Below are positions 1 to 34,112 of a stretch of 34,112 bases of DNA, piece after piece. This stretch comes from an uncultured Methanosarcinales archaeon (lineage in GTDB: Archaea; Nanobdellota; Nanobdellia; Woesearchaeales; GW2011-AR9). Under the pieces are notes generated by a model. It was not told where the DNA came from. It made no database searches and was given only the letters and a program-made list of their open reading frames with translations. The stretch lies in contig CAYRMP010000001.1 of NCBI GenBank assembly GCA_964425545.1, forward strand, positions 1 through 34,112, in the 5' to 3' direction. Numbering within the stretch: the stretch's first letter is position 1; every line of letters begins with the position of its first letter. The translations under genes and the position numbers were made by a program.

Positions 1-1
1 T

Positions 2-1303
2 ACTAAAAGTAAATTAGAAGAACAAAAAACCCAGTTAAGTTCAGCAAAGGATAAAAATTCTGCTGCTTCCAGCGCTACCCAAGAAATTAATCAACAGCTT
101 AGTTCTCTTGATTTAACTCTGCCTGCCAGTACTTACAATCCGCAGTTGATTACTGATTTTAAAACTTCTGCTCCGTCAAAAATCAAAAGCGGCCTCTCTG
201 AGGTTAAAGATGCTCGAGAAGTGGTTGAAGCATCGGAACTTGAAGATAAATCAGCTATTCTCAGCAGTCTCAGCAAAGTAGAAGAAAAATTAAAATCATT
301 AGATACTTCCGTTAATGGGGCAGCAGCAAGTGGAAACACCACTAGTAATACAACTGCTTCTACTTCCAGCTTCCTTAACACTTTAACTCTTTTAGAAGAC
401 GAATTGACTAATACAAAAATAAAAATAACTGCTGCTGCTTCCGCCGTCGGAAGCACCACTTCCAGCTTAAGTGCAACTACACAAAATCTTCAGGAAAGTG
501 TCAGTGCGCTAGACACCGCCCAGCAGAAAGTAAATGAAATGAGAGCCAGCTTAGATGCGCAAAAAGTTACCGATGCAAATGTTTTGTCTGCACCGCTGGT
601 TACAAAAATCGAAAGTGTCAGCCAAGAAAGTTCTTATCTTAATTATATGTTCCCGGCATTGTTGGTTTTAGTAGTAATGTTTTCCTCATTATTATTGGGG
701 ACTACTTTGGTGATGATGGAAAAAAACAGCCCTGCTTTTTTTAGAAATTATTTTCTTCCATTACGTAAAGGAACTTTTGTCATCTCTACCTACATTACCA
801 CTTTAGTGATTACTTTAGTGCAGGTAGTTGTTATTCTGGCAGTCTCTGCAGCTTTTCTTAAAGGTAATATCTTGCAGCTGTTGCCTGTGGCAGGAGTATT
901 GTTGCTTTCTTCCTCAGTGTTTTCATTCATTGGGATGGGAATAGGATATTCATTTAAATCAGAAGAAACGGGAACTCTAGCTTCCATCTCTACCGGAAGC
1001 TTGCTCTTATTTGTTTCCGGAGTAGTCTTGCCGATAGAAACAATCTCTCCGGTTATTCGAAGTATCACTGGCTTTAATCCCTTTGTCATTTCTGAAAGTG
1101 TTATTCGGGAAGTCTTTCTCTTTAATGCTGATATGGCTGGAATTTGGCCAGGATTGGCAACTCTGGCTGCCTATGCGGTGGGCCTTTTTGTGATTATATT
1201 GATAGCCGAATACCTTGTCCACAAACACTTCATCAGCGGCTTCATGAGACACCGGCACTTGAAGCATCGACAGCAGGAGAAAAGGGATAAGAATAATGTC
1301 TAA
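2..1303 (+). CDS. YhgE/Pip-like ABC-2 family membrane protein (5' end outside the window)
   Basis: Hand translation shows frame 2 is open from base 2 (TKSKLEEQKTQLSSAKDKNS...) with no stop before the TTG at 146 listed in the ORF track, so the gene enters from the left edge. The N-terminal part is a Ser/Thr/Ala-rich, coiled-coil-looking ectodomain. The C-terminal ~220 aa has several hydrophobic helices (FPALLVLVVMFSSLLLG, VISTYITTLVITLVQVVVILAV, LLPVAGVLLLSSSVFSFIGMGIG, LATLAAYAVGLFVIILIA), as in ABC-2/YhgE permease domains. Family call rests on architecture only. Confidence 0.5.
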   Translation, partial: TKSKLEEQKTQLSSAKDKNSAASSATQEINQQLSSLDLTLPASTYNPQLITDFKTSAPSKIKSGLSEVKDAREVVEASELEDKSAILSSLSKVEEKLKSLDTSVNGAAASGNTTSNTTASTSSFLNTLTLLEDELTNTKIKITAAASAVGSTTSSLSATTQNLQESVSALDTAQQKVNEMRASLDAQKVTDANVLSAPLVTKIESVSQESSYLNYMFPALLVLVVMFSSLLLGTTLVMMEKNSPAFFRNYFLPLRKGTFVISTYITTLVITLVQVVVILAVSAAFLKGNILQLLPVAGVLLLSSSVFSFIGMGIGYSFKSEETGTLASISTGSLLLFVSGVVLPIETISPVIRSITGFNPFVISESVIREVFLFNADMAGIWPGLATLAAYAVGLFVIILIAEYLVHKHFISGFMRHRHLKHRQQEKRDKNNV

Positions 1304-1829
1304 GAGAGCAGCACGAGATATTCTAAAAAGCCATAACATTCTCATCGCCATCACTGGCTCTCCGGGAGTAGGTAAATCAACCCTGGCGAAGATTCTCACT
1401 AAAGAATTAGGATTTGATCGCCTTGATTTGCATCATTACTATAAACGCATTTCTACCGGCTATAATCAATCCAAGCAGAGCTATGATGTTGATTATCAAA
1501 AATTCGAAAAGCTGGTAAAAGAAAAACTAAAAGAGGCTAAAAATGGATTAGTTATTGACTCGCACATCAGCCACCTGCTTCCAAAGAAATTAGTTGATTT
1601 ATGCATAGTGCTTATTTGTTCTGACCTAAAGAAACTGGAAAAAAGATTGAAGATGCGCAAATATACTAAAAAGAAAATCCGGGAAAACCTTGATGCGGAA
1701 ATTTTCCAGATATGTTTGATGGAAACTAAAGAAAAAAAACACAAATATTTATGGTATGACACTGATAAAAAAATGAACAAAAACGCGATTGTTAATGAAG
1801 TGTGTGCTTCACTACGTAAGCATCGGTGA
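1296..1829 (+). CDS. Fap7/AK6-type P-loop kinase/NTPase (archaeal putative adenylate kinase)
   Basis: Walker A motif ITGSPGVGKSTLAK lies at the N-terminus. LVIDSH follows, then LEKRLKMRKYTKKKIRENLDAEI, which fits the Fap7/AK6 lid pattern RL..RGY...KI.EN..AEI. Size is ~177 aa. The ATG overlaps the upstream stop by 8 nt (ATGTCTAA). Confidence 0.7.
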   Translation: MSKRAARDILKSHNILIAITGSPGVGKSTLAKILTKELGFDRLDLHHYYKRISTGYNQSKQSYDVDYQKFEKLVKEKLKEAKNGLVIDSHISHLLPKKLVDLCIVLICSDLKKLEKRLKMRKYTKKKIRENLDAEIFQICLMETKEKKHKYLWYDTDKKMNKNAIVNEVCASLRKHR

Positions 1830-2463
1830 GTAACGGAGAAAAATGTTCTGGAGTTAACTCTTCTGCCGTAATCAAATCAACTAAATTTTCTAAAGTTGCA
1901 TCATAATCAGTTAGCCATAATTCTTCCCTAGGCAAATGGATGTTGGTCTTGATATGTGGCCCAGTAGCGGAAATTACTCCAGTAATCCTGTCCCTAGTAA
2001 CTTTAAATGATACTTTCTTATAATCTTCCCGGTGCAGAATCAGGCTGTAATTGATATGTAAACCAATGGGCACTGCATCGGCAGTTACACCATATGAAAC
2101 GGATATTTTTACTCCCGTATTAGTTTCTGAATTGAAAACTGTCCTGCTTACTTTGCTAGCAAAGGATAAATAATCGTCTCTTTTCGTTAAAACTTGTTCC
2201 GCATAAAATGGACCCACGGCAGGACGCGGCAGATGAAAATCTTTTGTGTCTAAAAATTCTTTCCGTGGATAATCTAAAAATAACGAACCATCTTTATCGT
2301 GCGGAAGAACAAAATATAACCCCCCTTTGGTTTGATGTGCTTTATAGCAGAATGGTTTCTTGTCCCAAGGAAGAGAATCGCGCCAAGTGCGGGGAAAACG
2401 GAGCACTTCATCTCCTTCTTCTAGAGTGTTTTCCAATGTAAATAAAGAGTCTAGAAAAGACAT
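1792..2463 (-). CDS. hypothetical protein (223 aa), no recognisable motif
   Basis: Long ORF with non-repetitive, balanced composition. An A/T-rich TATA-like element (rc CATTAAAAATAG, ~2480-2491) sits ~25 nt upstream of the ATG, the leaderless spacing seen at other genes here. The 3' end overlaps the convergent Fap7 gene by 38 nt. Confidence 0.55.
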   Translation of the reverse strand: MSFLDSLFTLENTLEEGDEVLRFPRTWRDSLPWDKKPFCYKAHQTKGGLYFVLPHDKDGSLFLDYPRKEFLDTKDFHLPRPAVGPFYAEQVLTKRDDYLSFASKVSRTVFNSETNTGVKISVSYGVTADAVPIGLHINYSLILHREDYKKVSFKVTRDRITGVISATGPHIKTNIHLPREELWLTDYDATLENLVDLITAEELTPEHFSPLLTDAYVVKHTLH

Positions 2464-2533
2464 AAGTGTTATTACTAAATGCTATTTTTAATGATTGTGG
2501 TGGAGTTGATGAAAATATCGGTGGAAAAGGCAG

Positions 2534-2545
2534 ATTTTATAAAAT
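2534..2545 (+). promoter_or_regulatory. TATA box for aRF1 (leaderless spacing)
   Basis: ATTTTATAAAAT is centred ~27 nt upstream of the ATG at 2567 and follows a purine-rich BRE-like GAAAAGGCAG. No Shine-Dalgarno lies between it and the ATG. Confidence 0.5.
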
Positions 2546-2566
2546 ACACCCCCTATTTCTTCATCT

Positions 2567-3667
2567 ATGGCTCTTACTATTACTGAGAAACTGCACTTGC
2601 GAAAAACGATTAATGAGTTGAAAATCCACAAAGCTCCGCACACGGAGTTTGTAACGGTGTACATTCCGCAAGGATATGAAATTTTCAAAATTATCCAACA
2701 CTTAGCAGAAGAGCAGGGCACTGCATCCAACATCAAATCTGCTTCTACCAGAAAGAACGTGCAGGGTGCATTAGAAAAAATGATCCAGCATCTGCGCGGG
2801 TATCCTAAAACTCCGCCGAATGGCTTAGCTGCTTTCTCGGGAAATATCGCTGCCGGCGAAGGAAAGCAGGATTTTCGAGTATGGAGTGTTGAACCACCGG
2901 TACCATTAAACGTGCGTATTTACCGTTGTGATAAGAATTTCGTTACGGATATCCTAGAAGAGATCATGGTTGACCACAATGTTTATGGATTAGTGGTCTT
3001 AGATCGCAGAGATGCCATTCTTGCTTTATTGAAAGGAAAAACTATTGTTCCTTTGCAGAAAACTCACTCCGAAGTTCCGGGAAAATTTAAAGCGGGTGGA
3101 CAGAGCGCCCAGCGTTTCGCCAGAATCCGTGAAGGGGCCTACAAAGATCACTTCAAGAAAATCGCCGAATACATGAAAAACCAATTCTTGCCTTTAGGAA
3201 ATAATTTAAAAGGCATTATCGTCGGTGGTCCTGGAACTACGGTCAACGATTTCCTGCAGAAAGAATACATTACCGGAGATTTGCAGAAAAAAATCATTGG
3301 CACTAAAGATTTATCTTACACTGAAGAATATGGCTTACAGGAATTGTTAGATAAATCTGAAGATCTGTTGGCGGAAGAAGATATTGCCCGCGAAAAGAAA
3401 ACTATGCAGGAATTTTTCAATGAATTCCGGGAAAACCCGCAGAAAGTAACTTACGGGGAAGCTCAAACTCTGAAAGCTTTAGAAATGAATGCAGTGAGCG
3501 TATTGTTGCTATCTGAAAGCATGCCTGAAGATAAAATTTTTGAATTGGAAGAGAAAGCTCAAAAAGGCGGCGCAACTGTGAAGATTATTTCTACTGAAAC
3601 CCGCGAAGGGACACAGTTGAAAGAATTAGGCGGAATTGCTGCTATTCTGAGATATGAGATAGAATGA
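2567..3667 (+). CDS. prf1: peptide chain release factor aRF1
   Basis: NIKS stop-codon recognition motif (GTASNIKSASTRKN), GGQ peptidyl-tRNA hydrolysis motif (KFKAGGQSAQRFARI), and the conserved C-terminal GGIAAILRY. Confidence 0.95.
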   Translation: MALTITEKLHLRKTINELKIHKAPHTEFVTVYIPQGYEIFKIIQHLAEEQGTASNIKSASTRKNVQGALEKMIQHLRGYPKTPPNGLAAFSGNIAAGEGKQDFRVWSVEPPVPLNVRIYRCDKNFVTDILEEIMVDHNVYGLVVLDRRDAILALLKGKTIVPLQKTHSEVPGKFKAGGQSAQRFARIREGAYKDHFKKIAEYMKNQFLPLGNNLKGIIVGGPGTTVNDFLQKEYITGDLQKKIIGTKDLSYTEEYGLQELLDKSEDLLAEEDIAREKKTMQEFFNEFRENPQKVTYGEAQTLKALEMNAVSVLLLSESMPEDKIFELEEKAQKGGATVKIISTETREGTQLKELGGIAAILRYEIE

Positions 3668-3674
3668 TAAAAAA

Positions 3675-4103
3675 TTATAAACCAAATTTAGCTGCTTTTT
3701 CACGTTGCTTTCTTTCAAATTCTTGTTTCATTCTTTCCTTTTCTTCAGAAGAAATAACTGGTACTGGTTTTGGAGTAGCATAGAGCTTGTTTAATTGCTC
3801 TTCCCATTCACCAGGAATATATGATTCAATAACACTTTCATGATGATAAACTATACCTCCTTTGTAAGTGATGGTTACAGTTCTGATATCTGGCCCTTCA
3901 TTGTCTGGGTTATAAGAATTAAAACCAATCGCTAATTCCCCATTTGTAAAATGATACTGCTTCGAAGAGCCTGCATACATCATGGCGCCGTACGCCCCTC
4001 CTTGACCTAAGCGCATGGCAACTTGTTCAGCCTTAAAACTAATCATTCTATCTTCCGCTTGCTTCTTCCGTTCTTCAATCTTATCTTCCAGAGTTTTTGC
4101 CAT
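3675..4103 (-). CDS. hypothetical protein (142 aa); intact member of a tandem paralog pair
   Basis: ORF preceded by GGAAAGGGTGG (SD-like GGTG ~7 nt upstream of the ATG). Charged helical N- and C-termini flank a beta-looking core. The segment VTITYKGGIVYHHESVIESYIPGEWEEQLNKLY is paralogous to the upstream split ORF at 4105..4413. Confidence 0.6.
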   Translation of the reverse strand: MAKTLEDKIEERKKQAEDRMISFKAEQVAMRLGQGGAYGAMMYAGSSKQYHFTNGELAIGFNSYNPDNEGPDIRTVTITYKGGIVYHHESVIESYIPGEWEEQLNKLYATPKPVPVISSEEKERMKQEFERKQREKAAKFGL

Positions 4104-4104
4104 T

Positions 4105-4413
4105 TCAAACCACCCTTTCCTGTTGATTTATCGCTCTTGAGTATAATCGCTCAAATTGTTCTTCCCAGCCGCCACATTTATGGTAAGCCATAAGGCCGCC
4201 GTCTCTGAAAACTAATTACCCTTTATATCTTACTTCAACAGCTCCTTCAACATGAATTTCAAAAGTTCTGGTTTTGTAAGAAGAAAACTCACGATAGTCT
4301 TGACCATGATCATAAATATCTATTTCATAACTACCTAAAACAGAACAAATAAATTCGGCCATATCACTCATTTCTCCCGTCTTTCTCTTTATTACTTTTT
4401 GTTCTGAACCCAT
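4105..4413 (-). pseudogene. paralog of the 142-aa protein, split by one in-frame TAA (65-aa ORF plus a 36-codon in-frame continuation)
   Basis: Hand translation of the minus strand gives ...AVEVRYKG-TAA-LVFRDGGLMAYHKCGGWEEQFERLYSRAINQQERVV-TGA, all in one frame. YKG*LVFRDGGLMAYHKCGGWEEQFERLY aligns without gaps to YKGGIVYHHESVIESYIPGEWEEQLNKLY of the downstream gene, and the TAA (4216..4218) sits where the paralog has Gly. TATA-like rc GCTTTTATAG (4437..4446) lies ~28 nt upstream of the ATG at 4413. The terminal TGA is 1 nt from the ATG of the 142-aa gene. Confidence 0.45.
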
Positions 4414-4464
4414 TATCTTATTTTCGGAGCCTTACACTATAAAAGCATTATCAATCTGCAATCA

Positions 4465-4794
4465 CTAAATCTCTTTCCCCTGCTTTAGCGCCTCTCGCAC
4501 TAAACCGATTTCCTTCCTCTTTCGTTCTATTTCTTCAGGAGAATAACACAATATTTCCAAATCTACTGGTAATGTCCAAGCATCAAGAAACTTATTAGGA
4601 CGCTTTCGAAAAGGGACCCCTATAAATCTTTTAGAAACGGCGATAACGTCGGCATCGCTGCTTAACAGATGTTCGTTCCTAGCCCTAGAACCAAATAAAA
4701 ACATTTTTTCTACTTGATAATCTTTTTTTAATATCTTCAATTCTTTAATTATTTCTTTAGTTGTAGCTTTACCCATCGCATTAATCTCTCGCAT
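4465..4794 (-). CDS. minimal nucleotidyltransferase (MNT), antitoxin-type partner of a HEPN-MNT module
   Basis: Pol-beta superfamily NTase signature LFGSRARNEHLLSSDADVIAV (GS...D.D) in a ~100-aa protein. It lies immediately downstream of, and overlaps, a HEPN gene. An alternative start is Met7 (4776). Confidence 0.8.
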   Translation of the reverse strand: MREINAMGKATTKEIIKELKILKKDYQVEKMFLFGSRARNEHLLSSDADVIAVSKRFIGVPFRKRPNKFLDAWTLPVDLEILCYSPEEIERKRKEIGLVREALKQGKEI

Positions 4795-5132
4795 TGATGC
4801 AAACAGCGTTCAGCATCATCTTTTGTATACATTTTAAAAGGAACATCTTCACTCGCATCCGGATATCTGGAAAGATAATATTCTTTTGTCAAATCTCTCA
4901 GAAGATTCCAATATTCTTGAGGAATGTTTAATTCTCTTCCTAGAAAAGTGAGCGAATGCGTTGTTCCAGGAGATTCTTTCTTTTTGACTATGTAAAGAGC
5001 TTTTAGCGCTTTTTCTGATGCTTGCTGGCACCAAAAAGAAACAGCAAACCACTTACCTCCTGTAAAACTTACTTTAGCGGTTTCAAGTTCTTCTGCACTT
5101 TGTAAAAACCAGCGTTCTGCTTCAGGTCTCAT
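4749..5132 (-). CDS. HEPN domain protein (toxin-type partner of a HEPN-MNT module)
   Basis: 127-aa all-helical protein. AEELETAKVSF...WFAVSFWCQQASEKALKALY and ...YYLSRYPDA are typical of archaeal HEPN (PF05168-type) proteins. It is paired with the MNT gene by a 46-nt overlap. Confidence 0.7.
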   Translation of the reverse strand: MRPEAERWFLQSAEELETAKVSFTGGKWFAVSFWCQQASEKALKALYIVKKKESPGTTHSLTFLGRELNIPQEYWNLLRDLTKEYYLSRYPDASEDVPFKMYTKDDAERCLHQCERLMRWVKLQLKK

Positions 5133-5212
5133 AACTTATAAATAGCAATAATCTATTTAAACCTTATGCGAAGCTATTTGAAACCTATATTATTTAACCC
5201 CATATAGGCAAT

Positions 5213-5224
5213 TCTTATAAAATA
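5213..5224 (+). promoter_or_regulatory. TATA box for the DUF45-like metalloprotease gene
   Basis: TTCTTATAAAAT is centred ~25 nt upstream of the ATG at 5243. There is no SD, so leaderless geometry. Confidence 0.4.
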
Positions 5225-5242
5225 TCAAAGCAAAATAGAGCT

Positions 5243-5929
5243 ATGAACCTAATCGAAGAATCTTTCCAGCGTTTATTTCCGGAGAAGGAATTTCCTTATT
5301 TCGCTGAAATGGAATACAACCGCAGGTTAGCTGATTTCAACGCTAATATCCGTTTAGAACCGCGAAAAATCAAAGTAAACTTGAATCTGCAATGGAAAGA
5401 TATCGACCGGGAGATTAAGATTGGCTTGATTCAGCATCTGCTATTACGGATTTTTAAAACAAGAGCGCACACCCACAACATCGACCTTTACAATAATTTC
5501 ATTAAAAACATCCCTATCTTAACTCCAAAAACTAAATCTGATCCCCTTTTGGAAGCGTCCTTCCAACGCACTAATGAACTCTTTTTGTTTAACTCCATTG
5601 AACGACCAAACTTAACCTGGGGTACTGATTCTTTTCGCAAATTGGCCAGTTATAACTTCCATACCGACACTATTACCGTATCCACGCTTTTTGCTGATGC
5701 TCGTCCGGAAATTTTGGATTATCTGATGTATCATGAAATGCTGCATAAGCACCATAAATTCAAACATCATGGAGGGAGAAGTTCTTTTCACTCTCCTGCT
5801 TTCAAAGAAGATGAACGGCGCTACCCTGAGCATGAAGTAATTGAAAAAGAGATTGAAACTATCATTAGAGCGAAAAAATATGCTGGAGCCAGAAAAACAA
5901 AAAAAACGTATTTTTGGCAAAAATGGTGA
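5243..5929 (+). CDS. DUF45/YgjP-like (SprT/WLM-like) HExxH zinc metallohydrolase
   Basis: LTWGTDSFRKLASYNFHTDTITVSTLFADARPEILDYLMYHEMLHKHH fits the YgjP/DUF45 pattern (WGSC...I.LN..L...P.E.LDYVVVHEL.H). HEMLH is the zinc-binding HExxH. Confidence 0.6.
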   Translation: MNLIEESFQRLFPEKEFPYFAEMEYNRRLADFNANIRLEPRKIKVNLNLQWKDIDREIKIGLIQHLLLRIFKTRAHTHNIDLYNNFIKNIPILTPKTKSDPLLEASFQRTNELFLFNSIERPNLTWGTDSFRKLASYNFHTDTITVSTLFADARPEILDYLMYHEMLHKHHKFKHHGGRSSFHSPAFKEDERRYPEHEVIEKEIETIIRAKKYAGARKTKKTYFWQKW

Positions 5930-5996
5930 TAATTTCTCTTTTATTAGGAGAAGAACTGGCTTTGGAGGGGTTTTGAAACGGTTCGCTTTTCAGAAA

Positions 5997-6010
5997 CATT
6001 TAAAAATAAG
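5997..6010 (+). promoter_or_regulatory. TATA box for aIF5A
   Basis: CATTTAAAAATAAG is centred ~26 nt upstream of the ATG at 6029. Confidence 0.45.
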
Positions 6011-6028
6011 CCTTAATATTTTGTTGAC

Positions 6029-6430
6029 ATGGCAGATATGGAAAAGAAATCAGTCAGCGTGGGTAACCTAAAGAAGGGAGATACCATTATAATTGATGAT
6101 TCTCCTTGTAAAATAACTGATACTGCAACTTCCCGCCCAGGAAAGCATGGGCACGCAAAAGTAAATTTAACTGCAGTAGGCATCCTTGACGGCAAAAAAA
6201 GACAATTAGTCCTGCCTGGCCACGATAAAATTGAAGCACCTATAATTGAAAAGAAATCTGCTCAAATACTTTCCGTAGTTGGAAACAATGCCAATGTTAT
6301 GGACATGGAAACTTATGAAACCTTTGAAATGGAAATTCCGGAAGAATTGAAGGAAGATGTTAAAGAAGGAAAAGAAGTTTTATATTGGACCATTATGGGC
6401 GCAAAAGTTATGAAACAAGTTAAAAGTTAA
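6029..6430 (+). CDS. eif5a: translation initiation factor 5A (aIF5A)
   Basis: Hypusination loop TSRPGKHGHAKVNL. The ~130-aa size and the N-terminal SH3-like plus C-terminal OB pattern fit the family. Confidence 0.95.
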   Translation: MADMEKKSVSVGNLKKGDTIIIDDSPCKITDTATSRPGKHGHAKVNLTAVGILDGKKRQLVLPGHDKIEAPIIEKKSAQILSVVGNNANVMDMETYETFEMEIPEELKEDVKEGKEVLYWTIMGAKVMKQVKS

Positions 6431-6454
6431 GAAACAAGTTAAAAGTGATACTCT

Positions 6455-6619
6455 ATGGCTACTAAATTCGATGAAGCATTGAACCGATTGATTAAAGGCG
6501 TTTTTGTCTGCAGAAACTGCAAAGCAAAAATCAGGGCATCTAGCTTGAAAGTAAGCCAAGGAAAAATCAAATGCAGAAGCTGTTCTTCAGTAAAGTTGCG
6601 GCCGAAAAGGAAGAAGTAG
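6455..6619 (+). CDS. rpl40e: 50S ribosomal protein L40e (54 aa; absent from the supplied ORF track)
   Basis: Hand translation gives MATKFDEALNRLIKGVFVCRNCKAKIRASSLKVSQGKIKCRSCSSVKLRPKRKK-TAG. The EA..R....C..C.A......C..C...LRPK.K pattern and CxxC...CxxC zinc ribbon match archaeal L40e. The gene is too short for the ORF-track cutoff; the 63-aa minus-strand ORF 6439..6630 is its antisense artefact. Confidence 0.75.
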   Translation: MATKFDEALNRLIKGVFVCRNCKAKIRASSLKVSQGKIKCRSCSSVKLRPKRKK

Positions 6620-6666
6620 ACCGTAACCAAAACATATAAAAACTAAATTAGTTTCTGTTCTCTTAC

Positions 6667-7851
6667 ATGGTAGATGTACTTGCATTTTTACTCAAATATA
6701 AATTCATCCTAATTTTTTATTTATTGGTTGTTTTCTTTATAGCTTACAACTGGAAAAGAATAGAACGCCAGGCTAAAATTATTTTTCTTTACCGCACAAA
6801 GTTGGGGTTGCGCTTGATGGATAAGATTTCTCAAAAATTGCGTGAATGGGTTATCTTATTTGGTTACATCGGCATGGGGGCTGGTTTTGTAGGATTAGCA
6901 TTAATCTCGTACGTGCTTATCAGTAATTTATATGCATTGATTACTAAACCAGAAGCAGTATCTGGAGTTTCTTTAGTATTGCCGGGAGTGCATGTTCCGG
7001 GAATGGGGGTGCTGCCTTTTTGGTATTGGATACTTGCTATCTTTGCTATCGCCATAGTGCATGAATTCTCTCACGGCGTTGTTGCCCGCGCACATAATAT
7101 TCCTGTCAAAAATACCGGCCTGGTTTTCTTCGGCCCGATTTTAGGAGCATTTGTTGAACCGGATGAAAAAAAATTACGTAAAGAACAGGATATTGTGCAA
7201 TATTCAGTGTTGGCAGCAGGATCGTTTTCAAATGTTATGTTGGCGGTTGTTGCATTATTGTTCCTTAATTTTGCGTTTATGCCTTTGCAAGAAACAATGG
7301 TAACTCCGTCAGGATTCAGCTTTGATAATTATGTGAATGATAATCTTCCTGCTGCAAAAGCGGGAATTGAACCGGGAACGGTCATCACGGGAATAAATGA
7401 TCAAAAAGTGTCTAATTTTCAGGAGTTTAGTGATGAACTGACATTTTACCGTCCGGGAGAATCAATTGTGGTCAATACTGCAGAAAAAGACTATGCTATT
7501 AAACTGGCAGCAAATCCGGATAATGAAAAAAAACCTTTCTTGGGAGTTCTCAACATCAAGAATGAATTTGATATCAAAGAACAATATGAATCGGGAGCGG
7601 GAAAAGCATTGTATGTAATCTTAAATTGGCTTACTGGATTTTTACGCTGGTTATTCTTGCTAAGTATTGGAATCGGATTATTTAATTTATTACCTCTGCC
7701 AATCGTTGACGGCGGAAGAATGGCCCAAGTGTTTTTACACAAACTGAAAGGTCAGGAAAAAGGAGAAAGGCTATATCATAAAGTGAGTTTATTTTTCTTG
7801 TTAGTGCTGTTATTGAACTTATTTTATCCATTATTAGCAAAGTTGTTGTAG
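6667..7851 (+). CDS. site-2 protease (M50 family) with PDZ domain
   Basis: HEFSHG (HExxH) lies in a TM helix. A PDZ-like insert is present (AAKAGIEPGTVITGINDQKVSNFQEF), followed by the second metal-ligand motif NLLPLPIVDGG. Confidence 0.85.
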   Translation: MVDVLAFLLKYKFILIFYLLVVFFIAYNWKRIERQAKIIFLYRTKLGLRLMDKISQKLREWVILFGYIGMGAGFVGLALISYVLISNLYALITKPEAVSGVSLVLPGVHVPGMGVLPFWYWILAIFAIAIVHEFSHGVVARAHNIPVKNTGLVFFGPILGAFVEPDEKKLRKEQDIVQYSVLAAGSFSNVMLAVVALLFLNFAFMPLQETMVTPSGFSFDNYVNDNLPAAKAGIEPGTVITGINDQKVSNFQEFSDELTFYRPGESIVVNTAEKDYAIKLAANPDNEKKPFLGVLNIKNEFDIKEQYESGAGKALYVILNWLTGFLRWLFLLSIGIGLFNLLPLPIVDGGRMAQVFLHKLKGQEKGERLYHKVSLFFLLVLLLNLFYPLLAKLL

Positions 7852-7894
7852 AACCCACATAAATTTTTATATTGGCCTTTTCGGGAAGAAATAA

Positions 7895-8308
7895 ATGGAT
7901 TACGACCAATTCAAAATAAAAGAATATGATTTCTGGGATTTATTTTTACATGTTAACCAATACCCTTATCTTGGACGGTGTTATGCCTGGGCAAAGCGAG
8001 AAGATGCTGACAAAATAACCGGTATCAAGAGCGGCGAATTGGTAGAATTGTTTGGAGACATCATTCCTGCGTGGGATCGGGCGGTTTATCAGTTATTTCA
8101 ACATGACCGGCCCAATCTGGCAATCTTAGGGAATGAAGCGCCACATTTGCATGCGCATTTAATCCCGCGTTATAATGCACCAAAAGAATTCCAAGGCATT
8201 ACCTTTATTGATCCTAATCCACAAGGAAATTATGCCCCTTATCCTAAACAGAAGATTGAATTGGATATTTTATTGCAGATTAAAGATGCTATTAAAGAAA
8301 AGATATAA
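7895..8308 (+). CDS. HIT (histidine triad) family nucleotide hydrolase/transferase
   Basis: Histidine triad APHLHAHLIPRY near the C-terminal third; ~137 aa. Confidence 0.8.
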   Translation: MDYDQFKIKEYDFWDLFLHVNQYPYLGRCYAWAKREDADKITGIKSGELVELFGDIIPAWDRAVYQLFQHDRPNLAILGNEAPHLHAHLIPRYNAPKEFQGITFIDPNPQGNYAPYPKQKIELDILLQIKDAIKEKI

Positions 8309-8330
8309 AAAAAAGTAAGAAAAAAAATAA
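8307..8330 (-). terminator. oligo-T terminator for the minus-strand lipoprotein gene
   Basis: The minus strand reads TTATTTTTTTTCTTACTTTTTT directly after the TAA at 8331..8333. Archaeal termination uses oligo-T tracts. Confidence 0.4.
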
Positions 8331-8885
8331 TTAACTGCAAATTAACTCAAACTGAAGCCCCTGATATCCGCCAGCATAGGATTGGTGGAGGATGTTTCTT
8401 AAAATCACTTTAGTTCCATCTGTTAAAACTTTTGAATTGCCTTCTTTTAGACCAAATTCTTCACCATTAATCACAAATACACCGTTAGTTTCTTCAGTAA
8501 CTCCATTCATCGAATCATCTAAACTATAGTACGTAAATATAGAATAGTCTTTTAAACAAGCTTTTTCTAATTTAAATTGTGTTCCCCTCACCCCACCAGC
8601 ATAATCTTGAATTACAGAACCGTTATGAGTTAATTTTACCCCAGCGAGAACACTTGACTCACCACTTTTTAAATTGCCAGATGAAACATCATTAACAGCA
8701 TAAGCTCCCACATGACCTTCCATATTAACAGCATATGCATTAATTTCATAATCCTTCAAACACATAGTGGACTTAGCACTAATTTGTTTTTCAACATTTT
8801 TAACTCTAACTGCCTGCCCAGTGCCGCAACCTACTATAAATATCGAAACTATTACTAAACTTAAAACAATTAACATTTTTCTCAT
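8331..8885 (-). CDS. secreted lipoprotein with two tandem homologous domains
   Basis: Signal peptide plus lipobox (MRKMLIVLSLVIVSIFIVGCGTG). I prefer the ATG at 8885 over the GTG at 8894 because GAGGTG lies 7 nt upstream of it. Internal duplication: CLKDYEINAY...LKSGESSVLAGVKLTHNGSVIQDYAGGVRGTQFKL versus CLKDYSIFTY...LKEGNSKVLTDGTKVILRNILHQSYAGGYQGLQFEL. Confidence 0.65.
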   Translation of the reverse strand: MRKMLIVLSLVIVSIFIVGCGTGQAVRVKNVEKQISAKSTMCLKDYEINAYAVNMEGHVGAYAVNDVSSGNLKSGESSVLAGVKLTHNGSVIQDYAGGVRGTQFKLEKACLKDYSIFTYYSLDDSMNGVTEETNGVFVINGEEFGLKEGNSKVLTDGTKVILRNILHQSYAGGYQGLQFELICS

Positions 8886-8945
8886 ATTTAACACCTCATC
8901 GTAATTTATATTTTAGAAGATTTGTTTATTTTTAAAAACTCGTGA

Positions 8946-8955
8946 CCCCCCCCCC
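8946..8955. repeat. C10 (G10 on the minus strand) homopolymer in an intergenic spacer
   Basis: GTGACCCCCCCCCCGATAG. It lies ~60 nt upstream of the lipoprotein start and 17 nt downstream of the stop of the NTase gene. The surrounding DNA is very AT-rich. Confidence 0.9.
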
Positions 8956-8971
8956 GATAGTAAAAATCAAA

Positions 8972-9631
8972 CTAATGTTTTAGCTTTTTGTTTTTAACCT
9001 GTTTTTCTACTATTTCAAAGAGTTTGTTTAATGCTTCTCGAGGAATACCTAAGTTCATTTTTGTTTTGAGATATTCCAAGAAATAGCCTAAATCAAAGGC
9101 TGCTCTATCTTTTCCCAATTCAATTTGTTTTTTTGCTTCACCAATTACTACACCCCAATTTATTTTGATAGAATTGATGATTTTTCGGGCATCATCTTTA
9201 TCTTTTATTCTGTCAGTAGCACATTTCATAAGTATAATATCGTGGGGATCGGCAATTTTTAAAATTAAATTTTCTTCAAATTGGTGGATTTGTTCTGCTC
9301 TTTTTCTCATATTCTCAGAAAAGATGAAATCTATTACTTCTACAACAAATAAATCAAAACGTTCATCGTTTAGTTTAAACATTTCGGGGGTATTTCTCTT
9401 TGCGCCGTAAACTTTAATGGCATCCATCTCTAAGTAACCCAAAGATTTTACTGCTTCTTTGAAAACATCACGGTCTTTCTCGTTTTCAAAGACGAGATCA
9501 ATATCTAAAGTCGCGTCTTTAAAACCCAGGAACATCATGGCTGTCCCCCCTATGGCATAAACAGTTATCTTTCTGGTGAGTCTTCTGGAGATGTTTAATA
9601 ATAATTTTTGTTGTTGATCTATAGTAATCAT
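8972..9631 (-). CDS. AbiEii/AbiGii-like nucleotidyltransferase (putative type IV TA toxin)
   Basis: N-terminal ITVYAIGGTAMMFLGFKDATLDIDLVF fits the GGTAL...D.D NTase motif of DUF1814/AbiEii. Later MKCATDRIKDKDDARKI resembles the K..A...R.KD..D motif. The start overlaps the upstream wHTH gene by 4 nt (ATGA). Confidence 0.5.
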   Translation of the reverse strand: MITIDQQQKLLLNISRRLTRKITVYAIGGTAMMFLGFKDATLDIDLVFENEKDRDVFKEAVKSLGYLEMDAIKVYGAKRNTPEMFKLNDERFDLFVVEVIDFIFSENMRKRAEQIHQFEENLILKIADPHDIILMKCATDRIKDKDDARKIINSIKINWGVVIGEAKKQIELGKDRAAFDLGYFLEYLKTKMNLGIPREALNKLFEIVEKQVKNKKLKH

Positions 9632-10248
9632 CTGTATTCCTCCAAATCGTTCTTGTTAAACGGGAGATAAATTTTCCATACTTTTTCTATTTTCGTAAAA
9701 TCTCTGGTTTCTAATCCTGGGACAACATATTCAAATTTATGTTCTTTTTTGGGAAGAGTGCTGCTTCTAAATTTATTAGCCATCCTTCTTACTTTCATAA
9801 TCTGGCGAGCAAGATCATACAATGCCCCAACTTGTCTTTCGATATGATTCTCTTTGGCAAGACGATATAATTCTGCCCAATGACTAATTTTTTTAAATAA
9901 GGCCAACGAAGCGAGAATAGTTCTAAGGCTTTTAGTTTTGATTGCATAGATTAAAGTTTCTTCTAAACTTGGTTCTCTTCCGTATATTTTATGAATTATT
10001 GGTGTGGAAATTTTAATAGGAGAATGCTGATTAATTATCTCATAGTAACTTTTACCCCCTAATTTATTATCCAGAGAGATATTGTAGACCCTTCTATTAT
10101 TACTCTGCCTCCTGGTTTTAACATAACCCTCTTTTCTAAGGGCGTGAAGATAATAAATAGCCATTCTTTTATCTGCTTTAAGTATGTCCATTACTGATTC
10201 AATGGTTTGAATTCCGGCTAGTTTTTGTAGAAGTTCGATCTTCTTCAT
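9628..10248 (-). CDS. winged-helix DNA-binding protein, AbiEi-like putative antitoxin/regulator
   Basis: The N-terminal ~60 aa look like a wHTH (VMDILKADKRMAIYYLHALRKEGYVKTRRQSNNRRVYNIS). The gene is translationally coupled to the downstream NTase. rc ATTTATATAATA lies ~25 nt upstream of the ATG. Confidence 0.4.
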   Translation of the reverse strand: MKKIELLQKLAGIQTIESVMDILKADKRMAIYYLHALRKEGYVKTRRQSNNRRVYNISLDNKLGGKSYYEIINQHSPIKISTPIIHKIYGREPSLEETLIYAIKTKSLRTILASLALFKKISHWAELYRLAKENHIERQVGALYDLARQIMKVRRMANKFRSSTLPKKEHKFEYVVPGLETRDFTKIEKVWKIYLPFNKNDLEEYR

Positions 10249-10373
10249 AGTTTAACTTAGGTATAACTATTATATAAATGTTTCTGATTTGTAAGAAATA
10301 GTATTTAATCTAACTGAACAAGCGGTTTGAACGTCAAAGACTCTCTTCTATAACTACCTAGAATATTCTGCTT

Positions 10374-13300
10374 TTACGAACCTATTCTTAATTTTCCCGT
10401 CAATTGCGGCCAGAAGAAATCTAATCCAGCATTTACCACCACTGTTTGCATAGTGCCATTAACTGCGCAATGTACTTTCTCCATTCCAGAAGCTTCTTCC
10501 AGCAGTTCTAATTGTAATTCTGGCGGGACTTTGATGTTTCTGACATATTCGCACACCGGAGTATCGAAGTTTTGGTATTCCGCAACTAAACTTTGCCGCA
10601 CACCGGGGAATATCTCTTCTACGGCGCGAACTTTCTTGCCGGCAACATTGGCGATGTAAACATTCCGGAAATTCTGCGCTTGAGTAACAAATGTTTTTTC
10701 TGCTAAAGGGCCGGAACCAAACAAATTCTTGAACCATTTGAGGATGTTGTCAATTACGCCTGGGCTCAGTTGTAATCCTTCTTGAGCAAAAATCACTGCA
10801 TTCAATTCGTCAGAATGATATAGGTCTGCACTGCTGGGGAATTCTAAGCCTTGTAAATTACATTCTACAAAATCGCTTCCTGAACTCTTGCAGATCTGGC
10901 TTAATTTATCCTGCGGGATATTTAATGAAACTAAGAAAGACTTGGGATCATCTATTTCTTTGTTGAGGGTGGTTGCAAGAGCTACTTTAAATTTGCCGCC
11001 GTCTTTGTATTGCAATACACACACATTATTGATACAGGTGTTCTGGCTGTCTGGAACTAATCTTTTTCCGTCTGGGTCTTTAATATTGTTAAAACAGGTA
11101 GGCAATACTTGCGGTTGAGCTGGCTTTTGCAGACTTTTAGATAACGATTGCTGAGATTTCTGGGTAACTGAATATTCCCCACCTAGATAATTTTCATTAT
11201 TCCCTAAATCTAATAGTGTTTCTCTATAAGGGGAACAATACAACGTATATTCGTCGTTCTCTGCGACTTCTAATAATTTTGTTGCTAAATACTTGGTTCT
11301 GCTGGTCCAGTTTCCTTGGTTGCAGTAATTATCAAAAATATATTCAGTATTGTTAACGCAGATAGGATATTTTCCCTTATAGAAACTTTCGGCAGTGTTT
11401 TCTGCCTTTCCAGAACCCAAGACAAAACACTGGCTTTCCTGCGGGCAAAATCCCCATTGTTGGGCATTCCAGTCAAATTTCAATGGTGAACGCTTCCATG
11501 CTCCATCAACACAGCGGTAATCTCTTCCGTCAGCAACATGCTCAGTAATAGTTGTCAATGTGCTCATGGGTTCTACGCAAGCATAGCCGTTCCAGCAGTA
11601 ATTGTCTGGACAGCAGGCGACTCCTGATCTTGCATCTGGATTGGCGAACCCTTCCGGCAACTGATCACCAGATTTATATGAATATTCTACCGGGCCGAAT
11701 TCATCAACTAATTGTAAAGATGGTTTTTCTACTTCGCAGGGCCCGGTAAATTCAACAACGAGATAGGATGCATCACCGGTGTTAAACTGCGGCAATGTTG
11801 CTTCTTCGCTGTTACCATCTTTACCAACTAAGAGTATTTTTGTAATGCATTCCTGCGCTGTACTGAAATATAAATCAGCCTGCGAAGGCACAGATATCCT
11901 TTCCGAACGCAGCTTTTGGTTGCTTCCTAAAGAAACTTTATTTTCTTTCACATAATTGCTTTTTTCATCAGCTACGGTCTGGCCGTTGGCTAATAAAATC
12001 TCCCAATACGGAATTTTTGTTGCTGAAGCAATAAACTCTGCATTAGGAATAAAGTTTTGCGCTGGCAGGACTGCGGTTGATTGGTTCCTGGAGGAAGCAA
12101 GCTTGGCTTGTTCTTTTAGTACCAGTTCAACATTTTCATAATATGTGGAGATATTTTGGCCGGGTTCTGGTTTTTGCAGAGGATCGGCATAACCAACATG
12201 AGTTAATCCTTCCTCGCTCCAGGTATTAACGACCGTAAATGCATCTTTATTCTTCTCTTCTTTGTGAACTTCGCTGTAAGAACAGAATTTATCCCCGATA
12301 ACCGCACAATATTGCAGATTTTTATCTTCTTCAATAGTTGTTATAAAGTCTGCTGCTCTGCATCCATAAAACCCTATGTCTTTGGTTGATTCTTCGCCTT
12401 CGTTGTAATATAATACTTGCTGGGCAATTCTTTTTACTCGTAGGTTTGCATATTCTGAAAATTCCTGGCTGGTGACCAGAGTTTCATCCGCTGTCAATGT
12501 TCCGGTAACATAATATAATTCGTATAAATCTGGATGCAGGTTAGTTACTTTATACGGCGGATTTCCTGGAAGCGGGAAAAGACATTCTGTCTCGCTGCAA
12601 GCGTAAGTTACCGTTTGAGTAACGGGTTTGGTCGAAGGAGCTAAGTTGCTGATGGGGAAAAAATGTTTTGGCTTTAATTTTGCAACTACGGAAATGGGGT
12701 GATGCCATACCTCACGAGCTTCTTCTTTGTTAAGATATTGGGCTGGGCCGGCTAGTTTGAAATTTTCATCATCTGGATCTGTAGCTGAAGGCAATTCCTT
12801 CCCAATAGGGGTATTTGTTGCTTCATCATAGAAAAATAATTCTATTGCTGAATTAGGATCGTCGCTGGTGGTGTCCTTAAACCACAACTTAGTAATTCCT
12901 CTGTAACTTTGATTAGAAATACTTTCTGCTAATTTAAAATGGCATAAAACAGTGGAGGTATCTCCTACCTTCAAGGTATTTTCAACATTATCTTCGTTGC
13001 ATTTGATAGTTTTTTCATCCAAGATATCATCTTTTGGATCAGAAATTTTTTGTTGGCTGTAAGTGCGATAATCTATGGTAATAGTTGGTAATGGTATGGA
13101 GTCATAATGCGGATCGAACTCCGTTTCCTGAGACTGTACTTTGAACTCTACATCCATAACTGTATCACTGGAAGCGATGGGTTGAGAATTCCAACAGCCA
13201 TAATATGTCGCTTCACTGCCCTGGTCCGGATCAACAAATTCTTTACTTAATCCGGCATAATATTCATTCTTGGCATTTCCGCAGCAGTTGGCCGCCGGCG

Positions 13301-15743
13301 CAATCTCGCTAACTTCTTGATCTTCGCCTAGCCAGGCTTCTTTACCGTACAATACTTCACAGAGATTCTGTCCGGTAATTCCGGCGTCGGGATTGCCGGC
13401 ATCGGCATCTTGTATCCAAGTGCTGGAACTGGCTGCTTCCTGACCTGAACAAAGCTGGTTTGGTAAATTAGGATTATCGCTGGTCAAGTAAATGTTGCGA
13501 ACTTCAATTAAATTCTCGCTGTCGGAACTGATTGTAAAGCCTTGGATTGCTTTATAATCACCGACGGGAACTTGCACGTGCATGTACGCAGTTGAATCTG
13601 AAAGAGGAGAATTGATAGCATAACCTAAAACATTGCCGTCGAAATAAACTACCTTTTTATCATCAACTTTAGGACCAACTAACTTTAAATTTATTTTTAA
13701 TGGAAGTTTGAGGTCTTTCAATTCTGCTGGAGTTCCAGCTTCGTCCTTCACAAAGCGAACCATAAAGTTAAGATAATTATAACCGGTAAAATCTAAAAAT
13801 CCTTGTCCATAATATTTTTCATATAATTCGTTATATTCTATAACAACAGAGGTATCTATTTTAGATTCGCGAAGGTAATCATTTTCTGCGGTTGGTTCAT
13901 CGGGTATTTCTGGAATTGAAAGAGGAAGCGTATAAAGTCCTTCTCCCGTGTATCGGCCTTTCACGCTGGGATTTTCACGCTTATTCCAGTCACTGGTACA
14001 TTCTGCCCACGCCCACCTGTTTCCTTCCTGATAACAATAAAACCGGTTGCTTAACTTTTGTTCTGCACCTTCTGCCAACACCGGCGGTTCAAAGTTTTTT
14101 TCTGATTGGGCATTGCAGGCCAGCCAATCGTCAGCATTTGACACTACATCAAAAGGTGCTTCTCCTGGTTTTTTGATTGTAAAAATTTTAAAGATGTTAT
14201 TAACGGCTGCTGCATCTATCCAGCACCAATTCTTTCCTTCACAGCCATTATTGTCAAAAACTTCCTCGATTCCATTGCCATCGAAATCTTTTTCAGTGCT
14301 TACAAAATCTTTATTGTCGGTTAAACAGGCAAAGCTTTGCTGAGAATTTAGTTCTGTTAAAACCTTGCCGGCATCATCAGCGCCATTATAACCGCAACAG
14401 TAACCGCCTTCTGTGGTATCTATCCAGGAAAATGGTTCATTATAAATGTTAAGCGCGCGGAATGCGGCTTTATCGCAAATATAATCTCCGCCGCCGCAAG
14501 AATTGTCGTCAGTACATAACTCTGTAGCGATGTACTGGCAAGTTCCCGGTTCTGAACTAGTAGTATCACACTCCCAATCGTTGACATTGCCACAGTCGTC
14601 ATTTGAATCACATGTATCCACTGGTGGTTGGCCTTTTAATCTACAAATTCCGGTTATTTGTTCCGCATTTTCTGAAGTGAGGCATTCTTCACCTTCTTCA
14701 CAAGGGTTAGCTTCTGAACAAATTTCATTACTCTCACTGCAATGCCCAACTACTCCTTGTTCGCAAGAAGCTTTGTTTTCGTGACAGCTGTCTGAAGTCA
14801 CTCCTTTCGTATCTTCGAGTTCTTCACTTTGTCCTGGACCGCCGCAATCGTTGTTGATTCCGTCACCGCACACTTCTGCTGCGCCGCTATTGATACAAAT
14901 TGCACAGCTGGAATATCTGCCGGGATTTTTTTCACATGCTCCTTTTGCTAATTTCCTGATTTCTTCAACGGTTTGATCTTTACCTTCTACGGTTGGACAC
15001 TCAAGTCCGGGATAATCATCAGAAGCATCATCATCACAATCTTCGCTGGTAGTATATCCGTCCTTGTCTTGATCGGTAACCCATTCGTATGCGCCGGTAT
15101 TTTTATTGATAGTGCATTCGTAAGTTTTTCCGTCAGCAACCACTTTTTTCTTAAGATGCTCCTGGCTATCGCATCTTGCCCATAAGTTGTTATCAGAACA
15201 AATATATTCCCACTTGTCGTTAGCATAAGCCCAATTTGATAAAAACTCTGGGTCACCAACATCACCACTAAGGGCGGACATTGGACCAGAAAATGCCCTG
15301 CTATGCACCCCGTTCCCAAACTTCATTCCGGGGACAGCGCTACGATAGCCGCAATCGTCGTCATTAGGAGAATCATCTTCGTCACCCACTACTAACCAAC
15401 AACCATTGTCCGGCGGGGTCGAAGAAACGACATCTAGTTTGCAGTCCCCAGTATCCATTAGATTTAAAATGGTGCCCCCCGGAGTACCAGGTTCATAGCT
15501 CTGGCATTCTATGCCTTCCTCGTTGCAATCAAAATTATAAGCTTTTAAAGGATCAGGATTAGGATCACTTATTCCGTCTATTTCACTGCATGAACCCCCA
15601 TAACATGTTTCTACACCCACAACAATAGAAATACATTGATCGGTAGGACAATGTGCTTTCCATCCGCCAAGAACAGAATAAGATTGAAATAGGCTAAAAA
15701 GTAAAACTACTACTATCAAAAACCCTCTTTTTTTACTATTCAT
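10374..15743 (-). CDS. giant (1789 aa) secreted cysteine-rich acidic protein with a MopE-type metal-binding motif
   Basis: Uninterrupted 5.37-kb ORF with signal peptide MNSKKRGFLIVVVLLFSLFQSYSVLG. Dense CxnC patterns occur throughout. DQDKDGYTTSEDCDDDASDDYPGLEC...EVCGDGINNDCGG matches the putative metal-binding motif family (PF11617-like). No TM anchor was seen. Confidence 0.85.
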   Translation of the reverse strand: MNSKKRGFLIVVVLLFSLFQSYSVLGGWKAHCPTDQCISIVVGVETCYGGSCSEIDGISDPNPDPLKAYNFDCNEEGIECQSYEPGTPGGTILNLMDTGDCKLDVVSSTPPDNGCWLVVGDEDDSPNDDDCGYRSAVPGMKFGNGVHSRAFSGPMSALSGDVGDPEFLSNWAYANDKWEYICSDNNLWARCDSQEHLKKKVVADGKTYECTINKNTGAYEWVTDQDKDGYTTSEDCDDDASDDYPGLECPTVEGKDQTVEEIRKLAKGACEKNPGRYSSCAICINSGAAEVCGDGINNDCGGPGQSEELEDTKGVTSDSCHENKASCEQGVVGHCSESNEICSEANPCEEGEECLTSENAEQITGICRLKGQPPVDTCDSNDDCGNVNDWECDTTSSEPGTCQYIATELCTDDNSCGGGDYICDKAAFRALNIYNEPFSWIDTTEGGYCCGYNGADDAGKVLTELNSQQSFACLTDNKDFVSTEKDFDGNGIEEVFDNNGCEGKNWCWIDAAAVNNIFKIFTIKKPGEAPFDVVSNADDWLACNAQSEKNFEPPVLAEGAEQKLSNRFYCYQEGNRWAWAECTSDWNKRENPSVKGRYTGEGLYTLPLSIPEIPDEPTAENDYLRESKIDTSVVIEYNELYEKYYGQGFLDFTGYNYLNFMVRFVKDEAGTPAELKDLKLPLKINLKLVGPKVDDKKVVYFDGNVLGYAINSPLSDSTAYMHVQVPVGDYKAIQGFTISSDSENLIEVRNIYLTSDNPNLPNQLCSGQEAASSSTWIQDADAGNPDAGITGQNLCEVLYGKEAWLGEDQEVSEIAPAANCCGNAKNEYYAGLSKEFVDPDQGSEATYYGCWNSQPIASSDTVMDVEFKVQSQETEFDPHYDSIPLPTITIDYRTYSQQKISDPKDDILDEKTIKCNEDNVENTLKVGDTSTVLCHFKLAESISNQSYRGITKLWFKDTTSDDPNSAIELFFYDEATNTPIGKELPSATDPDDENFKLAGPAQYLNKEEAREVWHHPISVVAKLKPKHFFPISNLAPSTKPVTQTVTYACSETECLFPLPGNPPYKVTNLHPDLYELYYVTGTLTADETLVTSQEFSEYANLRVKRIAQQVLYYNEGEESTKDIGFYGCRAADFITTIEEDKNLQYCAVIGDKFCSYSEVHKEEKNKDAFTVVNTWSEEGLTHVGYADPLQKPEPGQNISTYYENVELVLKEQAKLASSRNQSTAVLPAQNFIPNAEFIASATKIPYWEILLANGQTVADEKSNYVKENKVSLGSNQKLRSERISVPSQADLYFSTAQECITKILLVGKDGNSEEATLPQFNTGDASYLVVEFTGPCEVEKPSLQLVDEFGPVEYSYKSGDQLPEGFANPDARSGVACCPDNYCWNGYACVEPMSTLTTITEHVADGRDYRCVDGAWKRSPLKFDWNAQQWGFCPQESQCFVLGSGKAENTAESFYKGKYPICVNNTEYIFDNYCNQGNWTSRTKYLATKLLEVAENDEYTLYCSPYRETLLDLGNNENYLGGEYSVTQKSQQSLSKSLQKPAQPQVLPTCFNNIKDPDGKRLVPDSQNTCINNVCVLQYKDGGKFKVALATTLNKEIDDPKSFLVSLNIPQDKLSQICKSSGSDFVECNLQGLEFPSSADLYHSDELNAVIFAQEGLQLSPGVIDNILKWFKNLFGSGPLAEKTFVTQAQNFRNVYIANVAGKKVRAVEEIFPGVRQSLVAEYQNFDTPVCEYVRNIKVPPELQLELLEEASGMEKVHCAVNGTMQTVVVNAGLDFFWPQLTGKLRIGS

Positions 15744-15769
15744 CTATATTCAAAAATAAACTATTTACC

Positions 15770-15777
15770 TATATAAA
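15770..15777 (-). promoter_or_regulatory. TATA box for the giant gene
   Basis: The minus strand reads ACATTTATATAGG. TTTATATA is centred ~31 nt upstream of the ATG at 15743, with no SD. Confidence 0.45.
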
Positions 15778-15786
15778 TGTAGCGAC

Positions 15787-15813
15787 AAAGAAAAAGATAA
15801 AAATAAAGAAAAA
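15787..15813 (-). terminator. oligo-T terminator after the mini-lipoprotein operon
   Basis: The minus strand reads TTTTCTTTATTTTTATCTTTTTCTTT immediately after the TAA at 15814..15816. This separates the two small genes from the giant gene transcriptionally. Confidence 0.4.
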
Positions 15814-16107
15814 TTACGCCGTAGCGTAAGGTTGACAAACTCCCGATTCTATTTCTTCACAAGAGTTAGCTTCAAAGCAAGTTTTCCACTCGGAATCCAT
15901 CCAGTCTCCATCTTTACACTGTTCAACTAAATATTCGTAATCGCTGTCTGGTTCTTGCAAGCCGCAACCATACAATTTATTGATTACTTCTTCGCATGTA
16001 TTCAGGGGCGTGATACTTTCTGCGCCTTCTCCAGTAGCATAGCTGTTATAGGTGTCTCCGCAAGCTACGCTTGAAACTAAAATCGCTAAAGGTAGTATTT
16101 TTTTCAT
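15814..16107 (-). CDS. small secreted 6-Cys lipoprotein (97 aa), paralog A
   Basis: Signal peptide plus lipobox MKKILPLAILVSSVACG. GGAGG lies 8 nt upstream of the ATG. Mature Cys pattern is C-x9-C ... C-x12-C-x5-C-x7-C. Confidence 0.7.
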   Translation of the reverse strand: MKKILPLAILVSSVACGDTYNSYATGEGAESITPLNTCEEVINKLYGCGLQEPDSDYEYLVEQCKDGDWMDSEWKTCFEANSCEEIESGVCQPYATA

Positions 16108-16124
16108 TTTGTATTCCTCCGTGT

Positions 16125-16439
16125 TTAAAACTGTTTAAAAAGTGGATCACACTTTTCATTGATATCTTCGCAAGGGACTTGAAAGATACATTGGGTCCAT
16201 GCTGACTGATGGTTAGGGTAGTCGCCTTTTTCACATTCAGTGGGGTCTTTCCATTCATCGTTACCGTTTGCGTTGCATTCTACAACGTATCTTTGGTAAA
16301 TATCATTACAAGTATAGGTGCCGTTTGGTCCACTGCCGGGAATCTGGTAATAGTTGCTTACTTGGTCTCCGCCGCATGCGGTTATTGCTCCTAATACTAA
16401 TACTCTTGTTTTGTTTTTCAATAAATTTGTTAATGACAT
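16125..16439 (-). CDS. small secreted 6-Cys lipoprotein (104 aa), paralog B
   Basis: I prefer the ATG at 16439 (MSLTNLLKNKTRVLVLGAITACGG) because GGAGG lies 8 nt upstream; the ORF-track TTG start at 16484 is unlikely. Mature Cys pattern C-x10-C ... C-x13-C-x5-C-x6-C parallels paralog A. Confidence 0.7.
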   Translation of the reverse strand: MSLTNLLKNKTRVLVLGAITACGGDQVSNYYQIPGSGPNGTYTCNDIYQRYVVECNANGNDEWKDPTECEKGDYPNHQSAWTQCIFQVPCEDINEKCDPLFKQF

Positions 16440-16620
16440 GATAATTTCCTCCGCTATTACTAAGTTACTACTAGAAAAGGACAATTATTTATAAAACTTG
16501 CTATTAAAACGGTTAAATTCATTCTCAGACCTAAAAAAAATACGTTTGTAATTAGAAGACAATCACCTTCTTTTGTTAAGCACATAAAATGTGGTTTTTG
16601 AAGCCTAAAATCAAGGCATT

Positions 16621-16905
16621 TCATACCTCTATACCTTCTTTAACAGCTTCTTGAACAATAGTAATTTGTTTCTTTAATTTATTGAATTCTTTGGGTGTAT
16701 AACAGAGAAAATCCACCGGATAATGAATTTCCCAGTAATTGTACATTTTAGCTCCTCGTTCAACAAAATCAAGCTTCTTAAATTTAGAGCTTACCAGAAT
16801 TAAATCCACGTCGCTGTGTCGGCGAGAGCTGCCTTTAGCGCGAGATCCAAAAAAGATAACCTTATCTAATTTAAAATCTTTAAGCATAGTTGTTTTTCGA
16901 TCCAT
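16621..16905 (-). CDS. minimal nucleotidyltransferase (MNT), orphan with no adjacent HEPN
   Basis: FFGSRAKGSSRRHSDVDLILVS is the GS...D.D signature. The protein is 94 aa and collinear with the MNT at 4465..4794 (VDLEILCYSPEEI versus VDFLCYTPKEF; REALKQGKEI versus QEAVKEGIEV). It starts 9 nt after the Rpp30 stop. Confidence 0.8.
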   Translation of the reverse strand: MDRKTTMLKDFKLDKVIFFGSRAKGSSRRHSDVDLILVSSKFKKLDFVERGAKMYNYWEIHYPVDFLCYTPKEFNKLKKQITIVQEAVKEGIEV

Positions 16906-16914
16906 TTTAGCAGC

Positions 16915-17457
16915 TCAAAACCCTAAAACTCTTCCAAAAGCCTGCAAATCCTTGGCTGAACGCATTTCTTCTCTAGAATCAGCAAAACTGCACAAAATCA
17001 TTGGAACTTTATACTTTTTACAGAGCTTAACATTAAACATTATTCGGGCTAATAATTTCACCTTATCATGGGAATTTAGTATTTCTGCAAAAGAAAAGGC
17101 TAGAATCTTCTCTTTTTCGGCGGCGATATTGCATAAAATCTGATCTAGGGCTCCGCGCACAAAATGCAGGCTGTCTTTAGGATTAATGCTTTCCATGCCA
17201 TAGATAATATCTACGCCGTTCTTTTCTAAAGCAAACCGCAGCATCTCTTCTGAATCTGCCCTGAACACTGTTTTCAGTTTTTTATTTCTGGCGCTTTCTA
17301 TTTCCTTTAATAGTTCTTTCTGGGTCTTTCCTTTAAGAATAACAAAATTGCTATCAATGAAATTTACTTTAGTGAAACCTAGTTCTGCCGCTAATTTCTC
17401 TGTTTCTGTGTTCTTCTTCATAAAAACATAATCACCCATATATTGCAAAATAGTCAT
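16915..17457 (-). CDS. rnp3: RNase P protein component 3 (Rpp30 family)
   Basis: VDIIYGME...LDQILCNIAAEKEKILAFSFAEIL...LLARIMFNVKLCKKYKVPMILCSFADSREEMRSAKDLQAFGRVLGF follows the Rpp30 TIM-barrel pattern (vDil...ld.vla.lAae...aiEi.f..ll...r....n....l.rkygvpiiitSgA.....R.p.dl..l...lG). The start is uncertain: the TATA at 17462..17469 is too close to 17457, so Met7 (17439) or Met13 (17421) is more likely. Confidence 0.65.
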   Translation of the reverse strand: MTILQYMGDYVFMKKNTETEKLAAELGFTKVNFIDSNFVILKGKTQKELLKEIESARNKKLKTVFRADSEEMLRFALEKNGVDIIYGMESINPKDSLHFVRGALDQILCNIAAEKEKILAFSFAEILNSHDKVKLLARIMFNVKLCKKYKVPMILCSFADSREEMRSAKDLQAFGRVLGF

Positions 17458-17461
17458 TAAA

Positions 17462-17469
17462 TTTATAAA
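17462..17469. promoter_or_regulatory. palindromic TATA box (TTTATAAA) between divergent rnp3 and the SAMP operon
   Basis: It is the only TATA-like element in the 42-75 nt divergent spacer. It is a perfect palindrome and sits ~25-30 nt from Met7 of rnp3 on one side and from the GTG at 17500 on the other. Confidence 0.4.
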
Positions 17470-17532
17470 ATATCTCTAAAATTACCCCTTAACTAAACTG
17501 TGCCTTACTTAGAGACGCAGAGAGGGAAAGAA

Positions 17533-17736
17533 ATGAACATCAACGTATGTAACGAAAGAGAACAAACTAATACTAAAGTTGAATTTGCAGGAAAGACGGC
17601 CAGAGATCTTCTTAATCAACTAAAACTCAATCCTGAAGCCTTTATCTTAGTACGCAACAGTGAAGTTATAACTGAAGATGAACTGCTGCAGGACAGCGAT
17701 CTGATAGAACTTCTTAGCGTCATTTCCGGAGGATAA
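17533..17736 (+). CDS. ThiS/MoaD-type ubiquitin-like small modifier/sulfur carrier (SAMP/TtuB-like) ending in Gly-Gly
   Basis: The 67-aa product ends ...LIELLSVISGG-stop, the diagnostic C-terminal GG of beta-grasp sulfur carriers. GAGGG lies 7 nt upstream of the ATG at 17533; the ORF track offers a GTG at 17500 as an alternative. The stop is 1 nt before the next gene. Confidence 0.7.
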   Translation: MNINVCNEREQTNTKVEFAGKTARDLLNQLKLNPEAFILVRNSEVITEDELLQDSDLIELLSVISGG

Positions 17737-17737
17737 A

Positions 17738-18673
17738 ATGGCCTGTACCAAATGCAATAATAATGCCATCATTTCCCTCCAGCACGGAAATTTATGTAAA
17801 AATCATTTTATTGATTATTTTGAAGATAAGGTTTTCAAAACCATCAACAAGTATCAGTTAATCGGCAGAAATGAAAAATTGTGTGTGGCCGTTTCCGGAG
17901 GAAAGGATTCTTTAACCGTGCTTTATCTTACAAAAAAATACTTAGAAAAAAATAACCTTCCAAAAAATAATCTCTTTGCTCTTGCTATAGATGAAGGCAT
18001 AGACCAATACCGCGAAAAAACACTTGTTGATTTGAAAAAATTCTGTGAAGAGCATGCGGTTCCTTTAACTGTTGCTTCCTTCGAACAAGAATTGGGAAAA
18101 ACTCTTGATAAAGCTTACCCAATCATCAATAGAGATGCTAACAAGAAACCCTGCACTGTCTGCGGCGTATGGCGCCGTTATTTGCTCAACAAACATGCTA
18201 AAAAAATTGGCGCAGACAAAGTCATTACGGGACACAATCTGGACGATGAAGCACAGGCAATTATCATGAACGTTTTCAAAGCTAACACCAAACTTACTGG
18301 ACGCCTTGGCCCCATTTCCGGAGTTGAAGAACACGACTTATTTATCCAAAGAGTAAAACCACTTTATTTCTGTGCAGAAAAAGAAGTCCGCCTCTACGCC
18401 TTATTGAAAAATTTCCAGATCCAATTCGTTGAATGTCCCTATTCTAAAGAAGGATACCGGCACCACATCCAGGAGATGCTGAACGAATTCGAACATAAAT
18501 ATAAAGGAACAAAACAGGGAATTGTCAATTCTTTCCTGGCCTTGCTTCCCCTATTTCAAAATCCAGAGAAAAAAATCACGGAAAAAATACAGCTTTGCAG
18601 TATGTGCCAAGAGGCATCTAACAAAGAGGTCTGCAATGCCTGCCGGATGAAGGTGACTATCCAAAATGCATAG
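17738..18673 (+). CDS. TtuA/NcsA (Ncs6/Ctu1) family tRNA 2-thiolation PP-loop ATPase
   Basis: N-terminal zinc finger CTKC...CKNH. PP-loop VAVSGGKDSLTV. Fe-S ligand candidates are PCTVCGVWRR and ECPY. C-terminal zinc finger CSMCQEASNKEVCNAC. Confidence 0.85.
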   Translation: MACTKCNNNAIISLQHGNLCKNHFIDYFEDKVFKTINKYQLIGRNEKLCVAVSGGKDSLTVLYLTKKYLEKNNLPKNNLFALAIDEGIDQYREKTLVDLKKFCEEHAVPLTVASFEQELGKTLDKAYPIINRDANKKPCTVCGVWRRYLLNKHAKKIGADKVITGHNLDDEAQAIIMNVFKANTKLTGRLGPISGVEEHDLFIQRVKPLYFCAEKEVRLYALLKNFQIQFVECPYSKEGYRHHIQEMLNEFEHKYKGTKQGIVNSFLALLPLFQNPEKKITEKIQLCSMCQEASNKEVCNACRMKVTIQNA

Positions 18674-19622
18674 ATATTCTAGACAAATCCTGCTTAACGA
18701 AATAGGACAGGAAGGACAAAAAAAAATACAAGGCAAGAAAATAGCTGTCGTTGGAGTAGGTGCTCTCGGAACTGTGGCGGCTGAACTGTTAGCGCGGGCA
18801 GGAGTTGGTTCCTTGATTCTCATTGACAGGGATATGGTAGAAATATCAAACTTGCAACGGCAAACTTTGTTTGGAGAAAAAGATGTCGGAAGAAGTAAGG
18901 CTATTGCTGCAGAAAAAAGAATTGGAGAAATTAATTCCGAGATAAAAATTGAGCCGCACCCGATTCATCTTAACCCAAAAAACATGCAGGTATTGCAAAC
19001 GGTAGATCTTATCCTCGACTGTACTGATAATCTTCAAACCAGATTTCTGATCAATGACTACTGTAAAAAAGAAAGAAAACCCTGGATTTACGCTGCTGCG
19101 ATTAAAACGTCAGGATATGTTATGCCCATTCTTCCGGAAGGGCCTTGCTTGCAATGTTTCCTTTCTGAAACAAATCTTGAAACTTGTGATACAGCGGGAG
19201 TATTGAACACCATTACTGTTTCTATCGCTTCGTTACAAAGCACCCTAGCGTTAAAATTATTGCTAGGTAAAGAGATTGAATCAACTCTGTATCATTATGA
19301 CATCTGGAATCAAAATTTCAAAAAACTGAACATCAAAAAGAAAGAAAACTGTCCTACTTGTTCGGGTATTTTCTCTCGTTTAGAAAAAAAAGAAAATTCT
19401 AAATATGTTCGTTTCTGTTCGACCGGAAAATACCAAACCCTTGGACCGGAAGCGGATTTAAAGATAATAAAAGCGCGCTGGGAAAAAATAGGTAAGGTAA
19501 CGGAAGAAAAAGATTTGCTGTATTTTCAAAACATTACTTTGTTTAAAGATGGGCGGGCTTTAATTAAAGCAAATTCTAAAGAAGATGCACAAAGCCTATA
19601 TTCTCGGTTGGTTGGAAACTAA
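18666..19622 (+). CDS. E1-like MoeB/ThiF/UbaA adenylyltransferase with an extra C-terminal extension
   Basis: YSRQILL...KIAVVGVGALGTVAAELLARAGVGSLILIDRDMVEISNLQRQ is the Rossmann ATP site. Two CxxC pairs are present (CLQC, CPTC). About 85 aa follow the second CxxC. The start overlaps the ttuA-like stop by 8 nt. Confidence 0.85.
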   Translation: MHRYSRQILLNEIGQEGQKKIQGKKIAVVGVGALGTVAAELLARAGVGSLILIDRDMVEISNLQRQTLFGEKDVGRSKAIAAEKRIGEINSEIKIEPHPIHLNPKNMQVLQTVDLILDCTDNLQTRFLINDYCKKERKPWIYAAAIKTSGYVMPILPEGPCLQCFLSETNLETCDTAGVLNTITVSIASLQSTLALKLLLGKEIESTLYHYDIWNQNFKKLNIKKKENCPTCSGIFSRLEKKENSKYVRFCSTGKYQTLGPEADLKIIKARWEKIGKVTEEKDLLYFQNITLFKDGRALIKANSKEDAQSLYSRLVGN

Positions 19623-19699
19623 ATCGATTATTTAAAATTTCACAGAAAAATAAAAAACAGGCTCTGCTTTTTCTAAAGAAATGAGATAAGGCTTATTTT

Positions 19700-20542
19700 C
19701 TATTCTTTCCCGAACAGCCGTAACTGTTCTTTTATTTTCTCTTCGTTATGGGCAATTAACGGCCTCATTACTAAGAAACTAAAAGGATAACTTTTGTAAT
19801 TCTTTAAAACTTGACCGCTGACTAACACTGTAGCTTTATTTTTAGGAGCTATTTCTTCTATCTCCTGATAATTTCTTACTTTCCTTAATTGCAGGGAAAC
19901 AGGGCTAAATTTCTGCAACAGGGAGATATCTTTATCTCCAACGGCTACTGGAAATATGTTACAACCGCGCTTCATGAATAGTAACCCGGCTAATATGCTT
20001 GTGTCATTTTCTACCAGCAATAAAACATTTCCTTCTACTCCGGCAGGTAACCCCCCAAAACAAGGAACTGTTTCTACAAACAAATATGCTCCTTCTTGAT
20101 TTAGTTCTATTTCTAGAGTGATGTCCGGCTCCCCGTAAGAAAAACGTAAATCTGTTTTCCGTTCGACATGTTCGCCAACCAATCGATTAAATTCGGGAGA
20201 AGTGATGGGGAAGGACTTATCTGAACGTTTTGTAGCTATTCTAAATGTTCCTTTCTTCTCCTTTAATAGTTCTACGGCCTTACTTTGGATATCTTCTGTG
20301 TTTTTCTCCACGCGAACTGCAGGAGAATAGGATATTAGCCCGAAGACCCCGCGCAAAGCAGTATGTTCTTTAAAGTAACCCGTCAGCAGCCTTCCTTGGC
20401 CCCTTATAATCTTGGTCTTTGAATTGCCCCCGGATAAGGCTATTTTACGTATATTATCGACTAATTTGTGCTCAAAGAAGTCTTTATTCTTGCCTTTAAG
20501 AAATATCTCCCCATACCGCAGTAAAATAGTATCATAAGTCAT
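19700..20542 (-). CDS. ThiI-like protein (N-terminal ferredoxin-like + THUMP) with a degenerate, shortened PP-loop domain
   Basis: N-terminus ILLRYGEIFLKGKNKDFF is the ThiI signature, and a THUMP-like region follows. Where ThiI has GGLP.G..G.vl.LlSGGiDSpvAa.lmmkRG, this protein has GGLPAGVEGNVLLLVENDTSILAGLLFMKRG, so SGGxDS is replaced by VENDTS. The domain is about half normal length, yet LVSGQVL and RPLI remnants are collinear with ThiI. Confidence 0.7.
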   Translation of the reverse strand: MTYDTILLRYGEIFLKGKNKDFFEHKLVDNIRKIALSGGNSKTKIIRGQGRLLTGYFKEHTALRGVFGLISYSPAVRVEKNTEDIQSKAVELLKEKKGTFRIATKRSDKSFPITSPEFNRLVGEHVERKTDLRFSYGEPDITLEIELNQEGAYLFVETVPCFGGLPAGVEGNVLLLVENDTSILAGLLFMKRGCNIFPVAVGDKDISLLQKFSPVSLQLRKVRNYQEIEEIAPKNKATVLVSGQVLKNYKSYPFSFLVMRPLIAHNEEKIKEQLRLFGKE

Positions 20543-20660
20543 GGTTATTTTGACGCTAATTTCTTTAAAAACCTTCTCCTTTAACTTTGAAATTAACCCC
20601 TTGATTTCGGGTGGAAGGGAGTTATTTATTTATAAAGGGAATATTTAAATACTCTGAGCC

Positions 20661-20670
20661 CATTTATAAG
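20661..20670 (+). promoter_or_regulatory. TATA box for tbp
   Basis: CATTTATAAG is centred ~32 nt upstream of the ATG at 20698. Confidence 0.4.
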
Positions 20671-20697
20671 TAAAATTAAAATTTGGGGGCATCTAAA

Positions 20698-21258
20698 ATG
20701 GCAAAAAAAACTTCTAAAAAAGAGATAACCATTGTAAATATTGTTATTTCAAGTAGTTTGGAAAAAGATATACCTTTAGAAAAGATGGCTGCTACTCTGC
20801 CAAATACAGAATATAACCCCGAACAATTTCCGGGCTTAGTATTGCGCATTAAAGAACCTAAGACTTCAGCTCTTATTTTCTCTAGTGGAAAGATTGTCTG
20901 CACTGGTGCTAGAACTATGGAACAAGTAGAATTAAGTATCCAAAGTATCATCAAGAGTCTTAAGAAATTAAATATTCACGTTACTATTAAACCAAAAATC
21001 ACTGTCCAAAACATTGTAGCTTCCGGAAGCATCGGCATGGTTTTGAATCTGAACGTGCTGGGTTTAAAGCTGCCCAACACTGAATACGAACCAGAACAGT
21101 TTCCAGGTTTAGTACATAAACTTAAAGGGACTAGTGCTACTTTCCTGCTTTTCAGTAATGGTAAGATTGTCTGTACTGGTACAAAAACCGAACAGGAAGT
21201 AAATGAAGCTACTGATCTGTTGATAGAGCGGCTTAAGAAAGTATTAGAAAAGCCATAA
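20698..21258 (+). CDS. tbp: TATA-box binding protein
   Basis: Two direct repeats each carry LPNTEY(N/E)PEQFPGLV...(F/S)SxGKIVCTG(A/T). I prefer the ATG at 20698 (MAKKTSKK) over the TTG at 20683. Confidence 0.95.
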   Translation: MAKKTSKKEITIVNIVISSSLEKDIPLEKMAATLPNTEYNPEQFPGLVLRIKEPKTSALIFSSGKIVCTGARTMEQVELSIQSIIKSLKKLNIHVTIKPKITVQNIVASGSIGMVLNLNVLGLKLPNTEYEPEQFPGLVHKLKGTSATFLLFSNGKIVCTGTKTEQEVNEATDLLIERLKKVLEKP

Positions 21259-21337
21259 GATTGCATATAAATCTTTATAATCTGTTTATGTTTTTTATTT
21301 TAATAGAATTATCAAGAGAGGGGGCTCTAGAGCATTT

Positions 21338-23362
21338 ATGGAAGTCGACGAACAAATCAAGACATTTAGAGACTTTATTGAACAAAATTACTATCCACAA
21401 CTGTTAGAGGCGGTTCGTAAAGGAGAATCTTATATCAAACTTGATTTTTCTGAACTAGTTAAATTTAATACGGAAATTGCAGAAGAAGTATTAGAAAATC
21501 CTCAAGACCTTCTTAAAGCTGGTGAAATTGCCATCAAAGAATTTGATCTGCCTAAAAAAGTCAGCAAATTTAATGTCCGGTTTATCAATCTCCCCGAATC
21601 GCAAAAGGTGCTAATTAGTGAAATCAGAAGCAAGCATTTGAACAAACTGCTTTGGGTCGACGGAATAGTTCGTAATAAAACTGATGTCCGGCCTCACGTC
21701 AGCGCTTCTAAATTTGAATGCCCTTCTTGCGGAAATATTCTTACGGTTCTGCAGTTGGATCAAAAGTATAAGGAGCCAACTCGCTGTGGTTGCGGAAGAA
21801 AGGGAAAATTCAAAGAAATTTCTAAAGAGTTGGTTGATGGGCAGGGATTGGTATTGGAAGAAGCTGCAGAAGATTTGGACGGATCACAACCTAAAAGAAT
21901 AAACGTTTTCTTGCGGGACGATCTTGTTTCTCCACTTACTGAAAGAAAAACTAGCCCGGGTTCAAGAATCCAGTTGGTTGGCTGGGCCACTGAAGTGCCT
22001 ATTACCTTACGCACAGGAGGACAATCCACTAAGTACGAACTTATAGTTGAAGCTAATTCTACTGAAGCTCTTCACGACGACAGTATCAGCCTTAACATTA
22101 CTGAAAAAGATATGGAAGAAATCTTGAAAATAGCTAAATCCCCTGATCCGCTTCGTCTTCTGGCGGAAAGCTTAGCCCCCTCTATTTACGGACATGATAA
22201 GATAAAAGAAGCAATAATATTGCAGCTGGCAGGCGGATGTAGGAAAGTCCGTCCGGATGGTGTGGTTACCAGAGGAGATATGCATATGCTTTTAATTGGG
22301 GACCCGGGATCAGGAAAATCACAATTATTGAAAAGAATTTCTCAGATAGCGCCGAAGGCGCGTTTTGTCAGTGGAAAAGGAGCAACCGGTGCAGGATTAA
22401 CCGCATCTGTAGTCAAAGATGAATTTCTTGGCGGCTGGTCTTTAGAGGCAGGAACGTTGGTTTTGGCTAACCGAGGTTTTGCCGTTATTGATGAGATGGA
22501 TAAGATGGGCAAAGAAGATACTTCAGCCTTACACGAAGCCTTAGAGCAGCAGACCATAAGTATTGCTAAAGCCAACATCCAAGCCACCTTGCGCTGCGAA
22601 ACCACTGTTTTGGCCGCAGCAAACCCGAAACACGGCCGTTTTGATCCGTATGATTTAATTGCTAACCAAATCAATCTTCCTCCTACTTTAATAAACAGAT
22701 TTGACCTTATTTTCCCGGTTAAAGACTTGCCTAATCGAGAAAAAGATGAAACTACTGCTTCTTTTATTTTAAATTTTCATCGGGACCCATCAAAGGCGGT
22801 TGCTGAAATATCAACTGAATTGATGCGAAAATATTTTTCTTATGTGCGCTTGAAAATAAATCCTAAAATAAGTGAAGCTGCAATTGAAGAAATTAAAGAA
22901 TATTATGTTTCCATGCGTAACTCTGGAAATGTAGAAGAAGGCGGCGTACGCAGTATTCCCATTACGGCCAGACAGCTGGAAGCGCTTATTCGGTTATCTG
23001 AGGCTTCTGCAAAAATAAGATTAGCAAAAAGCGTCACTAAAAAAGACGCTCAGAAAGCAATTGAACTGGTAAGCCATTGTCTTAATGAAACGGCTAAAGA
23101 TAGTGAAACTGGAAAAATAGATATTGATCGTCTCGGAGGAAGCAAAATAACTGCCACCCAAAGGAATAGTTTCAGTATCATGAAAGAAATCATTGCTGCA
23201 TTGGAAGAGCAGCTTAATACAAAAATGATTCCTGTTGAAAATATAATTGAGGCAGCAAAAGAAAAAAACATTCCTCCGGAAAAAGTAGAAAAGTCTCTTG
23301 AAAAATTGCGCAGATCCGGGGACGTATTTGAACCAAAACGAGGGTTTGTTCAGAGACTTTAA
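21338..23362 (+). CDS. mcm: MCM replicative helicase
   Basis: Zinc finger CPSCGN...CGCG; Walker A LLIGDPGSGKSQLL; Walker B AVIDEMDKM; SALHEALEQQTISIAKA; arginine-finger region NRFDLIF; C-terminal winged helix. The size (674 aa) leaves no room for an intein. Confidence 0.95.
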   Translation: MEVDEQIKTFRDFIEQNYYPQLLEAVRKGESYIKLDFSELVKFNTEIAEEVLENPQDLLKAGEIAIKEFDLPKKVSKFNVRFINLPESQKVLISEIRSKHLNKLLWVDGIVRNKTDVRPHVSASKFECPSCGNILTVLQLDQKYKEPTRCGCGRKGKFKEISKELVDGQGLVLEEAAEDLDGSQPKRINVFLRDDLVSPLTERKTSPGSRIQLVGWATEVPITLRTGGQSTKYELIVEANSTEALHDDSISLNITEKDMEEILKIAKSPDPLRLLAESLAPSIYGHDKIKEAIILQLAGGCRKVRPDGVVTRGDMHMLLIGDPGSGKSQLLKRISQIAPKARFVSGKGATGAGLTASVVKDEFLGGWSLEAGTLVLANRGFAVIDEMDKMGKEDTSALHEALEQQTISIAKANIQATLRCETTVLAAANPKHGRFDPYDLIANQINLPPTLINRFDLIFPVKDLPNREKDETTASFILNFHRDPSKAVAEISTELMRKYFSYVRLKINPKISEAAIEEIKEYYVSMRNSGNVEEGGVRSIPITARQLEALIRLSEASAKIRLAKSVTKKDAQKAIELVSHCLNETAKDSETGKIDIDRLGGSKITATQRNSFSIMKEIIAALEEQLNTKMIPVENIIEAAKEKNIPPEKVEKSLEKLRRSGDVFEPKRGFVQRL

Positions 23363-23469
23363 CATCCATAAATAAGAATATAAATAAAAATTAAATTGTA
23401 ATTTGATACTAAGCGGATCATAATTAAACCATTGGAAAAAAGTAATAAACTTAATTAAAATAAAAAAAA

Positions 23470-24240
23470 ATGGAATCTGAAAATAAGCCGTTCTTTCGCT
23501 TCCCGGCAGAAAAAGCATCTATTGGTGAATTGGAAGAAGGAGAGTATGTTGAAGAAAAAGAACAGAAACCTAATTATATAATTACTTCTGAAAACAAGAA
23601 AATATTTCGAATTAATGTCATAGCTACTTTGGTTCATAAAGAATTGCGTGGTTCTATTACTTCTATTCTTATAGACGATGGAACTGGAAAAATAATTGTT
23701 CGCATTTTTGAAGAAATGAAATCTGTTTTTAATTTGGAAGTAGGGGACGTAATACAAATCATAGGTAAAGTAAGAACATATAATAATGAAAAATATATTT
23801 TTCCTGAAATAATTAAAAAAACTAATCCGGCCTGGCTCAAAATAAGATTCTTGGAACTGCAAAAATCCAATCTTTTTGTGGGAAAAAAAAAAGAAGATCA
23901 TGAGATTTTACAAAAACTAAAAAAGGAAGGATTGGAGCTTAATGAACTTAATAACAAAGAAAACCAGAAAGAGCCGGTTCCATATAAGTTTTCACAAAAA
24001 AATATAACGCCGGGCGTAGAACTGTTTGAAGTGGTTAGTGAAGAAATAGAAGAAAACGATCCTTTGCTTCCTTTTGAAAAAATATCAAAACTTATAACTC
24101 AACTGGATAAAGGAGAAGGAGTCATGATTGAAGAAATCATAGAAAAATCTCCTTTGGAAAAAACTGAAGAATTAATAGAAAAAATGTTAGAAAATGGGGA
24201 CATCTTTCAAAATACTCCTGGAAGAGTAAGGCTTCTTTGA
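23470..24240 (+). CDS. RPA32/Stn1-like OB-fold protein with a C-terminal winged helix (putative ssDNA-binding/replication accessory factor)
   Basis: The OB core INVIATLVHKELRGSITSILIDDGTGKIIVRIFE...LEVGDVIQIIGKVRTYNNEKYIFPEII follows the RPA32/Stn1 pattern (v.ivG.V......t..lDDgTG.i.v......l..G.yv.v.G.v......i.....i). An acidic/Lys-rich linker follows. The C-terminal IEEIIEKSPL...MLENGDIFQNTPGRVRLL resembles the MCM C-terminal wH (LRRSGDVFEPKRGFVQRL). Confidence 0.5.
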   Translation: MESENKPFFRFPAEKASIGELEEGEYVEEKEQKPNYIITSENKKIFRINVIATLVHKELRGSITSILIDDGTGKIIVRIFEEMKSVFNLEVGDVIQIIGKVRTYNNEKYIFPEIIKKTNPAWLKIRFLELQKSNLFVGKKKEDHEILQKLKKEGLELNELNNKENQKEPVPYKFSQKNITPGVELFEVVSEEIEENDPLLPFEKISKLITQLDKGEGVMIEEIIEKSPLEKTEELIEKMLENGDIFQNTPGRVRLL

Positions 24241-24259
24241 TTTGTTTTTGTTATTTTTA
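24241..24259 (+). terminator. oligo-T terminator after the OB-fold gene
   Basis: TTTGTTTTTGTTATTTTTAC begins immediately after the TGA at 24238..24240. Confidence 0.4.
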
Positions 24260-24362
24260 CATATCAGTTCTTACTTATTAAAAAAAATAATCTACTAAAA
24301 TATTAAACTATCAAGAAATTACTTTCCATCGGAAGAAAAAACAGTGTATAGTTTATATTACA

Positions 24363-25229
24363 TTAAAATATTAAAGGAGTTATGTATACCTCTACTATTC
24401 CGGCCACTAACAAAAAACCAATGCTTATGAGAACAAGATCTAAAACATCAGCCATGATGGAATCGTAACTTAAATCTTTTTTAATTAAAGCCATAGAAAG
24501 TATTCCTCCTGCCAATCCGACGATAAAATAAGCAGTTATTTCTAAAATCCCGTGCAGCATGTACTTAAAAAAACTAAATGCTGCTGTACCTAAATAATTA
24601 GAAACAACAATTAAACCTGCTGAAGATGCTGCAGCAGCTAATTCGTTTTTCATTAGACTGCCGACTGCGGCCGCAATTACTGAAGCGTTCCAAATTAAGA
24701 TAAATAAAGATCCAGTTCCATATAAAAGAGAAAAAATAAGAGAAAAAAATAGTACTTTAAGATTATTTAAAAAAATTTTAACAAAAATATCTGATTTTAC
24801 TGCTTGTCCAGTTATATCATCGTTGATAATGTTTCCGCGAACATAATTATTTACATTTACTATGGCTTTATGCTGTAAATCAAACACAACATCAACTACG
24901 CCGTGAGGTAAAAAAACATAAGAAATTATTAATGCGGCAGTAACTCCTAAAAACATGAATAGTAAGAAAATTATAACTTTAGCGTGTTCTTGTAATAATT
25001 TCCATTCTCCTCCGTAATTTAAATCTAATTCTTCTTCACTTTTGACAGTAACATACATGGTTGGCAATATTGCAATAACAATAAGAAACACTGTTAAAAT
25101 GCCAGAAATCTCTTTGAAAACTAAATAAGATAGAAATAGGGCTATTATAGAATATACAAACCCTGCTATAAACATTTCCCATGGTTTTTTCTTTAATACT
25201 AGAGGGTTAAATATGTATTCAAGAACCAT
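24363..25229 (-). CDS. SpoIIM/DUF95 family integral membrane protein
   Basis: Multi-TM protein. FLNNLKVLFFSLIFSLLYGTGSLFILIWNASVIAAAVG and HGILEITAYFIVGLAGG match the two signature regions of the stage II sporulation protein M family. rc CTTTATATATTTT lies ~27 nt upstream of the ATG. Confidence 0.6.
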   Translation of the reverse strand: MVLEYIFNPLVLKKKPWEMFIAGFVYSIIALFLSYLVFKEISGILTVFLIVIAILPTMYVTVKSEEELDLNYGGEWKLLQEHAKVIIFLLFMFLGVTAALIISYVFLPHGVVDVVFDLQHKAIVNVNNYVRGNIINDDITGQAVKSDIFVKIFLNNLKVLFFSLIFSLLYGTGSLFILIWNASVIAAAVGSLMKNELAAAASSAGLIVVSNYLGTAAFSFFKYMLHGILEITAYFIVGLAGGILSMALIKKDLSYDSIMADVLDLVLISIGFLLVAGIVEVYITPLIF

Positions 25230-25309
25230 TACTCTTTATATTGAAATACAAAATATATAAAGATTCCTATGCAGTCTGAAAAAAATTCTTAATTTTCTTA
25301 TAATAGCAG

Positions 25310-25336
25310 CCCCACCCCTTTATTTCCTTTGGAGAA
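25310..25336 (-). repeat. ORB-like element with G-string (left flank, minus orientation)
   Basis: The reverse complement reads TTCTCCAAAGGAAATAAAGGGGTGGGG. By hand count, 18 of the first 23 positions match the right-flank element at 25980..26005. It is not positioned to act as an SD for any gene. Confidence 0.55.
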
Positions 25337-25427
25337 TTAGATTGTTAAGAAAATGAATGTCATGTTATGAATAAAGTTATATTATTAATAAGAAAATCAA
25401 ATAAAATAGTTTAATCATCTAAAAAAA

Positions 25428-25447
25428 GCGATTTCCTTTAGAACTAT
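25428..25447 (-). repeat. mini-ORB-like element (left flank, minus orientation)
   Basis: The reverse complement reads ATAGTTCTAAAGGAAATCGC. It shares the AAAGGAAAT core with the 25310..25336 element but has no G-string. Confidence 0.35.
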
Positions 25448-25868
25448 TTTTATTGTCAATTGTTTCTCATCATCTGTTTAGTTTTTGTTAAATGTAATCT
25501 TAATGATAAATTAAAGGTTAAATAATTCATGGTTTATTGATGTTTGTCAAGTTAATTTTCCTTCTTCTCATTTTCTTTTTGTTCTATTTATCTTTTTTAC
25601 ATATTTTTAATAGTTATTTACTAAGTATTTATTTTCTATATTGAAAATAATATAATAATAATAAGAATAAATAAGAATAATAATGAGAATAAAACAAAAC
25701 AGATTATTTAAGATATTAATAAAGAAATTAAAAATTGCATTTAACGATGTATTCATAAAAATGATAAATAAACACAAATAAACAATAACCCAAATATAAA
25801 AGAGAAAATATTTAGGAAAATATTAAAGTAAAATTGTTTTCCAAAGCAAGAGATAATTATTTATACTT

Positions 25869-25891
25869 ATTTCCACTAGCAACATAGGTGA
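25869..25891 (+). repeat. ORB-like element (right flank, plus orientation)
   Basis: ATTTCCACTAGCAACATAGGTGA. By hand count, 16 of 23 positions match TTTTCCATGAGAAACAAAGGGGT at 25980. Confidence 0.4.
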
Positions 25892-25979
25892 TAGAAAATC
25901 TAAGTATAAACCTATATCATCTATCTCCAAATTGTTTATTAACACTCAGCAAAGATCATCACTGTTTACAATTAACTGT

Positions 25980-26005
25980 TTTTCCATGAGAAACAAAGGG
26001 GTCAG
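25980..26005 (+). repeat. ORB-like element with G-string (right flank, plus orientation), abutting the orc1/cdc6 start
   Basis: TTTTCCATGAGAAACAAAGGGGTCAG has a TTCCA...GAAAC core followed by GGGG, as in published ORB architecture. Caveat: the GGGG lies 13-16 nt upstream of the ATG at 26017 and could instead be a distant SD. Confidence 0.5.
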
Positions 26006-26016
26006 AGTAATAAAAT

Positions 26017-27219
26017 ATGGTAGAAATAAAAAATTTTTTTGAAAATTATCTGAAAAAAGAGTCTATTTTCATAGATAAAAGGACCTTAATGCCTTCATAT
26101 ATGCCAGAAGAGATATTATATAGAGAAGAACAACTACAAGAAGTAGCTAATATTCTTGCTCCTATCCTTAGGATGGAAAAACCCTCAAATCTATTTATTT
26201 ACGGAAAAACAGGCACGGGCAAAACTATTTCAATTAAACACATCATTGTTTCTATGAGTAAAGTTGCAGCCCAGAATGCTCTTCCTTTAAAATGCATTTA
26301 CTTAAATTGTAAGTTAAAAAGAGTTGCCGACACAGAATACCGCCTAATTGCCCAATTAATCAAGGAATTTGGGCAGGAAATACCTTCTACCGGTCTTCCT
26401 ACTGATGAAGTATACAATATCTTTTACAAACTTCTTGATCGCGAGAAAAAGATAGTGCTTCTTGTTTTAGACGAAATAGACCAGCTTACTAAGAAAATAG
26501 GTGACGAAATCTTATACAATTTAACCAGGATAAATGTTGAATTACAAAAATCTCAAATATGTTTAGTGGGGATCTCAAATAACCTTGTTTTTACTGAAAA
26601 TCTTGATCCTAGGATTAAAAGCAGTTTATCTGAAGAAGAACTTATCTTTTCGCCTTATAACGCACTTCAAATCCAGGATATCTTGCGGAAAAGAGCAGTC
26701 ACTTCTTTTAAGGAAGGTGTTGTGCAGCCAGGGGTGATTGAAAAATGTGCCGCTTATTCTGCTCGAGATCACGGAGATGCTCGCAGAGCCATAGATCTGC
26801 TGCGAATAGCAGGAGAATTAGCAGAACGAAGCGGTTCACCGTTAGTTGAGATATGTCATCTTGACGAAGCTGAAAAGAAAATAGAATCAGATAAAGTAAT
26901 TAATGCTGCAACCAACCAACCCAAACAATTTCAGTCCGTGTTATATGCAATCTTGCTGATGGGTCCAAAAAAGAAAAATTTCTTTACGGGAGAAATTTAT
27001 GACGTCTACAAAAGCCTGTGCAAGCAAACAAAATTAAATGTTCTTACCCAGCGCCGTGTTTCTGACATAATCGCCGAAATGGATATGCTGGGGATTATCA
27101 ATGCCAAAATAATTTCTAAAGGGCGTTACGGCAGAACCAGAGATATTTCTTTATCCATTGATGAAAATTTAGTCTTAAAATTAAGAACAGTATTAGAAAA
27201 ATCATTACAATTAACTTAA
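26017..27219 (+). CDS. cdc6: Orc1/Cdc6 replication initiator
   Basis: N-terminal SIFIDKRTLMPSYMPEEILYREEQ; Walker A IYGKTGTGKT; Walker B LVLDEIDQL; sensor region GDARRAIDLLR; C-terminal winged helix. Confidence 0.95.
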   Translation: MVEIKNFFENYLKKESIFIDKRTLMPSYMPEEILYREEQLQEVANILAPILRMEKPSNLFIYGKTGTGKTISIKHIIVSMSKVAAQNALPLKCIYLNCKLKRVADTEYRLIAQLIKEFGQEIPSTGLPTDEVYNIFYKLLDREKKIVLLVLDEIDQLTKKIGDEILYNLTRINVELQKSQICLVGISNNLVFTENLDPRIKSSLSEEELIFSPYNALQIQDILRKRAVTSFKEGVVQPGVIEKCAAYSARDHGDARRAIDLLRIAGELAERSGSPLVEICHLDEAEKKIESDKVINAATNQPKQFQSVLYAILLMGPKKKNFFTGEIYDVYKSLCKQTKLNVLTQRRVSDIIAEMDMLGIINAKIISKGRYGRTRDISLSIDENLVLKLRTVLEKSLQLT

Positions 27220-27327
27220 AATCATTCACAAAAGTTAAATGCAATTTACGGGGCCTTAATAGATTACCTATTAATATGGTGCAAATCAGAACTTAAACGA
27301 TTTAATGGATCATAGAATATAAAAAAA

Positions 27328-29100
27328 ATGGAAAACCAACAAAAAATAATAGAAGACTTATTTGAAAAAGGGATATTAGCAAGCAAAGATATCTTAAACA
27401 AACAGGCAGACCTATTTTTAGCAAGCAATTTAGTTGGAAAATTAGAACAAGAAAGAGATTTACTGGTCCTGAATAATGATTATGTCGATATCGTTACTAA
27501 ACAAAAGAGCTTGGTTGATTGGTATGAGATGGATTTTTATCGTGTTCAGGCTGAAAAAGAACGCGACGATGAATTATATCAGGCCCAATTACAAGGTTTT
27601 AAACAGGTTGAATTGCAATTAAATAGTCCTAAAAATAACCCTAATTTTAGCCAAAAACAACAACTTACCAGTTCAGAATCAGAAATAGTCGCGGCTCCAT
27701 CTCCTGGAGAAGAAGAAAATATTTTTGTTTCTCCCTTTGCAACAGTTATCAAACCAACTTTTTCTGAAGCCTCAACTCTTCCAGAATTTTCTCCGGAATC
27801 ACTTCTTTCTTCTCCCGAATTAATTCCCCCCGCCTCATCTCCCTCTTGTGTGGAAATAATCATCTCTTACAAAAATGAAGCCCATAAATATGAAGTAAAA
27901 GATTTTACTCTTTTGTTCGCTTCCCGTTATCGTTTTTTAGAAAGTCTTTTACGGCAAAGGCAGGAGCTGCAAAATACCATGCCTATCAGCAGGATTTTAG
28001 GCAAGAAAGAAAAAGAAAATGTTTCTATCATTGCATTAATTGATGACATCAGCGAAACTAAGAATGGAAATATAATTTTAACTGCCGAGGATCTTACCGG
28101 AAGAATAAAAGTAATTTTTTCTAAAAATAAAAAAGAGTTATACCAAAAAGCAAAAGACCTGGTATTAGATGAGGTAATAGGCATAACTGGAGCTCTGGGA
28201 GACAAAATTATTTTTGGAGATGAGATTACTTGGCCGGATATTCCTGCCAACAACCAGCTTAAGAAAAGTGAGGTAGAAGAATATGCTATTTTTCTTTCCG
28301 ATATTCATATAGGTTCAAAACTTTTTTTAAAAGACGAATTTAACAAATTTTTACGTTGGATTAATGCTGAAGCAGGCAACTCCTCCCAAAAAGAAGCGGC
28401 TAAACTGGTAAAATATATTATTATTGCCGGTGATTTGGTCGATGGCGTAGGTATTTATCCTTCCCAGCAGGAAGAATTAGCTTTTCCCAATATTATGGAC
28501 CAGTATGAAGAATTTTCCAAACTTATTAAAAAAATACCCGCAGACAAACAGATTATAATTTGTCCAGGAAATCACGATGCAGTGCATTTAGCCGAACCGC
28601 AGTCTTCTTTCGATGAAAAATTTGCTCCAGGCTTATTTAAAATTCCAAATGTAACTCTGGTTACCAATCCTTCTTTGGTTAATATAGGAAAAACCAAAAC
28701 CTTTCCTGGTTTTGATGTGCTTTTATATCACGGCTATAGCTTTGATTATTATATAGCCAGCGTAGATTCAATTCGAAATAACGGGGGTTATCATCGTGCA
28801 GATTTAATAATGAAATATTTACTGAAACGCCGCCATCTGGCTCCATCATTCAAATCGACCCCGTATTTCCCGGGCCACAAAGAAGATCCCCTGCTTATAA
28901 AAAAAATACCAGATTTTTTTATCAGCGGGCACATACATTATTCCAATGTAGCTAACTACAAAGGAATCACTACTATTTCCGGCAGCTGCTGGCAAGGAAC
29001 AACAACCTTTCAAGAAAAATTAGGCCACCAGCCAGAGCCCGCCCGCGTTCCGTTAGTAAATCTCAAGACCAGAGAAGTTAAAGTCCTTAAATTCGGATAG
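27328..29100 (+). CDS. polB: DNA polymerase D (II) small subunit DP1
   Basis: Calcineurin-like phosphoesterase motifs FLSDIHIGS, IIAGDLVDG, CPGNHD, LLYHGYS and ISGHIHY. An N-terminal helical domain is followed by a Ser/Pro-rich linker. The gene lies immediately upstream of DP2. Confidence 0.9.
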   Translation: MENQQKIIEDLFEKGILASKDILNKQADLFLASNLVGKLEQERDLLVLNNDYVDIVTKQKSLVDWYEMDFYRVQAEKERDDELYQAQLQGFKQVELQLNSPKNNPNFSQKQQLTSSESEIVAAPSPGEEENIFVSPFATVIKPTFSEASTLPEFSPESLLSSPELIPPASSPSCVEIIISYKNEAHKYEVKDFTLLFASRYRFLESLLRQRQELQNTMPISRILGKKEKENVSIIALIDDISETKNGNIILTAEDLTGRIKVIFSKNKKELYQKAKDLVLDEVIGITGALGDKIIFGDEITWPDIPANNQLKKSEVEEYAIFLSDIHIGSKLFLKDEFNKFLRWINAEAGNSSQKEAAKLVKYIIIAGDLVDGVGIYPSQQEELAFPNIMDQYEEFSKLIKKIPADKQIIICPGNHDAVHLAEPQSSFDEKFAPGLFKIPNVTLVTNPSLVNIGKTKTFPGFDVLLYHGYSFDYYIASVDSIRNNGGYHRADLIMKYLLKRRHLAPSFKSTPYFPGHKEDPLLIKKIPDFFISGHIHYSNVANYKGITTISGSCWQGTTTFQEKLGHQPEPARVPLVNLKTREVKVLKFG

Positions 29101-29187
29101 TTAAAGTAAAAAAAATCAAAAGAAATTTAAAAAAATAAAAAAAAATAAAGATAACAAAATAAGTAAAATAATCAAAACAGAGTTAAG

Positions 29188-32100
29188 ATGAAAGCTTCCC
29201 CGCACATGCAACAATATTTTGATGACCTCGGACGAGGCATCCAGGAAGCCTACGAAATAGCGAAAGCTGCGCGCAAAAAGGGGCTGGATCCAGAAAATGA
29301 AGTATCCATCCCGCTAGCTAAAAATATGGCGGAAAGAGTAGTTGGTTTGATTTCAGTAGTAGCACCGCAAATAACCAATTCTAAAGTTACTGAAAGAATT
29401 ACCGAATTAGAAAAAGAATTTGGTCTTCTCGATTGGAGAGTGGGATTTAAGATTGCCGAAGAAGTCGCCCAGGAAAAACATTGTCAGTTTAAAGACAAAT
29501 TAGAAGCGATGGAAGTGGGGATAAGGGTGGGTTTTGCTTACCTTACTCTGGGGATAGTTTCTGCTCCGTTGGAAGGATTCATCGGCCTGAAAATTAAAAA
29601 AAGAAAAGACGGAAAAGAATATTTTGCTTTACAATACGCAGGGCCAATTAGGGGAGCGGGCGGAACGGCAGCATCTACTTCAGTGATTCTAGCTGACTAT
29701 GTGCGGATTAAAATGGGCTATCATCCCTACGATCCGGATGAAAGAGAAATAAATCGTTTCACTATCGAGATACAAGATTATCATGAAAGAGTCACCAATC
29801 TCCAATATCGGCCTTCCGACGAAGAAATAAAATTTATGGCCGCACATCTTCCGGTCGAAGTTGATGGCGATCCAACAGAAGAAATTGAAGTATCCAATTA
29901 TAAAGATATTCCGCGCATAGAAACCAATTTTATTCGAGGAGGGATGGCTTTAGTTATGGCTGAAGGCCTCTGCCAGAAAGCCCCAAAACTATGGAAGCGC
30001 CTTTCTAAATGGGGAAAAGATTTTGGTTTAGATTGGGGATTCATGAGCGAATTTTTGCAGTTAAAGGAAAAAATCCATGCCCAACATGCCGCCTCTAAAG
30101 ATAAAGAAAAAACAGCAGAAGCTAAAAAAGTTGTCAAAGCCAACAACACTTTTATCATGGATATGGTCGCCGGAAGACCCATCTTAACTTACCCTTTAGG
30201 TGTTGGCGGCCTAAGACTTCGCTATGGACGTACTCGTGTATCTGGGTTTTCTGCTGCAGGGCTGCATCCAGCTACGCTGATGGTGTTGGAAAAATATATT
30301 GCTATAGGAACCCAACTGAAAGTAGAACGCCCTGGAAAAGCAGCCACGGTTACCATTTGCGATACTCTCGATGGGCCCATCGTTCGTCTTAAAGATGGTT
30401 CTGTTTTGAAGCTTAACACCGAAGAAGAAGCCCGGCAAAACAATTCAGAAGTAGATGAGGTGCTTTTTTTGGGAGATATCATGTTTAATTACGGGGATTT
30501 TTCTGAAAACGGACATTACCTTGCTCCAGCAGGATACTGCCCTGAATGGTGGGCGCTGGAACTAGAAAAAGCCCTAAAACAAAAATATGAAAATAAATTA
30601 TCCTCTGCAGCCAAGGAATTGAAAATAGAACTAGAGCGTTTAGAAAAAATCTTATCTTCTCCTTTGTTCGAATTTCCTTCTTTTGAAGAGTCATTGTCTA
30701 TGAGCAGTAATCTTTCCATTCCCCTTCATCCAGAATATACTTTCTATTGGAAATTAGTCAGCGCAGAAGACGTTTTGACATTACTACGGTGGTTGAAACA
30801 GGGTAAAGTTAAGAAAGATGAAAAAGGAATAAAAAAAATAATTGCACCATATTACCAAAACCAGGAAATTCATCACAAAGGGAAAAAAATATTGGAGTTT
30901 CTCGGCGTTCCACACAGCGTCATCAACAAGGAAAATATAATTTTTGAACGGAAAGAATCTTCCGCTCTTGCTATTTGTTTTAACTTTGACGATCAAGCAG
31001 GATTAGAAAAAATAGAATTTTCACTCTCTCAGGAAAATCAGGAAAAAGACGGCTTGGAATTGATTAGTAAAATAAGCCCGATACTTCTTCGCGACAAAGC
31101 AGGAACCTTCATCGGCGCAAGAATGGGAAGACCGGAAAAAGCAAAAATGAGGCATCTTACCGGCAGCCCACAGGTCTTATTTCCGGTTGGCGACGAAGGA
31201 GATCGGCTGCGCAGTTTCCAATCCGCCATGGAAGCAGGTAAAGTGCAAGGTACTTTTCCCACGTTTTTCTGCAATAGCTGCAATAAGGAAATGATTTATC
31301 TCAGCTGTGAGGAATGCGGGAAAGAATGCATTAAAAAATATCATTGTAATTATTGCGGAGCTCTAGAAAAAGAAACTTGCCGCCACGGAAAATCTTTTTC
31401 TTACAAAAATACCGATCTAGACATAAAGTATTATTTTACTAAAGCCAAAGAAAGGTTAGGAGAAAAACTTCATGCTGACCTGATTAAGGGAGTTCGCAGC
31501 ACCACCAATAAAAATCACGTCGTAGAACACCTGGCTAAAGGGATTCTTCGAGCTAAACATGAAATTTATGTGAATAAAGAAGGAGCCACCAGATATGATT
31601 GCACCGAGCTCCCCATCACTCACTTTAAGCCAAAGGAAATCGGCACTTCAATAGGAAAGCTGCAAGAATTAGGATATCTCAAAGATATTCACGATCAAGA
31701 ACTTAGTAATGACAACCAGATCCTTGAACTGAAACCACAAGACATCATTCTTCCAGGATTTGATTCGTTGGATGAATCGGCTCCAAAAGTATTGAAAAGA
31801 GTTTCCCAATTCATCGACGATCTTTTGGTGCGTTTCTATGGATTAAAACCGTTTTATAATATCCAGAAAGAAGAAGAATTGGCCGGACATTTAGTTGTTG
31901 CCCTTGCACCGCACATTTCTGCCGGCCTAGTGGGAAGAATTATTGGTTCTTCCAAAACGCAAGGGTTACTAGCTCATCCTACTTTTCACGCTGGCCTTAG
32001 GCGCGATTGTGATGGTGATGAAGCAGCCGTAATGCTGCTGATGGATGCCCTGCTTAATTTCTCGCGGCAATTTCTACCCAACACCCGCGGATCAACTATG

Positions 32101-32778
32101 GATGCGCCGTTAGTTCTTACGTCTTTCCTTAACCCCACTGAAGTAGATGACCAGGTGCATGGTATAGATGTGGTCTGGAAATATCCCTTAGAAATGTACG
32201 AAGCTTCATTAGGATTAAAAAATCCCTGGGAAGTGCGTTACGGGGCAGAAAAGAAAAAAGTAGAACAGCTTTCAGATTGGTTAGGAACAGAAAAACAATA
32301 TGAGGGTTACGGGTTTACTCACCACGTTGATAATTTCAATAGGGGGATTCAATGTTCGGCCTATAAAATATTACCTTCCATGGAAGAAAAGTTATTTGGG
32401 CAGATGGAGATAGCAAAAAAAGTCCGTGCTGTAGATATGGATGATGTGGCCAAATTAGTTATCCAGAAACATTTCCTGCGTGATATTAAAGGCAATTTGC
32501 GTAAGTTCTCCATGCAGCAATTTCGCTGTGTCAAATGCAACGACAAATACCGCCGGCCGCCACTCATCAACAAATGCGTCACTTGCGGAGGGAGGTTGAT
32601 ATTTACAATCTCTGAAGGTTCGGTGATTAAATATTTAATACCTTCACTTAAGCTTGCAGAAAAATACGACTTTTCCCCGTACCTGAAGCAGACCTTGGAC
32701 CTGCTAAAAGAACAGGTTGACCAAATCTTCGGCAAAGAGAAAGAGAAGCAGGTAGGATTGGGAAGTTTTATGAATTGA
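29188..32778 (+). CDS. polC: DNA polymerase D (II) large subunit DP2
   Basis: 1196 aa with conserved ARMGRPEKAK and RRDCDGDEAAVMLLMD segments. Zinc fingers CNSCN...CEECG...CNYCG and CVKCN...CVTCGG. Collinear across its full length, with no intein-sized insertion. Confidence 0.95.
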   Translation: MKASPHMQQYFDDLGRGIQEAYEIAKAARKKGLDPENEVSIPLAKNMAERVVGLISVVAPQITNSKVTERITELEKEFGLLDWRVGFKIAEEVAQEKHCQFKDKLEAMEVGIRVGFAYLTLGIVSAPLEGFIGLKIKKRKDGKEYFALQYAGPIRGAGGTAASTSVILADYVRIKMGYHPYDPDEREINRFTIEIQDYHERVTNLQYRPSDEEIKFMAAHLPVEVDGDPTEEIEVSNYKDIPRIETNFIRGGMALVMAEGLCQKAPKLWKRLSKWGKDFGLDWGFMSEFLQLKEKIHAQHAASKDKEKTAEAKKVVKANNTFIMDMVAGRPILTYPLGVGGLRLRYGRTRVSGFSAAGLHPATLMVLEKYIAIGTQLKVERPGKAATVTICDTLDGPIVRLKDGSVLKLNTEEEARQNNSEVDEVLFLGDIMFNYGDFSENGHYLAPAGYCPEWWALELEKALKQKYENKLSSAAKELKIELERLEKILSSPLFEFPSFEESLSMSSNLSIPLHPEYTFYWKLVSAEDVLTLLRWLKQGKVKKDEKGIKKIIAPYYQNQEIHHKGKKILEFLGVPHSVINKENIIFERKESSALAICFNFDDQAGLEKIEFSLSQENQEKDGLELISKISPILLRDKAGTFIGARMGRPEKAKMRHLTGSPQVLFPVGDEGDRLRSFQSAMEAGKVQGTFPTFFCNSCNKEMIYLSCEECGKECIKKYHCNYCGALEKETCRHGKSFSYKNTDLDIKYYFTKAKERLGEKLHADLIKGVRSTTNKNHVVEHLAKGILRAKHEIYVNKEGATRYDCTELPITHFKPKEIGTSIGKLQELGYLKDIHDQELSNDNQILELKPQDIILPGFDSLDESAPKVLKRVSQFIDDLLVRFYGLKPFYNIQKEEELAGHLVVALAPHISAGLVGRIIGSSKTQGLLAHPTFHAGLRRDCDGDEAAVMLLMDALLNFSRQFLPNTRGSTMDAPLVLTSFLNPTEVDDQVHGIDVVWKYPLEMYEASLGLKNPWEVRYGAEKKKVEQLSDWLGTEKQYEGYGFTHHVDNFNRGIQCSAYKILPSMEEKLFGQMEIAKKVRAVDMDDVAKLVIQKHFLRDIKGNLRKFSMQQFRCVKCNDKYRRPPLINKCVTCGGRLIFTISEGSVIKYLIPSLKLAEKYDFSPYLKQTLDLLKEQVDQIFGKEKEKQVGLGSFMN

Positions 32779-32807
32779 AAAAGAAAAAAAAAAAAGAAAG
32801 AAAAAAA
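32779..32807 (-). terminator. long oligo-T terminator for the minus-strand Cys-rich lipoprotein gene
   Basis: The minus strand reads TTTTTTTCTTTCTTTTTTTTTTTTTCTTTTT directly after the TAA at 32808..32810. The tract abuts the DP2 stop (32776..32778) on the other strand. Confidence 0.5.
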
Positions 32808-33965
32808 TTATTGTTCTATCTGACTAATTTTTATGCTTGGCGGACCAAACTTTTTGCAATGTTCAGTTCCTTTACATCCTTCTGCTGGCAGGCTTGCATC
32901 GCAGGTTCTTTTAAAACATTGGAAACCTGTTTCGTAACCGCAATGAAACATTTCCGTATTATGTTCAACTGAAGGGTTCTCAAACAGTGCAGGACACTTG
33001 CGTTCGTACAAGTATGCCCCGTAACCAGCATAGTTCATCATAAGGCCGTCTGGATGAAGTTCCGGACTAGGACTAGCATAATATCGAGACCAAAGGCAAG
33101 GAGTTTCTGGATCTACGTAACCAGGCGGAGGAAGACTCATCTGATAATAACCCTTGGATTTTTGCATCATAGCTTCATTATTCCATGTAAACGGGCCCTC
33201 ACCAAAATAGCCCATCGAACAGGCATAATTCCATGCTGTTGGTTCCCCTTCAGGATTTTTCTGAACAGTCCCGCTATCAACAAACAAACCAGAACAAGCA
33301 TCAAGTTCCTTTATAGGGTTAGCCGCGGTGCTTGGCGCAGCAGGATATTTGTTTCCAGTCTGAAGTTGAATTATTTCAACAAATCCTACTTTTGATTGAT
33401 CTACTCCGCCATCACTATCATAGCAGCCAACAGTTGCATAATCTGGCTGATCTAAAAATGTTCCAAGAATTTCTTGGCAAGTATCTACTGCTGGATATAA
33501 TAAAGATTTTTTATAAGTAGTATCAATCACGTGAATCGGGGAGTTCCCTGCACACCGATATCTATCATATTTGATTTCAGTATTACCAAATTCACTACAG
33601 TAATGCGTTTTCTTACCAGCATTTTCAGGTTTATTACAAAATTGAGCCGCCTTACCTTCCACACTAGTATCTGCTACGGAAGGAGCTTGTGTTGATAATT
33701 TGCCCATTACTGTTTTAATCTGTGTCGTAGGAGCCGTTGATGCGGCTTTTGAAATTCCGTATTTAAGGGTAGACTCCTGCCTTACTGCCTGTCCAGCGAA
33801 TGCACTATTGCCCTTACTTTCCAAATCAGCTAGCAACTCTTCCCGCTGTTCGGGAGTCAATTTTGCTAATTCCGCTTCCAATTCTTCATCGGTAATCTGC
33901 GGAGCGCAAGAAACCAAGAACATAAACATCACTAATAAACTCATAACAACTATTATTTTCTTCAT
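32808..33965 (-). CDS. secreted cysteine-rich lipoprotein (385 aa)
   Basis: Signal peptide plus lipobox MKKIIVVMSLLVMFMFLVSCAPQ, with GAGGTG 8 nt upstream of the ATG. A helical acidic linker (EELEAELAKLTPEQREELLADLES) is followed by a Cys-rich globular part that includes CYDSDGGVD. Confidence 0.75.
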   Translation of the reverse strand: MKKIIVVMSLLVMFMFLVSCAPQITDEELEAELAKLTPEQREELLADLESKGNSAFAGQAVRQESTLKYGISKAASTAPTTQIKTVMGKLSTQAPSVADTSVEGKAAQFCNKPENAGKKTHYCSEFGNTEIKYDRYRCAGNSPIHVIDTTYKKSLLYPAVDTCQEILGTFLDQPDYATVGCYDSDGGVDQSKVGFVEIIQLQTGNKYPAAPSTAANPIKELDACSGLFVDSGTVQKNPEGEPTAWNYACSMGYFGEGPFTWNNEAMMQKSKGYYQMSLPPPGYVDPETPCLWSRYYASPSPELHPDGLMMNYAGYGAYLYERKCPALFENPSVEHNTEMFHCGYETGFQCFKRTCDASLPAEGCKGTEHCKKFGPPSIKISQIEQ

Positions 33966-33992
33966 TCATAACACCTCATTTTTTTGAATGTC

Positions 33993-34045
33993 AGTTATAT
34001 AACTGTTTCGATTATATAACTGTCTCGATTATATAACTGTTATGG
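33993..34045. repeat. three tandem 17-bp direct repeats, each with the palindrome TTATATAA
   Basis: AGTTATATAACTGTTTCG / ATTATATAACTGTCTCG / ATTATATAACTGTTATGG lie head to tail, 28-80 nt upstream of the ATG at 33965, with no spacers between them. Confidence 0.85.
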
Positions 34046-34112
34046 GGATTGATTCTAAAAAAGAAAACTCACTCATTCATTATTTCCGCATGGGGGATCT
34101 TATCAATAAAAA

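Follow-up and report, generated by a model that had tools for sequence, protein, structure and literature searches.

The initial annotation of the window (the whole stretch of DNA analysed, 34,112 nucleotides) singled out one very large minus-strand gene, here called the giant gene, and proposed that its exported product serves host attachment from an accessory, possibly strain-variable context. The locus raises the question of what a protein of this size does outside the cell, and whether it belongs to the core or to the flexible part of the genome. Woesearchaeota, to which the gene is assigned below, belong to the DPANN archaea with the widest distribution. As far as we are aware, no member has been grown in culture or imaged, and no report to this effect was found in the literature. 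The reading preferred here, to which we give an even chance of being correct, is that the giant protein is a core Woesearchaeota extracellular protein which forms, without an anchor of its own, the outer subunit of a cell-surface (envelope or attachment) assembly of several proteins, with its C-terminal core docked and its lectin-like modules exposed.

ORF calling confirmed a single uninterrupted reading frame with an ATG start (Table 1), the largest in the window, the runner-up encoding 1196 aa. The deduced protein has a mass of 197.9 kDa, a pI of 4.41, 72 Cys residues (4.0%) with three invariant vicinal Cys pairs, and only six N-glycosylation sequons. All Cys-rich strings quoted earlier were found in the translation, in agreement with the description of an acidic chain with closely spaced Cys. 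The unusual length and the missing annotation were the only prompts for suspecting a chimeric assembly or a pseudogene in decay, and nothing was found in favour of this suspicion. An identical ORF is present in the public MAG GCA_016203275.1 (P0001/HY494_00410), and a collinear, full-length ORF, 90% identical, was detected in an independent assembly, L012. Comparison of the giant gene with its L012 counterpart gave a whole-gene dN/dS of 0.094 at dS 0.57, with no 100-codon window exceeding 0.26, which indicates strong purifying selection. Dozens of relatives have a similar, full length, and the structural models described below are confident. The giant gene is thus real, and the chance of an artefact or a pseudogene is negligible.

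The protein identical to the giant protein is annotated as 'Candidatus Woesearchaeota', which agrees with the small-genome DPANN origin assumed before. An exhaustive profile search revealed 1114 family representatives (counted at 50% clustering) at E ≤ 1e-3, with 963 and 455 remaining at E ≤ 1e-10 and 1e-30, respectively. All named representatives were Woesearchaeota/Nanoarchaeota, the named distant members being Woesearchaeota. Among GTDB species representatives, at least 77 loci were identified, and the gene was usually single-copy. Distant members carry Laminin_G_3, NosD or MopE modules ahead of the same C-terminal core. No description of the family was found in the literature on Woesearchaeota S-layers and on DPANN Cys-rich or giant surface proteins, nor in a 2026 preprint on complete Nanobdellota genomes (bioRxiv 10.64898/2026.05.13.725050). 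The data indicate a large protein family, restricted to Woesearchaeota/Nanoarchaeota among named members, which is itself undescribed, though it falls within a known general kind. An anonymous hypothetical protein thereby becomes a testable candidate with more than 1000 representatives, no Pfam coverage, a fixed chromosomal position and defined partner genes.

The fixed position became apparent from the genomic neighbourhood. In every relative with enough flanking sequence, down to about 30% identity, the giant gene was part of a conserved housekeeping block with the order Orc1/Cdc6, MCM, TBP, THUMP, ThiF, PP-loop ATPase, ThiS, RNase P p30 and giant gene. The block is apparently origin-proximal; a search for origin-recognition-box repeats within the AT-rich gap next to Orc1/Cdc6 yielded nothing convincing. 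The accessory context and the strain-variable locus proposed earlier have to be abandoned, given this position, the size of the family and the purifying selection; it is the flanking toxin–antitoxin (TA) genes that vary instead. TA-like genes do bracket the giant gene, with the DUF6036 gene (8972-9631) on one side and the MNT gene (16621-16905) on the other. The AbiEi-like/DUF6036 pair is a strain-specific insertion, lacking in the collinear, 87%-identical L012, and the orphan MNT gene is the remnant of a decayed HEPN/MNT pair; both lie outside the system of the giant gene. No conserved co-occurrence of TA genes (AbiE-like, MNT/HEPN) with the giant gene was observed, as L012 lacks AbiEi-like/DUF6036 and the window lacks HEPN. 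In other lineages, these positions are taken by TA genes of other types. The neighbouring TA genes mark an insertion hotspot, and taking them for an accessory island would be a tempting misreading. The two small lipoprotein genes directly upstream were considered as universal anchors and rejected, since they were detectable nowhere beyond the near subclade and the available space is too short for them in many lineages. A 187-aa lipoprotein, considered as a recurring neighbour, was found only in L012.

Table 1. Features of the giant gene, its product and its surroundings in the window
Feature	Coordinates	Strand	Basis or remark
Giant gene: exported (predicted), acidic, Cys-rich protein, 1789 aa	10374..15743	-	Stop codon 10374-10376
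TATA-box-like TTTATATA	15770..15777	-	Direct reading; presumed function
Predicted Sec-type signal peptide, aa 1-26	15666..15743	-	Sole hydrophobic segment and family conservation; n/h/c layout read
N-terminal third, aa 27-440: fast-evolving, Cys-rich	14424..15665	-	Identity comparison; replaced or absent in distant members
W-x2-DxDxDG loop and MopE-like Cys motif (AAEVCGDGINNDCGG), aa 221-302	14838..15083	-	Invariant columns; putative Ca2+/metal site
Acidic Cys-rich lineage-specific insert (CHENKASCEQ...CDSNDDCGNVNDWECD), aa 335-425	14469..14741	-	Alignment occupancy profile
First CBM6/CBM22-like beta-jelly-roll, predicted (YNYLNFMVRF...VRNIYL), aa ~620-756	13476..13886	-	Foldseek; range estimated from DSSP strands
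Second fast-evolving segment (variable beta domain or linker), aa 901-1050	12594..13043	-	Occupancy/identity profile
Second CBM-like beta-jelly-roll, predicted (PAxNFIPNAEF...HWEI...LRSERI...LQLVD), aa ~1209-1346	11706..12119	-	Foldseek; range estimated from DSSP
Conserved C-terminal core, aa 1371-1789	10377..11633	-	Slowest-evolving; kept in all distant architectures
Invariant, probably disulfide-rich module (CCPxNYCWNGYxC...YRC...WGFC...), aa 1373-1530	11154..11627	-	Family signature
AbiEi-like (206 aa, no Pfam match) and DUF6036 nucleotidyltransferase (219 aa) pair	8972..10248	-	Directly after the giant gene
Small Cys-rich lipoprotein B, 97 aa	15814..16107	-	Tandem paralogue of lipoprotein A
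Small Cys-rich lipoprotein A, 104 aa (MSLTNLL...LGAITAC followed by GGD, lipobox)	16125..16439	-	GGAGG ribosome-binding site
Orphan MNT nucleotidyltransferase	16621..16905	-	HEPN/MNT pair intact in L012

The TATA-like TTTATATA has its centre about 30 nt ahead of the ATG, in accordance with the leaderless distance noticed earlier, and no Shine-Dalgarno sequence was seen on direct reading of the upstream sequence. Both features make it likely that the giant gene has its own leaderless or near-leaderless transcript. An oligo-T tract (~15781-15812) follows the stop codon of the upstream gene.

The assessment of the N-terminus of the giant protein relied on its n/h/c layout and on conservation throughout the family. 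Class I Sec signals have a basic n-region, an h-region of 7–15 residues and a c-region that is polar and has small residues at positions -3 and -1; here, the n-region is KKR, the h-region FLIVVVLLFSLF (12 residues) and the c-region QSYSVLG, followed by G. The family consensus is MxxKKRGxLxVVxLL, and the KKRG plus short h-region layout also occurs on the ~2100-aa partner protein of relatives, introduced below. Layout and conservation are compatible with the signal peptide proposed before, but RGFLIV also conforms to the loosely defined class III signal pattern ([KR]-G-hydrophobic), and if the N-terminus were such a signal, the helix would be retained. In the Kyte-Doolittle scan, 19-residue windows above 1.6 were confined to aa 6-28 and no second TM segment was detected, in line with the earlier impression that an anchor is lacking. 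The giant protein is therefore predicted to be exported and unanchored.

The rate of evolution differs strongly along the chain. In comparison with the L003 genome, the C-terminal core was 84% identical (RNase P p30 79%, ThiF 77%), whereas the N-terminal third reached 44%, where MCM was 94% identical. The core thus evolves as slowly as housekeeping genes, and the N-terminal third evolves fast. Within the lineage-specific insert, residues at aa 351-400 were present in only ~24% of relatives according to the occupancy profile. The N-terminal third also contains the invariant loop residues W221, D224, D226, D228 and G229, and the segment comprising them (aa 221-302) is a putative Ca2+/metal site. 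At the other end, the module at aa 1373-1530 was the sole stretch kept by the most distant family members listed. No known family matched it in segment-profile searches or when 45 members were checked for chitin-binding families. A chitin-binding knot was considered for CCPxNYCWNGYxC and dismissed, the alignment with scarabaecin having E = 0.58 and no chitin-binding family recurring in the 45 members. The signature CCPxxYCWNGYxC could help to spot the lineage in metagenomes. The resulting domain map sets a variable part with lectin-like modules, presumably facing outward, against a conserved C-terminal core, proposed to be a docking or assembly module.

When Pfam, NCBIfam and the PDB sequences were searched, by single sequence and by profile, no significant match emerged for the whole giant protein, the profiles of four of its segments or 23 relatives. 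Neither a catalytic nor any other domain was found with Pfam and NCBIfam in the giant protein or in 23 full-length relatives, which corroborates the lack of a catalytic motif noted by eye. Likewise, no homology to a characterised S-layer or enzyme family was detected in Pfam, NCBIfam or PDB sequence and profile searches, and the statement that the function is undescribed is upheld by the lack of a record in Pfam, PDB and the literature. The presence of three invariant CC...CW motifs hinted at a module occurring several times. In the hhalign comparison of all tiles, no pair of non-overlapping 140-aa tiles reached 50% probability; spot checks of two tile pairs gave less than 2%, with an overlapping-tile positive control at 100%. 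The repeated module was rejected, and the earlier observation of no long internal repeat holds down to the profile level.

The MopE-type metal-binding motif reported in the initial annotation was borne out in part. PF11617 (Cu-binding_MopE) aligned with aa 284-302 of the giant protein (searched as fragment aa 215-310) with 18.1 bits and E = 0.0032, below the Pfam gathering cutoff of 27 bits, and it was not reported in the whole-protein Pfam search. Among 23 close relatives, one matched (E = 0.012). The distant member P0157 passed the cutoff with 36.2 bits, the only one to do so among the distant members scanned. The MopE structure 2vov aligned at E = 0.14 with aa 223-284 only (62 residues), and MopE was absent from the Foldseek matches of the models. 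MopE of Methylococcus capsulatus and the giant protein thus share secretion (predicted for the latter) and a short D/C-rich motif (DxDxDG...C...PGAxExCDGxDNDC-like), but the giant protein scores below the cutoff and its remainder is unrelated. Given the motif and the missing anchor, the giant protein could be imagined as released from the cell, as a MopE-like scavenger of copper or another metal, or as a processor of polysaccharides, since CBM-like folds usually go with glycoside hydrolases and NosD occurs in a distant family member. This is very improbable. The sub-threshold motif covers 19 of the 1789 residues, MopE similarity stops outside aa 223-284, no catalytic domain was found in the giant protein or the 23 relatives, and conserved adjacency to the membrane-anchored partner genes described below argues for retention on the cell.

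AF2 models of the two halves of the giant protein, based on alignments of 42–46 sequences, had pLDDT values of 81.5 and 78.7 and were mostly beta. They predict one CBM-like beta-jelly-roll in each half. For the first, Foldseek probabilities were 0.96–0.99 to 1o8p, 1o8s and 2w5f; for the second, the probability was 0.99 to 8xmz, with weaker matches to CBM6 and PA14. Both had target-normalised TM-scores of 0.41–0.54 and an rmsd of 4.3–5.7 Å over 124–138 columns. The fold of CBM6/CBM22/CBM4_9 modules (PDB 1o8p, 1gmm, 2w5f, 8xmz) is accordingly predicted for two segments of ~125–140 residues which, unlike these modules, have no attached glycoside hydrolase and no sequence-level similarity to them; neither segment had a Pfam match, and PDB segment-profile searches gave nothing below E = 1. 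The CBM-type jelly-roll fold is also found in non-lectin proteins. Apart from the two CBM6/CBM22-like jelly-rolls, the models matched nothing solved, and no whole-chain fold match was found in the PDB. Matches to phage tail fibres in BFVD, with TM-scores of 0.07–0.11 and an rmsd above 25 Å, were set aside as generic beta-sandwich strings. No S-layer chain was present among the top 50 Foldseek matches of either half, and no known S-layer, adhesin or pilus protein showed sequence or fold similarity to the giant protein (Pfam, NCBIfam, PDB, Foldseek). The DPANN origin, the predicted export, the lectin-like jelly-rolls and the fast-evolving N-terminal third make a role in binding or at the surface reasonable, and this may include contact with a host.

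In most lineages, the giant gene heads a cluster with genes for three membrane-anchored, Cys-rich partners of ~860, ~2100 and ~176 aa. The exported proteins of the source organism contain 4–7% Cys, compared with 0–1.7% for most cytoplasmic neighbours. In most of the loci for which downstream sequence is available, the ~860-aa gene begins 8–400 nt beyond the end of the giant gene, and the ~2100-aa and ~176-aa genes come after it even in the most divergent members. The ~860-aa partner has a prepilin-like N-terminal helix; reading of its start in ~50 lineages revealed a basic stretch, [KR]-[GAS]-Q-[IVL]-T-[IVLM]-F and ~20 hydrophobic residues. The ~2100-aa partner, which contains CarboxypepD_reg repeats, spans the membrane through a C-terminal TM helix in type I orientation, leaving a cytoplasmic tail. 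The ~176-aa partner is N-anchored, its start reading KKG-[MIL]-G-[IV]-G-Q-V-F. No pilin or class III signal model of Pfam or NCBIfam matched the partner proteins. The three genes were absent from the window (tblastn) and from the loci of the closest relatives, so for this genome the complex is assumed, not seen.

According to the preferred reading, the giant gene would be transcribed from its own TATA promoter and its product exported by Sec with removal of the signal peptide. Outside the cell, a ~198 kDa mostly-beta, disulfide-stabilised and probably Ca2+-binding chain would fold. Its C-terminal part (aa ~1050-1789, chiefly the Cys module 1373-1530) would dock onto membrane-anchored partners, in most lineages the ~860-, ~2100- and ~176-aa proteins encoded immediately downstream; in the near subclade, the two small Cys-rich lipoproteins encoded upstream may join the assembly. 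The two CBM-like jelly-rolls and the rapidly diverging N-terminal third would be oriented towards the outside, where they would bind glycans carried by other cells or by particles. Bolder, and rather unlikely in our estimate, is the idea that the giant protein and its three partners form a new Woesearchaeota-specific envelope or attachment apparatus, disulfide-rich, of largely unmatched folds and partly anchored by pilin-like helices, in which the giant protein is the unanchored, Ca2+-binding, lectin-bearing outer element contacting hosts. If true, this would in effect amount to an archaeal surface organelle of a new type, in place of the canonical S-layer.

The host-attachment role proposed initially survives in part: host binding by the outward modules is compatible with the preferred reading. 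A stand-alone adhesin from the flexible, strain-variable gene pool is unlikely, although the DPANN lineage, the two lectin-like jelly-rolls, the Laminin_G_3 domain of a distant member and the fast-evolving N-terminal third speak for it, and giant surface proteins of nanohaloarchaea have been proposed as host-interaction factors (PMC10266531). The fixed housekeeping-block position, the low dN/dS over the whole gene and in every window, the independent insertion and loss of the TA genes and the conserved anchored partners of most lineages stand against it; moreover, a protein without its own anchor needs partners to stay on the cell, and the conserved membrane-anchored partner genes favour a multi-protein envelope assembly over a stand-alone adhesin. 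The nanohaloarchaeal SPEARE-type proteins (e.g. SVXNc_0300), proposed to act at the cell-cell interface, have 5,000–9,400 aa, are cell-bound, contain Ig-like/fibronectin-like repeats and a VirB4/TraG-like ATPase domain, and their genes are located at organism-specific rearrangements (PMC10266531). They share with the giant protein a giant acidic ectodomain, a Sec signal peptide (predicted for the giant protein) and an origin from a small-genome DPANN archaeon. The giant protein differs in its 1789 aa, the lack of anchor, repeats, ATPase or Ig Pfam match, its Cys richness and its conserved core neighbourhood, and no sequence similarity between them was seen.

Bacterial PilY1/PilC adhesins are carried by minor pilins, and the layout of PilY1 is similar to that of the giant protein. 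By analogy only, PilY1/PilC and the Sulfolobus bindosome have several traits in common with the giant gene: a large exported protein without an anchor (Sec export being predicted for the giant protein), a loop of the Dx[DN]xDG type, a variable N- and conserved C-terminus, and co-encoded proteins whose N-termini are prepilin-like. The giant protein might accordingly be an adhesin, at the tip or in an accessory position, of a fibre resembling a type IV pilus or a bindosome, carried by the ~860- and ~176-aa partners as prepilin-like proteins processed by a prepilin peptidase; their N-terminal motifs, the predicted Sec export, the missing anchor, the invariant DxDxDG loop and the variable N- and conserved C-terminus are consistent with it. 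We consider this quite unlikely, as the partners match no pilin or class III signal model and are far larger than minor pilins, no assembly ATPase, platform protein, prepilin peptidase or other pilus assembly gene was recorded in the clusters examined, and neither homology nor a fold match to PilY1 or pilins was found. The type I topology and cytoplasmic tail of the ~2100-aa partner suggest an envelope protein more than a fibre.

A two-component S-layer is formed in Sulfolobales by SlaA, a large unanchored outer protein, and SlaB, a membrane-anchored partner encoded adjacently. The giant gene with an adjacent anchored partner recalls SlaA/SlaB, as does the lineage-wide presence of envelope genes (presumed ones in the giant-gene cluster); the giant-gene cluster differs in the lack of any sequence or fold match and in having three anchored partners of differing topologies and Cys-rich proteins throughout. 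SlaA/SlaB are mentioned in PMC11329633. A large, acidic, beta-rich and (as predicted) exported protein, conserved lineage-wide, usually single-copy and with its own strong-looking promoter could also be a self-assembling lattice protein forming the main paracrystalline wall of Woesearchaeota. This is improbable: no S-layer Pfam match or S-layer structure among the top fold matches was found, the Cys content with three invariant vicinal pairs is atypical, sequons are few, and a C-terminal core as conserved as housekeeping genes is unlike typical S-layer proteins. In general, S-layer proteins contain few Cys residues, and the preferred reading thus does not imply an S-layer of the classical type.

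The giant gene was confirmed as an uninterrupted minus-strand ORF and as the largest one in the window, the runner-up encoding the PolD large subunit (1196 aa). Its product has a mass of 197.9 kDa, a pI of 4.41 and 72 Cys residues (4.0%), and all the closely spaced Cys strings pointed out in the initial annotation were found in the translation. The sole strongly hydrophobic stretch was located at aa 6-28, in agreement with the earlier view that no further TM anchor is present, and the Sec-type signal peptide proposed for the N-terminus is predicted here from the layout of this single segment. The TATA box noted at leaderless distance was found again; direct reading revealed no Shine-Dalgarno sequence upstream of the giant gene and an oligo-T run after the gene preceding it. 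Two modes of translation initiation therefore lie side by side, as the adjacent mini-lipoprotein genes have GGAGG sites whereas the giant gene has the TATA box instead.

Positions of the features discussed, in the window or in the loci of relatives (L numbers)
Feature	Position	Strand	Basis
Giant gene, 1789 aa, uninterrupted, ATG start	10374..15743	minus	ORF reading
TTTATATA, TATA-box-like, centre ~30 nt before giant-gene ATG	15770-15777	minus	direct reading
Mini-lipoprotein, 97 aa, 7 Cys, lipobox ...AC/G, GGAGG site	15814-16107		direct reading
Mini-lipoprotein, 104 aa, 7 Cys, lipobox ...AC/G, GGAGG site	16125-16439		direct reading
AbiEi-like/DUF6036 pair (hotspot)	8972-10248		
"Orphan" MNT (hotspot)	16621-16905		
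Hotspot, L012	2878-3536		
Hotspot, L004	7199-8996		
Hotspot, L005	6036-7125		
Hotspot, L009	8460-9942		
Tandem giant genes, L039	3036-7820, 8930-13981		
187-aa lipoprotein	8331-8894		
ThiS/PP-loop/ThiF trio	17500-19622		
AT-rich gap	25230-26016		
385-aa lipoprotein	32808-33965		

An identical protein is annotated as hypothetical in a Candidatus Woesearchaeota MAG with the same gene order, and a collinear full-length giant ORF was detected in L012, a locus from an independent assembly (~87% nucleotide identity). The comparison with L012 gave a whole-gene dN/dS of 0.094 (dS 0.57) with no 100-codon window above 0.26. On these grounds an assembly chimera or a pseudogene appears very unlikely.

Word-indexed searches revealed ~45 full-length relatives of 1,580-1,950 aa, all unnamed and none with a Pfam match. 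Among GTDB species-representative genomes, 85 relatives were identified in 77 loci, with identity falling from 90% to 23%. An exhaustive HMMER search, in which the C-terminal half of the protein served as the query profile and matches were counted as cluster representatives, returned 1114 with E <= 1e-3; of these, 963 and 455 remained at thresholds of 1e-10 and 1e-30, respectively. Members with a recorded lineage belong to Woesearchaeota, Nanoarchaeota or Nanoarchaeia, and the distant HMMER matches bearing a name are Woesearchaeota too. The literature search found no paper describing the family, which is real, well supported and so far undescribed, and falls in a known category, the large archaeal surface proteins. 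Most genomes show a single copy of the gene; a few carry two, either in tandem (L039) or, as in the CAZGQD01 MAG, on separate contigs (L060 and L067). Dozens of public MAG records titled "uncultured Methanosarcinales archaeon" (L012-L014, L019, L020, L023, L026 and ~30 other loci) contain the Woesearchaeota-type giant gene and synteny; as taxonomic labels, these titles appear to be generic or mistaken.

No significant match was obtained for the giant protein in Pfam or NCBIfam. The search against PDB sequences returned only MopE (2vov, E = 0.14, aa 223-284), and PF11617 scored 18.1 bits on an isolated fragment, under the cutoff of 27; the MopE-type motif suggested earlier is present as a resemblance of sub-threshold strength. 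When all non-overlapping 140-aa tiles were compared with one another profile against profile, with a working positive control, no internal repeats were detected, which bears out the initial reading by eye. AlphaFold2 models built with 42-46 family sequences were confident and mostly beta for both aa 1-950 (pLDDT 78.7, pTM 0.70) and aa 850-1789 (pLDDT 81.5, pTM 0.61). Foldseek found no whole-chain match in PDB, and the only confident local match for each half was a CBM6/CBM22/porphyran-CBM beta-jelly-roll (probability 0.96-0.99, target-normalised TM-score 0.41-0.54). Strand patterns would place these jelly-rolls at aa ~620-756 and ~1209-1346; segment profiles gave no sequence-level support for either. 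Matches to BFVD phage tail fibres were too poor to mean anything.

The N-terminal region (aa 27-440) evolves fast, with 44% identity to the L003 genome, in which MCM shares 94%; it includes a lineage-specific acidic Cys-rich insert (aa ~335-425), and aa 901-1050 are likewise fast-evolving. The stretch aa 1371-1789 equals housekeeping proteins in conservation: its identity to L003 reached 84%, compared with 79% for RNase P p30 and 77% for ThiF. The most distant members among the matches listed keep mainly aa ~1373-1530, an invariant Cys module (CCPxNYCWNGYxC...YRC...WGFC) with no match to a known family, and distant members carry Laminin_G_3, NosD or an above-threshold MopE motif ahead of the same C-terminal core. 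Further invariant features are three vicinal Cys pairs and, at aa 221-229, a W-x2-DxDxDG loop.

The accessory context assumed for the giant gene is not supported by its neighbourhood, since the window and relatives with identities as low as about 30-38% have the same block: Orc1/Cdc6, an AT-rich gap, SpoIIM, an OB-fold protein, MCM, TBP, THUMP, ThiF, PP-loop ATPase, ThiS, RNase P p30 and the giant gene. The TA-like genes reported on both sides are indeed there and constitute the variable part. The AbiEi-like/DUF6036 pair is a fresh insertion missing from L012, and the "orphan" MNT is the remnant of a HEPN/MNT pair intact in L012, its HEPN gene having been lost in the window. Different TA modules occupy the same two positions in other lineages. 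The two intergenic positions, one on each side of the giant gene, are an insertion hotspot that has repeatedly taken up TA modules of the nucleotidyltransferase/HEPN and PIN types in different lineages, with two MNT-HepT pairs in tandem in L009.

Where the sequence reaches far enough downstream, most loci, those of the most divergent members included, have three further genes after the giant gene. The first begins 8-400 nt after it and encodes a protein of about 830-1030 aa with a single N-terminal hydrophobic helix, preceded in ~50 lineages by a basic stretch and [KR]-[GAS]-Q-[IVL]-T-[IVLM]-F. The second encodes about 2050-2160 aa with CarboxypepD_reg repeats. The L001 protein contains 78 Cys and combines a C-terminal TM helix with a charged cytoplasmic tail of ~160 aa; its signal peptide (MFKKRGFFLVV...) is near-identical to that of the giant protein (MNSKKRGFLIVV...). 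The third, often next, encodes ~176 aa starting with KKG-[MIL]-G-[IV]-G-Q-V-F-V-F. The N-termini of the partners resemble class III (prepilin-like) signals of archaea, but no curated model recognised them. These partner genes were absent within 4-10 kb in the window and its closest relatives. The two mini-lipoproteins directly upstream, tandem paralogues with ~7% Cys, are conserved in this near subclade only; many lineages have no room for them, as only 32-130 nt separate RNase P p30 from the giant gene. The TTG start at 16484 listed for the 104-aa lipoprotein is probably wrong, because homologues and the NCBI gene call begin at ATG 16439.

The initial annotation was right in taking the giant protein as the most interesting unknown of the window and probably right in taking it as extracellular. 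The predicted Sec-type N-terminus without another anchor, the mostly-beta Cys-rich chain, the slow C-terminal core, the fast module-swapping N-terminus, the lectin-like folds and the conserved adjacency to three proteins that are just as Cys-rich and are each anchored in a different way are best explained if the giant protein is the unanchored outer subunit of a surface assembly made of several proteins and specific to the lineage, a reading to which we give roughly even chances. Such a subunit would be secreted, stabilised by disulfides, able to bind Ca2+, and docked by its C-terminal core, with its binding modules presumably facing outward and possibly contacting glycans or the host. In Sulfolobales, SlaA is a large unanchored outer protein and SlaB its adjacent anchored partner; this pair is the closest known organisational analogue of the giant gene and its partners; neither in sequence nor in fold is there any similarity to it. 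Among published proteins, the SPEARE-type giant surface proteins of nanohaloarchaea come closest, but their size, repeats, anchoring and genomic context are different and they have an ATPase domain (PMC10266531).

A stand-alone accessory host adhesin is rather unlikely: an adhesive function is compatible with the evidence, but accessory status is not. It is unlikely that the giant protein serves a fibre resembling a pilus or a bindosome as its tip or accessory adhesin. It could be placed in none of PF11617, the CBM sequence families, the known S-layer families and the SPEARE group, the jelly-roll fold being the only membership trait found. A classical S-layer lattice protein is distinctly improbable, a released MopE-like or enzyme-associated protein highly so, and an artefact hardly credible. 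The analysis yields a specific candidate, open to testing, for the cell surface and host interface of Woesearchaeota rather than a demonstrated new mechanism.

The AT-rich gap between SpoIIM and Orc1/Cdc6 (~790 nt, GC ~0.23), with PolD DP1 and DP2 just beyond, is probably the replication origin, in which case the giant gene would lie ~10 kb from oriC; a search of the gap for origin-recognition-box repeats gave nothing convincing. The conserved trio adjoining RNase P p30, a ThiS-like small protein, a PP-loop ATPase (NcsA/TtcA-like, 13 Cys) and a ThiF/UbaA-like E1, looks like a ubiquitin-like sulfur-carrier/tRNA-thiolation module, and its ThiF or ThiS member is missing from some lineages. The 187-aa lipoprotein (lipobox IVGC) contains an internal duplication (CLKDYEI...YAGGVRGTQFKLE / CLKDYSI...YAGGYQGLQFEL), has no Pfam match and was found outside the window only in L012, the closest relative, directly after the giant gene. 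Exported proteins of this organism generally have 4-7% Cys and most cytoplasmic neighbours 0-1.7%, a pattern fitted by the predicted 385-aa lipoprotein (MKKIIVVMSLLVMFMFLVSC..., no Pfam match) with its 15 Cys (3.9%).

What the first reader, a model, noticed from the sequence alone, without database searches (positions are those of the whole stretch)
25230..26016. Predicted oriC: inverted ORB-like repeats flanking an AT-rich unwinding core next to orc1/cdc6
This 787-bp spacer is the longest non-coding stretch in the window. On the left flank, in minus orientation, lies TTCTCCAAAGGAAATAAAGGGGTGGGG (rc of 25310..25336). Weaker copies are rc 25428..25447 (GTTCTAAAGGAAAT) and rc ~25459..25475 (GATGAGAAACAA). 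On the right flank, in plus orientation, lie TTTTCCATGAGAAACAAAGGGGT (25980..26002), ATTTCCACTAGCAACATAGGTGA (25869..25891) and possibly TTTTCCAAAGCAAGAG (~25837). The two best copies match at 18 of 23 positions by hand count. They show the published ORB layout of a TTCCA..GAAA core plus a G-string. Between the flanks, the sequence changes from T-rich to A-rich around a short dyad at 25631..25648, as expected for a DUE. In Pyrococcus the origin also sits directly upstream of cdc6-DP1-DP2. The right-hand ORB occupies the region where an orc1/cdc6 promoter would lie, which hints at autoregulation.
Basis: partly seen in the sequence, partly recalled or inferred. Interest (0 to 1): 0.6.

Follow-up and report, generated by a model that had tools for sequence, protein, structure and literature searches.

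The report
Replication origin of a DPANN archaeon
The 787-bp gap upstream of the orc1/cdc6 gene has every sequence feature of a classical archaeal chromosome replication origin, here in an uncultivated Woesearchaeota-type (DPANN) archaeon. It is an ordinary kind of element in a lineage where none seems to have been described, and it carries a conserved central palindrome that has no known binding protein.

Summary
A 30-nt ORB matrix built only from 80 related Woesearchaeota/Nanoarchaeota loci scores 34.3 bits at 25308-25337 (-) and 31.4 bits at 25979-26008 (+). The best of 3000 random spacers scored 20.2. These two inverted ORBs match the published pan-archaeal ORB consensus at 18/23 and 20/23 positions. 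They flank the least stable DNA of the whole window (25584-25683). The adjacent gene is an Orc1-1 orthologue followed by PolD DP1-DP2, as in Pyrococcus. In relatives, ORBs are 27 times denser upstream of orc1 than in other non-coding DNA, with the same outward polarity. Two weaker sites are real because they are conserved: a mini-ORB at 25430-25444 and ORB-R2 at 25869-25891. It lies between the inverted ORBs in 26 of the 27 related origins that have it, and I found no description of it. Origin firing, Orc1 binding and a genome-wide skew or depth peak could not be tested. Verdict: new member of a known kind, of moderate interest.

The parts
25230..26016 (.). Whole origin spacer (predicted oriC) between the SpoIIM-like gene (-) and orc1/cdc6 (+)
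   Evidence: Longest non-coding gap in the window, GC 21%. Holds all the elements listed below. An equivalent spacer of 746-1178 bp is present in close relatives.
25239..25272 (-). Conserved block next to the SpoIIM-like start codon, with a TATA-like TTTATATATTTT on the minus strand. Probable promoter of the divergent gene.
   Evidence: Nearly invariant in 6 close relatives. The promoter function is inferred.
25310..25336 (-). ORB-L, the strong distal origin recognition box: TTCTCCAAAGGAAATAAAGGGGTGGGG. Its G-string points away from the DUE.
   Evidence: 34.3 bits. 18/23 matches to the pan-archaeal ORB consensus. A minus-oriented ORB is conserved at the same place in all close relatives.
25430..25444 (-). 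Mini-ORB GTTCTAAAGGAAATC (core only, no G-string), about 120 nt inside ORB-L
   Evidence: 15.8 bits with the core matrix, p about 0.007 per spacer. Conserved in L001, L081, L083, L084, L085 and L003.
25487..25500 (-). Degenerate left copy (AGATTACATTTAAC) of the 14-mer AAATTGCATTTAAC
   Evidence: 2 mismatches. Exact left copies occur in L001, L083 and L085 at -104 to -127 from the dyad.
25584..25683 (.). Core of the duplex unwinding element
   Evidence: Least stable 100-mer of the 34-kb window: nearest-neighbour dG -94 kcal/mol, z 4.1, 90% AT.
25445..25836 (.). AT-rich region with mirror-image strand asymmetry. The top strand is T-rich to the left of the dyad and A-rich to the right.
   Evidence: AT skew is -0.37 over 25445-25633 and +0.38 over 25647-25836.
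25631..25648 (.). Central palindrome ATTTTCTATATTGAAAAT (family form TTTC-WATATW-GAAA)
   Evidence: Single copy in the window. In related loci there are 27 copies within 1.2 kb upstream of orc1, one in each of 27 loci, against 2 in all the rest of the sampled sequence. It lies between a left minus ORB and a right plus ORB in 26 of 27. Invariant in close relatives.
25732..25745 (+). AAATTGCATTTAAC, a non-ORB repeat to the right of the dyad
   Evidence: Exact match. Its 10-nt core TTGCATTTAA, mostly within ATTGCATTTAAC, is found at +81 to +135 from the dyad in L001, L005, L081, L083, L084 and L085.
25869..25891 (+). ORB-R2, a variant ORB: ATTTCCACTAGCAACATAGGTGA. It has GCAAC and GGTGA in place of GAAAC and GGGGT.
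   Evidence: 18.5 bits. The variant bases and the 111-nt spacing to ORB-R1 are the same in all 6 close relatives.
25935..25942 (+). Invariant TTTATTAA between ORB-R2 and ORB-R1; candidate TATA box of orc1
   Evidence: Invariant columns in alignment A2. The function is inferred; no transcript data were available.
25980..26002 (+). ORB-R1, the strong proximal ORB: TTTTCCATGAGAAACAAAGGGGT. It ends 14 nt before the orc1 ATG.
   Evidence: 31.4 bits. 20/23 matches to the consensus. Conserved in all close relatives.
26017..27219 (+). orc1/cdc6 initiator gene (400 aa), an Orc1-1 orthologue
   Evidence: Pfam Cdc6_C, Cdc6_lid and AAA. NCBIfam orc1/cdc6 subfamily TIGR02928, 398 bits. PDB 2QBY_A E 7e-103 and 2V1U E 9e-94, both solved on ORB DNA.
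27234..27247 (-). Third, exact copy of AAATTGCATTTAAC, inverted, 15 nt after the orc1 stop codon
   Evidence: A copy (ATTGCATTTAAC) is at the same position in L081, L082 and L085.
20596..20616 (-). Solitary ORB (TTCCACCCGAAATCAAGGGGT) between the divergent THUMP and TBP genes, 5.4 kb from the origin
   Evidence: 24.1 bits. Conserved in L081, L083, L084 and L085, and lost in L001. L003, L004 and L068 have an ORB at a similar distance upstream of orc1, on the other strand; in L003 and L068 it lies between or just upstream of the THUMP and TBP matches. The L004 site (538-567, 21.6 bits) was not placed relative to those genes.
21338..23362 (+). MCM helicase gene (context: the presumed client of the origin)
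   Evidence: Pfam MCM, MCM_OB and MCM_lid.
23470..24240 (+). RPA32-like OB-fold gene (context)
   Evidence: PDB 8AAS_B, 8OEJ_B and others (chains named RPA32 subunit by the depositors), E 6e-14.
27328..32778 (+). PolD small (DP1, 27328-29100) and large (DP2, 29188-32778) subunit genes (context)
   Evidence: Pfam. orc1-DP1-DP2 order, or orc1-DP1 where the contig ends first, in nearly all of the 80 relatives.

Best explanation
The spacer 25230-26016 is the chromosomal replication origin (oriC1 type) of an uncultivated Woesearchaeota/Nanoarchaeota (DPANN) archaeon.

Proposed mechanism, all steps inferred from homology unless marked:
1. Monomers of the adjacent Orc1-1-type initiator bind the outward-facing inverted boxes ORB-L (25310-25336, -) and ORB-R1 (25980-26002, +).
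2. Accessory sites help: the mini-ORB (25430-25444, -) and the variant ORB-R2 (25869-25891, +).
3. The opposed polarity directs MCM, encoded 3 kb upstream, onto the intervening 90%-AT region.
4. That region melts first around the central palindrome (25631-25648), and forks leave in both directions.
5. ORB-R1 lies between a candidate TATA box and the orc1 ATG, so bound Orc1 probably also represses its own gene.

What the sequence shows directly: the motifs, their polarity, the low duplex stability, the gene neighbourhood and the conservation across relatives.

What is inferred only: Orc1 binding, MCM loading, melting, firing and autoregulation.
For: - The ORBs score far above chance and match the published consensus (consensus from PMC4153887 Table 2 and PMC1868953).
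- Inverted polarity with G-strings distal, flanking the least stable 100-mer in 34 kb and a T-to-A skew switch.
- The adjacent initiator is the closest relative of the two Orc1 proteins crystallised on ORB DNA. Its ISM motif (TGL), helix-turn-helix (QRRVS) and wing (GRYGRT) are invariant in 17 homologues (residue roles from PMC3089459).
- In related loci, hits of 18 bits or more are 2.4 per kb within 1.2 kb upstream of orc1 against 0.034 per kb elsewhere, and 4.6 per kb against 0.17 per kb in other non-coding DNA.
- Plus-oriented ORBs cluster at -70 to -170 from the orc1 ATG, and minus-oriented ORBs at -200 to -1100.
- All four ORB-type sites are conserved in position in genus-level relatives, while the DNA between them is barely alignable.
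- The arrangement minus ORB, palindrome, plus ORB recurs in 26 of 27 loci. Some are compact versions with about 115 bp between the starts of the two ORB windows, similar in size to the 130-bp Sulfolobus ORB3-DUE-ORB2 core (PMC12141716).
- orc1-DP1-DP2 synteny as at the experimentally mapped Pyrococcus oriC (PMC1904270, PMC4010727).
- The spacer holds no Rfam match, no tRNA, no plausible ORF and no conserved RNA structure.
Against: - There is no functional evidence of any kind.
- Contig depths from four groundwater metagenomes are flat and noisy and cannot give a marker-frequency profile.
- No RNA runs hold the locus.
- The cumulative GC-skew minimum of the window is at about 20.5 kb, not 25.6 kb, and it follows gene orientation.
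- In the 6 kb to the left of 49 related origins, third-position GC skew differs between gene orientations in the sense opposite to the usual leading-strand G excess. This is confounded by shared genes.
- Some archaea with a perfect ORB origin replicate without using it, for example Thermococcus kodakarensis (PMC5663688).
- The distance between the strong ORBs, 643 bp, is much larger than in characterised origins.
Confidence: 0.85

Rival explanations
1. The ORB sites are operators through which Orc1 controls its own gene and perhaps TBP. The spacer is not used, or is rarely used, as a start site. Replication would begin elsewhere or by recombination-dependent initiation.
For: ORB-R1 abuts the orc1 start. 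In 25 of 80 relatives an inverted ORB-like site fills the TATA-to-ATG interval of orc1. A solitary conserved ORB sits between the THUMP and TBP promoters. T. kodakarensis grows without Cdc6 or its origin (PMC5663688). Local skew gives no support for firing.
Against: An operator role does not explain several features: the distal inverted ORB 640 bp away, the mini-ORB, the extreme AT content and mirror asymmetry, or the single-copy central palindrome conserved between the ORBs in 26 of 27 loci. The layout is that of origins shown to fire in Pyrococcus, Sulfolobus and Aeropyrum (PMC4010727, PMC12141716). Regulation and origin function are not exclusive.
Confidence: 0.08
2. The orc1 gene plus ORB cluster is a captured plasmid or viral replicon, or a secondary origin, rather than the ancestral chromosomal origin.
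For: Archaeal replicator-initiator pairs are known to spread by integration of extrachromosomal elements (PMC4010727). The rest of the genome could not be inspected for further orc1 genes.
Against: The initiator is an Orc1-1/oriC1-type orthologue. The locus is embedded in core genes (TBP, MCM, RPA32-like, PolD). The orc1-DP1-DP2 order is kept in nearly all of the 80 relatives, whose Orc1 identity goes down to 55%. No integrase or other mobile-element family was among the Pfam matches of the 18 larger window ORFs scanned.
Confidence: 0.04
3. It is an ordinary AT-rich divergent promoter region in which ORB-like words occur by chance.
For: AT-rich spacers contain many short inverted repeats. The repeat finder lists 49 pairs here, most of them meaningless.
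Against: Scores of 31-34 bits against a maximum of 20.2 in 3000 random spacers. 27-fold enrichment over other non-coding DNA. Position and polarity are conserved across relatives.
Confidence: 0.01

Closest known systems
Pyrococcus abyssi/furiosus oriC (Thermococcales)
   Same: The origin lies directly upstream of cdc6/orc1, followed by PolD dp1 and dp2. Two long ORBs form an inverted repeat around AT-rich DNA, with additional mini-ORBs. The TTCC and GAA cores are shared (PMC1904270, PMC4010727).
   Different: Pyrococcus has a second ORB/mini-ORB cluster inside dp1 that Cdc6 binds. Here dp1 has only weak, unconserved matches. Instead there is one conserved solitary ORB 5.4 kb upstream at the TBP promoter. 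The Pyrococcus origin is experimentally mapped; this one is not. Whether Pyrococcus has a counterpart of the central palindrome was not checked.
Sulfolobus oriC1 (ORB3-DUE/ucm-ORB2, Orc1-1)
   Same: Inverted ORBs of defined polarity flank an AT-rich DUE that has a conserved non-ORB motif at its midpoint. The initiator gene is adjacent. The window's Orc1 is the closest match to Orc1-1 (2QBY_A, E 7e-103). Compact relatives have a core with about 115 bp between the starts of the two ORB windows, against 130 bp in Sulfolobus (PMC12141716).
   Different: The central motif has a different sequence (palindrome TTTC-WATATW-GAAA against ucm ATTATACAAAC), and the ucm is absent from the spacer. The palindrome is origin-specific in the sampled DNA, whereas UBP/ucm sites number over 300 per genome. 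UBP is reported only in Sulfolobales and Desulfurococcales. In this window the ORBs are 643 bp apart.
Aeropyrum pernix ori1 (ORC1-ORB4 structure, PDB 2V1U)
   Same: The initiator is strongly related (E 9e-94), with its wing (GRYG.T) and helix-turn-helix motif conserved. From memory only, the ORB crystallised in 2V1U is about 22 bp with a TCCA...GGAAA...GGGGT layout like ORB-L; I did not check that sequence against any tool or paper here.
   Different: From memory only, A. pernix ori1 has four ORBs in two pairs around direct AT-rich repeats. Here there is one strong and one weak site on each side, around a palindrome.
ORB pairs predicted in Methanomassiliicoccales and the pan-archaeal ORB consensus (Pelve et al., quoted in PMC4153887)
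   Same: Same motif, including the spacer before the G-string that is one nucleotide shorter. Pairs are inverted next to orc1/cdc6.1. Isolated ORBs elsewhere in the genome are also reported there.
   Different: Different lineage. Those origins have 39-256 bp spacings, and no central palindrome is described.

Membership tests
Archaeal oriC1-type origin (ORB-DUE-ORB next to orc1/cdc6) | Lies next to an orc1/cdc6 initiator gene of the Orc1-1 clade | tested here: met
   orc1 at 26017-27219. Pfam and NCBIfam. Best PDB matches are Orc1-1 (2QBY_A, 7e-103) and A. pernix ORC1 (2V1U, 9e-94), against Orc1-3 at 4e-42.
Archaeal oriC1-type origin (ORB-DUE-ORB next to orc1/cdc6) | Two or more ORB elements matching the ORB consensus (TTCC...GAA core plus G-string) | tested here: met
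   ORB-L 18/23 and ORB-R1 20/23 matches to CTTCCAGTGGAAACGAAAGGGGT. 34.3 and 31.4 bits against a null maximum of 20.2.
Archaeal oriC1-type origin (ORB-DUE-ORB next to orc1/cdc6) | ORBs in inverted orientation flanking an AT-rich, easily melted region | tested here: met
   Minus-strand sites on the left and plus-strand sites on the right. Least stable 100-mer of the window at 25584-25683, 90% AT.
Archaeal oriC1-type origin (ORB-DUE-ORB next to orc1/cdc6) | The motif cluster is specific to the locus and not a general feature of spacers | tested here: met
   One further strong hit in 34 kb. 4.6 per kb against 0.17 per kb in other non-coding DNA and 0.04 per kb in coding DNA, in 85 loci.
Archaeal oriC1-type origin (ORB-DUE-ORB next to orc1/cdc6) | Organisation conserved in related genomes | tested here: met
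Archaeal oriC1-type origin (ORB-DUE-ORB next to orc1/cdc6) | Specific binding of the initiator to the ORBs (EMSA, footprint, ChIP) | not testable with these tools
   Only the conservation of the DNA-contact motifs of Orc1 could be shown.
Archaeal oriC1-type origin (ORB-DUE-ORB next to orc1/cdc6) | Replication starts there in vivo (marker frequency, 2D gels, RIP mapping, ARS activity) | not testable with these tools
   Only assembler word depths of short metagenome contigs over 12 kb were available; they are uninformative.
Archaeal oriC1-type origin (ORB-DUE-ORB next to orc1/cdc6) | Compositional skew or gene-orientation switch at the locus | tested here: inconclusive
   The window's cumulative GC-skew minimum is at about 20.5 kb, 5 kb away. 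Across 49 loci, 60% of the coding bases to the left are on the minus strand, the nearest upstream gene is divergent in 39 of 49, and GC skew on the left is below that on the right in 40 of 49, but this is confounded by orc1-DP1-DP2. The third-position test has the opposite sign. Whole contigs could not be fetched.
Sulfolobales ucm/UBP origin element | Sequence matches the 11-bp ucm (ATTATACAAAC) | tested here: not met
   No match with up to 1 mismatch inside the spacer.
Sulfolobales ucm/UBP origin element | A conserved non-ORB motif midway between the inverted ORBs, inside the DUE | tested here: met
   The palindrome lies between a minus ORB and a plus ORB in 26 of 27 loci. This is a likeness of position only.
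Sulfolobales ucm/UBP origin element | The motif also occurs at hundreds of other chromosomal sites (nucleoid-protein behaviour) | tested here: not met
   27 copies in origin spacers against 2 in all the rest of the sampled DNA.
Sulfolobales ucm/UBP origin element | A UBP homologue is encoded in the genome | not tested
   No UBP sequence was at hand, and only 34 kb of the genome is available. The authors report UBP only in Sulfolobales and Desulfurococcales (PMC12141716).

The most novel reading that the evidence does not exclude
The single-copy central palindrome TTTC-WATATW-GAAA is a dedicated origin element of Woesearchaeota. Either it is bound by a factor not yet identified, making it a functional analogue of the Sulfolobus ucm-UBP pair that helps MCM load or leave, or Orc1 binds it in a second mode. 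The second option is suggested because the palindrome has the TTTC...GAAA ends of an ORB core with a 6-nt all-AT spacer. In this genus the thrice-repeated ATTGCATTTAAC element, two copies around the dyad and one just after orc1, would mark a second unknown origin-associated binding protein.
Probability: 0.3. Interest if true: 0.6.

Novelty: new member of a known kind. Interest (0 to 1): 0.4.

Why it matters
DPANN archaea are uncultivated, tiny-genome symbionts. Full-text searches of the held paper library found no description of their replication origins.

- A sequence-defined oriC with a lineage-specific ORB matrix gives an anchor for growth-rate estimates from metagenome read depth (peak-to-trough ratio).
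- It gives a fixed start point for orienting genomes and a candidate replicator for future genetic tools.
- It explains a practical nuisance: 16 of 80 related contigs end within 400 bp upstream of orc1, against 2.3 expected, so assemblies tend to break at the origin.
- The conserved central palindrome bears on a question the Sulfolobus ucm/UBP authors left open, namely whether other archaeal lineages have an equivalent mid-DUE element (PMC12141716).
- Many relatives have a very clear TATA-plus-ORB operator in front of orc1, which makes initiator autoregulation directly testable.

Tried and rejected
- **Non-coding RNA in the spacer.** No Rfam family and no tRNA in the window. The conserved 170-nt block from ORB-R2 to ORB-R1 has no consensus structure: -3 kcal/mol and no compensatory pairs.
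- **Small protein genes.** Only low-complexity ORFs of 56 aa or less.
- **Exact-protein look-up of the window's Orc1.** Not on record.
- **RNA-seq evidence for the orc1 start.** No RNA runs listed.
- **Read depth.** The second gave only assembler depths of short contigs, useless for marker frequency.
- **Local skew.** The window profile, the flank comparison over 49 loci and the third-codon-position test are all dominated by gene orientation and shared genes. The last has the sign opposite to expectation. I treat all three as inconclusive.
- **Pyrococcus-like ORB cluster inside dp1.** Only 11-15-bit matches in 3 of 6 relatives; rejected.
- **Strong 'far' ORB hits 2-3 kb upstream in distant relatives (L072-L079).** In the two loci I checked, L073 and L078, they lie inside a 232-235-aa ORF. 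They share a flanking sequence across these loci, so they are probably coding-sequence look-alikes.
- **Sulfolobus ucm sequence.** Absent from the spacer.
- **Thermococcales dif site** (11-bp arms with a 6-bp spacer, PMC4640148) as an alternative identity for the palindrome. The arm and spacer layout does not fit.
rc 25459-25475 and 25837 are rejected.
- **Literature.** No papers on ORBs in Woesearchaeota or Nanoarchaeota, or on the palindrome sequence.
Full report
**Observation.** The gap 25230-26016 (787 bp, 21% GC) is the longest non-coding stretch in the window; the next is 361 bp. The repeat finder independently returns the pair 25314-25336 / 25980-26002 as its top inverted repeat: 23 nt, 78% complementary, which is 18/23. 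A degenerate ORB pattern with up to 3 mismatches hits three times in 34 kb against 0.05 expected.

**Context and organism.** The flanking genes, in order, are:
- THUMP/ThiI-like (19700-20542, -)
- TBP (20698-21258)
- MCM (21338-23362)
- an RPA32-like OB-fold protein (23470-24240)
- a SpoIIM-like membrane protein (24363-25229, -)
- the spacer
- Orc1/Cdc6 (26017-27219)
- PolD DP1 (27328-29100) and DP2 (29188-32778)

The rest of the window holds ordinary archaeal housekeeping genes such as aRF1, RNase P p30 and ThiF. Orc1 homologues with 75-98% identity come from MAGs (metagenome-assembled genomes) labelled Woesearchaeota or Nanoarchaeota, that is DPANN archaea. A few TPA records carry a 'Methanosarcinales' label that looks like a placeholder. 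The sequence occurs in groundwater metagenomes.

**An independent ORB model.** I fetched 80 related loci from GTDB species representatives and five closer relatives, with Orc1 90-93% identical. Unbiased 8-mer counting in the 1 kb upstream of orc1 already brought out TCCATAGG, TAGGAAAT, AAGGGGTG and CTATATAG. A 30-nt matrix trained on the relatives only, with the window excluded, has the consensus aaTTTCCAyArGAAAt.AAGG(g/t)GT.

Scanning the window with it gives:

| Site | Strand | Bits |
|---|---|---|
| 25308-25337 | - | 34.3 |
| 25979-26008 | + | 31.4 |
| 25868-25897 | + | 18.5 |
| 20590-20619 | - | 24.1 |

Nothing else exceeds 14 bits. Three thousand first-order Markov versions of the spacer never exceeded 20.2 bits. 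Against the published pan-archaeal ORB consensus CTTCCAGTGGAAACGAAAGGGGT (quoted in PMC4153887, Table 2), ORB-L matches 18/23 and ORB-R1 20/23 positions.

**The motif is not a property of AT-rich spacers.** In the related loci, sites of 18 bits or more occur at 4.6 per kb in orc1-upstream spacers. The rate is 0.17 per kb in other non-coding DNA and 0.04 per kb in coding DNA. Plus-oriented sites cluster 70-170 nt upstream of the orc1 ATG, and minus-oriented sites 200-1100 nt upstream. The outward-facing inverted arrangement is therefore a property of the lineage.

**Fine structure in the genus.** The spacers of the window and five close relatives align poorly overall (56% mean column identity). 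A few blocks are nearly invariant:
- the promoter region of the divergent SpoIIM-like gene
- ORB-L
- a mini-ORB GTTCTAAAGGAAAT about 120 nt further in
- the central palindrome
- a 12-mer, ATTGCATTTAAC
- a 150-nt block containing ORB-R2 and ORB-R1

ORB-R2 keeps the same departures from consensus (GCAAC, GGTGA) in all six sequences and is always exactly 111 nt from ORB-R1. The other two are not: rc 25459-25475 scores -15 bits and 25837 scores 6.6 bits, and neither is conserved.

**The unwinding region and the palindrome.** The least stable 100-mer of the entire window is 25584-25683 (z 4.1, 90% AT). The top strand is T-rich on the left (AT skew -0.37) and A-rich on the right (+0.38) of the dyad at 25631-25648. 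That dyad is not an accident. The form TTC-N-ATAT-N-GAA occurs once in each of 27 related origins, which is 27 copies within 1.2 kb upstream of orc1, against 2 copies in all the rest of the sampled sequence. In 26 of the 27 it lies between a left minus ORB and a right plus ORB. Some relatives have a compact version, for example L052 and L048, with about 115 bp between the starts of the two ORB windows. This compares with the 130-bp ORB3-DUE-ORB2 core of Sulfolobus oriC1 (PMC12141716). The window's genus has a several-fold expanded, indel-rich version.

**Other elements.**
- The 14-mer AAATTGCATTTAAC occurs at 25732-25745 (+). It has a degenerate inverted partner at 25487-25500 and an exact inverted copy at 27234-27247, 15 nt after the orc1 stop. 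The same three positions recur in close relatives only. Its binding protein is unknown.
- An invariant TTTATTAA (25935-25942) is the best TATA candidate for orc1. ORB-R1 would then lie in the promoter-proximal or leader region, which is inference only.
- In 25 of 80 more distant relatives the arrangement is explicit: a TATA box, immediately followed by an inverted ORB-like site that ends 0-15 nt before the ATG. This makes Orc1 autoregulation a credible theme for the lineage.
- The spacer holds no Rfam match, tRNA, credible ORF or conserved RNA structure.

**A solitary ORB.** The 24-bit site at 20596-20616 lies between the divergent THUMP and TBP promoters. It is conserved in four of five genus-level relatives. 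In L003 and L068 an ORB lies in the same gene interval on the other strand. L004 has an ORB at a similar distance, but I did not place it relative to its genes. Pyrococcus also has satellite ORBs bound by Cdc6 outside oriC, in dp1 (PMC1904270). Here dp1 has none worth the name.

**The initiator.** The window's Orc1 is most similar to S. solfataricus Orc1-1 (2QBY_A, E 7e-103) and A. pernix ORC1 (2V1U, E 9e-94), both solved on ORB DNA. Mutagenesis showed that the ISM Gly-Leu and the helix-turn-helix and wing arginines matter for origin binding (PMC3089459). The corresponding motifs here, TGL, QRRVS and GRYGRT, are invariant in 17 homologues.

**What could not be shown.** Whole contigs cannot be fetched, so the genome-wide skew test was not possible.
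- Inside the window, the cumulative GC-skew minimum is about 5 kb to the left of the spacer and tracks gene orientation.
- Flank statistics over 49 loci are compatible with an origin. The upstream gene is divergent in 39 of 49, and 60% of the coding bases on the left are on the minus strand. They are confounded by the conserved orc1-DP1-DP2 block.
- A third-codon-position test gave the opposite sign to the classical leading-strand G excess.
- Contig depths are uninformative and no RNA runs hold the locus.
- Some archaea with perfect ORB origins do not need them (PMC5663688), so actual use in vivo remains open.

**Mechanism proposed.**
1. Orc1-ATP monomers occupy ORB-L and ORB-R1, helped by the mini-ORB and ORB-R2. 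Their polarity faces the centre.
2. They recruit MCM hexamers to the intervening DNA.
3. The duplex opens around the palindrome, where stability is lowest.
4. Forks leave in both directions.
5. Orc1 at ORB-R1 damps orc1 transcription.

The sequence shows the motifs, their polarity, the duplex stability, the conservation and the gene context. Every protein-DNA step is inferred from homology.

**Comparison and novelty.** The element meets every sequence-level criterion of the oriC1-type archaeal origin, and I file it there as a new member from a lineage without described origins. Searches of the held paper library found nothing on ORBs in Woesearchaeota or Nanoarchaeota, or on the palindrome. 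The palindrome resembles the Sulfolobus ucm only in position. Its sequence differs and it is origin-specific rather than genome-wide, so it is not a member of that family. Whether it has its own binding protein is the most novel reading left open.

Noticed in passing
window 20596-20616 (-): A solitary full ORB (24 bits) sits between the divergent THUMP and TBP promoters, 5.4 kb from the origin. It is conserved in L081, L083, L084 and L085 and lost in L001. L003 and L068 have an ORB in the same gene interval on the other strand; L004 has one at a similar distance that I did not place relative to its genes. It may be an Orc1 operator for TBP (and MCM) or a satellite site like Pyrococcus ORB3.
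   Followed up: partly
L007, L010-L012, L014-L016, L021, L023, L028, L030, L031, L035, L046, L066, L075: 16 of 80 related contigs end within 400 bp upstream of orc1, against 2.3 expected by chance. Metagenome assemblies tend to break in the origin's AT-rich, indel-prone DUE.
   Followed up: yes
25 of 80 related loci, e.g. L014:225-266, L058, L054, L027: A TATA box is followed directly by an inverted ORB-like site that ends 0-15 nt before the orc1 ATG. This looks like a leaderless promoter fully occupied by an Orc1 site and is a very clean autoregulation layout. It is absent from the window's own genus.
   Followed up: partly
window 25732-25745 (+), 27234-27247 (-), 25487-25500 (-): The exact 14-mer AAATTGCATTTAAC occurs once in the origin and, inverted, 15 nt after the orc1 stop. 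There is also a degenerate copy to the left of the dyad. The same positions recur in close relatives. Its binding protein and role are unknown.
   Followed up: partly
window 25999-26016; L085:6985-7003: In the window and L085, a 40-70-nt segment present in L001, L081, L083 and L084 is missing. In those four it carries a GAGGGG/GGAGG-like Shine-Dalgarno sequence. As a result the GGGGT of ORB-R1 lies 11-14 nt from the ATG and may double as the ribosome-binding site.
   Followed up: no
window 10374-15743 (-): A 1789-aa ORF has no Pfam match. It may be one of the giant orphan proteins common in DPANN genomes.
   Followed up: no
L085:10053-15035: The DP2 gene of this close relative is 1660 aa and carries an intein (Intein_splicing, LAGLIDADG). 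The window's DP2 (1196 aa) has none.
   Followed up: no
L073:3859-3888, L078:4062-4091 and similar sites in L059, L072, L076, L077, L079: Strong ORB-like matches (27-31 bits) share a flanking sequence (GGGGTTCCAAC). In the two loci checked they lie inside a 232-235-aa ORF 2-3 kb upstream of orc1 in distant relatives. They are probably coding-sequence look-alikes, but Orc1 binding is not excluded.
   Followed up: partly
window 25631-25660 in runs X2 and X4: Metagenome contigs show a back-joint with 18 extra letters (GAAAATATGCCTAAAATA) in the centre of the DUE. This suggests strain-level length variation at the palindrome's right flank.
   Followed up: no
window 20303-20332 (+): A 13.8-bit ORB-like match lies inside the THUMP coding sequence, 287 nt from the solitary ORB and facing it. 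It scores 12-20 bits in L081, L083, L084 and L085. Coding constraint may explain its conservation.
   Followed up: no
window 1-34112: The cumulative GC skew is V-shaped with its minimum at about 20.5 kb, at the THUMP/TBP intergenic region. That is 5 kb left of the predicted origin, and the profile follows the change in gene orientation.
   Followed up: partly
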